Assembly: GCA_002392915.1 (NCBI GenBank)
Contig: DGHQ01000006.1
Coordinates: 10,631-74,630, forward strand
Length of the DNA stretch: 64,000 nucleotides
DNA from: Bacteroidales bacterium UBA3844
GTDB lineage: Bacteria > Bacteroidota > Bacteroidia > Bacteroidales > Paludibacteraceae
Direction of reading: 5' to 3'
Of the stretch, positions 1-64,000 are shown in pieces. The notes under the pieces are model-generated. The model saw only the letters and a program-made list of their open reading frames with translations, searched no databases and was not told where the DNA came from. Positions within the stretch are counted from its first letter, which is position 1; each line of letters begins with the position of its first letter. The position numbers and the translations under genes were made by a program.

Positions 1-423
1 TTCAGTTTTTAGCGGTGTGAATTTCTCCGGTTGGTATAATAGAGCAACGTCTACTCCACGTTGGTCTTCACTTTCTTTATGAAGAAACGAATATCCAGCT
101 TTTTTCAACTGTGTGTTCTGAGTCAGATCGCGTAACACTCTATCATTTTCAATTTCAAGCAGGCAGACAATTCCCACGTCGCCCCACTCTCCACATCGAG
201 CTATCACACTTGCTGTGCGATGAAGTTTACCAAAATATTTGGATTTTGTCCAATGTTTGGCACTGAATTCTGTATACTCATAATCCTCTTTACCGTCATC
301 ATGCTCGTAATCGAACAAATTCTCACAATTATACGACATGATTCGCAAACATTGAGTGCTGTCGTAAGCAGACAATGGAAGTGACTTAAACAATAATGTT
401 ATCAATAAAACACGAAATTTCAT
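1..423 (-). CDS. endonuclease/exonuclease/phosphatase (EEP) family protein, N-terminal part (gene continues beyond window edge)
   Basis: Own translation of the minus strand from ATG at 423-421 gives MKFRVLLITLLFKSLPLSAYDSTQCLRIMSYNCENLFDYEHDD... This is a signal peptide followed by the 'MSYNxENLF' first strand typical of EEP-fold enzymes. The frame is open to position 1, so it is absent from the ORF track. Confidence 0.55.
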   Translation of the reverse strand, partial: MKFRVLLITLLFKSLPLSAYDSTQCLRIMSYNCENLFDYEHDDGKEDYEYTEFSAKHWTKSKYFGKLHRTASVIARCGEWGDVGIVCLLEIENDRVLRDLTQNTQLKKAGYSFLHKESEDQRGVDVALLYQPEKFTPLKTE

Positions 424-445
424 TCAGTCTGTTTTGAATTATTAA

Positions 446-1855
446 TCAGTATTCGAATGCTCCAGCATCAGGAAACTCGTCGTCGACGCGATTTTTTCCA
501 AAAATATCTGTCGCACATTCTGGATACAACTTCAATATCGCATCTGATCCTATGGTACGGAAGGAGCTTAAAGAGTCTGTCTTGAAATCAACAAAAAAAT
601 CATCTATGGATTTATTTGGATCTGAATGATAAAATTCTTCTTCAATATTCCATTTGTTGCCGTAATTACGTTCTCCAGCCAAAGAATCTTTCTGACTTAT
701 AGCACAACAAGCTATATCAAGACGGAATGTGTTTCCATTCAAGCTATCTTTCAAATTGTGGGCAACATTGTCGATAACGCTGCTTTTTGATCCGCTGATG
801 ACGGAATTGTTTAATTCTACTGATAATGAATCTTTTTTATTCAAATAAAGTGCTGGATTTTTTCCGGATAGTCCAAAAGTCAAATATGAAGCTATTGTGC
901 AGTGGTTAAACAGATATTTGCCGTCTGTGAGATAAACATTATAATATCCTCCATTTGCAAAAAGTGTGTTGTAGGCATAAATCTGAGACGCTTCAGAAAC
1001 AAGAGTTCCTCGTTTTGCATTGTAAATCTGTGAATTACCTACAATAACTTTTCTATCTACAAATGCGGAATCAACCACCAAACACTGATAGGCTCCGATA
1101 ATATTTGTTGAAATTATCTTGCAATCTCCTGATTTCTGCGACAACCACACTCCTTTCCAGTTGCCTGGCGCAAGATAATATTTAGTGTCCCTAAATAAAT
1201 AATCTCCACGGAAATATCTCATTTCAATTTGATTGTCCACTTTGCCGTTACAGTTTAATATACCATCTACATACAGACTTGCACCATTATGGAAATATAG
1301 TCTTACTCCGGCGTCTATATTAAGTGTCGCTCCCTCCTCTACTTTCAATGTGTCTTTTACTAAATATGGCTGTGTGCCTGAAAGTGTAGTGTCGGAAGTG
1401 ACGACAAAATGGTCGAGAATGATCGGTGTCTCGCTGAATGCGGATAAATAAACATAATCTACATTGCCATTGTATGAAAATGATATGGAATCAAGCAGTG
1501 CAAACGGAATGTCTGATCCTCTGCTATTTCCATTAGTCTGGACAAATACATACATGCTGTCACCGTCTGCAATCTCAATATTCGTTACGTTATGCGAATT
1601 CCTTCCATTGATGTTGACCATGAAATAGTCGTATGATGAAGCGTAATTAATTGATGAGATTTTTATCTTCTCTCCTGATTTGTTGTACACTTTCAGTGTC
1701 TGGTATGGGGTTGTCAGACCTGCAAGTATGGTGTCGAAACTTACAGTATCTACTGAATATTCAAGTTTATACTGAGGATCAGTTGTGATTTCATTATCTT
1801 TGCAAGATGCAAAAACGAAAAATAATATAAATATGTAAAAGACTATTTTTTTCAC
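446..1855 (-). CDS. hypothetical lipoprotein, probably a parallel beta-helix repeat protein
   Basis: 469-aa ORF with lipoprotein signal MKKIVFYIFILFFVFASC. It has repeated short G/N-rich strand motifs (GATLNIDAGVRLYFHNGASLYVDG...). It overlaps the upstream gene by 4 nt. Confidence 0.6.
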   Translation of the reverse strand: MKKIVFYIFILFFVFASCKDNEITTDPQYKLEYSVDTVSFDTILAGLTTPYQTLKVYNKSGEKIKISSINYASSYDYFMVNINGRNSHNVTNIEIADGDSMYVFVQTNGNSRGSDIPFALLDSISFSYNGNVDYVYLSAFSETPIILDHFVVTSDTTLSGTQPYLVKDTLKVEEGATLNIDAGVRLYFHNGASLYVDGILNCNGKVDNQIEMRYFRGDYLFRDTKYYLAPGNWKGVWLSQKSGDCKIISTNIIGAYQCLVVDSAFVDRKVIVGNSQIYNAKRGTLVSEASQIYAYNTLFANGGYYNVYLTDGKYLFNHCTIASYLTFGLSGKNPALYLNKKDSLSVELNNSVISGSKSSVIDNVAHNLKDSLNGNTFRLDIACCAISQKDSLAGERNYGNKWNIEEEFYHSDPNKSIDDFFVDFKTDSLSSFRTIGSDAILKLYPECATDIFGKNRVDDEFPDAGAFEY

Positions 1856-3141
1856 TTTATAGAATATTTTAAGACGCTGTTCTGTGGCGCATTGACATCA
1901 TTTTCACCACAAACTAAATAGAAAGAACCGTTAAGCACAAATGAAGATGATTTCTTACGAATCTCTCCAAAAGAACCCATTGTGCTCCACTCTTTTCCAT
2001 CAAAAGACATGAACAAAGATTCTTTACCCATCTCTCCCTCTCCTCCTGCGACGTAGCATTTATCGCCAGATGAGAATCCGGATGAATAAATCAACACTTC
2101 GCAGCCTGAGTAAGCGATTCTCCATGAATCAGTAGCTATATCATACTTATATAGAGTTGTATTTTTTAAGTTTTCTTTAAGATTGTAACCGCCACCTACA
2201 TACACTTCTCCGTTCAGTGTGAATGTGAAACATCCGGTCAAAGCCAATGGGAAATTATTCTTTTGTGACCAAGAGTTGTTCTGTGGATCAAAACACCATA
2301 TTTCATTTGTGTATGCTTCTTTTTCCCTATATCCGCCTACGACATATCCTTTTCCGTTAGCCACAAATGATACAGATCCTGTTCTTCCAATACCAGGGAA
2401 TGTTTGCATCTTTTTCCAGTTGTCTGTCGCGACTTCATAAGCGTATGTTGTTGTGTTATAACCGTTTATTGACTGATCGTAGTATCTTCCCAAAGCCACA
2501 TATGCAACGTCGTCGATAACGAAACTGATTGCCATATCCAATCCTGTCGACGGGAAGTTATTCAAATGACTCCACTTGTCTGTTGTGGGATCATATTGCC
2601 ATAAGTCGTTGTAGTATTTGTCCTCTCCTCTTGATGAACTTTTTCCAAGTCCATAGTATCCTTTGTCTTTCAGAGAAAAGGCGATTCCACCACTTCGCAG
2701 TCCTCCTGTAAATGGAGCGACCTGCGACCATACATTGGCAAGATTGAAATTTTTGTCAATATTAAATGATTTGGTCTGTGTATTCACATGACTCAGATAG
2801 TTTCCTATTTTATATGAGTAGTAATATTTTGTATCACGTTTCAAGCCTGGAACTATACAAATAAATGTGTCGTTCATAGCATTCACATTTTTTGCCTGAA
2901 TTTCTGTGGCATGAGACATATCAATGTCCTCTGAAATCTTCAATGTTACATAATCAATACTAGACTTATCGACATCACATTCCACAACAGCTCTGATTGT
3001 GACTCCGACAACTGTGTCTGCGCCTACAATCTGGGTGTTTACATCTACATTATGTATGGCTGGTTCTGAATCATCATGACACGCTGAAAAAGCGAGCACC
3101 GTCAACAGAAACAATATATATTCACTCAATCTTTTTCTCAT
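1852..3141 (-). CDS. Kelch-repeat (beta-propeller) lipoprotein
   Basis: 429-aa ORF with lipobox LTVLAFSAC. The C-terminal two thirds show repeated Kelch-like units (YYGLG..., NDLWQYDPTTDKWS, YVVGGY..NEIWCFDPQNNSWS, YVGGGY..LYKYDIATDSW). Confidence 0.65.
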   Translation of the reverse strand: MRKRLSEYILFLLTVLAFSACHDDSEPAIHNVDVNTQIVGADTVVGVTIRAVVECDVDKSSIDYVTLKISEDIDMSHATEIQAKNVNAMNDTFICIVPGLKRDTKYYYSYKIGNYLSHVNTQTKSFNIDKNFNLANVWSQVAPFTGGLRSGGIAFSLKDKGYYGLGKSSSRGEDKYYNDLWQYDPTTDKWSHLNNFPSTGLDMAISFVIDDVAYVALGRYYDQSINGYNTTTYAYEVATDNWKKMQTFPGIGRTGSVSFVANGKGYVVGGYREKEAYTNEIWCFDPQNNSWSQKNNFPLALTGCFTFTLNGEVYVGGGYNLKENLKNTTLYKYDIATDSWRIAYSGCEVLIYSSGFSSGDKCYVAGGEGEMGKESLFMSFDGKEWSTMGSFGEIRKKSSSFVLNGSFYLVCGENDVNAPQNSVLKYSIK

Positions 3142-3144
3142 ACC

Positions 3145-3798
3145 TTAAAATCTATATCCCAATCCTACTCTAAAATCAGCAAGTTTGAACTTGGTTGTGT
3201 TTAATCCTAGTTTTACTAGCAGTTTGTTGAAATTGGCAATCGCTCCAAAATCAAATGTCCAGCCTTCTGTACTATTGTCGTCAACAATAAGTAGTTCGCC
3301 ATCAACTGTCTCAAACATCAATCGACGCCATGAATAGCCTCCTCCTGCATATACACATAGTTTTGGCAGGATCTTATATGTAGCTCCACCGACCAAACTT
3401 AATCTGGAAACTTCTTTATTTCCTGACAAGAATGCTTGTTTGCCATTTTCATCGAATCCGTTTTTATTAATATGGTATTCAAGAGGCTTATGAAAATTGA
3501 AATTTGTATGTGCTGTGATATATCCGCCCCACGTCTCCATATAAGCTATTGTGATACCGAATGTTGGATCACAGTATGATGTCAATCCAAACTCTCCCAA
3601 AGCATATACATGTTTGGCATCAATGTCCACCACTGAGATCGTGTCACTTGAAAGTGAATCGACGGGAGTATAATAATCGTCATCGTCATATACGGCATCT
3701 TGTGCGGATGCTGGTATGACGGATAATAATAATGTTGATATGATTAATAATATACTTTTCCTCATGCTAATAAAATATTTACAAATATAGCAAAACAT
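3145..3798 (-). CDS. outer-membrane beta-barrel (porin-family) protein
   Basis: Signal peptide MRKSILLIISTLLLSVIPASAQD; the likely true start is the Met at 3765. Alternating hydrophobic strands end in ...FRVGLGYRF with a terminal aromatic, as in OM beta-barrels. Confidence 0.55.
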   Translation of the reverse strand: MFCYICKYFISMRKSILLIISTLLLSVIPASAQDAVYDDDDYYTPVDSLSSDTISVVDIDAKHVYALGEFGLTSYCDPTFGITIAYMETWGGYITAHTNFNFHKPLEYHINKNGFDENGKQAFLSGNKEVSRLSLVGGATYKILPKLCVYAGGGYSWRRLMFETVDGELLIVDDNSTEGWTFDFGAIANFNKLLVKLGLNTTKFKLADFRVGLGYRF

Positions 3799-3861
3799 TT
3801 GAATAATAAATGTATAAATGAGAAAAATGAGGCTGTACTGTTTCTAAATGTCATAATTGAT

Positions 3862-5484
3862 TTATAGTCCAAACGGTGCTTTATCCTCAAATGTCATCTC
3901 TTTTTGTGTGTTTGGATGCTCAAATGTGATTTTTTCTGCGTGAAGCATAAGTCTGCAAACAATTGATTTGCTGCCATATAACCTGTCTCCCACAATTGGG
4001 GCATCTGCACCTTCCTTGCACGAAAGATGCACTCGTATCTGATGTGTCCTTCCTGTCTGCGGATAAACATCAATCAAAGCCTTTCCCTCTTTTTCATTCA
4101 CCACCTTATAATATGTCTCTGCATATAATCCATATTCTCGACTGATCATCTGCATTGGTCTGTTGGAGACATCTGGAGCAAGAGGCAAAATGATGGTCTG
4201 CTCTTTTGTAGACGGGATTTTTTCCGTCATCGCCACATATTTTTTCTGGATTGAATGGTTTTCAAACTGTTTTTGAAGATGATGATAAGCATTGATATTC
4301 AATGCTATAACCATAATACCTGAAGTGTCTTGGTCCAGTCGGTGAACGATTTTGGGTCCGGAATAGTCACGACATATGTTTTCAGCCCAAGTTTCCACAC
4401 TTGTTTGACTCTCTTTCCCTCGTACACTCAAAAGTCCTGATGGTTTTGAAATGACTAATATGTCATCGTCACGGTATAGCGTCTTGATTTCCTCATTTTC
4501 ATAATCAAAATCAAGTTTGTTTTTTTTCAAATCCACTCCTTCAAGCATGAAGTTCATTATAGGCAAACATTTGGATCTGCATGCGTGATAGTATGTGCCT
4601 GAGTGTCGCACTCTTCCAGACGGAGAGTCTCCAATCCAAAACTCTGCCATGCTGATTGGTTGATAATCATTGCGATATGCATATTCAAGCAGACGTGGGG
4701 CTGCACACTCTCCTGCTCCAGACGGTGGCATTACTTCGTCGCTGAAGATATCGAGCAACGTCTTCTCATCTCCTTTGGTGTTATGAAAACGGAAGTCTCT
4801 GAAGATTCTTCGCTGAAGATTTCTAGATTTTTCTTCCCGTTGTTTTTTGAGATTATCAATCTGATTTTTCAATTGGTCGACGGGAATATTAGCAGCCAGT
4901 TTTGTTTTTTCAACCTCCTGCTTTAGTCGTTTTAGCTGGTTTTTCTGCGTCGAACTTTCATTATTCATCTTTTGGATTTCCTCAGCTGTGGCAGTCGGAC
5001 GAAGTGAGTCACGCAGAATCTTCTGTTGCTTTGTAAATTCTTGATATTCAGCAAGACGTGTCTCACACTCTACCACTACGGAATTTTTATTTACCATAGC
5101 TGATTCAAGTTTCAACACATTTTCTAAATTTTTAATTTCTTTTCCTATTGCAGAAATCTCTTTTTCTCCACTTCTGTAATATGAATCTGGTGTAAGAATA
5201 TCAAAAACAGGTGGCACAAAACCAGGATGCTCATTTTTACCAAACAATTGTCCGGAGAATGACAGTAGGTAACCAATTTCGCCATTCGAATTCTTCACCA
5301 CTAGCACTCCAATCATCTTACCCTTTTGTAATTCCGTCTTCAACGCATCATCAGAGTCGAGATTAGTTAGAAAATCTTTGAATGCGTCAAGCACAGCGTC
5401 GGATGGAAGATACGAAAATGGATCCCCAAGCTTCTCTGGCAATGATGAAAATTGTTTTTTATGGAATGGTGAAGAGAAAAACAT
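3862..5484 (-). CDS. RluA-family pseudouridine synthase with a long N-terminal extension
   Basis: The C-terminal third carries the RluA catalytic motif HRLDQDTSGIMVIA and ...GRTHQIRVHL. About 335 aa of extra N-terminal sequence include a long coiled coil. Confidence 0.85.
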   Translation of the reverse strand: MFFSSPFHKKQFSSLPEKLGDPFSYLPSDAVLDAFKDFLTNLDSDDALKTELQKGKMIGVLVVKNSNGEIGYLLSFSGQLFGKNEHPGFVPPVFDILTPDSYYRSGEKEISAIGKEIKNLENVLKLESAMVNKNSVVVECETRLAEYQEFTKQQKILRDSLRPTATAEEIQKMNNESSTQKNQLKRLKQEVEKTKLAANIPVDQLKNQIDNLKKQREEKSRNLQRRIFRDFRFHNTKGDEKTLLDIFSDEVMPPSGAGECAAPRLLEYAYRNDYQPISMAEFWIGDSPSGRVRHSGTYYHACRSKCLPIMNFMLEGVDLKKNKLDFDYENEEIKTLYRDDDILVISKPSGLLSVRGKESQTSVETWAENICRDYSGPKIVHRLDQDTSGIMVIALNINAYHHLQKQFENHSIQKKYVAMTEKIPSTKEQTIILPLAPDVSNRPMQMISREYGLYAETYYKVVNEKEGKALIDVYPQTGRTHQIRVHLSCKEGADAPIVGDRLYGSKSIVCRLMLHAEKITFEHPNTQKEMTFEDKAPFGL

Positions 5485-5593
5485 TAAATTACGATAAACG
5501 ATATACGAAAGACGAATTATGAATTATGAATTTAAAAGAGGGAGGTCCTCATTACAAGTTCCTCCCCCCATTTATCCAAACAATCAATTATTA

Positions 5594-7372
5594 TCACTCT
5601 TTGATGTCTACCTTCAAGCACAACTCTTCAAGCTGAGCATCATCGATAACTGATGGACAATCCATCATAGTGTCACGACCTGAATTGTTTTTAGGGAATG
5701 CGATACAGTCGCGGATAGAATCCAAACCAGCAAGCATAGACACAACACGGTCAAGACCGAAAGCCAAACCTGCGTGAGGTGGTGCTCCGTATTTGAATGC
5801 TGTCATCAAGCAGCCGAACTGATCCTGAGCCTTTTCCTGTGTAAATCCAAGAAGCTGGAACATCTTGTTCTGCAACTCTGAATCATGGATACGTACACTA
5901 CCACCACCAAGCTCAACTCCGTTCATAGCCAAATCGTATGCGTTAGCGCGTACACGGCCTGGATCAGAGTCAAGATACTGAACATCCTCAAGTTTTGGAC
6001 TTGTGAATGGGTGATGCATAGCGTAGAAACGCTGATCTTCTTCGTTCCACTCGAACAATGGGAAGTCGATAACCCAAAGTGGAGCAAACTTGTTCTTGTC
6101 GCGAAGCTCAAGTCTGTCACCCATTTCTAGACGCAAAGTGTTCATTTGTCCACGAACTTTCATTGCATCGTCGCCACACAAAATCAAAATCAAATCGCCT
6201 GCCTTAGCGTTTGCTTTTTCTGCAATCTTACGCAAAGAAGCCTCGTCGTAGAATTTGTCGACGCTGCTCTTGATTGTGCCGTCTTCCTTCATCTGGATGT
6301 AAACCAATCCTTTGGCACCAACCTGAGGACGTTTTACAAACTCTGTCATCTGGTCTAATTGCTTTCTTGTCCAAGATGCACAACCGTTAGCACAGATAGC
6401 TACAACGAAATTAGCACCGTCGAAAACAGGGAATGAATGGCCAGAAACCAAGTCCTCACCACCTTCTTTTACATTTTTTAGCTCGACAAACTCCATGCCG
6501 AAACGCATATCTGGTTTATCTGAACCAAAACGCTTCATGCATTCATGCCAAGTCAAACGAGGGAATGAATCTGTGAATTCAACGCCTCTTGCATATTTGA
6601 AGATGTGCTTTATCATACCCTCAAACATCTGAAGAACGTCTTCCTGCTCCACGTAACTCATTTCGCAGTCGATCTGAGTAAACTCTGGCTGACGATCAGC
6701 ACGCAAATCCTCATCACGGAAACATTTCACAATCTGGAAATAACGGTCGATACCGCCCACCATCAAAAGCTGCTTAAACTGCTGTGGACTCTGAGGAAGA
6801 GCGTAGAACTGTCCCTGATTCATACGTGATGGCACAACGAAGTCGCGCGCTCCTTCAGGAGTAGACTTGATAAGCACTGGAGTCTCAACCTCTAGGAATC
6901 CCTGAGAGTCAAGGTAGCGGCGAGTCTCAAACGCGATATTATGACGCAATACAAGGTTGTTGAGAACAGGCTTTCTTCTCAAGTCAAGATAACGGTACTG
7001 CATTCTCAAATCGTCACCACCGTCTGAATTATCTTCGATTGTGAATGGAGGCACCTCACTTTTGCTAAGCACCTTCATGTTGTCGGCTATAATCTCAATC
7101 TCACCTGTAGGGATCTGATTGTTCTTGTTGCTACGCTCACAAACCTTACCTGTAACTTGAATGACCCACTCACGACCAATATGGTTAGCCTGAGCTGTAA
7201 GATCTGCATTCTTACCTTCGTCGAACACAATCTGAGTGATACCATAACGATCGCGAAGATCAACGAATGTCATACCACCCATTTTTCTGACTTTCTGTAC
7301 CCAGCCTGCAAGTTTCACCTCGCTGCCTACATTGCTAAGCCTAAGCTCACCACAAGTATTGCTTCTATACAT
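5594..7372 (-). CDS. aspS: aspartate--tRNA ligase
   Basis: 592 aa. It shows N-terminal OB anticodon-binding ([11 protein letters not shown]...[22 protein letters not shown]) and class-II motifs ([38 protein letters not shown]). Confidence 0.95.
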
Positions 7373-7568
7373 AATTTTTATATTCGAATTTCTTTTTCAA
7401 AAACTCCACAAATTTCGCAAAAAAAATCCAATAAAAGTGTATGTGACAAAGATTTTTGAGAAAAAAAAGTATATTTGCATTAAGTATAGTTATTTAGGGA
7501 TTGCAAAGGACGAAAAGTCAGTGTTGCACCCGTATTTTGAGTCGTATTAATAAAAAAACATACAGGTT

Positions 7569-7841
7569 ATGACAGTTGCAGAAATGAAAATTAGTAACAG
7601 GGAAAGGCTTGACAAACTTGAAGCCTTAGACCCAGAAAAGCTGAACGACATTTTGGATTATGTGTTCAGCAAGTTAATATCTATGCCTAATGAGGAGGAA
7701 AAGAAATCAAAGTCTGACATTTCTAAAATTCAAGATAAAGAAGAGTTGCCTTCTTATTTTGGAATCTGGAAAGACAATGGAGACGAAATTAAAGAATTAA
7801 TTTATAAATCAAGAACAAAAAATCAGGAAGTTATTTTATGA
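7569..7841 (+). CDS. putative antitoxin of a PIN/VapC-type TA module
   Basis: Small 90-aa charged ORF. Its stop overlaps the start of the PIN fragment by 4 nt (ATGA at 7838-7841). No recognisable family by eye. Confidence 0.4.
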   Translation: MTVAEMKISNRERLDKLEALDPEKLNDILDYVFSKLISMPNEEEKKSKSDISKIQDKEELPSYFGIWKDNGDEIKELIYKSRTKNQEVIL

Positions 7842-8026
7842 ATGTATTGTTAGACACATGTGCTTGCATTGAAATTCTGAAAGGCAATATGAATGTTTAT
7901 AGAATTGTTAAGTCTCTTTCAAATAGCCAAAGATTAGTCTCGGAAATCACAGTCGCTGAATTAATGTTTGGTGTAGAACTTTCTAAAAGAAAGGTTTTTG
8001 AACAACAAAAAGTCAATGATTTTTGA
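7838..8026 (+). pseudogene. truncated PIN-domain (VapC-like) toxin remnant
   Basis: 62 aa starting MNVLLDTCACIEILKG, the PIN N-terminal acidic motif. Full-length VapC is about 130 aa. A PIN-like continuation (..IRRFAKEKARLQKT*) appears in another frame just downstream and then stops. Confidence 0.55.
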
Positions 8027-8103
8027 ACGATTTTTCAATTCTTCCAATTTCCAATTCAATCAGAAGATTTGCTAAAGAGAAAGCACGATTGCAAAAAACA
8101 TAA

Positions 8104-8127
8104 AGAGATGCACGACCGTGCGTCTCT
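8104..8127 (-). terminator. hairpin terminator, GAGA(C/T)G..CGTCTC class
   Basis: AGAGATGCAC-gacc-GTGCGTCTCT forms a 10-bp stem with one G-T pair. It lies between the TerB-like gene stop (8162) and the PIN remnant. Confidence 0.5.
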
Positions 8128-8161
8128 ACACATGATGACCATCAATTTTGCATTCATAAAT

Positions 8162-8563
8162 TCATTTTTCAGAATTCGTCTCATTGCCCTCAATTTGTAT
8201 TTGAGGATTGTTCTGACACACAGATGCGATTGCAAGCACGAATGCGGACTGTGGCAATCCCAATGCATTGTTGATCTTGTTGAGAAATTCTACCTCCTGC
8301 AGTTTCAGTTTGTTGTCTGCCAAAGCCACAAGAATACACGACTGCATCAAAACAAGTTTGTTTTCAGCTGCGACGGTTCTTGCGATCGCTTCTGCTGAAT
8401 CATGCTGATACATCTTAGTCTTAATAGCCTTCGCTACTGCTTCTGTGTCCAGCTTCAACCCATCTGCAAGAAAAACGATTGTATCAACCTCTTTTTGTTC
8501 CATCTCTCTGTCGGCCTTAACAGTTGCTACTGTCAATGCCACGAATTGCTCTAAGAAATCCAT
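8162..8563 (-). CDS. TerB-like (tellurite-resistance TerB fold) protein
   Basis: 133 aa with two helical half-repeats of the TerB pattern (TVATVKADREMEQKEVDTIVFLADGL... and ILVALADNKLKLQEVEFLNKINNALGL). Confidence 0.5.
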   Translation of the reverse strand: MDFLEQFVALTVATVKADREMEQKEVDTIVFLADGLKLDTEAVAKAIKTKMYQHDSAEAIARTVAAENKLVLMQSCILVALADNKLKLQEVEFLNKINNALGLPQSAFVLAIASVCQNNPQIQIEGNETNSEK

Positions 8564-8683
8564 ATTTTATTTTTTAGTTATTACTACGCTTTGCTTATGT
8601 TTCTCAATAATAATATAAATTTTTATAATTAGTTTAATCGAGATGCTTTATTTAACAATAATTAATATGAATCGTCGTATTTT

Positions 8684-9880
8684 TCATTTAGCATTTATAT
8701 AGCACACTCTTCCAATCTTCCTCATCCACTCTTTGTTTTCGTCGTAGCTCTTTTCATCAGTCAAAACCCATACGAATTTAGTCCGTGTGAAAAAATCAAT
8801 TTTGGGTTGCGGCGCATATCCGTCTGTGAAGATTATCATTCCGTCGTAGACATTATGATTTTGAAGATAATCAATGACCACTTGGAAATCTGTGCCTCCT
8901 CTACCCTTCACTTCGCCACATTTCATTTGCTTGGCATCTTTTATACTGATTGGTTGCGGTGTCTGTAGCTGGCAGTCAAACTGTATTACGTCTATTTTCG
9001 ACACTCCATATCTGAACATGCGTCGCATCACTCCAAAGAAATTTGCCAATTCTGTATGAGTGACAGACAAACTTGTATCAACAGCTATCAGCAATCGCGT
9101 CTCCAGATCATATTTGCTTCCCATCTGTTGGAAATCAAATCGTCGGTTTGGACGCATTCGTGTCAGATGACGTTTGCTAGAGAGGATGGATGCGCGGAAT
9201 CCTGAAAGTGTTTTTCTATAATCTATTTTAGCTTTCGACGATGCGATTATCTTCTCCGTAAGATTTCCTGGAATGGAGCCCCAACTTTTTGAAGAATTTA
9301 TCTCTTCGATAAGTTCGTTGATTTTGTCACATCTTTCATCATCTTCTTCCCAGAGTGCCGCTCTGTCCGACATATTTCCGGGAACATCAGTGTTGAATCC
9401 TGAATTTGAATCTGATTTATCATTATTCCCGTCGTCATCATTGGAATCACCACCAGAATCTTTTAAATTTTCATCATTTATCTTTATCAGGTACCATTCG
9501 TAGAATTTTCCTGATTCAAGTCCGAAATCAGCGGGATTGACAAATCTGTATTCTTCAAATTTATAATGCCCATACAGTGTCATGTCGCTGGCGGCGATCA
9601 TTTTTTCGTTCGGACAGTTGACAGGACGACGTGAGTATGGATGCTTTAGGAAGACGCGGATCATTTCCGTCTTCATCAATTCTTCCAACTGATTGTCTGT
9701 CAACAATTTTATATAGTCTGCATTATATTCAATTCTGCCCTGTCCACATCTTATCGCACAATTCATATATGGATTTTCAGTCAGTGCATTTATGCAGTAG
9801 ACAGCAAAAAATGCAGGCTCACGAAGATACCACATATCCGCGAGCTGCTTAAATCTATCTTTTGCAATCAATTTCTCCAT
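8684..9880 (-). CDS. VWA-like domain protein (DUF2201-type: degenerate metallopeptidase-like N-domain plus VWA C-domain)
   Basis: 398 aa. The C-terminal part shows LLIAVDTSLSVT (a DxSxS MIDAS-like motif) ... GGTDFQVV ... IIFTDG. The N-domain resembles the DUF2201_N region but has TEMIR where HExxH would sit. An acidic low-complexity linker is present. A MoxR ATPase gene lies directly upstream. Confidence 0.7.
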   Translation of the reverse strand: MEKLIAKDRFKQLADMWYLREPAFFAVYCINALTENPYMNCAIRCGQGRIEYNADYIKLLTDNQLEELMKTEMIRVFLKHPYSRRPVNCPNEKMIAASDMTLYGHYKFEEYRFVNPADFGLESGKFYEWYLIKINDENLKDSGGDSNDDDGNNDKSDSNSGFNTDVPGNMSDRAALWEEDDERCDKINELIEEINSSKSWGSIPGNLTEKIIASSKAKIDYRKTLSGFRASILSSKRHLTRMRPNRRFDFQQMGSKYDLETRLLIAVDTSLSVTHTELANFFGVMRRMFRYGVSKIDVIQFDCQLQTPQPISIKDAKQMKCGEVKGRGGTDFQVVIDYLQNHNVYDGMIIFTDGYAPQPKIDFFTRTKFVWVLTDEKSYDENKEWMRKIGRVCYINAK

Positions 9881-9918
9881 ATAAAATTTATCTACGTTTT
9901 TGTCTATCGTCTATCTTA

Positions 9919-10986
9919 CTAAATGCCATCAACAAATTTCTGAATCTTTCCCAACAATTCAGGCATCTCAGAAACAATAAACATCACAGTATCAGGATAA
10001 TTTCCACCACTGAACAGAGAAGACCAATGTGCGAACGCTTCATTTTTATTCTCTTTTTCAAGCATCTCAACGTAGGCAGGAAGATTTTTCTTGACTTTTT
10101 CTTTCTCTTTATCATCTTTCAATCCCGTCTCCATATAGCGGAAAAGAGATTCATTCACAATGGATAATTCATGGAGTTGCAGTGACTTTAGCGTCTTCTC
10201 ATGCTTTTTGTAGTTCAGAAGAATTTCTTTTGCCGACGGCAATGCTTTCTTGCTGATGTATTCGAAAAACAGAGTTCCTGCCTGGTTTCCCACTATTCCT
10301 GAAATCAGTTTCTTATAAATCAAGTCGATGTTTGGTACATCGGTAATCAAATCACTCACTCTTTTCCAGCCACGTCTGTCTGGAGTCTTTTCAAGTCCAT
10401 TGTCAATATCTGTAGCCACACCGTCGAGTTGATCCGAATGTTCTTGGATAAAGTTTAAAACCCTCTCGTCGACTCCATTTTCTGCAGCCCACAATAGCCA
10501 TTCCGACGGTGTTGGTCGGAAATTATAGATGTTGAAACGAGAAACAAGTGCTGGATCCAAATCCGTCAGCTGATACTCTTCTCCTGAATTGACGGCTGAG
10601 ATTATACGGCTGCCTTCTGGCAATTGTTTGCCAGCCAATTTTTTATTCAGGGCAAGATCCATTATCGTCTGCAAAACTTCCGGACGTGCACGGTTCAACT
10701 CATCAAGGAAGAGAACGATTGGTTTTCCATCTGTAGGAAACCAATATGGCGGCATAAACTCAGTGTTGCCAGTCTTTTCATTTTTGAATGGCAAACCGAT
10801 CAAATCACCGGGATCACTCATCTGTCCGAGGAAAAGCGACACCACTTTCTTTCCCTTTGATGCAAAATATTTCGTGAGAATTTCCGATTTGCCTATTCCG
10901 TGCTTTCCGGAAAGCATGATATTTTGGTCTGCTGGAGTAAGATCAAGCAGTTGTATAAGTTCTTTAGAATTGACTGATATTGCCAT
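9919..10986 (-). CDS. MoxR-like AAA+ ATPase (AAA_5 type)
   Basis: 355 aa with Walker A SGKHGIGKSE, Walker B IVLFLDELNRA, and the sensor region (VLQTIMDL...R) typical of MoxR/NorQ-like ATPases. Confidence 0.8.
   Translation of the reverse strand: MAISVNSKELIQLLDLTPADQNIMLSGKHGIGKSEILTKYFASKGKKVVSLFLGQMSDPGDLIGLPFKNEKTGNTEFMPPYWFPTDGKPIVLFLDELNRARPEVLQTIMDLALNKKLAGKQLPEGSRIISAVNSGEEYQLTDLDPALVSRFNIYNFRPTPSEWLLWAAENGVDERVLNFIQEHSDQLDGVATDIDNGLEKTPDRRGWKRVSDLITDVPNIDLIYKKLISGIVGNQAGTLFFEYISKKALPSAKEILLNYKKHEKTLKSLQLHELSIVNESLFRYMETGLKDDKEKEKVKKNLPAYVEMLEKENKNEAFAHWSSLFSGGNYPDTVMFIVSEMPELLGKIQKFVDGI
10885..10908 (-). other. Walker A (P-loop) codons of the MoxR-like ATPase
   Basis: The reverse complement reads gga aag cac gga ata ggc aaa tcg = GKHGIGKS. 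Confidence 0.8.
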
Positions 10987-11003
10987 AACCCATTATTATA
11001 TTA

Positions 11004-11639
11004 TTATTTCACGTCTATATCATTAATTGCTTGTCTAAGACTATCTATTTGATATTTAAACTCTTTTGATTTCTCTTGATCAATTATGCAAACATGATTT
11101 AGGAAACAGCTGTCTGCTGGCGTATTCCACTCTTTTTTCCATGTGTCTTTTAATTCAAGAAAAACAGAGACAACACCCCAATTTTCATAAACATGAAAAT
11201 CTTTTAATTCGTAAGCAAATTTATCAGAGCACAATTTTGAATGAAAATTCTCACAGATACCTTCCTTTTCGTAAAGACAAAAATCACCCGGATCAATACT
11301 TATTAATACACTACTGGGAATATCCCGTATCGCATAACGTGATGTCTCCGCAACTTTGGGATGATAAAAATAGGACAAATAAAATATCAACGCAAAAGCG
11401 ATGATGATTCCTGAGAAAAAGTTGAGCAAAGCTATTTTCCATTTATGAACATTCAAGATAGATATTAAAATGGCTGAAAACGAGGCGATTCCTAAACATA
11501 TTAGATTGATATTCCACCTCAAATAATCACAACCAAAAGAAATAATGGATAAAGCAATGCCTAAAACTAATGAGACAAGAAACAGCGTGTCTACAATATG
11601 ATTCAATTTATTTTTCATCAGCGGAAACCTCTTTTTCAT
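11004..11639 (-). CDS. hypothetical integral membrane protein
   Basis: 211 aa with three N-terminal hydrophobic helices and a soluble C-terminal half. No family recognised. Confidence 0.45.
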   Translation of the reverse strand: MKKRFPLMKNKLNHIVDTLFLVSLVLGIALSIISFGCDYLRWNINLICLGIASFSAILISILNVHKWKIALLNFFSGIIIAFALIFYLSYFYHPKVAETSRYAIRDIPSSVLISIDPGDFCLYEKEGICENFHSKLCSDKFAYELKDFHVYENWGVVSVFLELKDTWKKEWNTPADSCFLNHVCIIDQEKSKEFKYQIDSLRQAINDIDVK

Positions 11640-12144
11640 ATTGTTTGATCAATCGAGCACACCACAATAGCGGCAAGATGCCAAAGAGTCCGAATGAGCA
11701 ATCAACTAAAGTCCAAAAGAACGGAATTGAACGTATTGGTCCACAAATGAAAGCAAGAGGGAATATTGATACACAACAGAACATTCCCCAATATACCACC
11801 CATTTGTTTTTAATCGGATCACGATACGGCCCAACGAACAATGTTGCTATCATCAGGTGTGCGTATGCCAACCAATCAAAGCCATAGGCAAGATATGGAT
11901 ATTTGTCATTGGTCTCTGTAATACCTATCTTAACATTATAAAGCCATGAAAACAGTGGTTGGATGGAATTGTCTTTCATTTGGTTGATAGTCTCCTGATC
12001 TATGGAAAAAATGGAACATAAAAGATTCAGTTCACACTCCACAGGAAAAGCTGTCACACCAGCCACAACCAATGCCACAATATAGAAAACAATCAAAATG
12101 CGGATTTTCTTTAATGTTGTCATAATCATCAGTTTTATCATCAT
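11608..12144 (-). CDS. hypothetical integral membrane protein
   Basis: 178 aa with about 4 hydrophobic helices. It overlaps the next ORF by about 30 nt. No family recognised. Confidence 0.45.
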   Translation of the reverse strand: MMIKLMIMTTLKKIRILIVFYIVALVVAGVTAFPVECELNLLCSIFSIDQETINQMKDNSIQPLFSWLYNVKIGITETNDKYPYLAYGFDWLAYAHLMIATLFVGPYRDPIKNKWVVYWGMFCCVSIFPLAFICGPIRSIPFFWTLVDCSFGLFGILPLLWCARLIKQYEKEVSADEK

Positions 12145-12247
12145 TAATCACGAAATTACAAAAAAACAGAGAAAGAATGATTGGTTTTCAAGTAAATGTT
12201 TGACAAATAATCGTAGTGGCGAATTTATATACCTTTATAAACAAAAA

Positions 12248-12269
12248 GAGACGCGATTTCCCGCGTCTC
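12248..12269 (-). terminator. rho-independent terminator of cstA
   Basis: GAGACGCG-atttcc-CGCGTCTC, followed on the minus strand by a T-run (reverse complement of acaaaaa). Confidence 0.65.
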
Positions 12270-12309
12270 CCTCATATATCTCAAATAAATCAACTCTATT
12301 ATTTGATTG

Positions 12310-13734
12310 TCAGATCTGTTGAATCTTTTTAGAATTCAAACTCTTCAAGAATACAGCCACAGTTACGATTGTGACAATTGCTCCTGCTGCATAAGATATA
12401 GTTTTGTCGAGATGCAAACACTCAGGTGCAATGAAGATGTATGTCGAGCAGACCATTGTCATAAAGATTGCAGGGACGAATGTCACCCACCAATAGTTTC
12501 CTCTCTTGCTCAAGAAGACGGTGATTGCCCACAATGTGAATACCGACAATGCCTGATTACACCATGCGAAGTATCTCCATATCAAATTGAATCCCTCTTT
12601 GTCGCTTACACTGTAGATCAACACAATCAATGTCACAACAAAGATAGGCAAACTGATTGCTAATCTGCTCTTTATTGTCTTCTGCTCTTTATTCAAGAAA
12701 TCAGCCACGATCAGACGGGCGCTTCTCAATGCTGTATCTCCACTTGTGATAGGGGCGAAAACGACTCCCAATAGAGCCAATACACTTCCTACCTCTCCTA
12801 GCCAATTCTTTGTGATATTATCTACGATTAGAGCGGCATTGTTTTCTTCCATACCATGCTCGTTGAAGAAATAGTTGGCTGCGGCTGCCCAAATTAGAGC
12901 AACAATACCCTCTGTGATCATCGCACCGTAGAAGATTGGTCTACCATGCTTCTCATTTGTCATACAACGTGCCATAAGCGGACTCTGTGTGGCATGGAAT
13001 CCACTGATCGCTCCACACGCGATACTTACAAACATCATTGGGAACAGTGGCATATTCTCTTCTCCTGCTGGATGTGTGTTCTGCAATCCATCCCAAATTT
13101 CTGGCAATGCGGGACTTGTCTTTATCAACATCACCAACACTCCTACTGCCATAAAGATCAATGCAATAGCAAACAATGGATATACTTTTCCAATTACCTT
13201 GTCGATAGGAAGCAATGTGGCTAAGATATAGTATACAAAAATCACTCCAAACCAAACTGTTGGATCAATAGATGTCAATTTTGCCAGAATTGCTGATGGT
13301 CCGCTCACAAACACAGCTCCCACTAGAATCATCAGGACCACTGTGAAGATGCGCATCACCGTCTTTGCCTTCATACCTAGATGACGTCCGATGATGTCTG
13401 GAAGACTCTCGCCTCCTTCTCTAAGACTCATCATTCCTGCCAGATAATCGTGTACGGCTCCTGCAAAAATACATCCGAACACAATCCACAAGTAAGATGC
13501 AACACCGAATTTAGCACCCATGATGGCGCCGAAAATTGGTCCAAGGCCTGCAATGTTCAAAAACTGAATCATGAAGATTCGCCATGTTGGCAATGGCATG
13601 AAATCCACTCCGTCTTGCTTGGCAATGGCAGGAGTCACTCTGTTGGGATCTGGGCCAAACACTTTCTCTACAAATTTTCCATAAACGAGATAGCCCAAAA
13701 CAAGTGCGACAAACGCAATGTAAAAAGAATTCAT
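12310..13734 (-). CDS. cstA: carbon starvation protein A family transporter
   Basis: 474 aa and polytopic. The N-terminus MNSFYIAFVALVLGYLVYGKFVEKVFGPD...FMIQFLNIAGLGPIFGAIMGAKFG is a hallmark of CstA. Confidence 0.9.
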   Translation of the reverse strand: MNSFYIAFVALVLGYLVYGKFVEKVFGPDPNRVTPAIAKQDGVDFMPLPTWRIFMIQFLNIAGLGPIFGAIMGAKFGVASYLWIVFGCIFAGAVHDYLAGMMSLREGGESLPDIIGRHLGMKAKTVMRIFTVVLMILVGAVFVSGPSAILAKLTSIDPTVWFGVIFVYYILATLLPIDKVIGKVYPLFAIALIFMAVGVLVMLIKTSPALPEIWDGLQNTHPAGEENMPLFPMMFVSIACGAISGFHATQSPLMARCMTNEKHGRPIFYGAMITEGIVALIWAAAANYFFNEHGMEENNAALIVDNITKNWLGEVGSVLALLGVVFAPITSGDTALRSARLIVADFLNKEQKTIKSRLAISLPIFVVTLIVLIYSVSDKEGFNLIWRYFAWCNQALSVFTLWAITVFLSKRGNYWWVTFVPAIFMTMVCSTYIFIAPECLHLDKTISYAAGAIVTIVTVAVFLKSLNSKKIQQI

Positions 13735-13752
13735 CTTTTTCTAAAATTATAA

Positions 13753-13780
13753 GTAGAGACGTAGCGTGCTACGTCTCTAC
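13753..13780 (-). terminator. hairpin terminator after the guanylyltransferase gene
   Basis: Perfect inverted repeat GTAGAGACGTAGC-gt-GCTACGTCTCTAC, 28 nt downstream of the stop at 13808. Confidence 0.6.
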
Positions 13781-13807
13781 ATTATTAACTATTAATTTTA
13801 ATTCTAA

Positions 13808-14893
13808 TTAAATATAGTCTTCGCCAAATGATTCTTTGGTTTCGCTCACATAGTCGCGGATATGTTGCTCCTCCGACTTTCTGCAAATAAGCAGGACATT
13901 ATCGTCGTCGACAACGATCATATCATCAAGACCTTCCACGATTGCGATTTTATTCTCCGCAAGGCTGATCACATTTCCTTTGGAATTATGATATTTCACC
14001 CTACCCTTCAAAGTCGCATTTTTATTCTCGTCTTTTGCATCAGACAAATCATAAAGGCTTCCCCATGTACCTAGGTCTGACCAACCAAAATCCGCCGCAA
14101 TCACATTCACATTCTGTGCTTTCTCCATGATAGCGTAGTCGATTGAAAGGTTCTTGCTTGTCTGATAAATAGAATCAATATATTCCTGCTCTTTTGGAGT
14201 GTTGTATGAGCTGCTGCCAGCCTTAAACTTATTCCAGATTTCTGGCTCGTGCTGTTCGAATGCATTTGAAATCGCTTTCACATTCCATAGGAACATACCT
14301 GAATTCCACAAAAATTCGTCACTTTCGAAGAAGATCTTAGCCAACTCAAGATTTGGTTTCTCAGTGAATGTCTTTACCTTGAAAATGGAATCTACAGAAG
14401 ATCCGTTCTCTATCTGAATATATCCATATCCAGTCTCCGGACGAGATGGCTTGATTCCAAGTGTCATAAGCACATCGTTGCTGGCTGTGAAATTCAAACC
14501 TTTCTCGATTGTGTTGAGAAATTCCTGCTCTTTCAAAACTAAATGGTCTGACGGTGCAATCACCACATTCGCATTTGGATTCAACGACGCAATCTTGTTC
14601 ATAGCATAAGCAATACAAGGCGCAGTGTTGCGACGTGCTGGCTCCAAAAGCAACTGGTTTTCAGTAAGCATTGGCAACTGCTCTAGAATCAAATCCTTAT
14701 ATTGTTTGTTAGATGCGATAAAGATATTCTCAGTTGGTATAATCTTTGCAAAACGATCAAATGTCTGCTGCAAAAGAGTACGACCTGTGCCAAAGAAATC
14801 CAAAAACTGTTTTGGACGGTTCGAACGAGAGCATGGCCAAAAACGTGTGCCTGCTCCACCCGCCATAATAACTAAAAATCTATTCTTATCCAT
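13808..14893 (-). CDS. manC: mannose-1-phosphate guanylyltransferase
   Basis: 361 aa with the nucleotidyltransferase motif VIMAGGAGTRFWPCSR and typical ManC/CpsB N-domain order. No PMI domain is present. Confidence 0.8.
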   Translation of the reverse strand: MDKNRFLVIMAGGAGTRFWPCSRSNRPKQFLDFFGTGRTLLQQTFDRFAKIIPTENIFIASNKQYKDLILEQLPMLTENQLLLEPARRNTAPCIAYAMNKIASLNPNANVVIAPSDHLVLKEQEFLNTIEKGLNFTASNDVLMTLGIKPSRPETGYGYIQIENGSSVDSIFKVKTFTEKPNLELAKIFFESDEFLWNSGMFLWNVKAISNAFEQHEPEIWNKFKAGSSSYNTPKEQEYIDSIYQTSKNLSIDYAIMEKAQNVNVIAADFGWSDLGTWGSLYDLSDAKDENKNATLKGRVKYHNSKGNVISLAENKIAIVEGLDDMIVVDDDNVLLICRKSEEQHIRDYVSETKESFGEDYI

Positions 14894-14899
14894 TTTTAA

Positions 14900-15667
14900 T
14901 TAGTCTCTGCTTCTTCCTAAAATTTTCAAGATATATAGGAACAGGTTGATGAAGTCCAAATATAGTTCCAAAGCACCATACACAACCCATCTCTGCTGAT
15001 CTTCTTCTGCCAAATAGTGGAATCCACCATTCTTCAATTTCTGTGTGTCATACGCAGTCAAAATCACAAACACACCTACCATTGCGTAGTTTATAATCCA
15101 ATCAAGTGTAGAACTTGCCATGAAGATATTCACAATTGTGGCGATAATACCTCCAATCAACACAAAGAATGCGATTCTTCCTATTGTGGAAAGATCCTTC
15201 TTAATCTTGTAGCCAATGAATGAACATGCTCCGAATGTACCTGCGGTTATGAAAAATGCCGTCTCAATCAATCCTAAATCAAACACTAAGAAGATCGAAG
15301 ACAGTGTCAGTCCGTTTACAATCGAATAAATCACAAACAAGATATTCAATGTTCTTGCCTCAAACTTTTGTATTCCTGCACTGATCGCGATGACAAGACC
15401 AAGCTCCACTAACGCCCAAATCCAAAATGAACCAAGGAAAATGTTTCGCAATGTCTCTGAATGTGCCACTACCCATGCAGAAGCACCAGTCAAAAGCAAT
15501 GCATAACACATCATTTTATAAACAGATGTCATGTACTTAGACAAAGCCACCTTCTCATGGTCTACATACTGGCCATTGGAAGTTGAGCTATTATCAATTC
15601 TCTCTTCTTTAGAATAATTTTCTAGTTCCATATCCTTTAAGTTTTTTGTTTCTGCAAAAATAATCAA
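14900..15667 (-). CDS. Bax inhibitor-1/YccA family membrane protein
   Basis: Seven hydrophobic helices. The C-terminal ...GALELYLDFINLFLYILKILG motif is typical of the BI-1 family. The true start is probably the internal Met (MELENY...). Confidence 0.75.
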   Translation of the reverse strand: MIIFAETKNLKDMELENYSKEERIDNSSTSNGQYVDHEKVALSKYMTSVYKMMCYALLLTGASAWVVAHSETLRNIFLGSFWIWALVELGLVIAISAGIQKFEARTLNILFVIYSIVNGLTLSSIFLVFDLGLIETAFFITAGTFGACSFIGYKIKKDLSTIGRIAFFVLIGGIIATIVNIFMASSTLDWIINYAMVGVFVILTAYDTQKLKNGGFHYLAEEDQQRWVVYGALELYLDFINLFLYILKILGRSRD

Positions 15668-15710
15668 AAAATGTTTTTCTCCGAAACAGGATTCACATTT
15701 TTATAAATTT

Positions 15711-16871
15711 TTAAGAAAAGTCATTAGTGCCGTGCAGTCTCACACTGAATGTCAGTATTTCACTATGTCTGTCGACAGTGACTTTCACTTCATCGCCTGG
15801 ACTGAATCTTGTAAGCCTGTCTTGGATTTCAGCCACTGATTTGACACTTGCATTGTCGACGGCAATGATGACATCTCCGTTCTGCATTCCAGCTTCCTTG
15901 GCTCCTCCTTTCTCTCCTACTTCCACTACATATACTCCATCCAAACGATTTACATTGTTTGCTTTGGCAAATTCGTCTGTGATGTCTGTGATCACTATTC
16001 CAAGCAATGCTCTCTGTACTGTGCCGAATTCTTTCAAATCTGACACTATCTTTGTCATGATCGACACTGGAATGGCAAACGCATATCCTGCAAATGAACC
16101 TGTCTGCGACGCAATGGCTGAGTTGATACCTACCAATTCTCCATTCAGGTTCACAAGCGCTCCTCCACTGTTTCCTGGATTCACAGCGGCGTCGGTCTGG
16201 ATAAACGATTCTATTTTCATATCACCGGACAAAATATTGATATTACGTCCTTTGGCGCTTACAATTCCTGCCGTCACTGTAGATGTAAGATTAAATGGAT
16301 TGCCCACAGCCAACACCCACTCTCCTACTTTCAGATCGTCGGAATTGCCTATTTCAATTGGAGACAAATTGTCTGCCTCTATTTTTAACAAAGCCAAATC
16401 GGTAGACGGATCCAGTCCTATGATTTGGGCTTCAAACTCTCGTTTATCATTAAGAGTCACCGTCACACGGTCGGCTCCATGCACGACGTGATTGTTTGTC
16501 ACTATATAGCCAAGATTATCAAGTATAACGCCAGAGCCAGAGCCCACTGGTCGTGGATTGATGTTTTGTTGTCTGCGACGTGGCTGTCCGAAAAATGAGC
16601 CAAACAAATCTTCCAATGTAACAACATTAGATTGCCTGCCTTTGGAATATGTGATGATATGCACAACCGAATTTAGCGATTTCTCTGCGGCGACAGTGAA
16701 ATCAACTCCCGTCGAAACACATTTTGCTGATGAATTTACTGATGTAGACTCTTTTAACAAAGCGTTCGCATCTTCTGACGATTGGCTCGTCTGCACTTTA
16801 CACGACAAAAACAATGTAGAAAAAATGGCAATCGAACATGCCGTCAAAACACTCCTTTTCATACCCTTCAA
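15711..16871 (-). CDS. HtrA/DegP-family serine protease with one PDZ domain
   Basis: Catalytic triad context TNNHVV (His), DLALLKI (Asp) and GNSGGALVN (Ser). A C-terminal PDZ follows (GVYVVEV..GGAKEAGMQNGDVIIAVD). Confidence 0.85.
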   Translation of the reverse strand: MKGMKRSVLTACSIAIFSTLFLSCKVQTSQSSEDANALLKESTSVNSSAKCVSTGVDFTVAAEKSLNSVVHIITYSKGRQSNVVTLEDLFGSFFGQPRRRQQNINPRPVGSGSGVILDNLGYIVTNNHVVHGADRVTVTLNDKREFEAQIIGLDPSTDLALLKIEADNLSPIEIGNSDDLKVGEWVLAVGNPFNLTSTVTAGIVSAKGRNINILSGDMKIESFIQTDAAVNPGNSGGALVNLNGELVGINSAIASQTGSFAGYAFAIPVSIMTKIVSDLKEFGTVQRALLGIVITDITDEFAKANNVNRLDGVYVVEVGEKGGAKEAGMQNGDVIIAVDNASVKSVAEIQDRLTRFSPGDEVKVTVDRHSEILTFSVRLHGTNDFS

Positions 16872-16979
16872 TTTTTGTAATTTCTTTACAAAGATAACGA
16901 AAAAATAGATTTTTTATTGTGTGGATATAAAGCTTTTTGGATAGGATTTATATTTTTGTATGACAAATTAGACTAAAGT

Positions 16980-17297
16980 ATGAATCACGACAAAGAAATA
17001 GAACAAGGTTTGCTCAACATTGCAAAAAAAAACTCAGGCTTAGCCAAGTTCATATTGTTTGGATCAAGAGCAAGAGGTGACGCTCGCTCTGATTCAGACT
17101 GGGATATTCTTGTCGTTATCAACACAGACAAAATCAGACACGAAGACTATTGCAAATTTGCTGATCCATTCTACGATTTAGGTTTACAATACGACGCTGT
17201 AATCAACCCAATTCTACAAACATCTGAAAACTGGACAAAATTTTCATATCTTCCTCTGTTTAAGAATATACAAAAAGAAGGGAGAATACTATGCTGA
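16980..17297 (+). CDS. nucleotidyltransferase (MNT) antitoxin-like protein
   Basis: 105 aa with the minimal NTase motif LFGSRARGDARSDSDWDILVV. Confidence 0.8.
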   Translation: MNHDKEIEQGLLNIAKKNSGLAKFILFGSRARGDARSDSDWDILVVINTDKIRHEDYCKFADPFYDLGLQYDAVINPILQTSENWTKFSYLPLFKNIQKEGRILC

Positions 17298-17692
17298 CAG
17301 AAGAAGAAAGACAAGCTATCGTAACATACAGATTGGAGAAAGCAGAAAATGCGTTAAAACAAGTGGAAGCAAATATTGCCAATGAATTTTGGGATTTGAT
17401 TGCCAACAGATTATACTATGCTGCATATTATGCAGTTACAGCCTTGTTAATCAGTGAAAATCACGAAACGCATACACACAATGGTGTAATAACAATGTTT
17501 GGACTTCATTTTGTAAAAACTGATAAATTCACAAAAGAAGATCATAGATTATACCAACGTCTTTTCACACAAAGACAAACTGGAGACTACAGTGATAACT
17601 TCTTTCTTGATAAGGAGGATGTAATGCCCCAAATCGAACCTACAAAAAAATTTATCAAGAAAATTTCTGATTACTTATCAGAAAAGCATTAG
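17291..17692 (+). CDS. HEPN-domain protein (toxin partner of MNT)
   Basis: 133 aa, helical, with ANRLYYAAYYAVTALL and ...RQTGDY characteristic of HEPN. It overlaps the MNT gene by 7 nt. Confidence 0.8.
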   Translation: MLTEEERQAIVTYRLEKAENALKQVEANIANEFWDLIANRLYYAAYYAVTALLISENHETHTHNGVITMFGLHFVKTDKFTKEDHRLYQRLFTQRQTGDYSDNFFLDKEDVMPQIEPTKKFIKKISDYLSEKH

Positions 17693-17726
17693 TTATAAAG
17701 TGCATCTGTGGATTGTCCCAACAGTT

Positions 17727-19544
17727 TTACGCGATTACAATTCTTCTCACAAAATCGCTCTTTTTAAACGAAGGTATTGTGCCGATAACAAAATTATCTT
17801 CCTGCATATCACAGACGTAATAAACATCATCGTTATAAGAGAATACGTCGTTGCGTAATGCACCACACAAATCTTTGCAGACATTTTCTTTTTCCGCCAC
17901 TTCCAATGCCACTCGTCCATCTCGAGTCTGAAGTATATTAACTTTATAATCCATTGTGGTATAGATTGTTGCGGCAAGCATCGCACGATCCATCGCTGTG
18001 GCTTTTTTACTATAAAGTATCTCTTCTGCAGAACGAAGTCTACCTGCAGTCAAACTATTCTCTACCCTTTCAAACGACTCTCTGTCTTGCACAAAATCAA
18101 AAATCATCTGCATTCTCTGCACACTCGACAATCCTCGTTCAATTGTGATATTATCGATAAACCAACAAATCTTCTTAATATGAATGGAATCTTTCTCCTC
18201 TTCCACAAAATATCTTGCGACATCGGCAGGATCTCCGTCGGAATTCAACAATTCAGAATTGTTGTAATTCTGTGTCAATCTTGCCATTTCGGATCTATCA
18301 AATTTCAGACGTAACAGCAACTTGTTGTTGGTATTAACTCCTGAGATTGTCCAATCGTAATGGTTGATGGCAAACAATGCAGGGTTTGGATTAGGATCAT
18401 CCGCCCCGTCGTCGACTTTATTATCATCAACTTCATTTTGCTTTAACATCGGCAATAAAGGATCATCAACTTTCCATGGCTTGAAATTTTTCTTTTTAAA
18501 AGAACTCCAAGTGATTATAAATAAAAAAAACAAAATAATCCAATTGAGATCCACAGATGTATAGAAATATAGACCAACAAGCAAAAAGAATGACATAGCA
18601 AATAATGGACCGTTCATACCAGTCCATCTATTCAATAGACTCAAAAACTGGGTGAATTTTGTATTCTTGAAAGACAATTCGACATGAATTTCATGCATGA
18701 TAAACCAAATGAGTCCAAATGTCAACGACATAGCAATTCCATGAGGAAGAAATCTTATTGTACACTTGTCGTCTGCAGGATAAGGGATAAATAATTCCTT
18801 AAGAATAAACACCACGATGAATATCATGAGTGAAATGAAACATGTATCATTAATTGATGGTTTATGACGTGAATATCCTCCATCTGTCACAGTTGTGTCT
18901 AGTCGTTTACGGATATCTTCTTTGATGGCAAGGTATCCACACAACAACTTTCGCATAGGAAACAATTTGTCCACATCCTTTTTTTGTTTTCCAAACTCCC
19001 GGATTTTGTAGACTTCTGTTTCTTCAGCTTTTGTTTCAGAACTGTTTTTCGCTCCCTCCACTCCATCTTCTGGTAGAAGATCCACCTCATCTGGCACAAC
19101 CAATTCAGTCTCTGATGATGGCTTTGTAATAGTAGCTATATAATTATAACGAGAGAAAAAAGCTGCCCCCCAATCTTTTATCGTCTCAAAAGACAATTTT
19201 CCAGCAGATTCATCTGATCCTGTCACTCCGACCATGCATCCTTTGAACACCTCATCGTTCACTATCCAAGATTCGACAGGTTCATAATCGACAACATCGT
19301 CGTCTTCAAATGTCTTTCTTATATGAAGCTCTGCCTTATTATTCTTGATATAGATATGTCCGATTGGATTAACCGTACGTGGGAAATGTCCATCATATAT
19401 GGCAAAAGAATCATCCTCACGTACAATCTTACATTTTTCAGCAATTGCACGTGGCCATAATTTGTACCATATAAAGCAAGCCAACGCATATAGTAGCGTC
19501 GGAATCAGGATTCCTCCCAATATCATCAATATTAGATCACTCAT
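17727..19544 (-). CDS. uncharacterised polytopic membrane protein (gene 4 of the VWA/tubulin-like operon)
   Basis: 605 aa with an N-terminal TM (aa 4-28), a soluble ~200-aa region, four TMs (aa ~234-348), and a ~250-aa C-terminal soluble domain. Its start overlaps the upstream stop by 4 nt (ATGA at 19541-19544). Confidence 0.7.
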   Translation of the reverse strand: MSDLILMILGGILIPTLLYALACFIWYKLWPRAIAEKCKIVREDDSFAIYDGHFPRTVNPIGHIYIKNNKAELHIRKTFEDDDVVDYEPVESWIVNDEVFKGCMVGVTGSDESAGKLSFETIKDWGAAFFSRYNYIATITKPSSETELVVPDEVDLLPEDGVEGAKNSSETKAEETEVYKIREFGKQKKDVDKLFPMRKLLCGYLAIKEDIRKRLDTTVTDGGYSRHKPSINDTCFISLMIFIVVFILKELFIPYPADDKCTIRFLPHGIAMSLTFGLIWFIMHEIHVELSFKNTKFTQFLSLLNRWTGMNGPLFAMSFFLLVGLYFYTSVDLNWIILFFLFIITWSSFKKKNFKPWKVDDPLLPMLKQNEVDDNKVDDGADDPNPNPALFAINHYDWTISGVNTNNKLLLRLKFDRSEMARLTQNYNNSELLNSDGDPADVARYFVEEEKDSIHIKKICWFIDNITIERGLSSVQRMQMIFDFVQDRESFERVENSLTAGRLRSAEEILYSKKATAMDRAMLAATIYTTMDYKVNILQTRDGRVALEVAEKENVCKDLCGALRNDVFSYNDDVYYVCDMQEDNFVIGTIPSFKKSDFVRRIVIA

Positions 19545-22090
19545 GCCTTGTATTCGTAATTAATTCCTCCTAGTTCATCCCACGGAGTAAAGTCTTCTTC
19601 TGTTGAATCGCCAATATATTGTCTGAAAAGCTCATCTTTGTATGAAGACGGTACTTCTTGATTCTGTTTTTCATCCTCTTCATAATTACACTTTAGTCGC
19701 CAATCTATCTGGTCTTCAACCTTTTGCCATGTCACGACAAATAAATAAGGATCTGTCTCATGATGTTTGCAAACCAACGGTCCGACTTCATATCTGCGTG
19801 CTTCATCCATCTCAAACAGTTCATGTCTGGCTTTCGCCGCAAACTCTTTGTCGGCAGCACGAAGAAGCATAGGCTCCTCATCATTCGTAGTTACAAACAT
19901 TCCGTTTAACTCTGCCATCTTGTAAAGAGGACGGAATGTGATGCTGTCGCCATAATCACGGTGGAAATCGGCGAAGTCTTTTGGCACATTCGGCAGATTG
20001 TCCGTGAAACATTTCGCTATGCGACGATGCAACATCTCATAATCCTCATCAGCTTTTTCTGCTTCAAAATCAGCGTCTTCCTTGCCAAACAAACGGTTTC
20101 CAGGAAGTGTCACAATCTCAGATATGAATTTGTCTGCAAACAAATTCTGCAACATATCCTTGTAGTCTGTCTTCGTAAGTTCAGACAATTTACGCGTCTT
20201 ACGATTCAAATAAAGCATCGGCTCAACCAGTTCCGGATTCTTCACCAACGTCTCTCCTCCAAACTTTGCTTGTGTCAAATGTTGGTTGAACATTGTCTCC
20301 TTCACATTAACTGTCCACCAATCAGTTTTTTCCATTGCCAACTCATCTTTAGCCTTATCTATAAGCTTCATGACATGTCGTTTCTGCTGTGAACAGAAAT
20401 CGTAGAGATCATTGTAGAGATAATCCACCTGATCCTCATAATCCTGACGCATATTTTTGTTGACTTCAAGCAATGTGTTGGCAAGAAGCATCTTCTTTAA
20501 TTTTCTGACATACTTATAGTTACGAAAATACTTCGTAAACGATGCTATCCACGGAATTATGGCTCCAATTGTCACCCAAACCCATGAATATTCCGGTCTC
20601 ATCACATTATAATAAGTGCTATAAGCAGACAAATCCGTTATTGTAGGAAGTATTTCGTTTAAAAGATAAGGCACGACGTTGATAAGCACAAACACAATCA
20701 CGACACTCAACACTGCTGTCTTAGCGATCAATCCGAGCAACGTCGGTTCAAACTCAATTATGGAACTCAATTCTTTCACCAAATCCAAGTTTCTCTGCTG
20801 GGTTGTTCTGTCCGTGTCATCCTTAAAATCAAGGTAGAAATCTTTGATGAATTCCGGACATTTTACCATATCATCCTTGTCCTCTTTTGCCCGTTCCTTA
20901 TATTTGCAGATCTCTTCTTGCATAGTGTCATAATACGCAAGTGTCTGAGGCAGAGTGACATCCGGATTATATGAACTTCCTATAAAATATGAAGCAGACT
21001 CACGGATTGTACTCGCGGCTCTTTCATAAATTGCCTCACGATTTTTCACCATCGTGTCGACGGATTTGTATCTCAACGAATACGAAATCTGCTGGTGTCG
21101 TTTCACCAATGTGGAAGGAAGATGTTTCAGATATGTCTGGAAATAGTCACGAAGCAGATTGTATCTGTAGAAATTATAAATCGGATGTGGATCAGGATTC
21201 TCATAAAGTTTGTTGAAGACGTCGCCCAAATCGCATCCAGACTTTAGTTTTCCCTCCACTTTAGCCACATTACGCGCGATTTCATCATCGTCCTTGATAT
21301 CATCAGTTATGTAGTCGTAGTTGAGATTTTCATCTCGCACCAACGCTTTCAATATGTTGCGTCGGATATTCCAGGCATACATGTCGTGTTGGGCCTTGCC
21401 ATCGTAGAACACGGATGCGGCGCCAAGTGAATAGTAGCCATTCTGTGTGGCAAGATCATTGCCAAACACTGTGGCGTCGTTATCTCCACAGAAATAGACA
21501 GACAGCATATATTGGAACAGCAGATCAGTCAACTCATTGGTTTGCAGCTGACAATAGAATCTGTTTGCGACATACTGGTTTTCCTGATACAACACGACTC
21601 TGGCAAATTTCTTTTTCTCCATCATCGCATTCAGTTGCTCAAGAAACTCCACACATCTGCGTTTGTGCTGCAAGTCGTGCGACTGGTTGATTGCCTCCTT
21701 CACACATAAAAATCCAGTCTGCTCCAATCCACGATTAAGATGCGTCGAAAGTATATTTCCGAATTTGTCATCCAAAATAGATGGTAACAGATGAAAAATT
21801 TGCTGTGTGAGTTTTTCTTCCGCATTTCCAAGAATACAAACCTGAAGATTGATGAACGGAAATCCCTTTTCAAGGAAATAGTTCACCATACGCTGCCCTT
21901 CCCTCACCGTATATTCGATCATTGCATCAAAAGAATCCTTGTCGGCAATTCCTTTAATGCAACGACGGTTGGCAAGGTTGGTCACACGCCAGCAGTGACG
22001 TTGCTCGCGAGAAAGTTTGCGGAGATTTTCCGCCAACCTCTTGCGAACATCTATATCCTCATTAAGATTTATAACCCAAACAGGTGTCAT
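19541..22090 (-). CDS. uncharacterised large protein with a central TM hairpin (gene 3 of the VWA/tubulin-like operon)
   Basis: 849 aa with two hydrophobic helices at aa ~451-477 and ~501-521, flanked by ~450-aa and ~330-aa soluble regions. The start ATG shares one nt with the TGA of the upstream gene (TGATG at 22090). Confidence 0.7.
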   Translation of the reverse strand: MTPVWVINLNEDIDVRKRLAENLRKLSREQRHCWRVTNLANRRCIKGIADKDSFDAMIEYTVREGQRMVNYFLEKGFPFINLQVCILGNAEEKLTQQIFHLLPSILDDKFGNILSTHLNRGLEQTGFLCVKEAINQSHDLQHKRRCVEFLEQLNAMMEKKKFARVVLYQENQYVANRFYCQLQTNELTDLLFQYMLSVYFCGDNDATVFGNDLATQNGYYSLGAASVFYDGKAQHDMYAWNIRRNILKALVRDENLNYDYITDDIKDDDEIARNVAKVEGKLKSGCDLGDVFNKLYENPDPHPIYNFYRYNLLRDYFQTYLKHLPSTLVKRHQQISYSLRYKSVDTMVKNREAIYERAASTIRESASYFIGSSYNPDVTLPQTLAYYDTMQEEICKYKERAKEDKDDMVKCPEFIKDFYLDFKDDTDRTTQQRNLDLVKELSSIIEFEPTLLGLIAKTAVLSVVIVFVLINVVPYLLNEILPTITDLSAYSTYYNVMRPEYSWVWVTIGAIIPWIASFTKYFRNYKYVRKLKKMLLANTLLEVNKNMRQDYEDQVDYLYNDLYDFCSQQKRHVMKLIDKAKDELAMEKTDWWTVNVKETMFNQHLTQAKFGGETLVKNPELVEPMLYLNRKTRKLSELTKTDYKDMLQNLFADKFISEIVTLPGNRLFGKEDADFEAEKADEDYEMLHRRIAKCFTDNLPNVPKDFADFHRDYGDSITFRPLYKMAELNGMFVTTNDEEPMLLRAADKEFAAKARHELFEMDEARRYEVGPLVCKHHETDPYLFVVTWQKVEDQIDWRLKCNYEEDEKQNQEVPSSYKDELFRQYIGDSTEEDFTPWDELGGINYEYKA

Positions 22091-25000
22091 CAGTCTTTAC
22101 AAGTGAAATCCTCAAATGTCTTGAATTTGTCGTTAAGCACACGCAACATCTCTTTCAATGTCTCCATCTCCTGGAAACTCTGGGCTGTACGTGCATCTCT
22201 GTATTTTGTATCAAGAATTGTCTCGACTTTCTGTTTTGCCTGATTGAATCCCTGAACCAAAATATTGTTGTCCAATGCGTTGACTGCCTGCATATAGCGG
22301 TCGATGAAATTGTCGTAGTGGTCGCTCAAATAGCGTTTTCCAAACTCATTGCTCAACTCTGTGTAGAAGAGATTGCTGTAGCATGGAGTGTATTTGCGTC
22401 CCTTCTCCGCAATGTTGATCTGGATCTTCTTGTCGCCCAAAATCTCAAGCGACAAGTCTGTAGCCCAAACCACCGCATTGTTTTCAATCTCAAATGGTTT
22501 TTGACCATAAACGCCCTCCAAATACGACTTGTCTGGAATGACTACAAATTTTTTCATTGTAGATTCATCGTAGCTGCTTAGAATCATCAGTTTAAGCATT
22601 GCGATAGTTGCGTTTGACGCATCAAGTGGCAACAGACTCTTGATTTCATCCACGTTGCCGCCTGTTCTTGCAAATGCCTGATGGAAATGGTAGTACTCCT
22701 TCTTATCACATTTCTCATACTCCGACTTGATATTATGGTAAGTGCGGTAATACTCGAAATTCATTCCCGTCTTCGCCGTGATGATATAGAACAATTCAGA
22801 ATTGCTATGACCAATAAACTTTTGAGAGCTTGACTCCTGGAAGTTGAAAACCTTCTTTGCGTTGTCTCTATTGTCAGCCACACAGAAATCCCTCTGTTCC
22901 AGAACACCATCCATTTGACCGATGTTGTAAGAGAAGAACAATGTTGGAGCAAGACGTTTTGTCACCTCATCTAGCTGATCTGTAGTAAGTTCGTTGATAA
23001 GATCTGGCAATTTCTTGTCGTACCATCCATTCACGGCCGAATTTCTGCGGCACATCAAGCCAAACGCTTTGTATGCGAAATTCAGAATATCGTCGATTGT
23101 CTTCTCAGCGCTGCGTTCTGTATTGATGAAGAACTTAGATTTCAGAGTTGCCTCGCCATTTTCATCCAATGCCTCCACAATATAGTTGGCAGACTTCAAA
23201 TCTGGCTCAATCTGATTCTTCATTGTATGGAAGAAATCAGTCAACGCTTCTGTAGTAGGCACACGCACATTGCCAGAAACGGCCTCTTTGTCTGGAGTAA
23301 TCAGTTTCTCATAATACTCAGCGAACAAGTTGTCTCGTTTCCAACCGTCGCCATTAGCGAATTCACAAATATTTGGCAGGTAGACGGAAGTGATGTCCTC
23401 TTTCTTTGCTCTGAATGTCTCTGCAAGATTCTTGAAACTCTGTTTTGGTCCCTTCTCGCTCAACAATGCAGTCTTTGCAGCTTCCGACAACGCTCTCAAA
23501 TGACGTGCCACAACGTCCAAGAATCCATTTTCACCGTAGCAGAATGATTTGATAAGTTCAAAAATCTTATTCTCGACTAGAATCTCACGTTTAAGTTCCA
23601 ATCCTCTCTTGTAGACGCTGTAAACATTGGCTATGTCGTCGGCGTTGTTGTTGATGTGAACCATCTCAAGGAAAGTTCTCTCCTCAGCTTTCTCTCTTGC
23701 TGAATCAAGGTCACTTTTCTCCTTGCTGCTTGACGATTTCTCATATTTAGTGTTCTGACGGTTCAATTCGCTCTTTGTCTGCAAGTGCGACGCATAATCT
23801 GCGATGATTGAATCCTGAATCATATCCTTGTCCTTGTCGTAGTGGTTGAACAAAGATGTACACTCTTCATCAAGTCGCTCGACAGCTGCAATTGTATTCT
23901 GAAGTCCGATTTCTGTAACCAAATCCTCGACACATGACCAAATTTTCTGCTCAAGTGCATCTTGTGTCGACTTCTGCAATGCGTCGTTGTCCTGATCTTC
24001 AATCACGTCGGCTAGACTCTGAGTCGTCTTCTTGACTGCAGAATTCATCTTGCCGGCATCAAACTTGTCCACTCGTTTGTCGCCCTCTATCACACCTGCT
24101 CGCGACTCTGAGAAGTTAGTCTTGATAGCCTGAGTCATCTGATTGCGGATTTCGCTGAAATAGTTGTTATCTCCATCAGGATTAAGCACATAGGCATTGA
24201 TAGTGTCCTTGATTAGATTCTCGACAACTTTATTCAAGTCCACTTTATTTGCCTTGTCGTTGACTGACTTTCCAAGGATACAGTGTTCAAGCAAATCAGC
24301 CTGAATACGGCATTTCATATAGTCGTCGAAATCAGTGCTTGGCTTCTTCAACGCCACATATCCCATCGGAAGTAGGAAATTCTTCTCAGTGCCAGGAGCC
24401 ACCTCTCCGTCGCGAGTGTTATCCATGAACGACTCAAAACCTCTTGCACCTGGGCCATCGTGAAGATAACATAGAAGTTCAGCTGTATTCGAATACATGC
24501 TGTCAAGATTACCTAGGTTGTTGCCAGCCTCTGTCTGGAAATCAACAGGAATCAAGGCTTCAAATGGTCTGTATGGTAGCGACGTGTTGATGCGCGAATA
24601 ACGGTCGTTCAATGCGAGACGGTGGAACAAAGTGGCTGTCTCTGGCTTCTTCGACCATGCCATCTCCGCCTCCAACTCTGACATAACGGCAAACGCATTG
24701 CGTGGATACTTCTCATTGCGTCCGTTGTGGTCGATATACCACTGCGGCATATACATTGTAAGGATAACCTTTGGATCTGCTTCGTCGATTGTTGCCTTGT
24801 GCATCATGTTCACGAAATACAACACATCGTTGATGATACCTGAACCTGTGCCTCCCAAACTTGAACAAACGACCCAGTAGCATACCGTGTTGTTGTCGGC
24901 AGCGTTGTCCTCTATCTTATTCAAATCCTGAATATTCTTCACAAGTTTCTCACAAAACTGATCGGCAAGACGGGCGAATGCGGTACGTGATTTCAAACGA

Positions 25001-25398
25001 AATGCTCCGGCTCCAAATTTCAAAGCTCGGTTATCCATGTGCATAGCCACCTCGTCATCACAAGCCTCTATGATACGCTTGTTGATCTGGATCTCCTGCG
25101 CCGCCTTAGCCTTTTGGTAGATGACGTAAGGATTCTGGGTTCCAAGGTTTATAAGCTCATTCGTGGAAAGCATTTTCACACGTCCGTTCTCATATTTAGT
25201 ACGGAATTTTTCATTAAGGTTGTCAATGTCTCCGGCGTCAGTGTCGATGAACATAAAACGATAGTTGTCATTCATCACGTCAACCTTACTACGGTTGCCA
25301 CTGACATTCTGAAGGCTTTCATACACCTTCATCTTGATTAGAGCCACAGTCTTCGAGCCTGCACCTCCACAGCCGATAAAAATATGTTTTCTTGCCAT
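22090..25398 (-). CDS. FtsZ/tubulin-superfamily GTPase-like protein with ~900-aa helical extension (gene 2 of operon)
   Basis: 1102 aa and no TM. The N-terminal ~200 aa carry, in order, IGCGGAGSK (T1-like), IDTDAGDI (compare FtsZ NTDAQAL), FGAGAFRLKSR (T3-like) and SSLGGTGSGIIND (tubulin signature GGGTGSG-like T4). Confidence 0.75.
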   Translation of the reverse strand: MARKHIFIGCGGAGSKTVALIKMKVYESLQNVSGNRSKVDVMNDNYRFMFIDTDAGDIDNLNEKFRTKYENGRVKMLSTNELINLGTQNPYVIYQKAKAAQEIQINKRIIEACDDEVAMHMDNRALKFGAGAFRLKSRTAFARLADQFCEKLVKNIQDLNKIEDNAADNNTVCYWVVCSSLGGTGSGIINDVLYFVNMMHKATIDEADPKVILTMYMPQWYIDHNGRNEKYPRNAFAVMSELEAEMAWSKKPETATLFHRLALNDRYSRINTSLPYRPFEALIPVDFQTEAGNNLGNLDSMYSNTAELLCYLHDGPGARGFESFMDNTRDGEVAPGTEKNFLLPMGYVALKKPSTDFDDYMKCRIQADLLEHCILGKSVNDKANKVDLNKVVENLIKDTINAYVLNPDGDNNYFSEIRNQMTQAIKTNFSESRAGVIEGDKRVDKFDAGKMNSAVKKTTQSLADVIEDQDNDALQKSTQDALEQKIWSCVEDLVTEIGLQNTIAAVERLDEECTSLFNHYDKDKDMIQDSIIADYASHLQTKSELNRQNTKYEKSSSSKEKSDLDSAREKAEERTFLEMVHINNNADDIANVYSVYKRGLELKREILVENKIFELIKSFCYGENGFLDVVARHLRALSEAAKTALLSEKGPKQSFKNLAETFRAKKEDITSVYLPNICEFANGDGWKRDNLFAEYYEKLITPDKEAVSGNVRVPTTEALTDFFHTMKNQIEPDLKSANYIVEALDENGEATLKSKFFINTERSAEKTIDDILNFAYKAFGLMCRRNSAVNGWYDKKLPDLINELTTDQLDEVTKRLAPTLFFSYNIGQMDGVLEQRDFCVADNRDNAKKVFNFQESSSQKFIGHSNSELFYIITAKTGMNFEYYRTYHNIKSEYEKCDKKEYYHFHQAFARTGGNVDEIKSLLPLDASNATIAMLKLMILSSYDESTMKKFVVIPDKSYLEGVYGQKPFEIENNAVVWATDLSLEILGDKKIQINIAEKGRKYTPCYSNLFYTELSNEFGKRYLSDHYDNFIDRYMQAVNALDNNILVQGFNQAKQKVETILDTKYRDARTAQSFQEMETLKEMLRVLNDKFKTFEDFTCKD
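24838..24855 (-). other. tubulin-signature-like T4 loop codons (GGTGSG)
   Basis: The reverse complement reads gga ggc aca ggt tca ggt, within VVCSSLGGTGSGIIN. Confidence 0.7.
25354..25374 (-). other. T1-like glycine loop codons (GCGGAGS) of the tubulin-like protein
   Basis: The reverse complement reads ggc tgt gga ggt gca ggc tcg. Confidence 0.7.
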
Positions 25399-25465
25399 AT
25401 ATTATGTGTATTTTTTTCTAATTAATTTTTATTTAGCATTTTGCTTTTATAATTCCTAATTTTCC

Positions 25466-27121
25466 TCACACGTTTCCATCAATATCAAGATTGATGTCTT
25501 TTCCTCCACGCGGATCCCTGATCTGCAAAGGAATCGTAGTGGAATATTTGATGGTTGATGAGCCGCCCGACGTGTAGTCGTCACCTCCGTTCAAACTGTA
25601 TTCCTGTGAATTGGTGACAGTAACTTCATATTTTGGCTCGATGCTCCAATGAAGAATCGGAACAAATAGTTTTGCTATATATTTCTTCTGTTTGAAGACG
25701 ACGTTGCATTCCGCTTTCTCCACATCAATTGTGAGATTGCTCACACGTCCGTTGATCTCCTCTGTGCAGATTTTTTTAGTTCCCTGAGTGAGTATGTATT
25801 CACCGCGAAGTTTATACTTGTCGCTGCAATTACGCTTAATGCAATAAATCACACTTAATATGTAGATAATAATAAGTATCCACATTATACAATACCATTT
25901 GAATGCCATCGGATGACAGAACACATTTTCCTGTGGCAACTCTATGCTTGCCTCAATTGTTTGGTTATCCTTACCCATCAGTTTGATCAACTCAGCCTCG
26001 TATGGCACTTTGAATGAGATGTGAGCCTTCAATCTTCCGTTAGGTTTCTCAAAGTGTGGATTAAAGAGATTCTCATCGTTTCCACGGATCTGCGCAATAT
26101 TGACAAATGACTCTTCACTTCCGTCGCTACTCATCAAATGAGGCAGTTTCAACTCCGGATGATCCTCACACTCATCTTCATCAGCCATCACAAGATGCAT
26201 TCTGCGGTCGGTGATGGAAATGGAGTCGAGAGTAATCGCGTCGAACACATCGTTTGGAACCCACGACATTGTCATCGACATATGTCCGTCTATATCCACG
26301 TCGACGGAATTGATAGTTGCTCCAGCCTCCTGGGTCATCTTGCCAATCAAAAACTGTTTGAATTTTTCAAGTGCGATGTCATTCTTCATCTGGTCAAACC
26401 AGCTTTGCAAAGCCTGTTCGTTTGAGACAGGAATAGTCTGAGGCTTAAACATGGAGAAAGCATTCATTATATCATCAGTGCTCGTCTCCCCACTACCCAT
26501 CTTTGGCAATTCCAATGCCACAAGTTTGATATTTTTTCCTGCCAATTCCTTTTCGATTCTCGAACGGTAATCATCCAGACGAAGTTTCTTTGGATGTCCG
26601 GCGACGGGATCATTAAGAAAATCGGTGATAAGAAACACAAATTTCAGATTATTTCTGCCAGTGCGTGTAAGGTCTTTTTCAAGATACTCAAGCATATTGA
26701 GCAGGTCTGTATAGGCAGTGAATTTTTTTCTTTCTTCAGCCGACGCTGGTTTGTCATACACACGGTCGGCATAGCTGACAAGGCTCTGTCTCATTGCTGA
26801 ATTCACGATTCCGAAACCGTTTGGCTCATTCTTTGCCTCGCCTCCAAACTTGATGACTGATACATAATCACCGTCCTGAACGGAGCGAAAAAAACTTTTT
26901 AGAGCAGGAACTACGATTTTTTCATATTTGTTCATTGTTCCAGACACATCAATAGCGAAGACATAATCAGCGTGTTCATTTTTAAGTTCTTCGCCGAATT
27001 TCTTCATTAGTTCAGGAAAATCATTTGCCAACGCATCGAAAGCACGGTTATCTTGTGCGGTAGACGTTGCAAATCCAAGCATCAGCAACAGAACAGATAT
27101 GTATAATCTAATCAATTTCAT
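25466..27121 (-). CDS. secreted, membrane-anchored von Willebrand factor A (VWA) domain protein (gene 1 of operon)
   Basis: 551 aa with Sec signal MKLIRLYISVLLLMLGFATSTAQD. VWA MIDAS residues are complete: DVSGT (aa 58-62), T at YTDL, D at LITDF. A single TM sits at aa ~406-429, followed by a ~120-aa beta-rich tail. Confidence 0.75.
   Translation of the reverse strand: MKLIRLYISVLLLMLGFATSTAQDNRAFDALANDFPELMKKFGEELKNEHADYVFAIDVSGTMNKYEKIVVPALKSFFRSVQDGDYVSVIKFGGEAKNEPNGFGIVNSAMRQSLVSYADRVYDKPASAEERKKFTAYTDLLNMLEYLEKDLTRTGRNNLKFVFLITDFLNDPVAGHPKKLRLDDYRSRIEKELAGKNIKLVALELPKMGSGETSTDDIMNAFSMFKPQTIPVSNEQALQSWFDQMKNDIALEKFKQFLIGKMTQEAGATINSVDVDIDGHMSMTMSWVPNDVFDAITLDSISITDRRMHLVMADEDECEDHPELKLPHLMSSDGSEESFVNIAQIRGNDENLFNPHFEKPNGRLKAHISFKVPYEAELIKLMGKDNQTIEASIELPQENVFCHPMAFKWYCIMWILIIIYILSVIYCIKRNCSDKYKLRGEYILTQGTKKICTEEINGRVSNLTIDVEKAECNVVFKQKKYIAKLFVPILHWSIEPKYEVTVTNSQEYSLNGGDDYTSGGSSTIKYSTTIPLQIRDPRGGKDINLDIDGNV
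26936..26950 (-). other. MIDAS DxSxT codons of the VWA protein
   Basis: The reverse complement reads gat gtg tct gga aca = DVSGT. Confidence 0.75.
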
Positions 27122-27267
27122 TTATCGGTTATTCTAAATAATTCAAAAATCCTTTCATTTAATTGACCATCTTTTTACAGATGATACAAACAACTCTTAA
27201 AAATAGTATAAAAAATAATCTCCTACACAACATCATCATAATTTTTATTCACAATTAACATATTTTA

Positions 27268-27283
27268 TGGATTTGCAAATCCA
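27268..27283. promoter_or_regulatory. perfect 16-bp palindrome TGGATTTGCAAATCCA upstream of the VWA/tubulin-like operon
   Basis: The sequence is self-complementary with no loop. It lies ~150 bp upstream of the VWA start (27121) and 45 bp downstream of the TonB-paralog stop. It is a candidate dimeric-regulator operator. Confidence 0.3.
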
Positions 27284-27327
27284 CAAATGTCACGTCAGAC
27301 TAAATACATTCCGTCGCAAATATTAAT

Positions 27328-27993
27328 CTATTTTTTGCTTTCTTCTTGGTTTATTTTGAAAAGGACAGGCAATGTAAATTTAGTACGAACGGTATCACCC
27401 ATCTGTGTGCCAGGCTTCCACTTTGGCATCATGCTCACAACACGTACTGCCTCTTCATCCAAAGCTGGATGGACACCTCGTACGACTTCAACATCTGTGA
27501 TAGTGCCATCTTTTTCAACTGTAAATTTTACAATAACTCTACCTTGAATACTTGAATCTTGTGCTGCCTTGGGATAAACCAAATTAGACTTTAGAAATTC
27601 CATCAGGGCTTTCTGTCCCCCTGGAAATTCAGGACGCCGTTCAACAATTATACCCATTAAATCTTCATCATCATCATCAGTATCAGAAGCGGATATTGTC
27701 ATTGAATCTCCACGATTAGTATTCTCCGTTTCATTGCTGGCTGCGACACTTGAAGCCAACGTCATCACCGTCGCCAAGCCAACAATCTTCACCGCTTTGC
27801 CTGCCATCTTGCGTATATTCAGCTGATTCTCAATATATCGCATCTCAGATTCACACACAGGACATGTACCCATACAATCGCCTTCGTGAGTACACACTCT
27901 TGGTTCGTATGGGATTTCATTGGCATCCGCAATCTGTTTGCGGATGGATTTTAATGTCTCACATGTTTGTTTTCCTTTGTACATAAGCCTCAA
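27328..27993 (-). CDS. TonB C-terminal domain protein with Cys-rich cytoplasmic N-terminal module (paralog 1)
   Basis: 221 aa; the likely start is MYKGKQ at 27984. Cys-rich N-module CETLK..x22..CTHEGDCMGTCPVCE, TM AVKIVGLATVMTLA, and TonB-C (PEFPGGQKALMEFLKSNLVYP...GRVIVKFTVEKDGTITDVEVVRGVHPALDEEAVRVVSMMPKWKPG). Confidence 0.75.
   Translation of the reverse strand: MRLMYKGKQTCETLKSIRKQIADANEIPYEPRVCTHEGDCMGTCPVCESEMRYIENQLNIRKMAGKAVKIVGLATVMTLASSVAASNETENTNRGDSMTISASDTDDDDEDLMGIIVERRPEFPGGQKALMEFLKSNLVYPKAAQDSSIQGRVIVKFTVEKDGTITDVEVVRGVHPALDEEAVRVVSMMPKWKPGTQMGDTVRTKFTLPVLFKINQEESKK
27733..27993 (-). repeat. paralogous N-terminal module, copy 1 (dispersed tandem-gene repeat)
   Basis: By eye, the DNA encoding ...CP.CESEMRYIENQLNIRKMAGKAVKIVGLATVM matches the other two copies closely. 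Confidence 0.6.
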
Positions 27994-28013
27994 TTGTTAT
28001 GTCCGACGGAATA

Positions 28014-28808
28014 TTATTCCATCTCATTAATAGATTTATGACTTCCTTCTGATCCATTTGCTTTGAACAAGATAGGCAAATAATATCTGCTTCTGACAAT
28101 TTTTCCCTTATTCGTCGCAGGAATCCACTTTGGCATCTTGTTCACAAAATTGATAGCCGCTTCATCCAATGCTGGATGAACACTTCGAACGATATCAACA
28201 TTGGTAATAGAGCCGTCTTTCTCAACAACAAAGCCTACAATCACTCGTCCCTGAACACCCCCATCACTAGGATAAACTAAATTATTCTTAATAAATGTCA
28301 TAAGCGAGTCTTTCCCTTGAGGATATTGAGCTTTTTGATCTACTATTGAAAAAATCGCCGTATCTTCTCGTGCTTCATCTATTGCATCCCAGGAATCCAT
28401 TTCCTCTTTAGACGGGTGATACCCAGGACATACAACAATTGGTGGCGGAGGTGTATCTATAGGTTCACTTGTTTCTTCAAGTGATGAATCTGCGGAAACA
28501 GGAATCAATTCTGTTGTGTCAACGGTATTGTTTTCAACAGATGGCTGTGGCTGAGGTTGTTGAGCATCATTACACGCCGACAACGACATCACCGTCGCCA
28601 AACCAACAATCTTCACAGCTTTGCCAGCCATCTTGCGTATATTCAGCTGATCTTCTATATAACGTATCTCCGACTCACATGTAGGACATGTGCCAAGACA
28701 ATCTTCCTCAAGTGCACATTTAATAGGTGCATACGGGATATCATTGGCATCAGCGATTTGCTTACGGATTGCTTTCAATGTCTCACATATTGGTTTTCCT
28801 TGGTTCAT
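28014..28808 (-). CDS. TonB C-terminal domain protein with Cys-rich N-terminal module (paralog 2)
   Basis: 264 aa with the same N-module and TM, a Pro/Gln-rich linker (QQPQPQPS, PPPPIVV), and one TonB-C domain. Confidence 0.75.
   Translation of the reverse strand: MNQGKPICETLKAIRKQIADANDIPYAPIKCALEEDCLGTCPTCESEIRYIEDQLNIRKMAGKAVKIVGLATVMSLSACNDAQQPQPQPSVENNTVDTTELIPVSADSSLEETSEPIDTPPPPIVVCPGYHPSKEEMDSWDAIDEAREDTAIFSIVDQKAQYPQGKDSLMTFIKNNLVYPSDGGVQGRVIVGFVVEKDGSITNVDIVRSVHPALDEAAINFVNKMPKWIPATNKGKIVRSRYYLPILFKANGSEGSHKSINEME
28569..28808 (-). repeat. paralogous N-terminal module, copy 2
   Basis: Same conserved ~80-codon block as at 27733-27993 and 29785-30024. Confidence 0.6.
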
Positions 28809-28848
28809 AATTTTTTTATTTTCGTGGATTATCTACGATTCATCTATA

Positions 28849-30024
28849 TCACTCATCTAACTTGAAAAGAACAGGCAAATTAAACTTTGAACTAACTACC
28901 GTATCCCTGATTGTTGCAGGCTTCCATTTCGGCATCTTTTTAACGACACGAAACGCCTCTTCTTTTAATAATTGATTATCACAAGAAGAATGTATATTTG
29001 ACAAAGCCCCATCTTTTTCTACAACAAACTCCACATTAACACTATAATATTTGCCAGTATCCAGAGGTGTATCATCAGCATAGATAGTATTACCAACTTC
29101 TTTTCTTAAATCACTGCAAATCCAAAATCTACCACCATCAAAATCATACTGATTATCATATAAATAATAAGAGTCCAGTGCTTCCAAATCAGATTTTGAG
29201 TAGACCAAATTTTCTTTTAAAAAATCAAACAATGCCTTTTTTCCACCAGGAAATTCTGGTTGCTTCTCTACTCTTACAAAATACAAATCTCGATCGTCTG
29301 GAATATTGATATTGTAATGATCAAACGTTTTTCGAGGGACAAAAAATCCTAATGATTCATACCTGAAAAATATTGGCACATGGAACTTTGAACATACAGG
29401 CTTGCCATTACACATTGCAGGTTTCCACTTCTCCATTCCCTTCACCACACGAACAGCCTCTTCGTCTAAACATGGATATAGAGTTTTTTTAACCGCAACA
29501 TTTGAAATTGATCCATCTTTCTCAACAATAAAAGAAATCGTGGCCGTACCTTCAATTCCTTCAACCATTGCGGCTTCTTTATAATGTACATTAAATATAA
29601 AATAAAATGCCAGACTATCTGGAGCTACAGCATGTTCCAATGTATCAAACAGATCATTATAATCAGCACATATTTCATCCTCTACAGGAATAAACGGAGT
29701 TTCCCCCTCTCTGTCTCCGATATAGTCATAAACTATTTCTTTTTGATTTAATTCATCAGGAAGTATTGAAACACTATCTGTAATATTACACGCAGACATA
29801 GACATCACCGTCGCCAAACCAACAATTTTCACAGCTTTGCCAGCCATTTTGCGTATATTCAGCTGATTCTCAATATATCGCATCTCAGATTCGCACGCAG
29901 GACATGTGCCCATACAATCGCCTTTGTGTGTACACACTACTGGCTCGTATGGGATCTCATTCGCATCCGCAATCTTCTTACGTATCGCTTTCAATGTCTC
30001 ACATTTATGTTTTCCTTGGTACAT
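28849..30024 (-). CDS. TonB C-terminal domain protein with Cys-rich N-terminal module (paralog 3, two TonB-C-like domains)
   Basis: 391 aa with the same N-module and TM, then two TonB-C-like units (..ISFIVEKDGSISNVAVKK..MEKWKPA.. and ..PEFPGGKKALFDFLKENLVY..VEFVVEKDGALSNI..MPKWKPA..). Confidence 0.7.
   Translation of the reverse strand: MYQGKHKCETLKAIRKKIADANEIPYEPVVCTHKGDCMGTCPACESEMRYIENQLNIRKMAGKAVKIVGLATVMSMSACNITDSVSILPDELNQKEIVYDYIGDREGETPFIPVEDEICADYNDLFDTLEHAVAPDSLAFYFIFNVHYKEAAMVEGIEGTATISFIVEKDGSISNVAVKKTLYPCLDEEAVRVVKGMEKWKPAMCNGKPVCSKFHVPIFFRYESLGFFVPRKTFDHYNINIPDDRDLYFVRVEKQPEFPGGKKALFDFLKENLVYSKSDLEALDSYYLYDNQYDFDGGRFWICSDLRKEVGNTIYADDTPLDTGKYYSVNVEFVVEKDGALSNIHSSCDNQLLKEEAFRVVKKMPKWKPATIRDTVVSSKFNLPVLFKLDE
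29785..30024 (-). repeat. paralogous N-terminal module, copy 3
   Basis: Same conserved block. Long identical runs with copy 1 include ttgcgtatattcagctgattctcaatatatcgcatctcagattc. Confidence 0.6.
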
Positions 30025-30142
30025 AGGCTTCAGTTATCACATCCGACATTAATATTGCAAAAATAGGATTATTGATGAATTATGAAAACTTTTTACTGAT
30101 AATATGATGATGCAAATAAAGATAGTTCGTCATATAAAAAAA

Positions 30143-30167
30143 GGAGACGCTGCATAGCAACGTCTCC
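30143..30167 (-). terminator. rho-independent terminator of guaB
   Basis: GGAGACG-cTGCataGCAa-CGTCTCC, followed on the minus strand by a T-run (reverse complement of cataaaaaaa). Confidence 0.65.
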
Positions 30168-30204
30168 AATTATTAATTCTAAACTCTTAATTCTTAATTA
30201 AGAA

Positions 30205-31701
30205 TTACTGCTGTGTCTCTTTCAAGATAACATCGTGCGCACCACCCTCGATGATTGATGTAGACGACACAAGTGTGATCTTTGCATTCTTCTGTAGCTC
30301 TGGGATTGTGATTGCTCCACATGAACACATTGTTGCGATTATCTTACCTAGAGTGACACGCAAATTGTCTTTCATCTTACCTGCGTATGGAACGTAGCTG
30401 TCGACACCTTCCTCAAACTTAAGTGCTGCTGCACCTCCCATATCGTAACGCTGCCAGTTCTTAGCTCGGTTTGAACCCTCACCCCAGTACTCCTTTACAA
30501 TACGATTGCCGATTGTAAGTTTCTTTGTTGGAGACTCGTCAAAACGCGCGAAGTAACGACCCATCATCAAGAAGTCTGCTCCCATTGCTAGGGCTAGAAC
30601 CATGTGATAATCATGCACTAGACCACCGTCTGAACAAACTGGGACATAAATACCTGTCTCCTTGAAATACTCGTCACGAGCACGGCAAACATCGATAAGC
30701 GCTGTTGCTTGGCCACGACCAATACCCTTCTGCTCACGTGTGATACAGATTGAACCACCACCGATACCAACTTTGATAAAGTCTGCACCTGCTTCAACCA
30801 AATATCTGAAGCCTTCTGCGTCTACTACGTTTCCAGCACCTACTTTTACTGAATCTCCGTACTGAGAACGAATCCATGCGATTGTATCTTTCTGCCACTC
30901 TGAGAATCCATCTGATGAGTCGATACAAAGGACATCTGCTCCAGCCTCTACCAATGCTGGCACTCTCTCTTTGTAATCACGAGAGTTGATACCTGCTCCG
31001 ACAAGAAGCTTCTTGTCGCCATCCGACAACTCGTTTGGATTTTCACGATGAGAATCATAATCCTTTCTGAAAACGAAATACATAAGTTTCTGATTATCAT
31101 CGATAATTGGCAATGTATTCAATTTCTGCTCCCAAATGATCTTGTTTGCCTCAGAAAGTGTCATTCCATACTTTCCTACAACCAACTTCTCAAATGGAGT
31201 CATATAATTTTTCACTGGATTTGAAAGATCTTCCTTATCAGCGCGATAATCGCGGCTTGTAAGGATTCCAAGCAACTGTCCGTTTGGTGTACCGTCGCTT
31301 GTCACACCAATTGTTGAGTGACCTGTTGTCTCGATCAATGCCAAAGCGTCAGCAAGTGTGCTGTCTGGCTTTAGGTTAGAATCCGACACTACAAAACCTG
31401 CCTTGAAATTCTTCACCTTTCTTACCATATCAGCCTGAGATGCGATTGGCTGTGAACCAAATATAAACGATAGTCCACCATTGTGAGCCAACTCAATCGC
31501 CAATCCTGAATCAGATACGGCCTGCATAATAGCTGACACGAAAGGGATGTTAAGAGTAATCTTTGATGTCTCCCCCTTCTTGAATTTTACTAATGGTGTC
31601 TTCAAAGACACATTTGTAGGCAGACACTCCTTTGTCGTAAGTCCTGGTATCAATAGGTACTCACCGAATGTTCTGCTGACTTCATTTACAAATATTGCCA
31701 T
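30205..31701 (-). CDS. guaB: IMP dehydrogenase
   Basis: 498 aa with a TIM barrel plus CBS pair and the catalytic loop [24 protein letters not shown]. Confidence 0.9.
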
Positions 31702-31782
31702 CGTTATATACTTTTATCTTATTTCTCTAAACATTTTGGCAAAGGTAATGCTTTTTAACAACTTTTAAGCATTTTTCCGCCG

Positions 31783-32550
31783 TTAATTGCTGTAAAAATG
31801 TGACACTGGAAGCATAAACTTCAAAACCAACGCCAAATTCTGCGTGCTGGCTCTTTGAAAAAGTTCCATCTTTCCACACTCATACAAATCATGTGTACCG
31901 TAATTCCAACGTATCTCCAACATCGGATGTACCTTTTCCAAATGCAAATCAAAACCTACAGCCGCACATAGCGAAAGGTCAAATTTGCTGGTCTCTATAT
32001 CCGGATTGACGCGGGGGTCTCTTAACGTCAGCGTCTGCTTCTGCAATTCTGTGACGACTGTTTCATCTTTCTCCTTTATCAAGAAACTGACTTGTGGTCC
32101 GAAATTGACGTAGGCTCTTGCCTTTCTGCCAAAATATATATGTGCAAGCAAAGGAATGTCGATATATGTCAACTCTCGGTCCAAATCCACACCGTTGAAA
32201 TCGACTTCATCCGTGCCGACCAGTCTTTCTGTCTGTCCATTTCTTGCCCTGAACTGCTCACACCAACCTTTTTGTGTAAGATTGCATTCCAAAAACACTC
32301 CGAAATGGTTCTGGGCAATATAAAGAGCATTCACTCCTGCTGTCATACCACGTTGATTGAAAAGAGACTGGTCTCCTATCATGCTGGTGTATGAAGTGTT
32401 GTTGTGCAGGAATCTCACTTGCGACATATTCACACCACCCGACACACCGACCGCAACCTCCTGTTCGAAACTGCGTCTCTCCTGTGCCGACGTCGCGCAC
32501 ACACACGTCGCAGCAAGCAATGATGAAACTATGATTTTGGCTACTCTCAT
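31783..32550 (-). CDS. outer-membrane beta-barrel protein (porin family)
   Basis: 255 aa with signal peptide MRVAKIIVSSLLAATCVCATSAQE and an alternating-strand pattern. Confidence 0.55.
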   Translation of the reverse strand: MRVAKIIVSSLLAATCVCATSAQERRSFEQEVAVGVSGGVNMSQVRFLHNNTSYTSMIGDQSLFNQRGMTAGVNALYIAQNHFGVFLECNLTQKGWCEQFRARNGQTERLVGTDEVDFNGVDLDRELTYIDIPLLAHIYFGRKARAYVNFGPQVSFLIKEKDETVVTELQKQTLTLRDPRVNPDIETSKFDLSLCAAVGFDLHLEKVHPMLEIRWNYGTHDLYECGKMELFQRASTQNLALVLKFMLPVSHFYSN

Positions 32551-32553
32551 ATT

Positions 32554-34791
32554 TTATTTGGCAAACATTTTGCAGCCGTTAGTCTCGCTGTTCTCTATGA
32601 TGAAATGACGTGAATTGATAAATCCTCCCGTCTCTCCCACTCTGTTGAATTTGAAATCAGATTGCAATGTAGACGGTGCGATCTTGTCCAACGCCCACTC
32701 GAAATCGTGTCCATATTTCTGCATCGACTCACAGAAATACATCATCATATCGTATCCGAGGATAGCGTACATAGGATGCGAATTCGTAGGCTCAGCATTG
32801 TAATATGAACGATATTTTTTCAAGAATTTGATTGTTTCCTCGCTCTTGAAATCGATAAAGAACGGTGATGTAAAATATGTGTCGTAATGGAACAACTCCT
32901 TGCTGATACTGTTGTAGTTCTGCCATTCATTAAAGCCAAACACTGCAATTTCAGTATCTTTAGCCTTCAACATGTTGATAATAGGAAGAATCTGATTCAA
33001 CGCCACCTGGTTTGTTGTGACTGGGAATATCAAATTCTTTTTCTTCTTATCTACCGTCTTCTTCAACTCTGTATAATTAGAGAATACAACATCCTTATTC
33101 TTGACTCCCATCGCATCTAGAGTGAACTTCAATGTATCTGCCCACACTGCCTTGTCATTATATTTAGGATCAGAGAACGACACAATAACCACATTGTAGT
33201 CCTTGAAATTCTGGGCAATCTGCAAAGCCACGTCGGCCGCGCTTTCATTCTGAGGTGCGTTAATCTGGAAAATACTTGAATTACTCTTTACCTCATCTGA
33301 TTTAGAAGTGAACGGAATAACAAGCTTCACATTGTTTGCCAATGCGAAATCCGCCATGGTCTTGATCTGCGACTGATATGCAGGTCCGATGATGAAATCC
33401 ATACTCTTCAGCTCGTTATATGACACAAGTGTCTGAGCCTCCGCATCAGTCTTTCCTGAATCATAAACACGAAGATTGATGTTCAAACCTGTTTTACGCA
33501 ATGTGTCTGCGGCAAGAAGCATACCATTATAGAATTCTATAAACTTCTCAGTGTTTGCATCTATCTTGCTGGTTTCAGTCACTTTAGCAAAATTCCAAGG
33601 CAATGCGAGAGCACATTCGATTGAAGTCTTAGGTTCTGAATTAAACACTTTTTCAAGCGATGTGCTGATTGAATCCGCAGTATTAATCTCGGCTACTTCT
33701 GTTGCATTCAATGGAATTCTCAATATCTTGCCTGCCATCAAACCGTTAGCAACATCTGGATTTGCTTTAATCAAATCCTCCTGAGTGATCTGATACTGTT
33801 TGCAGATTCCGAATATAGTCTCCTCTTGCTTGACAATATGGATCTTATGCGACGGTGCCTGATTCTGCTCCGGTTCGACGAATGAATTGCTCTGGAACAC
33901 AGGAGGAATGATAAGCATCTTACCCTCCTGAAGTTCTGTATCTATTCCTGGATTTCTCGACACCAAAGCATCCTGGCTGATGCCATATTGTTTGGAGATG
34001 CTGTAGACTGTCTCTCCCTTCTTAACAATATGAGTCTTTAACTCACTCTTCTTAGTAGTGTTTTCTACAGGAGCGGAAGTGTTAGCGTAAGTAGGCGGGA
34101 TAATAAGAATCTGTCCAATCTTCACACCTTCCTTAGCATCAGGATTAAGTTTCACAATCTCATCCGCAGCCACGTTGTGCTGTTTGCTGATACTGTAAAG
34201 GGTCTCACCCTTCTTCACTTCATGAGCTGTGAAGTTGGGGCGTTTTGCCTCTGTATTAGCTGTCGATGGAGCTGGAGTTGTAGCAGGTGTAGTCTGTGCT
34301 TTATCGGCAGGTTTGGTCACTACAGGAGCAGGTGTATTCTTAACTGGTTCGGAAGCCTCCTTTTCTGCTTTGTTTCGACGAGCGACTAACTCCTTCTTCT
34401 GTGGAATACGAATATTTGTTCCTTCGATCAAACCACGCGTCTTCAATGAAGGGTTTGCCTCATAAAGGTCATCATAAGTCAAACCGTATTTCTGCTTAAG
34501 TGAAAACAGAGTCTCACTCTTCTGCACTTTATGCATCACACCCTGAGTATTCTTCTTTGGAATAAGCAAATGCTCGCCCTCCTTCAGACCATTCTTAGTC
34601 TGAGGGTTAGCCTCTTGTATCTCAGCTTGAGTAACACCGAACTTCTTGGAAATCGAATAGAAACCTTCGCTCTTTGCCACCGAATATTCATAATATGGTT
34701 TGCCCCCTACGATCTTAGTCGGATATTCTCCAGCCAACACCATAGAGACAGACAATGATGCAAGTATGCTCGCAAAAATTCTTCCAGTCAT
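32554..34791 (-). CDS. LysM-repeat protein fused to a periplasmic-binding-protein (type 1, ANF/Leu-binding-like) domain
   Basis: 745 aa with five LysM units (e.g. HKVQKSETLFSLKQKYGLTYDDLYEANP, HEVKKGETLYSISKQHNVAADEIVKLNP). A ~370-aa PBP-like C-domain follows. Confidence 0.75.
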   Translation of the reverse strand: MTGRIFASILASLSVSMVLAGEYPTKIVGGKPYYEYSVAKSEGFYSISKKFGVTQAEIQEANPQTKNGLKEGEHLLIPKKNTQGVMHKVQKSETLFSLKQKYGLTYDDLYEANPSLKTRGLIEGTNIRIPQKKELVARRNKAEKEASEPVKNTPAPVVTKPADKAQTTPATTPAPSTANTEAKRPNFTAHEVKKGETLYSISKQHNVAADEIVKLNPDAKEGVKIGQILIIPPTYANTSAPVENTTKKSELKTHIVKKGETVYSISKQYGISQDALVSRNPGIDTELQEGKMLIIPPVFQSNSFVEPEQNQAPSHKIHIVKQEETIFGICKQYQITQEDLIKANPDVANGLMAGKILRIPLNATEVAEINTADSISTSLEKVFNSEPKTSIECALALPWNFAKVTETSKIDANTEKFIEFYNGMLLAADTLRKTGLNINLRVYDSGKTDAEAQTLVSYNELKSMDFIIGPAYQSQIKTMADFALANNVKLVIPFTSKSDEVKSNSSIFQINAPQNESAADVALQIAQNFKDYNVVIVSFSDPKYNDKAVWADTLKFTLDAMGVKNKDVVFSNYTELKKTVDKKKKNLIFPVTTNQVALNQILPIINMLKAKDTEIAVFGFNEWQNYNSISKELFHYDTYFTSPFFIDFKSEETIKFLKKYRSYYNAEPTNSHPMYAILGYDMMMYFCESMQKYGHDFEWALDKIAPSTLQSDFKFNRVGETGGFINSRHFIIENSETNGCKMFAK

Positions 34792-35246
34792 ATAAATACA
34801 AGTTTATATTTTCGCAAAATTAGCAAAAAGTTTTGAAAATGCGAAATGCAGAATGGAAAATGAAAAATCGATGTACACTTCTTTTTCTTAATGACTAGTT
34901 GAAGTGTCAGCACCTGTTATTCCTGCTTTCGTGTAACAAAATGGGTATATACTACAGCTGTCACAATAACTTTTTATTTTCTTACAAAACAATAAATTCA
35001 AACAATCTTCGTTTCATATCATGAAAAGAGACTAAAATAGGTTCTATGAAAAAAAAATTACACTTTATTGAAAGTGTTGTGAGAGTTAGTTTTTAGAGGA
35101 TATAAACAAATAGGGGAATTATAATAGACGCGTCACCATCCTATATAATTATAAATTCTGACAACTCCACTGTCACGCAATCCACACTTTCTGATTATTA
35201 ATTAAATTATGTCTGTATGGGATTGCAACAGACAAGCGAGAAAACT

Positions 35247-35455
35247 ATGAAAAAAACATTTTTATTTGGGGCATATTTTGTGTCCTATCAGCAGTTTTGT
35301 TTTCATCATGTGACAAAGAAGATGAAATCGACAATGGCATACAAGGAGCTGTAGTCAAAAATCAAAAGCATCTCGTATCTTCAACGTTTTATTCGACAGA
35401 CGAATTGACAAACACAACGTACATAATTTTACAGAAGGGAAACCATCAAAAATAA
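35247..35455 (+). pseudogene. small lipoprotein gene out of frame at an A7 tract (phase-variable, a pseudogene, or a homopolymer error)
   Basis: With the A7 tract as given, ATG at 35247 yields a 35-codon ORF. With A8 it reads MKKNIFIWGIFCVLSAVLFSSCDKEDEIDNG...QKGNHQK* (70 aa, good lipobox), ending at TAA 35453-35455. The lipoprotein frame has no ATG of its own. Confidence 0.45.
35250..35256 (+). repeat. homopolymeric A7 tract immediately after the start codon
   Basis: The sequence read directly is atg aaaaaaa c. Confidence 0.9.
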
Positions 35456-35667
35456 TAAGCACCCAAGAATTTATTTGGAAGTAGTCCAAACTTAATGCAC
35501 AAGAGCTCGGTATTATCACCGGGCTCTTACTATCAAGCAATTCATCACTTGTCTTAATATTCTATCAATCAACAAAATCTACACTTTTTCAAAAAAAATA
35601 TCCTTTTTATGTTGTCATATCAACAAAAAGCACTAATTTTGCATTCGCAAATGAGAAATATTGCAAT

Positions 35668-35742
35668 CGAGATGTAGCGCAGTCCGGTTAGCGCATCTGG
35701 TTTGGGACCAGAGGGTCGGGGGTTCGAATCCCTTCATCTCGA
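35668..35742 (+). tRNA. tRNA-Pro: tRNA-Pro (anticodon UGG)
   Basis: Cloverleaf folded by hand. Acceptor CGAGATG/CATCTCG, D-stem GCGC/GCGC, anticodon stem TCTGG/CCAGA with loop TT-TGG-GA. T-arm GGGGG-TTCGAAT-CCCTT, discriminator A. No CCA is encoded. Confidence 0.9.
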
Positions 35743-35747
35743 CAAAA

Positions 35748-35776
35748 GGAGAATCAATTTGGTTCTCCTTTTTTTT
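35748..35776 (+). terminator. rho-independent terminator of tRNA-Pro
   Basis: GGAGAA...TTCTCC hairpin followed by T8. Confidence 0.6.
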
Positions 35777-35928
35777 GACACTATAGCGATTCGTTTTGCA
35801 AAGAATTCCAACGAAAATAACATTCCACGGTTCGGATTACCAACCGTGGAATGCTGATACCCAGGCCAATGTTGGCTTAATGTCGAAGACATTTGAGCTA
35901 CGTGACCGATGATTCGAACACAAAAAAA

Positions 35929-35956
35929 GAGAGACGTCGCATCCGCAACGTCTCTC
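35929..35956 (-). terminator. rho-independent terminator of the TPR gene
   Basis: GAGAGACGT-cGCatccGCa-ACGTCTCTC, followed on the minus strand by T7 (reverse complement of caaaaaaa). Confidence 0.65.
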
Positions 35957-35980
35957 AAAACATTTCAAATAAAACCTATA

Positions 35981-37189
35981 TTATAGGTTGCTAATTTCTT
36001 TCTGAATAGCGTCAGCTTTAGCACCCTGGTTTAGCTGCATATATACGCTACGAAGCATCTGCAAGTTACCAATATTCTTAGCATCGATCGCACGAGCCTT
36101 CTCCAATGGTTCTACAGCCTTCTGGAACTCAGCCTTTGCTGTCTTTACAGCAGCGTCATATTTAGCCTTCTGCTTTACAGGAATCTTGCCAGCCTCATTG
36201 TAAAGATCCTGTCCTTTCATCATGTAGACAGCACCGATGCCAGAATAAGCCTCGAAGTTGTTTGCATCTACTGTAAGAGCGGAATTGAATGCACTGATTG
36301 CCTTGTCATACTCTTTAGCCTGCATCAAAGAGTTACCCTTTACAACATGATACTGAACCTCCTTAGGATTCTTTGCGATTGCCTCATCAAGATACTTCAC
36401 TGCCTCATCCACTTTCTTAGTCGAAATGTAGTAGTTGATAAGAGAGCCAAACAAGAACTTGTTGTTAGGATCCTTTGCTATACCCTCCTTCAATGTGTTT
36501 ACAGCCTTAACGGTATCTCCATTAGCGATATAAGACTGGTATAGCCAATCATACATCTTTGAGGCCTCCTTATGGTCGACATTCTTGAAATCCTCCATCA
36601 TTGTGATAGCTTCTTTCTTTTTCAAATCCTCATCAAGCAAAGCTGCGTTGATTGTGAAGAAATAAATGTCGTTGTAAATGGAATCCTTTGGAGTTCCTGC
36701 CATTGCTGGTGAATTAGGGATCTCCATATACTTTGTCCACAAAGCGACAGCACCCTTATAATCCTGTGAAGTGTAGCAATTGTTACCCTCACCGATCAAA
36801 TACTCCTGCAATTTGCTAAGTTTGCTCTTAATCTCCTTTGTGTAAGTAGGCTTAACCTTACCTTTCTCATTTGGTTTCTGATCCAAATCCCAAGCCTTGA
36901 AGTAAGCGTCAGTTGCCTTTAGCAAATTGTCTTTTACTCCCTGTGGATCTTTCTTGCCGTTCTTAGCAATATCCTCGTAAGTCAAAAAATATGTCTTACC
37001 TGCCAAGTTGAATGTTTTTGCCTGATTTGCAGTCTCAGGGTGTGTCATCGCAGGCTCAATGTTCTTTTTAGCCTCTGCCAAATCCATTGGCTCATACAAA
37101 GCGTTATCAGTCGCTTTTAGGTTTGCTTTCTGTGCGAATGCGCTCATTGATAGAGCCACCATCGCTGCCGCAATTGAATATTTCTTCAT
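35981..37189 (-). CDS. tetratricopeptide-repeat (TPR) protein, secreted
   Basis: 402 aa with signal peptide MKKYSIAAAMVALSMSAFAQ and multiple TPR-like A/Y/L-patterned helices (..AVKYLDEAIAKNPKEVQYHVVKGNSLMQAKEYDKAISAFNSALTVD..). Confidence 0.7.
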   Translation of the reverse strand: MKKYSIAAAMVALSMSAFAQKANLKATDNALYEPMDLAEAKKNIEPAMTHPETANQAKTFNLAGKTYFLTYEDIAKNGKKDPQGVKDNLLKATDAYFKAWDLDQKPNEKGKVKPTYTKEIKSKLSKLQEYLIGEGNNCYTSQDYKGAVALWTKYMEIPNSPAMAGTPKDSIYNDIYFFTINAALLDEDLKKKEAITMMEDFKNVDHKEASKMYDWLYQSYIANGDTVKAVNTLKEGIAKDPNNKFLFGSLINYYISTKKVDEAVKYLDEAIAKNPKEVQYHVVKGNSLMQAKEYDKAISAFNSALTVDANNFEAYSGIGAVYMMKGQDLYNEAGKIPVKQKAKYDAAVKTAKAEFQKAVEPLEKARAIDAKNIGNLQMLRSVYMQLNQGAKADAIQKEISNL

Positions 37190-37297
37190 TTTTCCTTTAA
37201 TAAATTATCAATTAAACTTTGCAAAGTTATTGCTATTTTACGACTTTGCATAAATTTTTTTAATGTTATGTGGCAACAAATCTAAATTGTAATATGA

Positions 37298-37317
37298 GGC
37301 AGGCATAAAAGCCTGCC
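37298..37317 (-). terminator. hairpin after gyrA (weak terminator call)
   Basis: GGCAGGC-ataaaa-GCCTGCC, 9 nt past the gyrA stop. No clear T-run follows on the minus strand. Confidence 0.4.
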
Positions 37318-37325
37318 ACTACAAA

Positions 37326-46207: not shown

Positions 46208-47341
46208 TTACGCTTTTTTATTTAGCAAATAAGCATATTGCTCTTTCAATGTCTCAACCTCTTTCTGGATTGTAAACAACGTAACAACTCTACTTCTTGC
46301 GTTCTCCGACAACTGTTTGCGCAACTCGTCATTCTGAAGCAATCTGTCTACCGCAGCTGCGTATGCCACAACATCTCTGTTGGGAACCTCAAGACCGGTC
46401 TCTCCATTCGGGCAAACCCAGTTCACACCACTGCCCTCAATTGTGTATGTCACCGCTGGCGTGCCACAATACATTGCCTCAGCAAGTGTTAGGCCGAATC
46501 CTTCTGCCTTAGTGTACGACGGGAATGCAAAGACATCCGCCGCATGATAATAGCAACGCAAGTCGGAATCATTCATTCTGCCCAAGAAATGGATTCTGTC
46601 TGAGAATTTAGCCAACTGCATCATCTCGTCTGTTGTCGGTCCATCACCTCCTACATAGATCACGCAATCCGATTTGATCAACTTCTCCGCTTCAATCAAA
46701 TCCTCCAAACCTTTATGACGAACGTGTCTTCCAGCATGGAACACAATTTTTTTGCCATTAGCTGCCTGCTTGATTTTTTCCACTTTTTCCTGCTCGCCTG
46801 GCTGAAGATCATACTTAGTGATGTCGATAGCGCTTGCAAGCACCACCGTCTTATCCTGGAAATCTTTCAATACAGGAGACGATTTCTTATAGTTTTCAGA
46901 AGTCGTGGCAATCATATCAGCTCTCTCAAGCATCTTTCTCTCAATGCCTTTGATAAACTGATACATCACTTTCTGTGCAGTGACATCAAGATGATAATGG
47001 ACATAGAGCTTTACATCATCCGGAATAAGTCTCAACATCAAAGCCATCACAAACGGATTCGGATGATGGAAATGAATAATATCAGGTTTCCACTCTACGA
47101 TATACTTCTTGAGTAATTTATAATATGAAAAGGATAAACTCTGACGAAGCAACATCAAAAAAACTCCGGCTTTGCTTACCTTTACCCCATTATGTTCTTC
47201 TTCTTTATCCTCCTTATCTTCGCTGAATGCCACTACATGCACATCATATTCGTCTTTTATTCCTTCCGACAAATATTGGCAAGTGGCCTGCGTTCCTCCT
47301 ACCAAAGGATAATAGTAATTAGATATTTGCAGAACTTTCAT
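46208..47341 (-). CDS. glycosyltransferase family 4 (GT-B, 'group 1')
   Basis: 377 aa with N-terminus MKVLQISNYYYPLVGGTQ and C-terminal EGFGLTLAEAMYCGTPAV, the EX7E region of GT4. Confidence 0.8.
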   Translation of the reverse strand: MKVLQISNYYYPLVGGTQATCQYLSEGIKDEYDVHVVAFSEDKEDKEEEHNGVKVSKAGVFLMLLRQSLSFSYYKLLKKYIVEWKPDIIHFHHPNPFVMALMLRLIPDDVKLYVHYHLDVTAQKVMYQFIKGIERKMLERADMIATTSENYKKSSPVLKDFQDKTVVLASAIDITKYDLQPGEQEKVEKIKQAANGKKIVFHAGRHVRHKGLEDLIEAEKLIKSDCVIYVGGDGPTTDEMMQLAKFSDRIHFLGRMNDSDLRCYYHAADVFAFPSYTKAEGFGLTLAEAMYCGTPAVTYTIEGSGVNWVCPNGETGLEVPNRDVVAYAAAVDRLLQNDELRKQLSENARSRVVTLFTIQKEVETLKEQYAYLLNKKA

Positions 47342-47454
47342 TATCTTTAACTAATGTTGGCTGTTCGTTTCAACAAGTTGCCTCCAACAAATTTTTGAGC
47401 AAATGTAGGTATATTTTTTTTCTACACAAAGAATATACCTACTAAATAGTCTGT

Positions 47455-48399
47455 TTATTCTATAATTTTTAGATTGTCCACCCATAGTTTATCACCTACA
47501 GCACCACAAAAAGCTCCTCCATACCCACTTGAGAAACGTATAATAATATGTGTGGGCATCTCATCAGGATCTGCATATTCCTTCTCTGAAATCTGCATTT
47601 TCTCTCCTTTGCTGTTGATTCCCCAATATGGATATTTGGGATAATCCACACCCATATAGTCCTGATAATTTGGCTCATTTGTAATGTCGCCATACTGAAG
47701 TGGAAGTTCAAAACCGTTTTGCCAATTGATCACACTCTCCTTGATCCTCATATAGGCTGTGGCTACTCTCTTGGCATGAAGTTTGCCACTCGCGTCTTCC
47801 CAACGTCTTTGAAGGACTACAGAGACCTCCGCTTCATTTTTTCCTTCAAGATCCATAGACTTCGAGACCGACTTATATTGTCTTTTTCCGCCCACCTTAG
47901 CCTTATAGTCGAACTTTATGGCTCTTGGTTTGGCTGTATAAGGCACTCCCTGCATCATATATTGCATAGGATTGTCGGAACTCTCAATCGGCTCAAGTAG
48001 AAAGCCCGTGAAGACGCTGCCTGATGCCATACACGTAAGGTTTACCATACCGAGCACTTTCACCTCCTCCAACTTGCTTTCTATCCTCAAGCAATAGCCA
48101 TTGCCTCGTTTTTCAGGGTAGACGGTGGTGCTCGCCTTATCCACACTTGCCGCATGGATCAGGCTACTGGATGTTTCCCATGGAGAGTCGGTTCTCTTTC
48201 GTGGACCTGTTTCATTAATAGTGTCTGGTTTTCCGATTTCGTAGATTTGCCTGACATTTCCACCAATCAGAAAACTTTCTTTGATATTTCTCACCTGCCA
48301 ACTGTCGAAATCAGAATACTTCAGCTGAGTGACTTTCAGCTGAGCCATCCCGACAAGTGCAGGAGCTAATAATAGTGTCGAAAAAATTCGTTTAACCAT
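47455..48399 (-). CDS. PCMD (putative carbohydrate-metabolism domain)-like secreted protein
   Basis: 314 aa with a signal peptide. Segments FDSWQV..., PWETSSS, ASGSVFTGF and GVPYTAKPRAIKFDYKA resemble the Bacteroidales PCMD family. Confidence 0.5.
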   Translation of the reverse strand: MVKRIFSTLLLAPALVGMAQLKVTQLKYSDFDSWQVRNIKESFLIGGNVRQIYEIGKPDTINETGPRKRTDSPWETSSSLIHAASVDKASTTVYPEKRGNGYCLRIESKLEEVKVLGMVNLTCMASGSVFTGFLLEPIESSDNPMQYMMQGVPYTAKPRAIKFDYKAKVGGKRQYKSVSKSMDLEGKNEAEVSVVLQRRWEDASGKLHAKRVATAYMRIKESVINWQNGFELPLQYGDITNEPNYQDYMGVDYPKYPYWGINSKGEKMQISEKEYADPDEMPTHIIIRFSSGYGGAFCGAVGDKLWVDNLKIIE

Positions 48400-48564
48400 A
48401 AATTCTTTAACGATACGTTCGCTAAATTATACATTTTATCCAATTCTTCACATTTTTTGTCCATTTTTTCTATTATTACATGCTATTTTACTATAATTTT
48501 CTGATTGATAATATATAATACAATATAAAATCATTCAAATGCAGTTGATATAAATTCACAAAAA

Positions 48565-48601
48565 ATCCGCAAAACATAAAATAAATTATTGTTTTGCGGA
48601 T
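48565..48601 (-). terminator. rho-independent terminator after the giant surface-protein gene
   Basis: ATCCGCAAAACA-13 nt-TGTTTTGCGGAT, followed on the minus strand by a T-run. Confidence 0.55.
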
Positions 48602-48658
48602 CAAATGTTTTATTAAAAGTCGACTACAAATTCAGTTTTTTTCTTTTATTCATAATAT

Positions 48659-48920
48659 CTATCTTCTCATCAATGTGAAATGTCCTTCATACAGCTTATC
48701 AATCTCAGGAACATCAAGTATATACCAGTAGTCTGTAGACGGTAATTTTCTGCCATTATACTCACCACTCCATCCATCTGTGTTTCCTTTTTCCTTAAAA
48801 AGTAGTTTTCCAAATCTGTCGTAAATATACAACACTGAATTTGGATAATTTTCTATATTCTCGACTACCCAGTTTTCATCACCTTGGTAGAAATAAATTG
48901 GAAATTCTGGCTCAATAAAT
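48659..48920 (-). other. T9SS type-B sorting (CHU_C-like) C-terminal domain
   Basis: ...NWVVENIENYPNSVLYIYDRFGKLLFKEKGNTDGWSGEYNGRKLPSTDYWYILDVP...GHFTLMRR. Confidence 0.65.
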
Positions 48921-51900
48921 GGGACTCTGAACTGATAAGACGACGAGCATCCTAGACTATCAGAGACTTCAACATCATAAAATTTTCCGACGACTGCATT
49001 TTCAAGCAAGTTAGATATTGTCTTTCCATCTCCATTATGATAATCAAAATAAAGTGTCTCATTAGTGTTCTCCACATTCATCTGATAAGTATGATTTCCA
49101 ATTTCCTCATGAGATGAGATACGCGGAATCGGGGCTACTGTTACAGTAGCATTCACCTCTTCTTGGCAATTGTGACTATACGCCACAACATTATAAGTGA
49201 TTGTCGACTCAGGAGTTAAATCGACAAACGATCCAACTTTATTCACAGAACTGTCGCCTTCAATTTTCCATTCGATTCTATCGTAAGCTCTTTCTGTGAC
49301 TGCCTCCAAATGTGCAGCGTCTCCCTCACATATTGAAGCATCTTCCACACTCAAACCTACTGGCTGGACCACTTCTATCTCTTGTTCACTTCCTTTTTCT
49401 TCACAACCTAATTTTGAAATGGCCGACACTCGATATGTTGTATTGTCAGAAGGAGACACGACGATTTCGGAAACTCCTTCGTCTACTTTACTAAACTGTG
49501 ATTCATTCTCTCCTTTGCTTGCCCATATAATACCTTCTGTGTATGGATAATTCGTTGCCAACGTCACATTTTCATCTTTACATATACGTGATTCTGACGT
49601 TGTAAGCTCAACATTTTTCACATGCTCTACATCGACTACGAATTTCTCTGAAAATGTAGGACAAACAAGTGGTTTAGCCCAAAACTCATAAGTAGTGGTC
49701 TCTGTAGGCACATCTTCAGCAGTCAACTCATTTTTTGCAAAATTCTCATTTTCATTTTTCTTCCATCCATAAGATGTACAATTCTCAGTAATAGAAGCGT
49801 TCAGCAAAACGGTTGTTCCTTCACAAACTTCTGTAGGAACATTTTCCAACAAAACTGACACCGGTTCTTCAACAAACAATGACACTTCATTAGAGACTGC
49901 ACTTTGACAAGCCAATTCATCAGAAGATTCAACTATAAATGTAGCGGATTTAGTAGCTGTTATGTTTACCACATCTCCAGACTCTGCCATTTCAGAGAAT
50001 TGTGATTCTCCATCATTCTTTTGTTTCCAAACCAACTTAGGAGCGTTAGTGGCATTCACTGACAAAACGACTGAACTATTTTCACACACTTCTGTATCAC
50101 TGATACTCAACGAAAGTTCAGTTTTCTTCTCCACTTTTACACTCACCTCCTTCTCAATAGCAGGGCATTTATCTCCTGTGATTGTAAACTTATATGTCGC
50201 ATCCTCTGTTGGAATATCCGAAGTAGACAAATCAGCATTACTAATCAATTCATTGCCTCGCTCCCATTTGAATGAGTTTGCCGACGTGAGTTTGGCATCA
50301 GCTATCAAATCCACTTTCTCTCCTTCACAGATGATTGCTGGCAGTGGTTGAAGTGTCACTTCCGCTATCTTCTCCACTTTTACGCTCACCTCTTTTTCAA
50401 TTGCTGGACATTTATCCCCATATACTGTGAATTTATATGTGTCATCCTCAGCTGGAATTACAGAAATCTTTAGATCAACATCACCTAGGAGCTGACCATT
50501 CCCATCCTCCCACTTAAATGTGTTGGCAGACGTGAGTTTGGCATCAGCTATCAAATCTATCTCTTCACCTACACAAACTACCGATGGTTGTGGTTGCTGC
50601 AACGTCACCTCTGCTTTCTTCTCCACTTTTACGCTTATCTCTTTTTCAATTGCAGGGCATTTATCTCCTGTGATCGTGAATTTATATGTTGCATCCTCTG
50701 TTGGAATATCCGAAATTGACAAATCAGCATCACTAATCAAGTCGTTGCCATTCTCCCATTTAAATCTGTTTGTAGACGTGAGTTTGGCATCAGCTATCAA
50801 ATCCACTTTCTCTCCTTCACAGATTACCGCTGGCAGTGGTTGCAGCGTCACATCAGCCATTTTCTCCACTTTTACGCTCACCTCTTTCTCAATTGCAGGA
50901 CATTTTCCTCCGGTAATTGTGAATTTATAAGTGGCATCCTCTGTTGGAATATCTGTCGTCTTCAAACCAATATCAGTAAGCAAATCATTGCCCTTCTCCC
51001 ACTTAAATGTGTTTGCTGACGTAAGTTTGGCATCGGCAACCAAATCCACATCAGTTCCTTCACAGATAATTGCAGGCAATGGTTCAAGCGTCACATCAGC
51101 TTTTTTCTCCACTTTCACGCTTAACTCTTTTTCAATTGTAGGGCATTTATCTCCTATGATTGTGAATTTATATGTAGCGTCCTCAGTTGGAATATCCGAA
51201 GTAGACAAATCAGCATCACTAATCAAGTCGTTGCCCTTCTCCCATTTGAATGCGTTAGTCGACGTGAGTTTGACATCAGCTATCAAATCCACTTTCTCTC
51301 CTTCACAGATGATTGCTGGCAGTGGTTGCAGCGTCACATCAGCCATACTTTCAACTTCTACAATCATTTTGTCTTCTATATTTGGACATGCATCTCCCAA
51401 AATCGTAAATTTATATGTGACATTTTCTTCTGGAATATCAGTTGTGACCAAATCAACATCACTTAGCAGATTGCCATTTTTCTCCCATCTGAATGAGTTA
51501 GTCGACGTGAGTTTGGCATCGGCAACCAAATCTACTTTTTCACCTTTACAAACAACTGCTGGCAGTGGTTGCAGCGTCATTTCCGCTTTCTTCTCCACAT
51601 CTACACCTAAAATATATTCTATTGTAGGACATAGATTTCCCTCAACAATAAACTTATAAATCGTATTTTCATGGGGAATATCAGACGTGATCAAATCAGT
51701 ATTATTGAAAAGCACACCATCTTTCTCCCATTTGAAATTGTTGAAAGGCGAAAACTTGGCATCAGCTATCAAATCCACTTTCTCTCCTTCACAGATTACC
51801 GCTGGCAAAGGTTGCAGCGTCACATCAGCTTCCTTCTCAACAATAAAATTAGCATAGACTTCATTCGATGTACAGACACCATCAGTAGCATAGAATACTA

Positions 51901-53860
51901 CAGTTTTATATTCGGTAATATTAGGAACAAGATGCTGTAGTTCTGTTGTTGGTACTCCATCCCAAAAAAATGTTATAGGAGAAAGGGGTCTCGTCTTAAC
52001 ATCTGGAGTAAATGTGACATCAGTGCCTTCACAAATATCGATATCACCAATCGGATCAAACCTAAATATAGGTATCATCGTCAATTCAAATATAATTGAA
52101 TCTGATACACACTCACCATTTTTAGCCAAAAACAGATAAGAAGTTGTATTCTTCGGATTAGGAAGGCTAATACTCTCTCCATTTTCTCCTGCAATTAATG
52201 TCCAAGTGTTTTCTCCTGTTGCCTTACTATACCATTCAATATCAATTGATTTTGTCTGGTTAGTTTGACGGACTTTCCATTCTACAAGATCATCACTATC
52301 CTCACAAATTAATTTATTCTGGTCCGATAAAACTTCAAATTCCGGTTTCTTACATGACTCCAAACATTCAATTGAAACTGTATTTGTAACAAAATAATCT
52401 TTGTCACAATTGTCAGGGGTTCCATTTTTTGCCACTTGAGCTAATGTGTTTTCATTTGCCGCCAAAATCACGCGGAAATAAGTCAAGCCATCAAAATCAT
52501 CAGTAAACAGGAAATCACTACCTGTAAACGGAAGATCTGTCCATGTAGTTTCATCGTATGAATACTGCCACAAAAAATAAAACTTAGAGTAATTAACATC
52601 CCATTCATCAGCCATCAAACTGACAAAATGGTCTATATTCTCACAGTCGTATTGAGGTTGATTTGTTATTGTTATATCATTATCTATTCCAAGATATGCG
52701 ACGGGAGGGTTCTTAATTTCCATTTGCGAAATAATATTGGAAATTGAAAAATAGTCACATTCGTCATTAGGAGTTTCATATTTTGCGATATATTCGGCTT
52801 TCGACTCTGCTTCTGAGTCGTCCGAACCACCGGTGATAATAAGTCTGTATACTTCTTTTCCAGTCGTTGGCAAATCTCTCTGAAGCATAAATTTTTCTAT
52901 TCCACTTTTATCTGGAATATCTGTCCAAGTATAACCATCATTAGTAGAATACTGCCAAAGACAATAGATACTATGATATATTTTTCTCCATGCTTTTAAC
53001 ACATCATCGTTGCTTAAAGCATAAACAGGCACACACAACTGGTTCGTCAACTCATTATTTATCTCAATTGTCGGCGGAATGATTTCTTCGTCATCATAAC
53101 GCTGCAAAGTGATATCGTCTAGAGCAAAATCGTTACCATTACCACTTGAACAATGATTTTGAATGACGATTTTCAACACATCTCCTGACTTCGCTTCAAA
53201 TTCCAAAGAAGCTTCCGACCAATCACGTTCTTTATGAGTATAAAGTCCTAGTGAATTTTTTTCATCACCTGGCCAAGCAACCACATCACTGCCAGAAAGA
53301 TTTACACTTTCCAACAATTCTGGATTAGCGGCATCCTTCACATTGTATACCTGAAGAGTAAGATTGGGACTCAGCGAAGCATCAGACACATTAGCCACAA
53401 ACATACTCAGCATATATTTATGATTACCACAAGGTTTCAGTTTAAGTTCATTTTCATAAATGCTTTCTCCCTTACCTTTACTTCCAACATTCACCACCAA
53501 CATGCCGCCATTCGTATTTCCTGTATGGTCACGTCCAGGCACAAAATGATAAGCCTTACTTGAATTAACACTTTTTTTATGAATGAAAGACCAAGCGGTA
53601 CTATTGGTAATACCATAATAGCCATCACCCATTAGCTCTACATCTGCGACTTTATGTCCCGGCACGCTCATATTCGGATCAGCAAAATCTCGGCAAACAG
53701 AATCCTCTACCACTCCGAAATCTTCCTGCCATACAACATTCCAACTACCGCCATATACGACAGTCGGTAATATCAAGAAGAATACGAATAATATGATTTT
53801 GAAGAACCTGTTCAAGAAAGTTCTCAATATGATCGCACTATAATAGGACATAAATTTCAT
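48659..53860 (-). CDS. giant T9SS-secreted surface/adhesin-like protein with tandem Ig-like repeats
   Basis: 1733 aa with an N-terminal signal/anchor. At least 11 units of ~81-90 aa each contain one conserved C..C pair. The C-terminus matches the T9SS type-B (gliding-motility-associated C-terminal) sorting domain. Confidence 0.8.
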   Translation of the reverse strand: MKFMSYYSAIILRTFLNRFFKIILFVFFLILPTVVYGGSWNVVWQEDFGVVEDSVCRDFADPNMSVPGHKVADVELMGDGYYGITNSTAWSFIHKKSVNSSKAYHFVPGRDHTGNTNGGMLVVNVGSKGKGESIYENELKLKPCGNHKYMLSMFVANVSDASLSPNLTLQVYNVKDAANPELLESVNLSGSDVVAWPGDEKNSLGLYTHKERDWSEASLEFEAKSGDVLKIVIQNHCSSGNGNDFALDDITLQRYDDEEIIPPTIEINNELTNQLCVPVYALSNDDVLKAWRKIYHSIYCLWQYSTNDGYTWTDIPDKSGIEKFMLQRDLPTTGKEVYRLIITGGSDDSEAESKAEYIAKYETPNDECDYFSISNIISQMEIKNPPVAYLGIDNDITITNQPQYDCENIDHFVSLMADEWDVNYSKFYFLWQYSYDETTWTDLPFTGSDFLFTDDFDGLTYFRVILAANENTLAQVAKNGTPDNCDKDYFVTNTVSIECLESCKKPEFEVLSDQNKLICEDSDDLVEWKVRQTNQTKSIDIEWYSKATGENTWTLIAGENGESISLPNPKNTTSYLFLAKNGECVSDSIIFELTMIPIFRFDPIGDIDICEGTDVTFTPDVKTRPLSPITFFWDGVPTTELQHLVPNITEYKTVVFYATDGVCTSNEVYANFIVEKEADVTLQPLPAVICEGEKVDLIADAKFSPFNNFKWEKDGVLFNNTDLITSDIPHENTIYKFIVEGNLCPTIEYILGVDVEKKAEMTLQPLPAVVCKGEKVDLVADAKLTSTNSFRWEKNGNLLSDVDLVTTDIPEENVTYKFTILGDACPNIEDKMIVEVESMADVTLQPLPAIICEGEKVDLIADVKLTSTNAFKWEKGNDLISDADLSTSDIPTEDATYKFTIIGDKCPTIEKELSVKVEKKADVTLEPLPAIICEGTDVDLVADAKLTSANTFKWEKGNDLLTDIGLKTTDIPTEDATYKFTITGGKCPAIEKEVSVKVEKMADVTLQPLPAVICEGEKVDLIADAKLTSTNRFKWENGNDLISDADLSISDIPTEDATYKFTITGDKCPAIEKEISVKVEKKAEVTLQQPQPSVVCVGEEIDLIADAKLTSANTFKWEDGNGQLLGDVDLKISVIPAEDDTYKFTVYGDKCPAIEKEVSVKVEKIAEVTLQPLPAIICEGEKVDLIADAKLTSANSFKWERGNELISNADLSTSDIPTEDATYKFTITGDKCPAIEKEVSVKVEKKTELSLSISDTEVCENSSVVLSVNATNAPKLVWKQKNDGESQFSEMAESGDVVNITATKSATFIVESSDELACQSAVSNEVSLFVEEPVSVLLENVPTEVCEGTTVLLNASITENCTSYGWKKNENENFAKNELTAEDVPTETTTYEFWAKPLVCPTFSEKFVVDVEHVKNVELTTSESRICKDENVTLATNYPYTEGIIWASKGENESQFSKVDEGVSEIVVSPSDNTTYRVSAISKLGCEEKGSEQEIEVVQPVGLSVEDASICEGDAAHLEAVTERAYDRIEWKIEGDSSVNKVGSFVDLTPESTITYNVVAYSHNCQEEVNATVTVAPIPRISSHEEIGNHTYQMNVENTNETLYFDYHNGDGKTISNLLENAVVGKFYDVEVSDSLGCSSSYQFRVPFIEPEFPIYFYQGDENWVVENIENYPNSVLYIYDRFGKLLFKEKGNTDGWSGEYNGRKLPSTDYWYILDVPEIDKLYEGHFTLMRR
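50135..51841 (-). repeat. seven in-frame tandem repeats of ~243 bp (81 aa; one 83-aa copy)
   Basis: Units have the form VEK.A(D/E)VTLQPLPA(I/V)ICEGEKVDLIADAKLTS(T/A)N.FKWE.GN.L..(A/V)DL.TSDIPTEDATYKFTI.GDKCP(A/T)IEKE(V/I/L)SVK. Boundaries were derived by back-translation at 51841 and 50135. Confidence 0.9.
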
Positions 53861-54093
53861 CTCTTGTTAATTTTAAGTAGTATTTGGTTGTCAGATGAAT
53901 AAGTCATCTTTTATTCTTTAATATAATAATCAAACAATGAAGGACACCACAAACTTCTAATATATATCACTGACAATCAATGCAAAGATATTAATATTTT
54001 TATATTTTAACAAATAATAAGGTTCGTTAACATTTCAAAACGACAAAAACATAATATTTTTGCGAGGTAAACAAAAAATAATGAATTCAGCTT

Positions 54094-54933
54094 ATGAAAA
54101 AAATATTAATAGCAGTTGTCGCTGCACTTTCTATATCTTCATGCAGCAGAGCAAACAGAAATACAGAACCTGCTGCAAGTGCAGAAATAGCACAAGAATA
54201 CCTTTCAGAAGAAATAGTTGAAGCCTCTTCCGCAAATTCAACTCCAGTTCCTTCCGCAGACACCCGTAAACTGATTGCTAAAGGTAATGTAGAGATAAAA
54301 GTTAAGCCAGAAAATGTAGATTCTATTTACGACAATATCAATGCTTTAATCAAAAAGCACAATGGATATAAGAGTTCTGAAAAACAGAATGAATTTCGTT
54401 ATTCTGTCTCAGCATCTATTCCGTCAGCCTCTTTTGAAGATTTCACTGATGCCTTAAACAAGGTTGGAGGAAAAATGTCTGACAAATCTATTAATGTCCA
54501 AGATGTCACAGACGCTTATACCGATTTAATATCTGAAATCAAAAGCAAAGAAGCCGCTCTTGAACAATATCGAGTTTTACTAAAACGTGCCAACAAAATT
54601 TCAGAAATAATTGAAATCCAAACAAAAATCGACTACATTCAAAATGACATAGACATTATGAATGGTCGACGCATCAATATAGACCGTAAGGTGGCTTACA
54701 GTGTAGTAGACATAGACCTTATCATTGTTAAAAAGGAGATGGCAAAGGACGACGACGATGACACTCCTTCATTTGGCTCCGAATTAGTTGATTCCTTATC
54801 TGACGGCTGGGCTATAATCAAATTTTTAGTTGTGTTCTTGCTACGTTTGTGGCCATTCTTTATTGTTGGAGGGGCAGGATATTTCTTCTATAAAAAAAGA
54901 AAAAAAGACTCTAAAACTTCATCAAAAAATTAA
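54094..54933 (+). CDS. DUF4349-like lipoprotein with C-terminal membrane anchor
   Basis: 279 aa with lipobox ALSISSC. The central ..VQDVTDAYTDLISEIKSKEAALEQYRVLLKRA..IEIQTKIDYIQNDID.. and the C-terminal TM match the DUF4349 layout. Confidence 0.6.
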   Translation: MKKILIAVVAALSISSCSRANRNTEPAASAEIAQEYLSEEIVEASSANSTPVPSADTRKLIAKGNVEIKVKPENVDSIYDNINALIKKHNGYKSSEKQNEFRYSVSASIPSASFEDFTDALNKVGGKMSDKSINVQDVTDAYTDLISEIKSKEAALEQYRVLLKRANKISEIIEIQTKIDYIQNDIDIMNGRRINIDRKVAYSVVDIDLIIVKKEMAKDDDDDTPSFGSELVDSLSDGWAIIKFLVVFLLRLWPFFIVGGAGYFFYKKRKKDSKTSSKN

Positions 54934-55029
54934 TTCTGTTTGACACCAAAATTTTTGTAATGTTTCTTGTGTAAACAAAAAAGAAAAGATTATTTTTGTA
55001 CTAGAAACAAGAATTTAATTTCATAGAAG

Positions 55030-55305
55030 ATGATAAGACTAAATGTATTTATTCAGGTTGAGGAGAAGAACCAGTCTGAGTTGTTAGGTATGGTAAAGGA
55101 GTTGGTTGAACTTTCTCAGGCTGAGAACGGATGTATCGCGTATGACGTATTTGAGAGTTCTACTCGTTTTGACGTTATGATGATTTGCGAGACTTGGAAA
55201 GACAATGAGACTTTGATTGCTCATACTCAAAGCGAGCACTACAAAAGAATCATGCCTAAGATTCACACTTTGGGTCAGTTCAAAACAGAGAAGTTTGAGT
55301 TTTAA
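55030..55305 (+). CDS. antibiotic-biosynthesis-monooxygenase (ABM) domain protein / putative quinol monooxygenase
   Basis: 91 aa with a ferredoxin-like pattern (IRLNVFIQV...GCIAYDVFES...ICETWKDNETLIAHTQSEHYK). Confidence 0.65.
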   Translation: MIRLNVFIQVEEKNQSELLGMVKELVELSQAENGCIAYDVFESSTRFDVMMICETWKDNETLIAHTQSEHYKRIMPKIHTLGQFKTEKFEF

Positions 55306-55324
55306 TCAAAATGATTTCCATAAC

Positions 55325-55351
55325 GGCAGGCTCTTTTGCCTGCCTTTTTTT
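55325..55351 (+). terminator. rho-independent terminator of the ABM gene
   Basis: GGCAGGC-tctttt-GCCTGCC followed by T7. Confidence 0.75.
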
Positions 55352-55372
55352 ATTAATTTAAAACACTGAGAT

Positions 55373-55840
55373 TTGCATAACGTTTTCATTGCTTTCGGAT
55401 CCAACATGGGCAACCGTCGTCGTATGATTGAATATGCCCTCATTCTTTGCTCCGACCTTATCGGTAAGGTTGTGGCTCTGTCTGAAATACGTTCGTCCGA
55501 GCCTGTAGGTTACGACTCCGACCATGAATATCTGAATGGAGTGTTCCATCTTGAGACAAGATTGGAGCCGGATGACATTCTTGCCAGATGTATGGCTATC
55601 GAGCGTGAATTGGGAAGAGTAAGGACTCCAGGAGCCGGATACGAGGACCGCCCTATTGATCTTGACATTCTTTTCTATGACGACGCTGTCATCTCCAACG
55701 ATAATCTTACTATTCCCCACCCTCGCATGCACGAGCGTCGCTTCGTTATTGAGCCGATGAATGATTTGGCTCCAGACTTTGTCCACCCGACACTTAAGAA
55801 GTCGATGAAGCAGTTGCTTGATGAGATGAATGCTAATTAG
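55373..55840 (+). CDS. folK: 2-amino-4-hydroxy-6-hydroxymethyldihydropteridine diphosphokinase (HPPK)
   Basis: 155 aa with VFIAFGSNMGN..., ...RPIDLDILFYDD...LTIPHPRMHERRFVIEPM. Confidence 0.85.
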   Translation: MHNVFIAFGSNMGNRRRMIEYALILCSDLIGKVVALSEIRSSEPVGYDSDHEYLNGVFHLETRLEPDDILARCMAIERELGRVRTPGAGYEDRPIDLDILFYDDAVISNDNLTIPHPRMHERRFVIEPMNDLAPDFVHPTLKKSMKQLLDEMNAN

Positions 55841-56324
55841 TTTCAGGTTTCAAGTTTCAGGTTTCATGTGTTTTGTAGAAACGACATTAGGTTATATTGA
55901 GTGGAATGGCCATTATCTGATGCTCTTCCGTAATAAAAAGGAAAACGATCCCAACGAAGGTAAATGGATCGGCATTGGAGGTCATGTGGAAAAAGGAGAA
56001 AATCCTGATGATTGCTTCGTGAGGGAAGTCCGTGAGGAGACGGGAATTATCCTAAACAATTTAATCAGACGTGGCATGATTGATTTCATCTCCGACTCAG
56101 CCGAGAACGAACGTATGCATCTCTATACAGCCACCGTCGACTCTCCCGATTTTTCAGAATGCAATGAGGGCACTCTAAAATGGATTCCTAAAGAAGAAAT
56201 TCTCAATCTTAACTTATGGGAAGGCGACAAATATTTCCTAACCCCATTAATCAATGGAAAGACCGACATCCGTATGCGACTTACGTATGAAGGATGGAAT
56301 TTAATTAAGGCAGAAAGCTTTTGA
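55830..56324 (+). CDS. NUDIX hydrolase (MutT-like)
   Basis: NUDIX box GGHVEKGENPDDCFVREVREETG. The true start is probably the internal Met at ~55866 (MCFVETT...). Confidence 0.75.
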   Translation: MLISFRFQVSGFMCFVETTLGYIEWNGHYLMLFRNKKENDPNEGKWIGIGGHVEKGENPDDCFVREVREETGIILNNLIRRGMIDFISDSAENERMHLYTATVDSPDFSECNEGTLKWIPKEEILNLNLWEGDKYFLTPLINGKTDIRMRLTYEGWNLIKAESF

Positions 56325-56383
56325 CATATTGTATTTCATATCTTTTTCCATATATTTGCCAATAGAATTTAATAATATAAAAA

Positions 56384-57412
56384 TTGGTTGATATGAAAAA
56401 GATGATGATTTTGGCGTTTTTTACCTTATTAATTTCCATATTTGAAATACCATCCCAGATATATGTCTGGAAAAATGGCAAGGTAATATTTTCTGTTGAG
56501 AATGAATATCCGGACAGTGTCACTTTCTCGAATCCCAACTTATCGGTTGTGGAGCCTGCCGACACAATTCCACCTGACACTTTCCTATTTAGTGTAAACG
56601 ACACTCTGCAAGTTTGTTTTGCACCCGGCAATCTACAATACAACGACTACTATTATGAATGGAGATTCGCAGAAAACCAATATGATTTGATTGGGATAAG
56701 CAATTCTAACATCGCTCCATTTTACAATGGCTGGATAGATCTGTTCGGTTGGGCGACGTGTGGATGGAGTACTGGTTTTCTACCGACGTCTACAAGCACC
56801 GACTATAGAGATTATCTGGTTGGCGGATCTTGGGACAATAGTTTTGTCGGTGAGTTTGCCACTGCGGATTGGGGAGCGTTAAACAAAATCGGCAGTGATG
56901 CGGAACACACTTGGAGAACACCGACGAGTAAAGAGTGGAATTATTTATTGGCAGAAAGGAGAAATGCTGATCAATTATTCGCCTTAGCGACGGTGGCAAA
57001 TGTGAAAGGATTGATTTTGCTGCCAGACAATTGGAAGACACCAGAAGGAGTAAAATTTATTCCTTCCGTATCCACAGAGATCAACAATCATTTGGTATAT
57101 CAGAACGGATTGTATATGGATGAGGAGATGTTGGACGACCATTACGCAGACAACACTTATAATGAAGCGGAATGGACTGTAATGGAAAAGTCAGGAGCCA
57201 TATTCTTGCCAGCGGGAGGACGACGTTGGGGGAATACTATAAAGAACTATCCTACAAACCCGTGGGGAATCTACTGGTCGTCCACAACAGGAGCACAAGA
57301 GCGGGAAGGAAATGTCCGTGCGTTATCCTTCTACATGAGCGGAGTGACACCTTTAGCTGAAACGAGCCGTGTATGGGGATGTTCAGTTCGTCTAATTCAA
57401 GAAATAAAATAG
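56384..57412 (+). CDS. secreted protein with FISUMP/DUF1566-like C-terminal domain
   Basis: 342 aa with WRTPTSKEWNYLL ... GAIFLPAGGRRWG ... GIYWSST ... WGCSVRLIQE. This resembles the Fibrobacter-succinogenes-major-paralogous / Lcl-C-like domain pattern. Confidence 0.45.
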   Translation: MVDMKKMMILAFFTLLISIFEIPSQIYVWKNGKVIFSVENEYPDSVTFSNPNLSVVEPADTIPPDTFLFSVNDTLQVCFAPGNLQYNDYYYEWRFAENQYDLIGISNSNIAPFYNGWIDLFGWATCGWSTGFLPTSTSTDYRDYLVGGSWDNSFVGEFATADWGALNKIGSDAEHTWRTPTSKEWNYLLAERRNADQLFALATVANVKGLILLPDNWKTPEGVKFIPSVSTEINNHLVYQNGLYMDEEMLDDHYADNTYNEAEWTVMEKSGAIFLPAGGRRWGNTIKNYPTNPWGIYWSSTTGAQEREGNVRALSFYMSGVTPLAETSRVWGCSVRLIQEIK

Positions 57413-57500
57413 GAGACGACGCAGTATTTTCTCTGAAATAATCCAATACTTATTGGCATATAGATTTCTTTTTCTGTGTAAAACGGTCATATTGAAACAC

Positions 57501-57532
57501 GCCCCTAAAGTTATTTCTCTAACTTTAGGGGC
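57501..57532. terminator. bidirectional hairpin between convergent genes
   Basis: GCCCCTAAAGTTA-tttctc-TAACTTTAGGGGC forms a 13-bp perfect stem. Confidence 0.6.
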
Positions 57533-57576
57533 GCATTTTAGATCTTCGTCTTGCTTGGTTTCTCAACAACCATTGT

Positions 57577-59907
57577 TTATTTCACCTCAGCAAAATACCT
57601 TATCCTCAAATCCAAAATCTTTTGATCTCCTGTCATTTCAATTTCTTCATATTGTCTTATATCTTGCGACGAAGCACCAATCTTAATTGTGTACTTTCCA
57701 GGATCTATCACCCAGTGATTATCGCTGTAGTATCCAAACTGAGATGGATACATTGTAAACGACACCGTCTTTGTCTCGCCTGGATTAAGTGTGACACGCG
57801 CGAATCCCTGCAGCTGAATAGGTCGGATGTTCTTGTTTCCGTCTGCTGGCGACAAATACAATTCGACAACCTCGTCGCCTGCAAAATTGCCAGTATTCTT
57901 CACGTCTACACTGATAGAAATCTTCTCCGCATCTGTAGCCACTGATTTTTCTGCTTTGATATTCGAATACTCAAATGTAGTGTAGCTCAAGCCATAACCA
58001 AATGGATATGCGACGCGGGGATCTTTCTCCACTGAACGATTGTAGCAGATTGGTTCGTTGATCTCGACATTTGGATAGCTGACACTCAATTTTCCTGATG
58101 GATTCACCTTTCCATAAATAATATCAGCAACGGCATTTCCTCCCTCCTCTCCTGGATACCATGCCTGAATTACCGCAGCGCATTTCTCAGCCAAACCAGA
58201 AATAATTTGGGCACGTCCACCGAACATCACTAGAACAACCGGTTTTCCTGTAGCAATAAGTTTTTCAACAAACTGCTCCTGTTTTCCTGGCAGGCGCAAT
58301 GTTGTGCGGTCACGATTCTCTCCGCATAGCATCACATTCTCACCTACTGCCGCCACAATCACATCACTTTCTTTTGCAATTTCCAACGCTTGATCAAGAT
58401 TTGTTTCCTCTCCCGAATCAATCTTACGGTTCTGAATATCCTGCATATATGCGACGCGAGGATCACCACCCTTCTCCACTACTGTCTCTACAACCTCAGT
58501 CCAGTCGCATCCACGGCTATATTTTAAAGAATAGCCTTCTGGAATATTCGCTTCCATTCCAGATTTCAGATTTACAATTCTAGGATTCAAATCGTTTTCA
58601 ATCTCCTTTTTCCAGAAGTAACGCATAGAATGGTAGGAATAGTCGCCAACCATTGCCCACATAGAATTGGCATTTGGTCCGACCAACGCAATTTTAGACG
58701 GCTTACTCAATGGCAAAACGCCATTGTTCTTTAGCAAAACAACCGACTGTGTGGCAAGCTGGTATGCCGTCTCACGATTACTTTTTGAATCCCACTCAAT
58801 ATGTCCTGTCTCATACAGTTTTGCATTGTCATCAAGCAAACCAAGTCTTGCTTTATGCTTCAACACCCTTTTGACCGCAGTCTCAAGTGTCTGCTGACTG
58901 ACTAAGCCTTTATCAATTGCGTCCGACAAAAATTTATAACTCTTTCCTTCAGGAAAATCAACATCATTGCCAGCGTTGATTGCTTTTGCTGCACGCATTG
59001 TGGAATCAAGATTGTCGTCAATCTGCTCGATTGAGCTATAGTCGCTTACAAGAAGTCCATCAAACTTAAGGTAATCACGCAATATACCTTCTTGCAAATA
59101 TCTGTTTGCCACACATTTAACAGAATCAAACGTGTGATATCCTGTCATCACCACTTTACTGTCAGACACACGTATAATTGCTTCGTGAGGCAAAAGGATC
59201 TCTTCCATCAACTCTTTTTTATCTGCATTTCCGCCACCTCCGTAGCCAAGGAAATGTTTTGAACAAGCTGAGACTCCCTGCTTCAAATCCCCATGTTGCA
59301 GACCTTTGACGAATGCCACTCCCATTACAGCCGAAAGATATCCGTCTTCTCCATACGACTCTTCCAAACGGTTGAAAGAGGGATTTCTGACAACATCCAC
59401 CATAGGAGAAAGAGCCTGCATACCTCCAATCTTACGAAGATCTGTGGCAGTCTCGTATGTTTTCTTTTCTGCCAATTCCGGATTGAACGAGCAGGCAAGG
59501 CCAATCTGTTGCGGATATACAGTAGCGTCATAACCGTTTATTCCGCTCAACACCTCCTCGTGAAGCAATGCGGGAATGCCAGACGGAGTGTTGTGGATCA
59601 ACCAATCCTGCATCTGAGCCACCATGTCGCGCACCTCATCAGGAGTCTTGCGGAAATTCATCGTGAACTGAGAGAAATGACCTATTCCATCTGGAATCAA
59701 ACGACGACACAGTGCTGTGTCAAGTTTGTCGTTTTCATCAAAAAATTGCGTCATATATGTACCCTGAAGCTGAGCAATACGCTCATTTTGGGACATATTT
59801 TCATAAATGCGGTTGATTTTTTCATCCACAGTTTCAGTTTTTTTAGTTGAGCAACCACAAATTGACAAGGCTGACAAACCAACTATAACAATTCCTTTTA
59901 AGTCCAT
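57577..59907 (-). CDS. glycoside hydrolase family 3 (beta-glucosidase/xylosidase-like)
   Basis: 776 aa, lipoprotein-like N-terminus, GH3 N-domain with the GLLVSDYSSI nucleophile region, and C-terminal domains (..AAVIQAWYPGEEGGNAVADIIYGKVNPSGKL..FGYGLSYTTF). Confidence 0.85.
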   Translation of the reverse strand: MDLKGIVIVGLSALSICGCSTKKTETVDEKINRIYENMSQNERIAQLQGTYMTQFFDENDKLDTALCRRLIPDGIGHFSQFTMNFRKTPDEVRDMVAQMQDWLIHNTPSGIPALLHEEVLSGINGYDATVYPQQIGLACSFNPELAEKKTYETATDLRKIGGMQALSPMVDVVRNPSFNRLEESYGEDGYLSAVMGVAFVKGLQHGDLKQGVSACSKHFLGYGGGGNADKKELMEEILLPHEAIIRVSDSKVVMTGYHTFDSVKCVANRYLQEGILRDYLKFDGLLVSDYSSIEQIDDNLDSTMRAAKAINAGNDVDFPEGKSYKFLSDAIDKGLVSQQTLETAVKRVLKHKARLGLLDDNAKLYETGHIEWDSKSNRETAYQLATQSVVLLKNNGVLPLSKPSKIALVGPNANSMWAMVGDYSYHSMRYFWKKEIENDLNPRIVNLKSGMEANIPEGYSLKYSRGCDWTEVVETVVEKGGDPRVAYMQDIQNRKIDSGEETNLDQALEIAKESDVIVAAVGENVMLCGENRDRTTLRLPGKQEQFVEKLIATGKPVVLVMFGGRAQIISGLAEKCAAVIQAWYPGEEGGNAVADIIYGKVNPSGKLSVSYPNVEINEPICYNRSVEKDPRVAYPFGYGLSYTTFEYSNIKAEKSVATDAEKISISVDVKNTGNFAGDEVVELYLSPADGNKNIRPIQLQGFARVTLNPGETKTVSFTMYPSQFGYYSDNHWVIDPGKYTIKIGASSQDIRQYEEIEMTGDQKILDLRIRYFAEVK

Positions 59908-59934
59908 CTATATGTTTGTTTTATAATAAAAAAA

Positions 59935-59956
59935 GAGACGTTGCAAGCAACGTCTC
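59935..59956 (-). terminator. rho-independent terminator of hisS
   Basis: GAGACGTTGC-aa-GCAACGTCTC, followed on the minus strand by T7. Confidence 0.7.
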
Positions 59957-59974
59957 AATACAAATAAAATTCAA

Positions 59975-61342
59975 CTATTTCTTTAGAATAGAAACGACTT
60001 CGGCAATTCCGACCAATTGTTGCTCACCAGTGACCATATTTTTTAGCATCACTTTATTCTCTGCCATCTCTGTCTCACCTACAATTGCAACATATGGAAT
60101 CGCCTTGTTGTCGGCATAACTCATCTGCTTCTTCATCTTGACAGGCTCAGGATAAATTTCAGCGGAAATACCATTGTTGCGAACCTCCTTCAACAGATTC
60201 AAAGCAAAATTAAACTCGTTTTCTCCAAATGTGGCGAATAGAATCTGAGTAGACGCGAGTAACTCCTGAGGATACAAATCAAGCTGGTTCAAAACGTCGT
60301 AGATACGGTCAGCTCCAAATGAAATTCCGACTCCAGACATTCCACCCAAACCGAACACACCTGTCAAGTTGTCATATCGGCCACCTCCTGTGATTGATCC
60401 GATCACCACATCTTTTGCCTTGACTTCAAAAATCGCGCCGGTATAGTAGTTCAATCCACGGGCCAAAGTCAAGTCTATCTCAACCTCTGTGGCAACATTA
60501 AGCATCTTCACATAACGAAGAATAGTACGTAGTTCCTCGACTCCCTTCAATCCAACCTCGCTTGACTTCAACACTTCAGCAATGACATTTAATTTGTCCT
60601 CATTGCTTCCAGTCATATTGATAATTGGCTGAAGTTTCTCAATACCTGCCTCGCTGACTCCCTTCTCTCTAAGTTCAGCGTTTACATTATCAACACCTAT
60701 TTTATCAAGTTTGTCTATTGCGACGGTGATGTCAACCAACTTGTCCGACTCGCCAATCACCTCTGCGATACCAGAAAGTATCTTGCGGTTGTTGATTTTC
60801 AAAACCACATTTATTTTAAGACGACGGTAAACCTCGTCGACAATCTGGATCAGCTCGACCTCGTTGAGCAATGAGTCACTGCCAACGACATCCACGTCGC
60901 ACTGATAAAATTCACGGTATCTGCCCTTCTGAGGTTTGTCAGCACGCCAAACCGGCTGAATTTGGAATCTCTTGAATGGAAATGACAAGTTGCCACGATT
61001 CATAACGACATAACGTGCAAAAGGCACCGTCAAATCATAGCGAAGACCCTTGTCACTGATATGTTTTAGCACCTTCACACTATTGGCAGACTCAAGCTCA
61101 CTTTTGTCTACTCCAGCCAAAAAATCACCAGAATTCAGAATCTTGAAAAGAAGTTTGTCTCCCTCATCACCGTATTTTCCCATCAAAGTGGAAAGATTCT
61201 CCATTGCAGGAGTCTCAATCTGAGAAAAACCGTAAAGACGGAATACACTTTTAATTGTGTCGAAAATATAATTTCTTCTCGCCATCTCGATTGGCGAAAA
61301 ATCACGTGTACCTTTAGGAATAGATGGTTTGCAAACTGCCAT
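59975..61342 (-). CDS. hisS: histidine--tRNA ligase
   Basis: 455 aa with PKGTRDF (motif 1 region), ...[27 protein letters not shown], and GGGRYDNL. Confidence 0.92.
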
Positions 61343-61446
61343 ATCTATTGAATATTTATGCTATTTTTTATTTTTCTGCAAAATTACAGAATTTTTGGGA
61401 GCTATTTAAAAAAATCATGAATAATTAGAATGCAGGCAAAAAAAAA

Positions 61447-61467
61447 CCTCGGGGTTTTTCCTCGAGG
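61447..61467 (-). terminator. rho-independent terminator of the MATE gene
   Basis: On the minus strand: CCTCGAGG-aaaaa-CCCCGAGG followed by T9. Confidence 0.7.
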
Positions 61468-61623
61468 CTAACGAATGTCAAATTTCTCAATCAAACATCG
61501 CAAAAACAAACACTATTATGAAAAAGTATCTTCACTTTTACTGATTGCAAAGTTATTATATATATGAATGTCCGCCAAATAAATTATACGTTTGCCGAAA
61601 ATGAATAGACAAATGGCGATTTT

Positions 61624-62982
61624 TTAACGAACATTTTGTTCTTTTTTCATACGTTTCATTAATCTGTACCATCTGCAATGGAATAGAATTGCCGCCAAAG
61701 TAAGTCCAAAACAGAATCCTACCCATACTCCTTCCGCACCCCAACCTCTGCAAAAACCAAAATAATATCCGACGGGAAGGTTTACACATAAATAAGAGAC
61801 AAACGCGCAATACATAGTGTATTTCACATCTGTAAGTCCATTCAATATTCCTATTCCTACACATTGCAAGCCATCTGACATTTGAAAAATACCAGCCATG
61901 ACTAGTATCGAGGCGGTTTGATTGATAACCAGTGGGTCTGTCGAGAAAAATGAGGCAATCTCATATCTGTTGATGATGATCAAAGCACCCATAATCGTAT
62001 TGTTTAATAATGTAAGGTGAATAGACGCATTTGCCGCCATACAAACAGCATTCAAATCTTTCCTTCCATATTGATGACTCACACGAATTGTAGTGGCAGC
62101 TCCTATTCCAAGAACAATCATAAACACCATGTGCCCTACAGAAGTGGCAATTTGATTTGAAGCCAATTCCACAGGTCCTAGCCAGCCAATCATGATTCCG
62201 CTGAATGCGAATGCAGTCACCTCCACAGTGCTGCGAAGAGAGATTGGTATTCCGACCTTGAACAAATCCGCAAGATGTGATGAAGAAAACAATCTTTTGC
62301 TCATTCCTGCCACATACATTCTCCACTCTTTCTTATAATGCATCACACCAAAAATCGCAAACGGCGCAAAAAATCTCGAAATAAATGTTGCTATCGCCGC
62401 ACCGTCGACCCCTAACATAGGAAATCCATACTCTCCATAAATCAACAGATAATTCAAAACAATATTTACAATGTTGGAAATCAATGTTATGATCATTGCG
62501 ACGGAGGTATTGCCTAATGCGGCTAGAAATTGACGTAGTCCTTCAAAGAATATAACCGGCACAAAACTTGCAGCCACAATCAGGAAATAGTTTTTCGCAA
62601 GTGTACAAACAGTAGGATCCTGTCCGAACTTATCAAGATTGAAGTAGGCTAACGTTAAAATAGCAAATATCGCCACAGATACTATCACACACTGCACAAG
62701 TCCATTCTGAAGATATTTAGTCACCTCCTCATGATCATGATTCACATATTTATATGCAGTCAACGGAGTGATACTTTGTAAAACAGACATCGAAGCCACC
62801 AATGCGATCACCAACACTGATGTAGCGAATGCCACAGCCGCAAGTTCAATCGTACCCAACGCTCCAACCATCTTCACGTCGGCAAACTGCACAATCGCTC
62901 CGCCTAACTGCGCGAACACAATCGGGAGAGCCACTTTCAAATTCCTTCTATAAAACGGTAAATATTCCTTAAATGATGCCAT
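61624..62982 (-). CDS. MATE-family efflux transporter
   Basis: 452 aa with 12 hydrophobic helices, N-terminus ...YRRNLKVALPIVFAQLGGAIVQFADVKMVG, and the typical internal duplication. Confidence 0.85.
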   Translation of the reverse strand: MASFKEYLPFYRRNLKVALPIVFAQLGGAIVQFADVKMVGALGTIELAAVAFATSVLVIALVASMSVLQSITPLTAYKYVNHDHEEVTKYLQNGLVQCVIVSVAIFAILTLAYFNLDKFGQDPTVCTLAKNYFLIVAASFVPVIFFEGLRQFLAALGNTSVAMIITLISNIVNIVLNYLLIYGEYGFPMLGVDGAAIATFISRFFAPFAIFGVMHYKKEWRMYVAGMSKRLFSSSHLADLFKVGIPISLRSTVEVTAFAFSGIMIGWLGPVELASNQIATSVGHMVFMIVLGIGAATTIRVSHQYGRKDLNAVCMAANASIHLTLLNNTIMGALIIINRYEIASFFSTDPLVINQTASILVMAGIFQMSDGLQCVGIGILNGLTDVKYTMYCAFVSYLCVNLPVGYYFGFCRGWGAEGVWVGFCFGLTLAAILFHCRWYRLMKRMKKEQNVR

Positions 62983-64000
62983 CTTTCACAAAATTGCACG
63001 CAAAGATAATGATTTTGCATTTCGCTTTTTATAAATCATCATTAAAAAAACAGAGGACACCCGATACACACCGAATGTCCCCTCAAACACACAAATGAAA
63101 ACTTAATTTCTAACTATTTCACCGAAATATGGGTTGTCTTATTTTAATTCCAGTAAGATCATATCATAATTAGCAAAACTTACTGAAAAAACAACATCAC
63201 ATCATCTGTCATACAGAGATGTCATAAATACAAAAGCGACACAAGACATACGGGATTATAAATCACGTGAATTACGGAACAAAATTTTCAACTTCACTTG
63301 ACAGTGGCTCTTCTGCTTAAATAGCAGAAGTAGCCGCCATCAAATTAATGTGTTGATTAATCGCATATTTAATGTGTCTTATATCAAGTATATTTATTGT
63401 ATTCTGTCTTATTCTTTGTTTCCGATGTCAAAAGTAGAAAAGTAATATTTTATTGTTGCTATAAGATCATTAAATTTATATCATCAAAATGCATTTTGAC
63501 TGAATAATACTGATTTTTACCGAATAATCCTATTGTTGAACAGATATTCAAACAAAAAGCAGAAAAAAGACAAGTTATAAAGCACACTCTATAAATGTCA
63601 ATATGACGATGATGAGGTATTACAACTTTATTTTGTCTACGACACACAAATAAGTAGATTGACAATCATAAAAAAATCAAAATCCCCTAATATTTGTTCT
63701 TGAAAACATATATATAAAATAGCAAAATAATATTATAAGTTTTGGTACAAAATTCTTGCGCCCCAAAAGATTTTTTCACATTTTTGTAATACAATTGCGA
63801 ATATTTATAATATAAGGCACCATTCATTTATATTGTATACTCTCAATGAAATTGCAACTGTCAATTAAAATGCGACATAATATGAATATTTGAACATTAT
63901 AGTTCAAAATTCACAATATAATATAGAAAAACATATTGGCGTTAAAAAATAATTAAACATGACAAAATCTTACAATCTATCAAAGTGGTTCGCCACGTTG

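Follow-up and report, generated by a model that had tools for sequence, protein, structure and literature searches.

What does a rare four-gene operon that combines an exported VWA protein, a tubulin-like GTPase and two large membrane proteins do in a gut Bacteroidales bacterium? The operon lies in a 64,000-nucleotide stretch of DNA (the window), and the initial annotation had read it as a novel envelope-spanning system. Our favoured explanation, held tentatively and at rather less than even confidence, is that this chromosomal operon is a Bacteroidales-specific variant of the FtsZl1 (Tubulin_2)-vWA operons, encoding a triggered inner-membrane complex for an accessory stress or conflict response.

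Operon structure

The four genes (g1 to g4; Table 1) are co-directional, all on the (-) strand, and their ORFs are intact. A gap of 67 nt separates g1 from g2, the g2/g3 junction GACTGATGACA has a 1-nt TGATG overlap and the g3/g4 junction GCATGAGTG a 4-nt ATGA overlap, exactly where the initial annotation had placed them. Overlapping or almost abutting stops and starts were kept across related cassettes; the four genes are inherited together and coupled in translation. The region upstream of g1 was the only sizeable same-strand non-coding gap adjoining the cassette (a sigma-70 scan for an operon promoter is uninformative for Bacteroidota). At the other end, only 35 nt separate g4 from a convergent HEPN gene, with no fifth gene (g5, see below) between them.

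Table 1. Genes and features of the cassette (positions in the window)
Feature	Positions	Strand	Description or basis
g1	25466-27121	(-)	551 aa; exported VWA/MIDAS protein, one TM, cytoplasmic tail
g1 VWA domain, aa ~54-225	26447-26962	(-)	MIDAS D58xS60xT62, T138, D167
g1 TM helix, aa ~405-428	25838-25909	(-)	Hydropathy; K/R-rich sequence after helix
g1 cytoplasmic tail, ~120 aa	25469-25837	(-)	Positively charged; K/R-rich after TM
g2	22090-25398	(-)	1102 aa; FtsZl1 / Tubulin_2 family protein, cytoplasmic
g2 tubulin/FtsZ-like GTPase domain, aa 1-375	24274-25398	(-)	T1, T4 loops; homologue alignment
g2 T1 loop G9-C-G-G-A-G14	25354-25374	(-)	
g2 T4 signature G182-G-T-G-S-G187	24838-24855	(-)	
g2 C-terminal two thirds	22093-24273	(-)	AF2 secondary structure
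g3	19541-22090	(-)	849 aa; membrane protein, small lineage-restricted family
g3 N-terminal domain, aa ~1-300	21191-22090	(-)	Predicted degenerate tubulin/FtsZ-like fold; Foldseek
g3 helical stalk, aa ~312-584	20339-21157	(-)	AF2 helices
g3 hydrophobic hairpin at stalk tip, aa ~451-523	20522-20740	(-)	TM prediction, AF2
g4	17727-19544	(-)	605 aa; polytopic membrane protein
g4 TM1, aa 4-26	19467-19535	(-)	Hydropathy
g4 TM2-5, aa ~232-350	18495-18851	(-)	Hydropathy
g4 C-terminal transglutaminase-like (papain-fold thiol peptidase) domain	17730-18182	(-)	Pfam in relatives, motif comparison
Presumed operon promoter region	27122-27327	(-)	206 nt upstream intergenic

The tubulin-like GTPase and the exported VWA protein

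The product of g2 matched Pfam Tubulin_2 (PF13809) with 79.9 bits over aa 6-367 (cut-off 27) and contained no TM segments, and the best 50 Foldseek matches of its AF2 model (pLDDT 85.6, pTM 0.69) in the PDB were without exception tubulins, CetZ or OdinTubulin (probability 1.00). The FtsZ/tubulin fold, which the initial annotation had staked on profile and structure searches, was thus recovered by both. Residues G9, G11, G12, G14 and G182-G187 were invariant across 32 homologues (28-45% identical to the window copy), and the T1 and T4 loops aligned to M. jannaschii FtsZ in an overall match that was not significant. Accordingly, g2 is a protein of the tubulin/FtsZ fold that lies in the cytoplasm and keeps both its T1 and its T4 GTP-binding loop intact. 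In contrast to FtsZ and the tubulins, no FtsZ_C or Tubulin_C domain was detected in it, and a T7 catalytic loop could not be assigned, so that any hydrolysis-coupled dynamics would be putative. Its C-terminal two thirds, for which there was no Pfam match and no PDB sequence match, were modelled as helical (aa ~388-670), then alpha/beta (~670-1010), then a terminal helical bundle. We infer GTP binding and polymerisation by g2, and likewise all contacts between cassette proteins.

The g1 product starts with a hydrophobic N-terminal signal; next comes the VWA domain. Pfam VWA_2 matched 24 of 24 g1 family members, with 5.8e-10 as the best E. The window copy scored just below the cut-off of 27 (23.9 bits, E 6.8e-5) and shared 34% identity with the L003 orthologue (E 2e-81). 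The MIDAS residues D58-x-S60-x-T62, T138 and D167 were kept in all 24 lineage representatives, the third MIDAS position being Ser or Thr, and in an alignment D58, S60, T138 and D167 were invariant. Hydropathy and the charge distribution place the MIDAS-bearing VWA domain in the periplasm and the tail in the cytoplasm, in line with the Sec-exported, single-TM protein first described. By hydropathy and the positive-inside rule, this ectodomain is predicted to be the only periplasmic part of the cassette, and outer-membrane components were found neither within the cassette nor as its conserved neighbours. 'Envelope-spanning' was therefore an overstatement; the complex would instead sit at the inner membrane.

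Two membrane partners and a missing fifth gene

Relatives of g3 numbered only 61 among 1.84 billion representative proteins, and orthologues shared 25-26% identity with the window copy (E about 1e-73). The protein is anchored in the membrane by a helical hairpin, the central TM hairpin of the initial annotation having been found both by TM prediction and in the AF2 model (pLDDT 82.1, pTM 0.69). The model suggests that this hairpin is placed at the tip of a long stalk (helices 324-371, 380-402, 413-446, 451-484 and 499-584). Foldseek matched the N-terminal domain to CetZ, FtsZ, TubZ, gamma-tubulin and OdinTubulin in the PDB (probability 0.93-1.00, TMt 0.26-0.46) and to phage FtsZ and tubulin in BFVD (probability 0.94-1.00), all with weak E-values (0.008-0.09). 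There were no GGGTGSG-type motifs in the g3 consensus, the glycine-rich T1 and T4 loops were missing, and alignment of g3 with g2 by hhalign was not significant, giving no sequence support for a tubulin-like domain. The structural matches nevertheless suggest that the g3 N-terminus is a second tubulin-like domain whose nucleotide loops have been lost. The stalk weakly resembled the alpha-pore-forming toxins AhlB, SmhB and MakA in the PDB (Foldseek E 7e-3 to 9e-2, probability 0.23-0.95, TMt 0.17-0.31), a possible likeness weaker still than the tubulin-like call, long helical bundles being prone to false matches. As in the ClyA-family tripartite toxins, whose hairpin crosses the membrane in the pore form, the modelled g3 bundle is antiparallel with a hydrophobic hairpin at one end; unlike them, g3 is not secreted but integral to the membrane, on the cytoplasmic side, and carries large additional domains, and partner A or C components are absent from the cassette.

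The 1+4 hydrophobic segments first described for g4 were also found here by hydropathy, and both soluble domains are predicted, from hydropathy and the positive-inside rule, to be cytoplasmic. Identity to orthologues was 23-24% (E 8e-14 and 9e-21). In an alignment of 25 g4 sequences, comprising the window copy, others of its clade and orthologues at greater distance, Transglut_core (PF01841) matched 10 and DUF553 (PF04473) matched 9, with a best E of 1.2e-8, and large g4 variants exceeded the Pfam gathering cut-off for the transglutaminase-like domain; the window copy had no Pfam match. Most orthologues keep the Cys...His...Asp/Glu of these thiol peptidases, whereas in the window copy the three predicted catalytic positions are occupied by Asp, Arg and Asp (Cys to Asp, His to Arg and Glu to Asp; ATAMDRA, GRVALEV and CDMQEDNF against GDxDCKA, HAAxAV and CETTGDGF in relatives). 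In the window g4 is thus a five-TM protein ending in a transglutaminase-like domain without catalytic residues, presumably a non-catalytic derivative; within the window's clade, g4 was nevertheless most strongly conserved in this domain (83-93%). Neither g3 nor g4 is therefore the featureless orphan that the initial annotation had supposed. An FGE-sulfatase domain was inserted in one g4.

Most relatives carry a fifth gene 3' of g4, missing from the window, that encodes a membrane-anchored HExxH (HEMxH) zincin-like metallopeptidase with an N-terminal anchor. Both g5 and the g4 catalytic residues have been lost repeatedly, other lineages being independently without g5 or the His.

Distribution and genomic context

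The cassette was found at 56 loci among 185,579 species genomes, confined to a few Bacteroidales lineages. Clustering at 80% g2 identity gave 25 clusters, corresponding to about 25 divergent, host-associated lineages. The order g1-g2-g3-g4 recurred in every related locus with enough DNA, except variants L042 and L045, so that the grouping reflects more than chance, and the co-conservation and tight coupling expected from the first reading were borne out. Flanking genes were almost never common to different lineages, and g3 and g4 diverged faster (23-26% identity) than g1 and g2 (34-38%). In the window's genus-level clade, about 9 species (79-96% DNA identity) have stably inherited the cassette at a single chromosomal site within the core genome. 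An RT-Cas1 gene lay directly upstream in 3 of the 25 lineages, and RAMP and patatin genes lay near the cassette in a few others; about 90% of flanking genes were unrelated to defence, mostly housekeeping. The toxin-antitoxin adjacency that had been taken to point to defence is weak evidence, because the HEPN/MNT pair is a variable insertion (absent at the site in three close relatives) and the rest of the window consists of housekeeping genes. No cassette component matched PADLOC defence models, and the cassette was not found on viral contigs or plasmids.

Relationship to described systems

The paper cited in the initial annotation, Makarova & Koonin 2010 (PMC2875224), does define the FtsZl1 family and its linkage to vWA genes. 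The cassette shares several features with those operons: the FtsZ/tubulin-like domain, with its T1 loop and GGTGSG signature, forms the N-terminus of a protein some 1100 aa long whose middle is an extended helical region; the vWA gene lies next to it, its product keeping the MIDAS intact and bearing a signal peptide or TM; and other membrane proteins particular to the lineage are encoded alongside (PMC2875224). In contrast, genes for a protein kinase, a P-loop GTPase or an OmpA-like protein are missing from the window cassette, the g2 C-terminal part is modelled as alpha/beta plus helical rather than mostly helical, and the partners (the putative pseudo-tubulin with stalk and hairpin, the transglutaminase-like TM protein and, in relatives, the zincin) differ from families B1-B9 of that study. 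The only true Bacteroides example there, from B. caccae, is laid out differently, in three genes: two for proteins of 535 aa and 913 aa, and one for a COG4870 cysteine protease.

Tubulin-containing GAP1-N2 GTPase-centric conflict systems (Kaur, Burroughs, Iyer & Aravind 2020; PMC7159879) likewise include a tubulin-superfamily protein that is extended by helices at its C-terminus, together with a vWA protein that is bound to the membrane and has its vWA domain outside the cell. Their other partners are variable and rich in TMs, and FGE-sulfatase (FGS) domains occur occasionally. Their Firmicutes versions have two tubulin-domain genes, paralleling the proposed g2 and g3 pair, although the second tubulin-like domain here would be without nucleotide loops and fused to a membrane stalk. 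The cassette also differs in having no GAP1 protein, zinc-ribbon TRAFAC GTPase(s) or FNIII-repeat proteins, and the published systems come mainly from Actinobacteria, Firmicutes, Planctomycetes, Verrucomicrobia and Chloroflexi, not Bacteroidales (PMC7159879). 'Novel' therefore applies to the Bacteroidales partner set, not described before, rather than to the kind of system, which computational work had predicted in 2010 and which was reinterpreted in 2020 as a conflict system. A full-text literature search found no experimental study of the FtsZl1 family or of such systems, in agreement with the initial annotation.

Possible functions

Under the favoured explanation, a periplasmic protein or peptide ligand would bind the VWA/MIDAS domain and the signal would cross the g1 TM and tail, triggering GTP-dependent assembly of g2 on the membrane. 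The g3 pseudo-tubulin domain may act as a membrane-tethered partner, nucleator or cap for g2. The pairing might resemble that of an active with a non-exchanging or inactive subunit, as in alpha/beta-tubulin, BtubA/B and the gamma-tubulin nucleator, or that of FtsZ, a GTP-binding tubulin-fold protein held at the membrane by the dedicated anchors FtsA/ZipA/SepF. It would differ from the latter in that the anchor itself bears a tubulin-like fold, and from FtsZ in that the operon is accessory, not essential, and its polymer is putative. The assembling g2 would act through the stalk and hairpin of g3 and through the membrane module of g4, deforming the inner membrane or making it permeable. The cytoplasmic g4 transglutaminase-like domain and the periplasmic membrane-anchored zincin could add a proteolytic step in most relatives; in the window this step would have been lost, the g4 domain probably surviving as a binding module. 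An accessory triggered response to envelope insult or an invader is the likely role, rather than housekeeping, as suggested by the rarity of the cassette, the fast divergence of g3 and g4, the repeated loss of g5 and of catalytic residues, the upstream RT-Cas1 genes and the inserted FGE-sulfatase domain, which is typical of conflict systems (PMC7159879). Against a conflict role stand the missing PADLOC match, the housekeeping flanks and the absence from viral contigs and plasmids, and stable inheritance at one site would also fit a physiological role.

Such a role could be constitutive membrane remodelling or vesicle biogenesis, as Makarova & Koonin proposed for FtsZl1-vWA operons rich in membrane proteins (PMC2875224): g2 would polymerise on g3 and g4 as FtsZ does on its anchors, shaping the inner membrane or forming vesicles, while the VWA domain holds periplasmic or cell-wall partners. 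All g2 partners being membrane proteins, the core-genome site shared by about 9 species, the housekeeping surroundings and the PADLOC result suit this idea, which we regard as a serious one if on balance unlikely; the cassette is far too rare and patchy for housekeeping, its partners diverge fast and carry changing domain insertions, and repeatedly inactivated peptidases are unexpected in a shaping machine. Strict abortive-infection immunity is a specific form of the favoured explanation, in which VWA would sense a phage component at the surface or periplasm, the g2 polymer would act as a threshold switch and a g3 pore would kill or arrest the cell. The conflict-system classification of tubulin and vWA systems (PMC7159879), the toxin-like stalk, the FGE-sulfatase insertion and the occasional RT-Cas1, RAMP and patatin neighbours point this way; we nonetheless consider it doubtful, the pore step being its weakest link, PADLOC giving no match, most flanking genes being unrelated to defence, the HEPN/MNT neighbour being a variable insertion, mobile elements not carrying the cassette, and the core of GAP1 and GTPase that marks the published systems being missing.

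The peptidase-type partners raise two further readings. Regulated proteolysis or cross-linking of envelope proteins, with VWA presenting substrates to the zincin and the transglutaminase-like enzyme and g2 perhaps serving as scaffold or chaperone in the manner of MoxR-vWA chaperone pairs, would account for two such partners in most relatives, for the cysteine protease gene following the B. caccae FtsZl1 gene, and for the frequent use of VWA domains as peptide-binding co-chaperones. It is improbable here: the predicted topology puts the transglutaminase-like domain in the cytoplasm but VWA in the periplasm, and the window's clade keeps the system without zincin or catalytic Cys and His, so that catalysis is dispensable for whatever is selected there. 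That same loss, with g5 absent ahead of the HEPN gene and the g4 active site replaced, might instead mark the window copy as a decaying, non-functional remnant. This we judge very improbable, since all four long ORFs are intact and coupled, similar losses arose independently elsewhere, about 9 species retain the cassette, and g4 is conserved most strongly in the degenerate domain itself.

Operon layout

Four co-directional open reading frames on the minus strand of the window encode a VWA protein (g1), a protein of the FtsZ-like 1 (FtsZl1) family, which is Pfam Tubulin_2 (g2), a membrane protein with a hairpin (g3) and a polytopic membrane protein (g4). Their positions, the 67-nt spacer between g1 and g2, the 1-nt overlap of g2 and g3 (junction …GACTGATGACA…) and the 4-nt overlap of g3 and g4 (junction …GCATGAGTG…) were all as claimed in the initial annotation. 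A 206-nt intergenic region lies upstream of g1, and a convergent HEPN gene comes within just 35 nt of the g4 stop. Scans for sigma-70 promoters and terminators gave counts near shuffled expectation, the sigma-70 type being ill-suited to Bacteroidota, whose promoter type differs from that consensus. Since these scans did no better than shuffled sequence, it is gene packing alone that speaks for the idea of a single g1-g4 transcript.

Features of the window discussed in the text
Feature	Position	Strand	Description
g1	25466-27121	-	ORF, 551 aa
g2	22090-25398	-	ORF, 1102 aa
g3	19541-22090	-	ORF, 849 aa
g4	17727-19544	-	ORF, 605 aa
HEPN/MNT pair	16980-17692	+	Nucleotidyltransferase (MNT)/HEPN toxin-antitoxin pair, convergent to g4
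TonB_C paralogues	27328-30024	-	Three in tandem (221, 264 and 391 aa), directly upstream of the cassette
FGE-sulfatase/AAA cluster	40324-44516	-	Tight cluster: FGE-sulfatase protein (416 aa), AAA ATPase (555 aa), ORFs of 273 and 150 aa
Ig-repeat protein	48659-53860	-	1733 aa, many Ig-like repeats, C-terminal CHU_C type IX secretion signal

The tubulin-like protein g2 and the VWA protein g1

The placement of the g2 N-terminal domain in the FtsZ/tubulin fold, proposed earlier from its nucleotide-binding loops, was upheld by profile and structure comparisons. Over aa 6-367 (profile positions 1-352 of 356) g2 matched PF13809 with 79.9 bits (cut-off 27, E 2.9e-22), and this domain was present in all 55 g2 homologues; the Pfam Tubulin profile (PF00091) scored 25.5 bits, below its cut-off of 33, and over aa 6-114 only. 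The T1 loop reads G9-C-G-G-A-G14 and the T4 tubulin signature G182-G-T-G-S-G187, and G9, G11, G12, G14 and G182-GTGSG-187 were invariant in an alignment of 32 homologues that are 28-45% identical to the window protein. With both GTP loops intact, g2 is predicted to bind GTP. Two further invariant polar clusters, D286-x-Q-T-E290 and S323…D326-N327…D330, are candidates for the T7 loop. An AlphaFold2 model made from the 32-sequence alignment (pLDDT 85.6, pTM 0.69) was compared with the PDB by Foldseek, and the best 50 matches were all tubulin, CetZ or OdinTubulin (probability 1.00, E about 1e-5, target-normalised TM score (TMt) 0.36-0.44); the N-terminal domain of g2, as modelled, is of the tubulin/FtsZ fold. 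In the model, the GTPase domain is followed by long helices (~388-670), which fit the published account of FtsZl1, a mixed alpha/beta region (~670-1010) and a helical end, and no recognisable relatives were found for the regions from ~388 onward. Compared by sequence only, g2 aligned its T1 and T4 loops to those of FtsZ in a single-sequence search of PDB chains, at an overall E of 1.2 that is not significant, and its profile found no tubulin-family chain among PDB sequences at E <= 1; the family is therefore highly divergent. A weak relative of the GTPase domain, the database match H1, was seen at 6946-7923 of MT836542.1, a 9.8-kb contig from human faeces that is named "Bacteriophage sp." and carries no annotation (24.7% identity, 94% of the query, E 9e-5).

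In g1, a VWA domain follows an N-terminal signal sequence. The window copy scored 23.9 bits against Pfam VWA_2, just under the cut-off of 27, and the same profile was matched by all 24 lineage representatives (best E 5.8e-10). The metal site of the domain (MIDAS; DxSxS...T...D) is present in the window as D58-V-S60-G-T62, T138 and D167, and D58-x-S60-x-[T/S]62, T138 and D167 were kept in 24 of 24 representatives, the third position being Ser or Thr across the family. K/R-rich sequence comes after a single hydrophobic helix (aa ~405-428), which predicts a periplasmic location for the VWA part and a cytoplasmic one for the final ~120 aa. The signal, the conserved metal site, the helix and the basic tail thus bear out the earlier description of g1 as an exported VWA protein with a complete MIDAS, one transmembrane segment and a cytoplasmic tail of ~120 aa.

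The membrane proteins g3 and g4

When 26 diverse g3 orthologues were scanned singly, no Pfam or PDB sequence match was obtained, and a search of 1.84 billion representative proteins gave only 61 relatives at E <= 1e-3. A model built from 50 sequences (pLDDT 82.1, pTM 0.69) gave Foldseek matches in two groups. The tubulin-family group in the PDB comprised CetZ, FtsZ, TubZ, gamma-, alpha- and beta-tubulin and OdinTubulin, with probabilities of 0.93-1.00 over 212-307 aligned columns, an rmsd of 6-10 Å, a TMt of up to 0.46 and weak E-values (0.008-0.09), the g3 structure being itself predicted. High-probability Foldseek matches in an independent viral library were likewise to phage proteins named "cell division protein", "tubulin" and "FtsZ", and aa 1-250 show in the model an alternating beta-alpha pattern that fits a tubulin-type nucleotide-binding domain. 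The glycine-rich T1 and T4 loops are absent from the family consensus, which reads LWIIDLT.... and VCVLG...E..SQ. A profile-profile comparison of g3 with g2 (hhalign) was not significant (probability below 1%); its sole aligned piece seemed, judged by eye, to be the same strand-to-helix region in both models. We regard it as probable that the N-terminal domain of g3 is a second tubulin-like domain, one without nucleotide loops.

The other group of matches was to the alpha-pore-forming toxins AhlB, SmhB and MakA in their pore and pre-pore forms (probability 0.23-0.95, E 7e-3 to 9e-2, TMt 0.17-0.31). The part concerned consists of very long helices (324-584) with a hydrophobic hairpin (aa ~451-523) at the tip, and we take the likeness only as a description of the modelled shape, in which a stalk bears a hairpin inserted in the membrane. 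Behind the second hydrophobic helix lies a strongly basic stretch, from which both large domains of g3 are predicted to be cytoplasmic.

The g4 protein has one N-terminal transmembrane segment, a soluble region of ~200 aa, four transmembrane segments and a C-terminal domain of ~250 aa, and its charge distribution predicts that both soluble parts are cytoplasmic. The window copy had no Pfam match. Of 25 sequences scanned individually, taken from the window, from other members of its clade and from orthologues further away, 10 matched Transglut_core and 9 the transglutaminase-like DUF553 (best E 1.2e-8), and several larger variants scored above the curated Pfam cut-offs. Homology of the window copy to the transglutaminase-like domain rests on its alignment to the matching orthologues. 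Most orthologues share R[YF]PDETL…GDxDCKAxLAA…HAAxAV…CETTGDGFxIG, where the window's clade has …KKATAMDRAMLAA…GRVALEV…CDMQEDNF; the catalytic C, H and E are replaced in the window by Asp, Arg and Asp. The C-terminal domain is nevertheless the best-conserved part of g4 within this clade (83-93% identity vs 36-88% elsewhere), and has probably been kept there for a non-catalytic role. His or Cys was lost independently in four other lineages. Of two enlarged g4 variants (L023:8922-12194 and L046:16149-19094, in related loci), one has an FGE-sulfatase domain inserted in it (E 9e-29) and the other has two transglutaminase-like domains.

Conservation of the cassette and a fifth gene

A scan with subfamily-specific patterns over 185,579 species, each represented by one genome, gave 56 loci carrying the cassette (L003, L005 and so on). 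Every locus came from a host-associated MAG: Paludibacteraceae, Muribaculaceae, Tannerellaceae, Phocaeicola, Prevotellaceae, Cryptobacteroides or, in one case, a Fibrobacter bin. Implausible labels mark a few bins, which are probably mis-binned. The g2 protein of a close relative, the MAG "Bacteroidales bacterium UBA3743", is identical to that of the window, and the neighbouring genomes are labelled Paludibacteraceae. The loci formed 25 clusters at 80% g2 identity, and the gene order, read by iterated HMM searches over all ORFs of the loci, was g1-g2-g3-g4 wherever enough DNA was present, barring two variants (L042 and L045). Co-conservation of the four genes, on which the initial annotation had made its reading depend, was thereby borne out, with stops and starts overlapping or nearly abutting throughout. 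Identity between the window and distant cassettes was 34% for g1, 34-38% for g2, 25-26% for g3 and 23-24% for g4. In variant L042 the usual place of g3, after g2, is taken by another small VWA protein (332 aa, L042:7946-8941), and neither g3 nor g4 was found before the contig end; in variant L045 (8226-18213) there was no g3 or g4 homologue within 10 kb downstream. Cassettes in bins outside Bacteroidales (L038, a Fibrobacter sp. MAG, and L021, L047, L059 and L060, with the labels Lachnospiraceae, Methanomethylophilaceae and Clostridiales) would reflect either horizontal transfer (Fibrobacter) or mis-binned contigs.

Directly 3' of g4, most lineages carry a fifth gene (g5) encoding a protein of ~320-360 aa with a conserved HEMxH motif (for example L003:17477-18460, with equivalents in about 15 lineages). 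It had weak matches to the zincin families DUF2268, Peptidase_MA_2 and M9, and a hydrophobic anchor at its N-terminus predicts a periplasmic catalytic domain. This gene is absent from the window's clade and a few others, and the Fibrobacter copy (L038) is without the HEMxH motif.

Genomic context

Beyond g5, an all-against-all comparison of 139 flanking proteins from 25 lineages revealed almost no recurrent neighbour; a conserved additional partner was rejected, flanking genes being almost never common to different lineages. The flanks are mostly housekeeping genes, the wider neighbourhood in the window is core genome (GyrA, AspRS, IMPDH, HtrA, GH3), and the cassette occupies the same site in about nine related species. 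The HEPN/MNT toxin-antitoxin pair, whose adjacency had been given as a reason to test an anti-phage or envelope-stress role, is present at the site in the window, L005 and L011. Because the alignment passes over it in L006, L007 and L013, all close relatives, the pair is a variable insertion, and it was rejected as context of the cassette. The stretch of TonB_C paralogues is also rearranged among close relatives. Exceptions to the mostly housekeeping flanks are an RT-Cas1 fusion in three lineages and RAMP and patatin genes in a few others. The RT-Cas1 genes are directly upstream (L021:4868-7174, L037:5722-7995 and L042:384-2705), each followed by a small ORF (95-110 aa); Pfam domains were scanned in the L021 copy, and the other two were recognised by BLAST similarity to it.

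PADLOC-DB 2.0 gave no match for g2, g3 or g4 and one marginal match for g1 (E 0.0066), an NCBIfam scan of all four proteins returned nothing useful, and PDB chain searches by sequence or profile with g2, g3 and g4 yielded only insignificant or low-complexity helical matches. No cassette relatives were found on IMG/VR viral contigs or PLSDB plasmids, and an origin as a mobile element was rejected on these grounds.

Relation to known systems and possible role

The FtsZl1 family was defined by Makarova and Koonin (2010, PMC2875224), who noted its linkage to vWA and to lineage-specific membrane proteins and proposed membrane remodelling, as the initial annotation had stated; in their example from Bacteroides caccae the genes are arranged differently, and one of them encodes a cysteine protease. 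FtsZl1 operons and the present cassette share a vWA partner with intact MIDAS, here g1 directly upstream of g2. Kaur et al. (PMC7159879) placed tubulin and vWA neighbourhoods among GAP1/GTPase-centred conflict systems. Like the GAP1-N2 systems, the cassette combines a tubulin-domain protein (g2) with a membrane vWA protein that has an extracellular domain (g1), but it is missing the GAP1 and zinc-ribbon TRAFAC GTPase(s) of those systems: no P-loop GTPase or other recurrent gene was found in the cassette or its flanks in 25 lineages, as judged without a dedicated GAP1 profile. From canonical FtsZ and tubulin, g2 differs in having no FtsZ_C or Tubulin_C domain matched in a Pfam scan and no significant sequence similarity, and a later phylogenetic study set the Tubulin_2 group aside (PMC9871819). 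The open-access literature searched contained no experimental work on the FtsZl1/Tubulin_2 family or on vWA-tubulin systems, in line with the earlier statement that no function had been shown.

The finding is real and its family-level identification correct, and it is close to certain that the cassette is a variant of the FtsZl1-vWA theme. Of the "novel envelope-spanning system" first proposed, the novelty holds for the variant and for the partner proteins, which are previously undescribed; the system is neither of a new kind nor envelope-spanning. The architecture is established as a single-pass protein bearing a periplasmic MIDAS-VWA domain, a tubulin-fold protein of the cytoplasm with both GTP loops intact, and a pair of integral membrane proteins, encoded by four co-inherited and coupled genes. 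As to how these act together, we offer a tentative scheme whose chances we put somewhat below even. Ligand binding at the MIDAS site would be relayed by g1, the relay would control how g2 assembles, in a GTP-dependent manner, on the pseudo-tubulin of g3 at the membrane, and this assembly, acting via the stalk and hairpin of g3 and the membrane module of g4, would deform or permeabilise the inner membrane; in the five-gene relatives two peptidases would contribute proteolytic control or output. That g2 and g3 form an active/inactive tubulin pair, with g3 set in the inner membrane by its pore-toxin-like hairpin and VWA-gated, GTP-dependent assembly opening or deforming that membrane directly, we consider unlikely; if true, a tubulin would be powering a transmembrane effector, and we know of no characterised precedent for such a mechanism. 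The cassette is rare, its partner proteins evolve fast, domains are shuffled, catalysis has been lost repeatedly and CRISPR genes are occasionally adjacent; these traits favour an accessory, triggered conflict or stress system, which fits better than a housekeeping machine; the stable core-genome location counts against the conflict or stress reading, and the evidence is circumstantial.

To our knowledge, no part of the tubulin superfamily is more divergent than the FtsZl1/Tubulin_2 branch. The cassette is a compact four-to-five-gene version, without the kinases and GTPases that make other versions more complicated, and is carried by gut Bacteroidales, including Phocaeicola and relatives of Parabacteroides and Tannerella, for which genetic tools exist; the role of a non-division bacterial tubulin at the membrane thereby becomes directly testable. 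Two features merit attention. The nucleotide-free tubulin-like domain of g3 on its membrane stalk, if real, would suggest how polymers are tied to membranes and would be a bacterial parallel to active/inactive tubulin pairs. The natural series of versions predicted to be catalytically active or inactive, with or without peptidase activity, offers ready-made controls.

Elsewhere in the window, the tight cluster of an FGE-sulfatase protein, an AAA ATPase and two small ORFs may be another uncharacterised system; the FGE-sulfatase domain is common to this cluster and some g4 variants.

Follow-up and report, generated by a model that had tools for sequence, protein, structure and literature searches.

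A divergent FtsZl1 (Tubulin_2) relative of FtsZ and tubulin encoded in a conserved membrane-protein cassette of Bacteroidales

The 1102-residue protein encoded in the window (the whole stretch of 64,000 nucleotides analyzed here) is a genuine, though strongly diverged, relative of FtsZ and tubulin that belongs to the FtsZl1 branch (Pfam Tubulin_2), and its first 375 residues form a tubulin-fold nucleotide-binding domain in which every GTP-contacting loop is conserved. Its gene is translationally coupled to those of three membrane proteins, a vWA protein, g849 and g605, and this cassette is conserved as a unit under strong purifying selection. The family is not new, as it was published in 2010 from computer analysis in nearly the same terms by Makarova and Koonin (Biol Direct 5:33), who described FtsZl1, its linkage to vWA proteins and a proposed role in membrane remodelling (PMC2875224). 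The features of the cassette, in order of transcription, are:

25466..27121, minus strand: vWA partner, 551 aa, upstream in the operon (VWA_2, E 6.8e-5), with a predicted layout of signal peptide, periplasmic vWA, TM helix at ~410-428 and cytoplasmic tail of ~120 aa
22090..25398, minus strand: FtsZl1/Tubulin_2 family protein, 1102 aa (ATG start), laid out as GTPase domain ~1-375, helical 376-667, alpha/beta 668-1010 of unmatched fold and helical tail 1011-1102
24274..25398, minus strand: N-terminal tubulin/FtsZ-like GTPase domain, aa 1-375 (Pfam, invariant columns, hhalign, spacing, Foldseek), with T1 G9-G14, DTD 52-54, T3 GAGA 129-132, T4 GGTGSG 182-187, T5 YMP 216-218, T6-like IPVD 283-286, H7-like YSNTAE 302-307 and candidate T7-like DNTRD 326-330
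22093..23541, minus strand: last 483 residues (aa 620-1102), with a confident model of their own (pLDDT 82.8)
19541..22090, minus strand: g849, downstream partner, 849 aa, its start overlapping the FtsZl1 stop by 1 nt
17727..19544, minus strand: g605, last gene of the four, 605 aa, overlapping g849 by 4 nt

The Tubulin_2 profile (PF13809) matches the protein with 79.9 bits (cut-off 27; E 2.9e-22), aligning aa 6-367 with profile positions 1-352 of 356, and it is present in all 55 homologues found. When the AlphaFold model (pLDDT 85.6, pTM 0.70) was compared with the PDB by Foldseek, the top matches were beta-tubulin, CetZ1/2 and Aquifex FtsZ, with probability 1.00 over ~375 aligned columns, the target-normalised TM of 0.43-0.48 reflecting only the size of the N-terminal domain. 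Both results bear out the tubulin/FtsZ-type GTP-binding domain of the original prediction and, since these are the top matches of a confident model, the ParA- or dynamin-like fold that it had set against its own reading is excluded on the predicted structure. More generally, it is extremely improbable that the glycine motifs mark some other fold (ParA/MinD, dynamin or generic Rossmann) and only superficially recall tubulin, a candidate rejected on Foldseek, the Tubulin_2 profile and loop order: by sequence the subfamily profile HMM does match no FtsZ/tubulin chain in the PDB, hhalign against FtsZ is weak and Pfam Tubulin (PF00091) stays below its cut-off (25.5 versus 33 bits), but each of the 50 Foldseek matches listed is to tubulin, CetZ or FtsZ with probability 1.00, the Tubulin_2 profile is matched along its entire length, a Walker A GxxxxGK[ST] is absent, and the order T1-T3-T4-T5-T6-H7 is kept with a T6-to-H7 spacing identical to that of FtsZ.

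The coding strand had been overlooked in the original prediction: the ORF lies on the minus strand, and the plus-strand translation of 22090..25398 is full of stops. Nevertheless, the four motifs named there are found at the residues claimed, namely IFIGCGGAGSK (6-16), FMFIDTDAGDI (48-58), FGAGAFRLKSR (128-138) and VVCSSLGGTGSGIIND (176-191). Across an alignment of 42 homologues, with a lowest identity of 29%, the motif glycines and T184/S186 are invariant, among them G9, G11, G12, G14 and the whole of G182-G187, so that both the T1 and the T4 signature loops are present. In the same alignment DTD, T3, M217-P218 of T5 and P284 and D286 of T6 are conserved, N304 of the H7-like element is invariant, and Y302, T305, A306 and E307 occur in at least 90% of the sequences. 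Given the Pfam E-value, these invariant residues and the low dN/dS of the GTPase domain (0.004-0.02), the resemblance goes far beyond chance. An FtsZ-like order of the loops is thus retained, whereas the FtsZ-like spacing also claimed does not hold upstream of T6, where family-specific inserts relative to E. coli FtsZ amount to ~17 residues between T1 and DTD, 51 between DTD and T3 and 17 between T3 and T4, with further inserts of ~7 from T4 to T5 and 36 from T5 to T6.

Comparison by hhalign with a single sequence, that of E. coli FtsZ, places IPVD onto IPND of FtsZ and gives a register through S6/T6, but it is weak (E 0.08, overall probability 0.7%) and without confidence past S6. The distance from IPVD to Y302 is 19 residues, the same as from IPND to F182 in E. 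coli FtsZ, and that from Y302 to N327 is 25, the same as from F182 to N207. In the alignment of aa 270-375, N327 is invariant, D326 is present in at least 90% of the sequences, and an acidic residue stands at 330 or 331. A T7 loop had been reported as missing, and in fact the canonical NxDxxD/E is absent; however, the conserved D326-N327 and the acidic residue at 330 or 331 lie at a T7-equivalent distance, and the claim has to be softened. Based on spacing and conservation, we consider the DNxxD segment a candidate T7-like element. Past S6 the hhalign register differs from one in which DNxxD is T7, and AlphaFold renders 316-332, which covers the segment, as a helix.

The FtsZ/tubulin C-terminal domain is missing, as had been proposed. 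In the AlphaFold model a single strand (345-351) follows S6 before the helical region, therefore the S7-S10 sheet is absent, and the Foldseek alignment has the size of the N-terminal domain. Neither Pfam FtsZ_C nor NCBIfam FtsZ matches the protein, and a canonical cell-division FtsZ was rejected on this ground together with its neighbors, which are vWA, TonB and membrane proteins and not the dcw cluster. The charged, helix-rich stretch of ~750 residues envisaged after aa 330 has to be revised, as the model interposes an alpha/beta globular region with ~18 strands (668-1010) between helical segments at 354-667 and helices at 1012-1099. Modelled separately, aa 620-1102 found no structural match (best E-values 0.6 in the PDB and 0.13 in BFVD). 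This part displays a dN/dS of 0.03-0.07, its alpha/beta region contains the invariant polar residues D668, T670 and H904-x-H906, and relatives, mostly of 1050-1150 aa, can be aligned over most of their length.

FtsZl1 is encoded by the second gene of the four, 67 bp from the vWA gene. In the 551-aa vWA protein the MIDAS is intact (D58-x-S60-x-T62, T138, D167), with D58, S60, T138 and D167 invariant among orthologues, one of which shows solid VWA_2/VWA_3 matches. According to predicted signal peptides and TM segments and to a reading of the sequences by the positive-inside rule, g849 has large soluble N- and C-terminal parts around a membrane hairpin, of which segment 459-477 is above threshold and the second, at ~501-520, was read by eye; no known domain was found in g849. 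The g605 protein has one TM at its N-terminus and four more, and ends in a transglutaminase-like (DUF553/Transglut_core) domain, matched by Pfam in 10 of 20 orthologues. An FGE-sulfatase domain is added in other clades, and because an active-site alignment shows other residues in place of the catalytic Cys and His in the clade to which the window belongs, any enzymatic output of g605 is not universal.

Of 76 Bacteroidales loci, ~65 retain vWA, FtsZl1 and g849 in this order, at identities of 20-40%; g605 is detectable in ~40 of these ~65, while the genes flanking the cassette vary between loci. Purifying selection is evident from dN/dS values of 0.02 for FtsZl1, every region of which is at or below 0.07, 0.02-0.06 for vWA, ~0.1 for g849 and 0.09-0.19 for g605. 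Among close relatives, the downstream genes are 63-90% identical and the core 93-100%. Relatives occur in genera annotated as Bacteroides, Phocaeicola, Alistipes and Parabacteroides; a search for plasmid homologues of the cassette found none, and the single "phage" match is to an UNVERIFIED contig, none of whose ORFs of at least 150 aa is a phage gene. The locus is surrounded by the housekeeping genes for IMPDH, HtrA, GyrA and AspRS, and an MntA-like nucleotidyltransferase pair lies directly downstream of the cassette, though only in some strains.

The protein shares with the FtsZl1 proteins described in 2010 a length of ~1000-1100 aa, an N-terminal FtsZ-like GTPase domain with T1, a GGTGSG T4 and inserts between T1 and T4, a helical/coiled-coil middle, a non-FtsZ C-terminal domain, and an operon with a vWA membrane protein and further membrane proteins, there lineage-specific. 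That family, described as the branch of the FtsZ/tubulin superfamily with the greatest structural divergence, had already been described as devoid of the FtsZ C-terminal domain and of a confidently alignable T7 (PMC2875224). Likewise, the FtsZl1 gene of Bacteroides caccae was flanked by genes for a 535-aa protein and a cysteine protease, which parallel the vWA and transglutaminase-like partners (PMC2875224). In contrast to the earlier family, the Bacteroidales subfamily has a fixed four-gene cassette without a GTPase, kinase or OmpA partner, the C-terminus, "mostly alpha-helical" in 2010, is alpha/beta in our model, and T6 and H7, unidentifiable at that time (PMC2875224), have counterparts at FtsZ-identical spacing. 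Compared with FtsZ itself, the nucleotide-binding fold is common, with T1 GxGGxG, (N/D)TD, T3 GAGA, T4 GGTG(S/T)G, T5 xxP, T6 IPxD and an H7 aromatic followed five residues on by an acid, but FtsZl1 lacks the S7-S10 subdomain, the NxDxxD T7 and the C-terminal FtsA/ZipA-binding peptide, has ~130 more residues inside the GTPase domain and ~730 more C-terminally, and is encoded in a vWA/membrane-protein operon and not in the dcw cluster. TubZ/RepX, PhuZ and CetZ are also divergent tubulin-fold members acting outside cell division; however, at ~330-480 aa they keep the C-terminal activation domain and T7, both absent from the ~1100-aa FtsZl1, which is not linked to a centromere-binding protein or a phage. 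Sixteen years after the family was described, a literature search retrieved no report that an FtsZl1 protein binds GTP, polymerises or has a phenotype.

We hypothesize that FtsZl1 is probably the cytoplasmic GTP-binding core of a four-protein inner-membrane complex, in which GTP-regulated assembly is coupled to the periplasmic vWA. Held on the cytoplasmic side of the inner membrane by the two downstream membrane proteins, g849 and g605, FtsZl1 would bind GTP and, depending on the nucleotide, associate with itself or change conformation like a switch. The vWA protein would link this assembly to a metal-dependent interaction with a ligand in the periplasm. The trigger for GTP hydrolysis is probably non-canonical, with D326-N327-x-x-D330 or the conserved C-terminal domain of FtsZl1 itself as candidates, and the output may be local remodelling of the membrane or envelope, or regulated assembly of partner proteins, rather than cell division. 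Because the canonical T7 and the C-terminal domain, which makes up half of the longitudinal interface, are missing, filament formation is not assured. In fact, it is possible, though not what we favor, that FtsZl1 is a monomeric or dimeric GTP switch that does not polymerise, its large C-terminal domains acting in cis as activator or effector and its membrane partners being regulated in the manner of G-protein targets. Non-polymerisation is one of the three possibilities considered by Makarova and Koonin (PMC2875224) and would agree with the loss of the C-terminal domain and T7, with the invariant D668, T670, H904 and H906 and a C-terminal dN/dS of ~0.03, and with the pTM over all 1102 aa, which suggests a compact multidomain particle and not a flexible coiled coil. 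The conserved DNxxD at a T7-equivalent distance argues against such a switch, as does the observation, in the authors' response in the same paper, that all characterised members of the FtsZ/tubulin superfamily form filaments (PMC2875224).

An unlikely alternative role for the cassette is that of an anti-phage or anti-invader conflict system, with membrane damage or growth arrest as the outcome, in which the periplasmic vWA or the variable fourth component would sense the invader and FtsZl1 would be an NTP-dependent thresholding or multimerising module, a function already proposed for the tubulin-domain proteins of DO-GTPase/GAP1-N2 systems. Kaur, Burroughs, Iyer and Aravind (2020, eLife 9:e52696) reported tubulin-domain/coiled-coil fusions in predicted conflict systems, where they lie beside TM proteins with an extracellular vWA (PMC7159879), and the GAP1-N2 DO-GTPase systems share with the cassette a tubulin-type domain followed by a C-terminal helical/coiled-coil region, an adjoining TM protein of this type, proximity to the membrane and variable accessory modules, including FGE-sulfatase (FGS). 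The partner domains (vWA, FGE-sulfatase, inactive peptidase-like) fit this role, the modularity of the fourth gene by clade (transglutaminase-like alone, with FGE-sulfatase, or catalytically dead) is a typical pattern, and the faster evolution downstream and the strain-restricted MntA-like pair point the same way. However, the defining components of GAP1-N2 systems, which are found in Firmicutes and Actinobacteria, are DO-GTPase, GAP1 and an FNIII-repeat protein, whereas DO-GTPase, GAP1, HSP70 and FNIII were not detected in the cassette, and Pfam searches for P-loop GTPase, GAP1 and FNIII gave no match in its proteins or in the orthologues of g849 and g605 (n=23 and 20, respectively). Moreover, the four proteins gave no significant match in PADLOC-DB v2, the only hit being a marginal one for vWA (E 0.0066), purifying selection acts on each of the four genes without an overall signal of positive selection, and the housekeeping surroundings and the lack of plasmid or genuine phage homologues also speak against a conflict system. 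Quite unlikely, in our opinion, is a new tubulin-fold machine in which a ~700-residue set of domains of unmatched fold would replace the C-terminal/T7 interface, activation would come from DNxxD or, in cis, from the HxH-containing domain, and FtsZl1, the periplasmic MIDAS-vWA as a sensor and the two membrane partners would together span the envelope as a GTP-driven device that serves signalling, immunity or vesiculation in gut Bacteroidales. Such an organisation is not known from any characterised system.

The window holds no new family but a four-gene version of FtsZl1 from gut and rumen Bacteroidales that is compact, well conserved and under strong constraint. G183/T184, D286, Y302, D326/N327/D330 and H904/H906 are singled out for mutation, and some of the genera that carry FtsZl1 may be genetically tractable. 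FtsZl1 bears on whether a tubulin-fold GTPase can work without the C-terminal domain and T7 that define cytomotive filaments, and should it be an envelope-remodelling or immune device, it would matter for the outer-membrane-vesicle biology of Bacteroidales or for phage-host interactions in the gut.

The open reading frame predicted at 22090-25398 is real, beginning at an ATG and encoding 1102 aa, and is to be placed on the minus strand, a plus-strand reading having been rejected because its translation contains many stops. All four motifs of the original prediction are found at the exact residues claimed (IFIGCGGAGSK at 6-16, FMFIDTDAGDI at 48-58, FGAGAFRLKSR at 128-138 and VVCSSLGGTGSGIIND at 176-191), and residues G9, G11, G12, G14, D52-T53-D54, G129-A130-G131-A132 and G182-G183-T184-G185-S186-G187 do not vary across 42 aligned homologues, the most distant of which share 29% identity; judged from the sequence, the resemblance of these motifs to those of FtsZ and tubulin is not due to chance. 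The loops also follow one another in the order seen in FtsZ, as had been proposed, but the FtsZ-like spacing claimed with it does not hold before T6, where inserts of about +17, +51, +17, +7 and +36 residues are found. The protein is a member of the FtsZl1 family of Makarova & Koonin 2010 (PMC2875224), whose described features include T1-T4 inserts specific to the family, a middle region of coiled coils and a C-terminal domain with no relationship to FtsZ. Its residues 6-367 span 352 of the 356 profile positions of Pfam Tubulin_2 (PF13809; E 2.9e-22), and the match to Pfam Tubulin (PF00091) is below threshold. The earlier interpretation is essentially right, yet it rediscovers a family already published and holding a Pfam entry. 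A search of 1.84 billion representative proteins with the FtsZl1 profile returned 1479 clusters at E<=1e-3, 133 of them at E<=1e-30; among the best 150 of the 1479 clusters, lengths are mostly 1050-1150 aa and alignments extend over most of the length, and thus the whole multidomain architecture is that of an established and widespread family. The copy in the window, which belongs to a Paludibacteraceae-like MAG of the Bacteroidales, is 100% identical to its counterpart in UBA3743. In a later phylogenetic study Tubulin_2 proteins served as outgroup only (PMC9871819), and full-text literature searches found no report of experimental work on the family.

A subfamily profile HMM retrieved no FtsZ or tubulin match from the PDB; the family is therefore too divergent for HMM-to-sequence detection and a comparison of folds was needed. 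From the 42-homologue alignment AlphaFold2 gave a confident model of the full-length chain (mean pLDDT 85.6, pTM 0.70), and its top Foldseek matches in the PDB are beta-tubulin, CetZ1, CetZ2 and Aquifex FtsZ (2r6r), each with a probability of 1.00 over ~375 aligned columns; the target-normalised TM-scores of 0.43-0.48 correspond to the N-terminal nucleotide-binding domain alone. With tubulin, CetZ and FtsZ at the top, a ParA- or dynamin-like fold, named in the original prediction as the outcome that would contradict it, is excluded. The tubulin-fold nucleotide-binding site is conserved, and the classical C-terminal domain of FtsZ and tubulin has been lost: past the S6 strand (281-285) the model contains helices and a single strand at 345-351 and no S7-S10 sheet, in agreement with what had been read from the translation. 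The chain after residue 330, initially taken for a uniform charged helical stretch, is instead divided in the model into a helical part (354-667), an alpha/beta globular part (668-1010) and a helical tail (1012-1099). When residues 620-1102 were modelled separately a pLDDT of 82.8 was obtained, and the fold of these C-terminal 483 residues was unmatched in both the PDB (best E 0.6) and BFVD (best E 0.13). At residues 668-675 and 902-909 (window 22672-23397, minus strand) the invariant polar residues D668, T670 and H904-x-H906, the latter within YYHFHQAF, look like a putative metal- or ligand-binding site.

According to the 2010 study, T6-H7 and T7 of FtsZl1 are not confidently identifiable. 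From T6 onwards the spacing is FtsZ-like: hhalign sets IPVD (283-286) on IPND (163-166) of FtsZ, 19 residues lead from IPVD to Y302 as from IPND to F182, and E307 lies 5 residues past Y302, where D187 sits likewise in FtsZ. No variation is seen at P284, D286 or N304, and Y302, T305, A306 and E307 are present in at least 90% of aligned homologues. Together, spacing, profile alignment and conservation provide evidence that T6 and H7 counterparts exist, beyond what the 2010 paper could establish. An invariant N327 is found 25 residues past Y302, the distance from F182 to N207 in FtsZ; D326, directly before it, is conserved in at least 90%, and those aligned sequences that were inspected have an acidic residue at position 330 or 331. 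Model confidence is below 50 at 330-332, and in the N327 region hhalign suggests, without confidence, a different register. By its spacing and conservation, the D326-N327 segment (DNxxD) is a candidate for a non-canonical T7.

Four genes in the same orientation, with FtsZl1 in second place, form the following cassette:

25466-27121, minus strand: vWA protein, 551 aa, upstream of FtsZl1, with a signal peptide followed by a vWA domain, a single TM helix and a ~120-aa tail
22090-25398, minus strand: FtsZl1, 1102 aa
19541-22090, minus strand: 849-aa protein, downstream of FtsZl1, with a membrane hairpin between large soluble halves
17727-19544, minus strand: 605-aa protein, last cassette gene, with five TM segments and, at the C-terminus, a transglutaminase-like domain

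The FtsZl1 stop overlaps the start of the 849-aa gene by 1 nt, the 849-aa and 605-aa genes overlap by 4 nt, and a gap of 67 bp separates the vWA gene from FtsZl1. Among 76 related loci, ~65 retain the order of the vWA, FtsZl1 and 849-aa homologues at 20-40% identity, and in ~40 of these ~65 the fourth gene can also be detected; conservation does not extend to the flanking genes. MAGs annotated as Bacteroides, Phocaeicola and Parabacteroides carry orthologous cassettes. FtsZl1 is tightly coupled genetically to three membrane proteins, of which one faces the periplasm and two the cytoplasm. Scans for sigma-70 promoters and terminators, a type of scan that does not cover Bacteroidales promoters, gave counts near the shuffled expectation, and no NCBIfam model matched any cassette protein. 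Operons of FtsZl1 were reported to contain MIDAS-intact vWA proteins and membrane proteins (PMC2875224). The MIDAS residues of the present vWA protein are D58, S60, T62, T138 and D167, the vWA orthologue located beside protein P0036 gives solid VWA_2/VWA_3 matches, and the positive-inside rule places the predicted ~120-aa tail (aa 430-551) in the cytoplasm. Elsewhere in the window (8684-10986, minus strand), a 398-aa protein carrying DUF2201, a VWA-like domain, adjoins a 355-aa ORF, and the two may constitute a second vWA-containing module. In the 849-aa protein no domain was detected and no PDB or Pfam match was found; the idea that it is a cryptic tubulin paralogue providing T7 in trans was rejected as unsupported, since hhalign of its profile with that of FtsZl1 also yielded nothing of relevance (probability 0.4%). 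The transglutaminase-like domain is recognised in 10 of 20 orthologues of the 605-aa protein. Since the active-site motifs GDCDCKA...HAA are retained in most Bacteroidales orthologues and lost in the clade of the window, where Cys is replaced by Thr and His by Arg at residues ~515-560 (GDCDCKA to KATAMDRA; HAA to GRVA), the copy studied here is probably a pseudo-enzyme. In other clades an FGE-sulfatase domain is added to the fourth gene; elsewhere in the window, a 416-aa protein with this domain and a 555-aa AAA ATPase form an adjacent pair (40324-43244, minus strand).

Several features of the surrounding DNA were also recorded. Directly upstream of the cassette (27328-30024, minus strand) lie three tandem TonB C-terminal-domain genes of 221, 264 and 391 aa, which vary in number and identity among near-identical relatives (45-93% identity). 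Convergent toward the cassette end lies a small overlapping gene pair (16980-17692, plus strand). One gene encodes an MntA-like nucleotidyltransferase of 105 aa, with a match to NCBIfam MntA_antitoxin that falls below the cut-off (E 3e-8) and a weak one to HalB; the other, a 133-aa ORF, has none in NCBIfam. The pair resembles a type VII TA-like module; of the close relatives, only loci L001 and L007 carry it and L002, L003 and L018 lack it, which indicates a strain-variable insertion. At 48659-53860 (minus strand) a 1733-aa protein is encoded that carries multiple Ig-like domains together with a CHU_C signal for type IX secretion; it is probably a surface protein secreted through the T9SS. GC skew is positive only at 54000-58000, where genes lie on the plus strand (54094-57412); outside this interval it is negative and genes lie on the minus strand.

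All four cassette genes are under purifying selection, with dN/dS of about 0.02 for the whole FtsZl1 gene (0.004-0.02 in the GTPase domain and at most 0.07 in every region), 0.02-0.06 for the vWA gene, about 0.1 for the 849-aa gene and 0.09-0.19 for the 605-aa gene. By the proposal made for tubulin and extracellular-vWA modules in DO-GTPase/GAP1-N2 systems (PMC7159879), the cassette might be a conflict system, which would suit the faster divergence of its downstream genes and a fourth component that is modular and in some cases catalytically inactive; however, neither DO-GTPase nor GAP1 was detected in the cassette, PADLOC gave no meaningful match for its proteins, its chromosomal surroundings are housekeeping, no plasmid homologues were found and the sole 'phage' record is a dubious contig. 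An arms-race signature in the downstream genes was rejected, their gene-wide dN/dS being only 0.09-0.19 with no sign of positive selection, values that point to relaxed constraint. Carriage by mobile elements was likewise dismissed, as there is no plasmid match and the lone 'phage' record, a 9.8-kb contig marked UNVERIFIED, contains no phage genes among ORFs of at least 150 aa. In this record (locus L077, MT836542.1, 'UNVERIFIED: Bacteriophage sp.', human faeces), the protein encoded at 6931-9792 is a strong Tubulin_2 match (E 1e-59), and its neighbors are LPG-synthase-like and amidohydrolase proteins as well as two uncharacterised ones of ~735 aa. As the record is lacking a phage hallmark at that ORF size, it is probably a misclassified bacterial contig.

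We hypothesize that FtsZl1 would undergo GTP-dependent self-association or switching on the cytoplasmic side of the inner membrane, where the two downstream proteins would anchor it, and that the TM helix and tail of the vWA protein would link it to the periplasm, where a ligand would be bound in a metal-dependent manner. The activator of hydrolysis would be non-canonical, either DNxxD acting in trans or the conserved C-terminal domain (D668, T670, H904-x-H906) acting in cis. Membrane remodelling or vesicle biogenesis has been proposed as the role of FtsZl1 (PMC2875224), and the former may be one output of such a system. FtsZl1 poses a clean question, that of a tubulin fold operating without its polymerisation half, and the Bacteroidales cassette and the residues named in this analysis are a reasonable entry point to the family.
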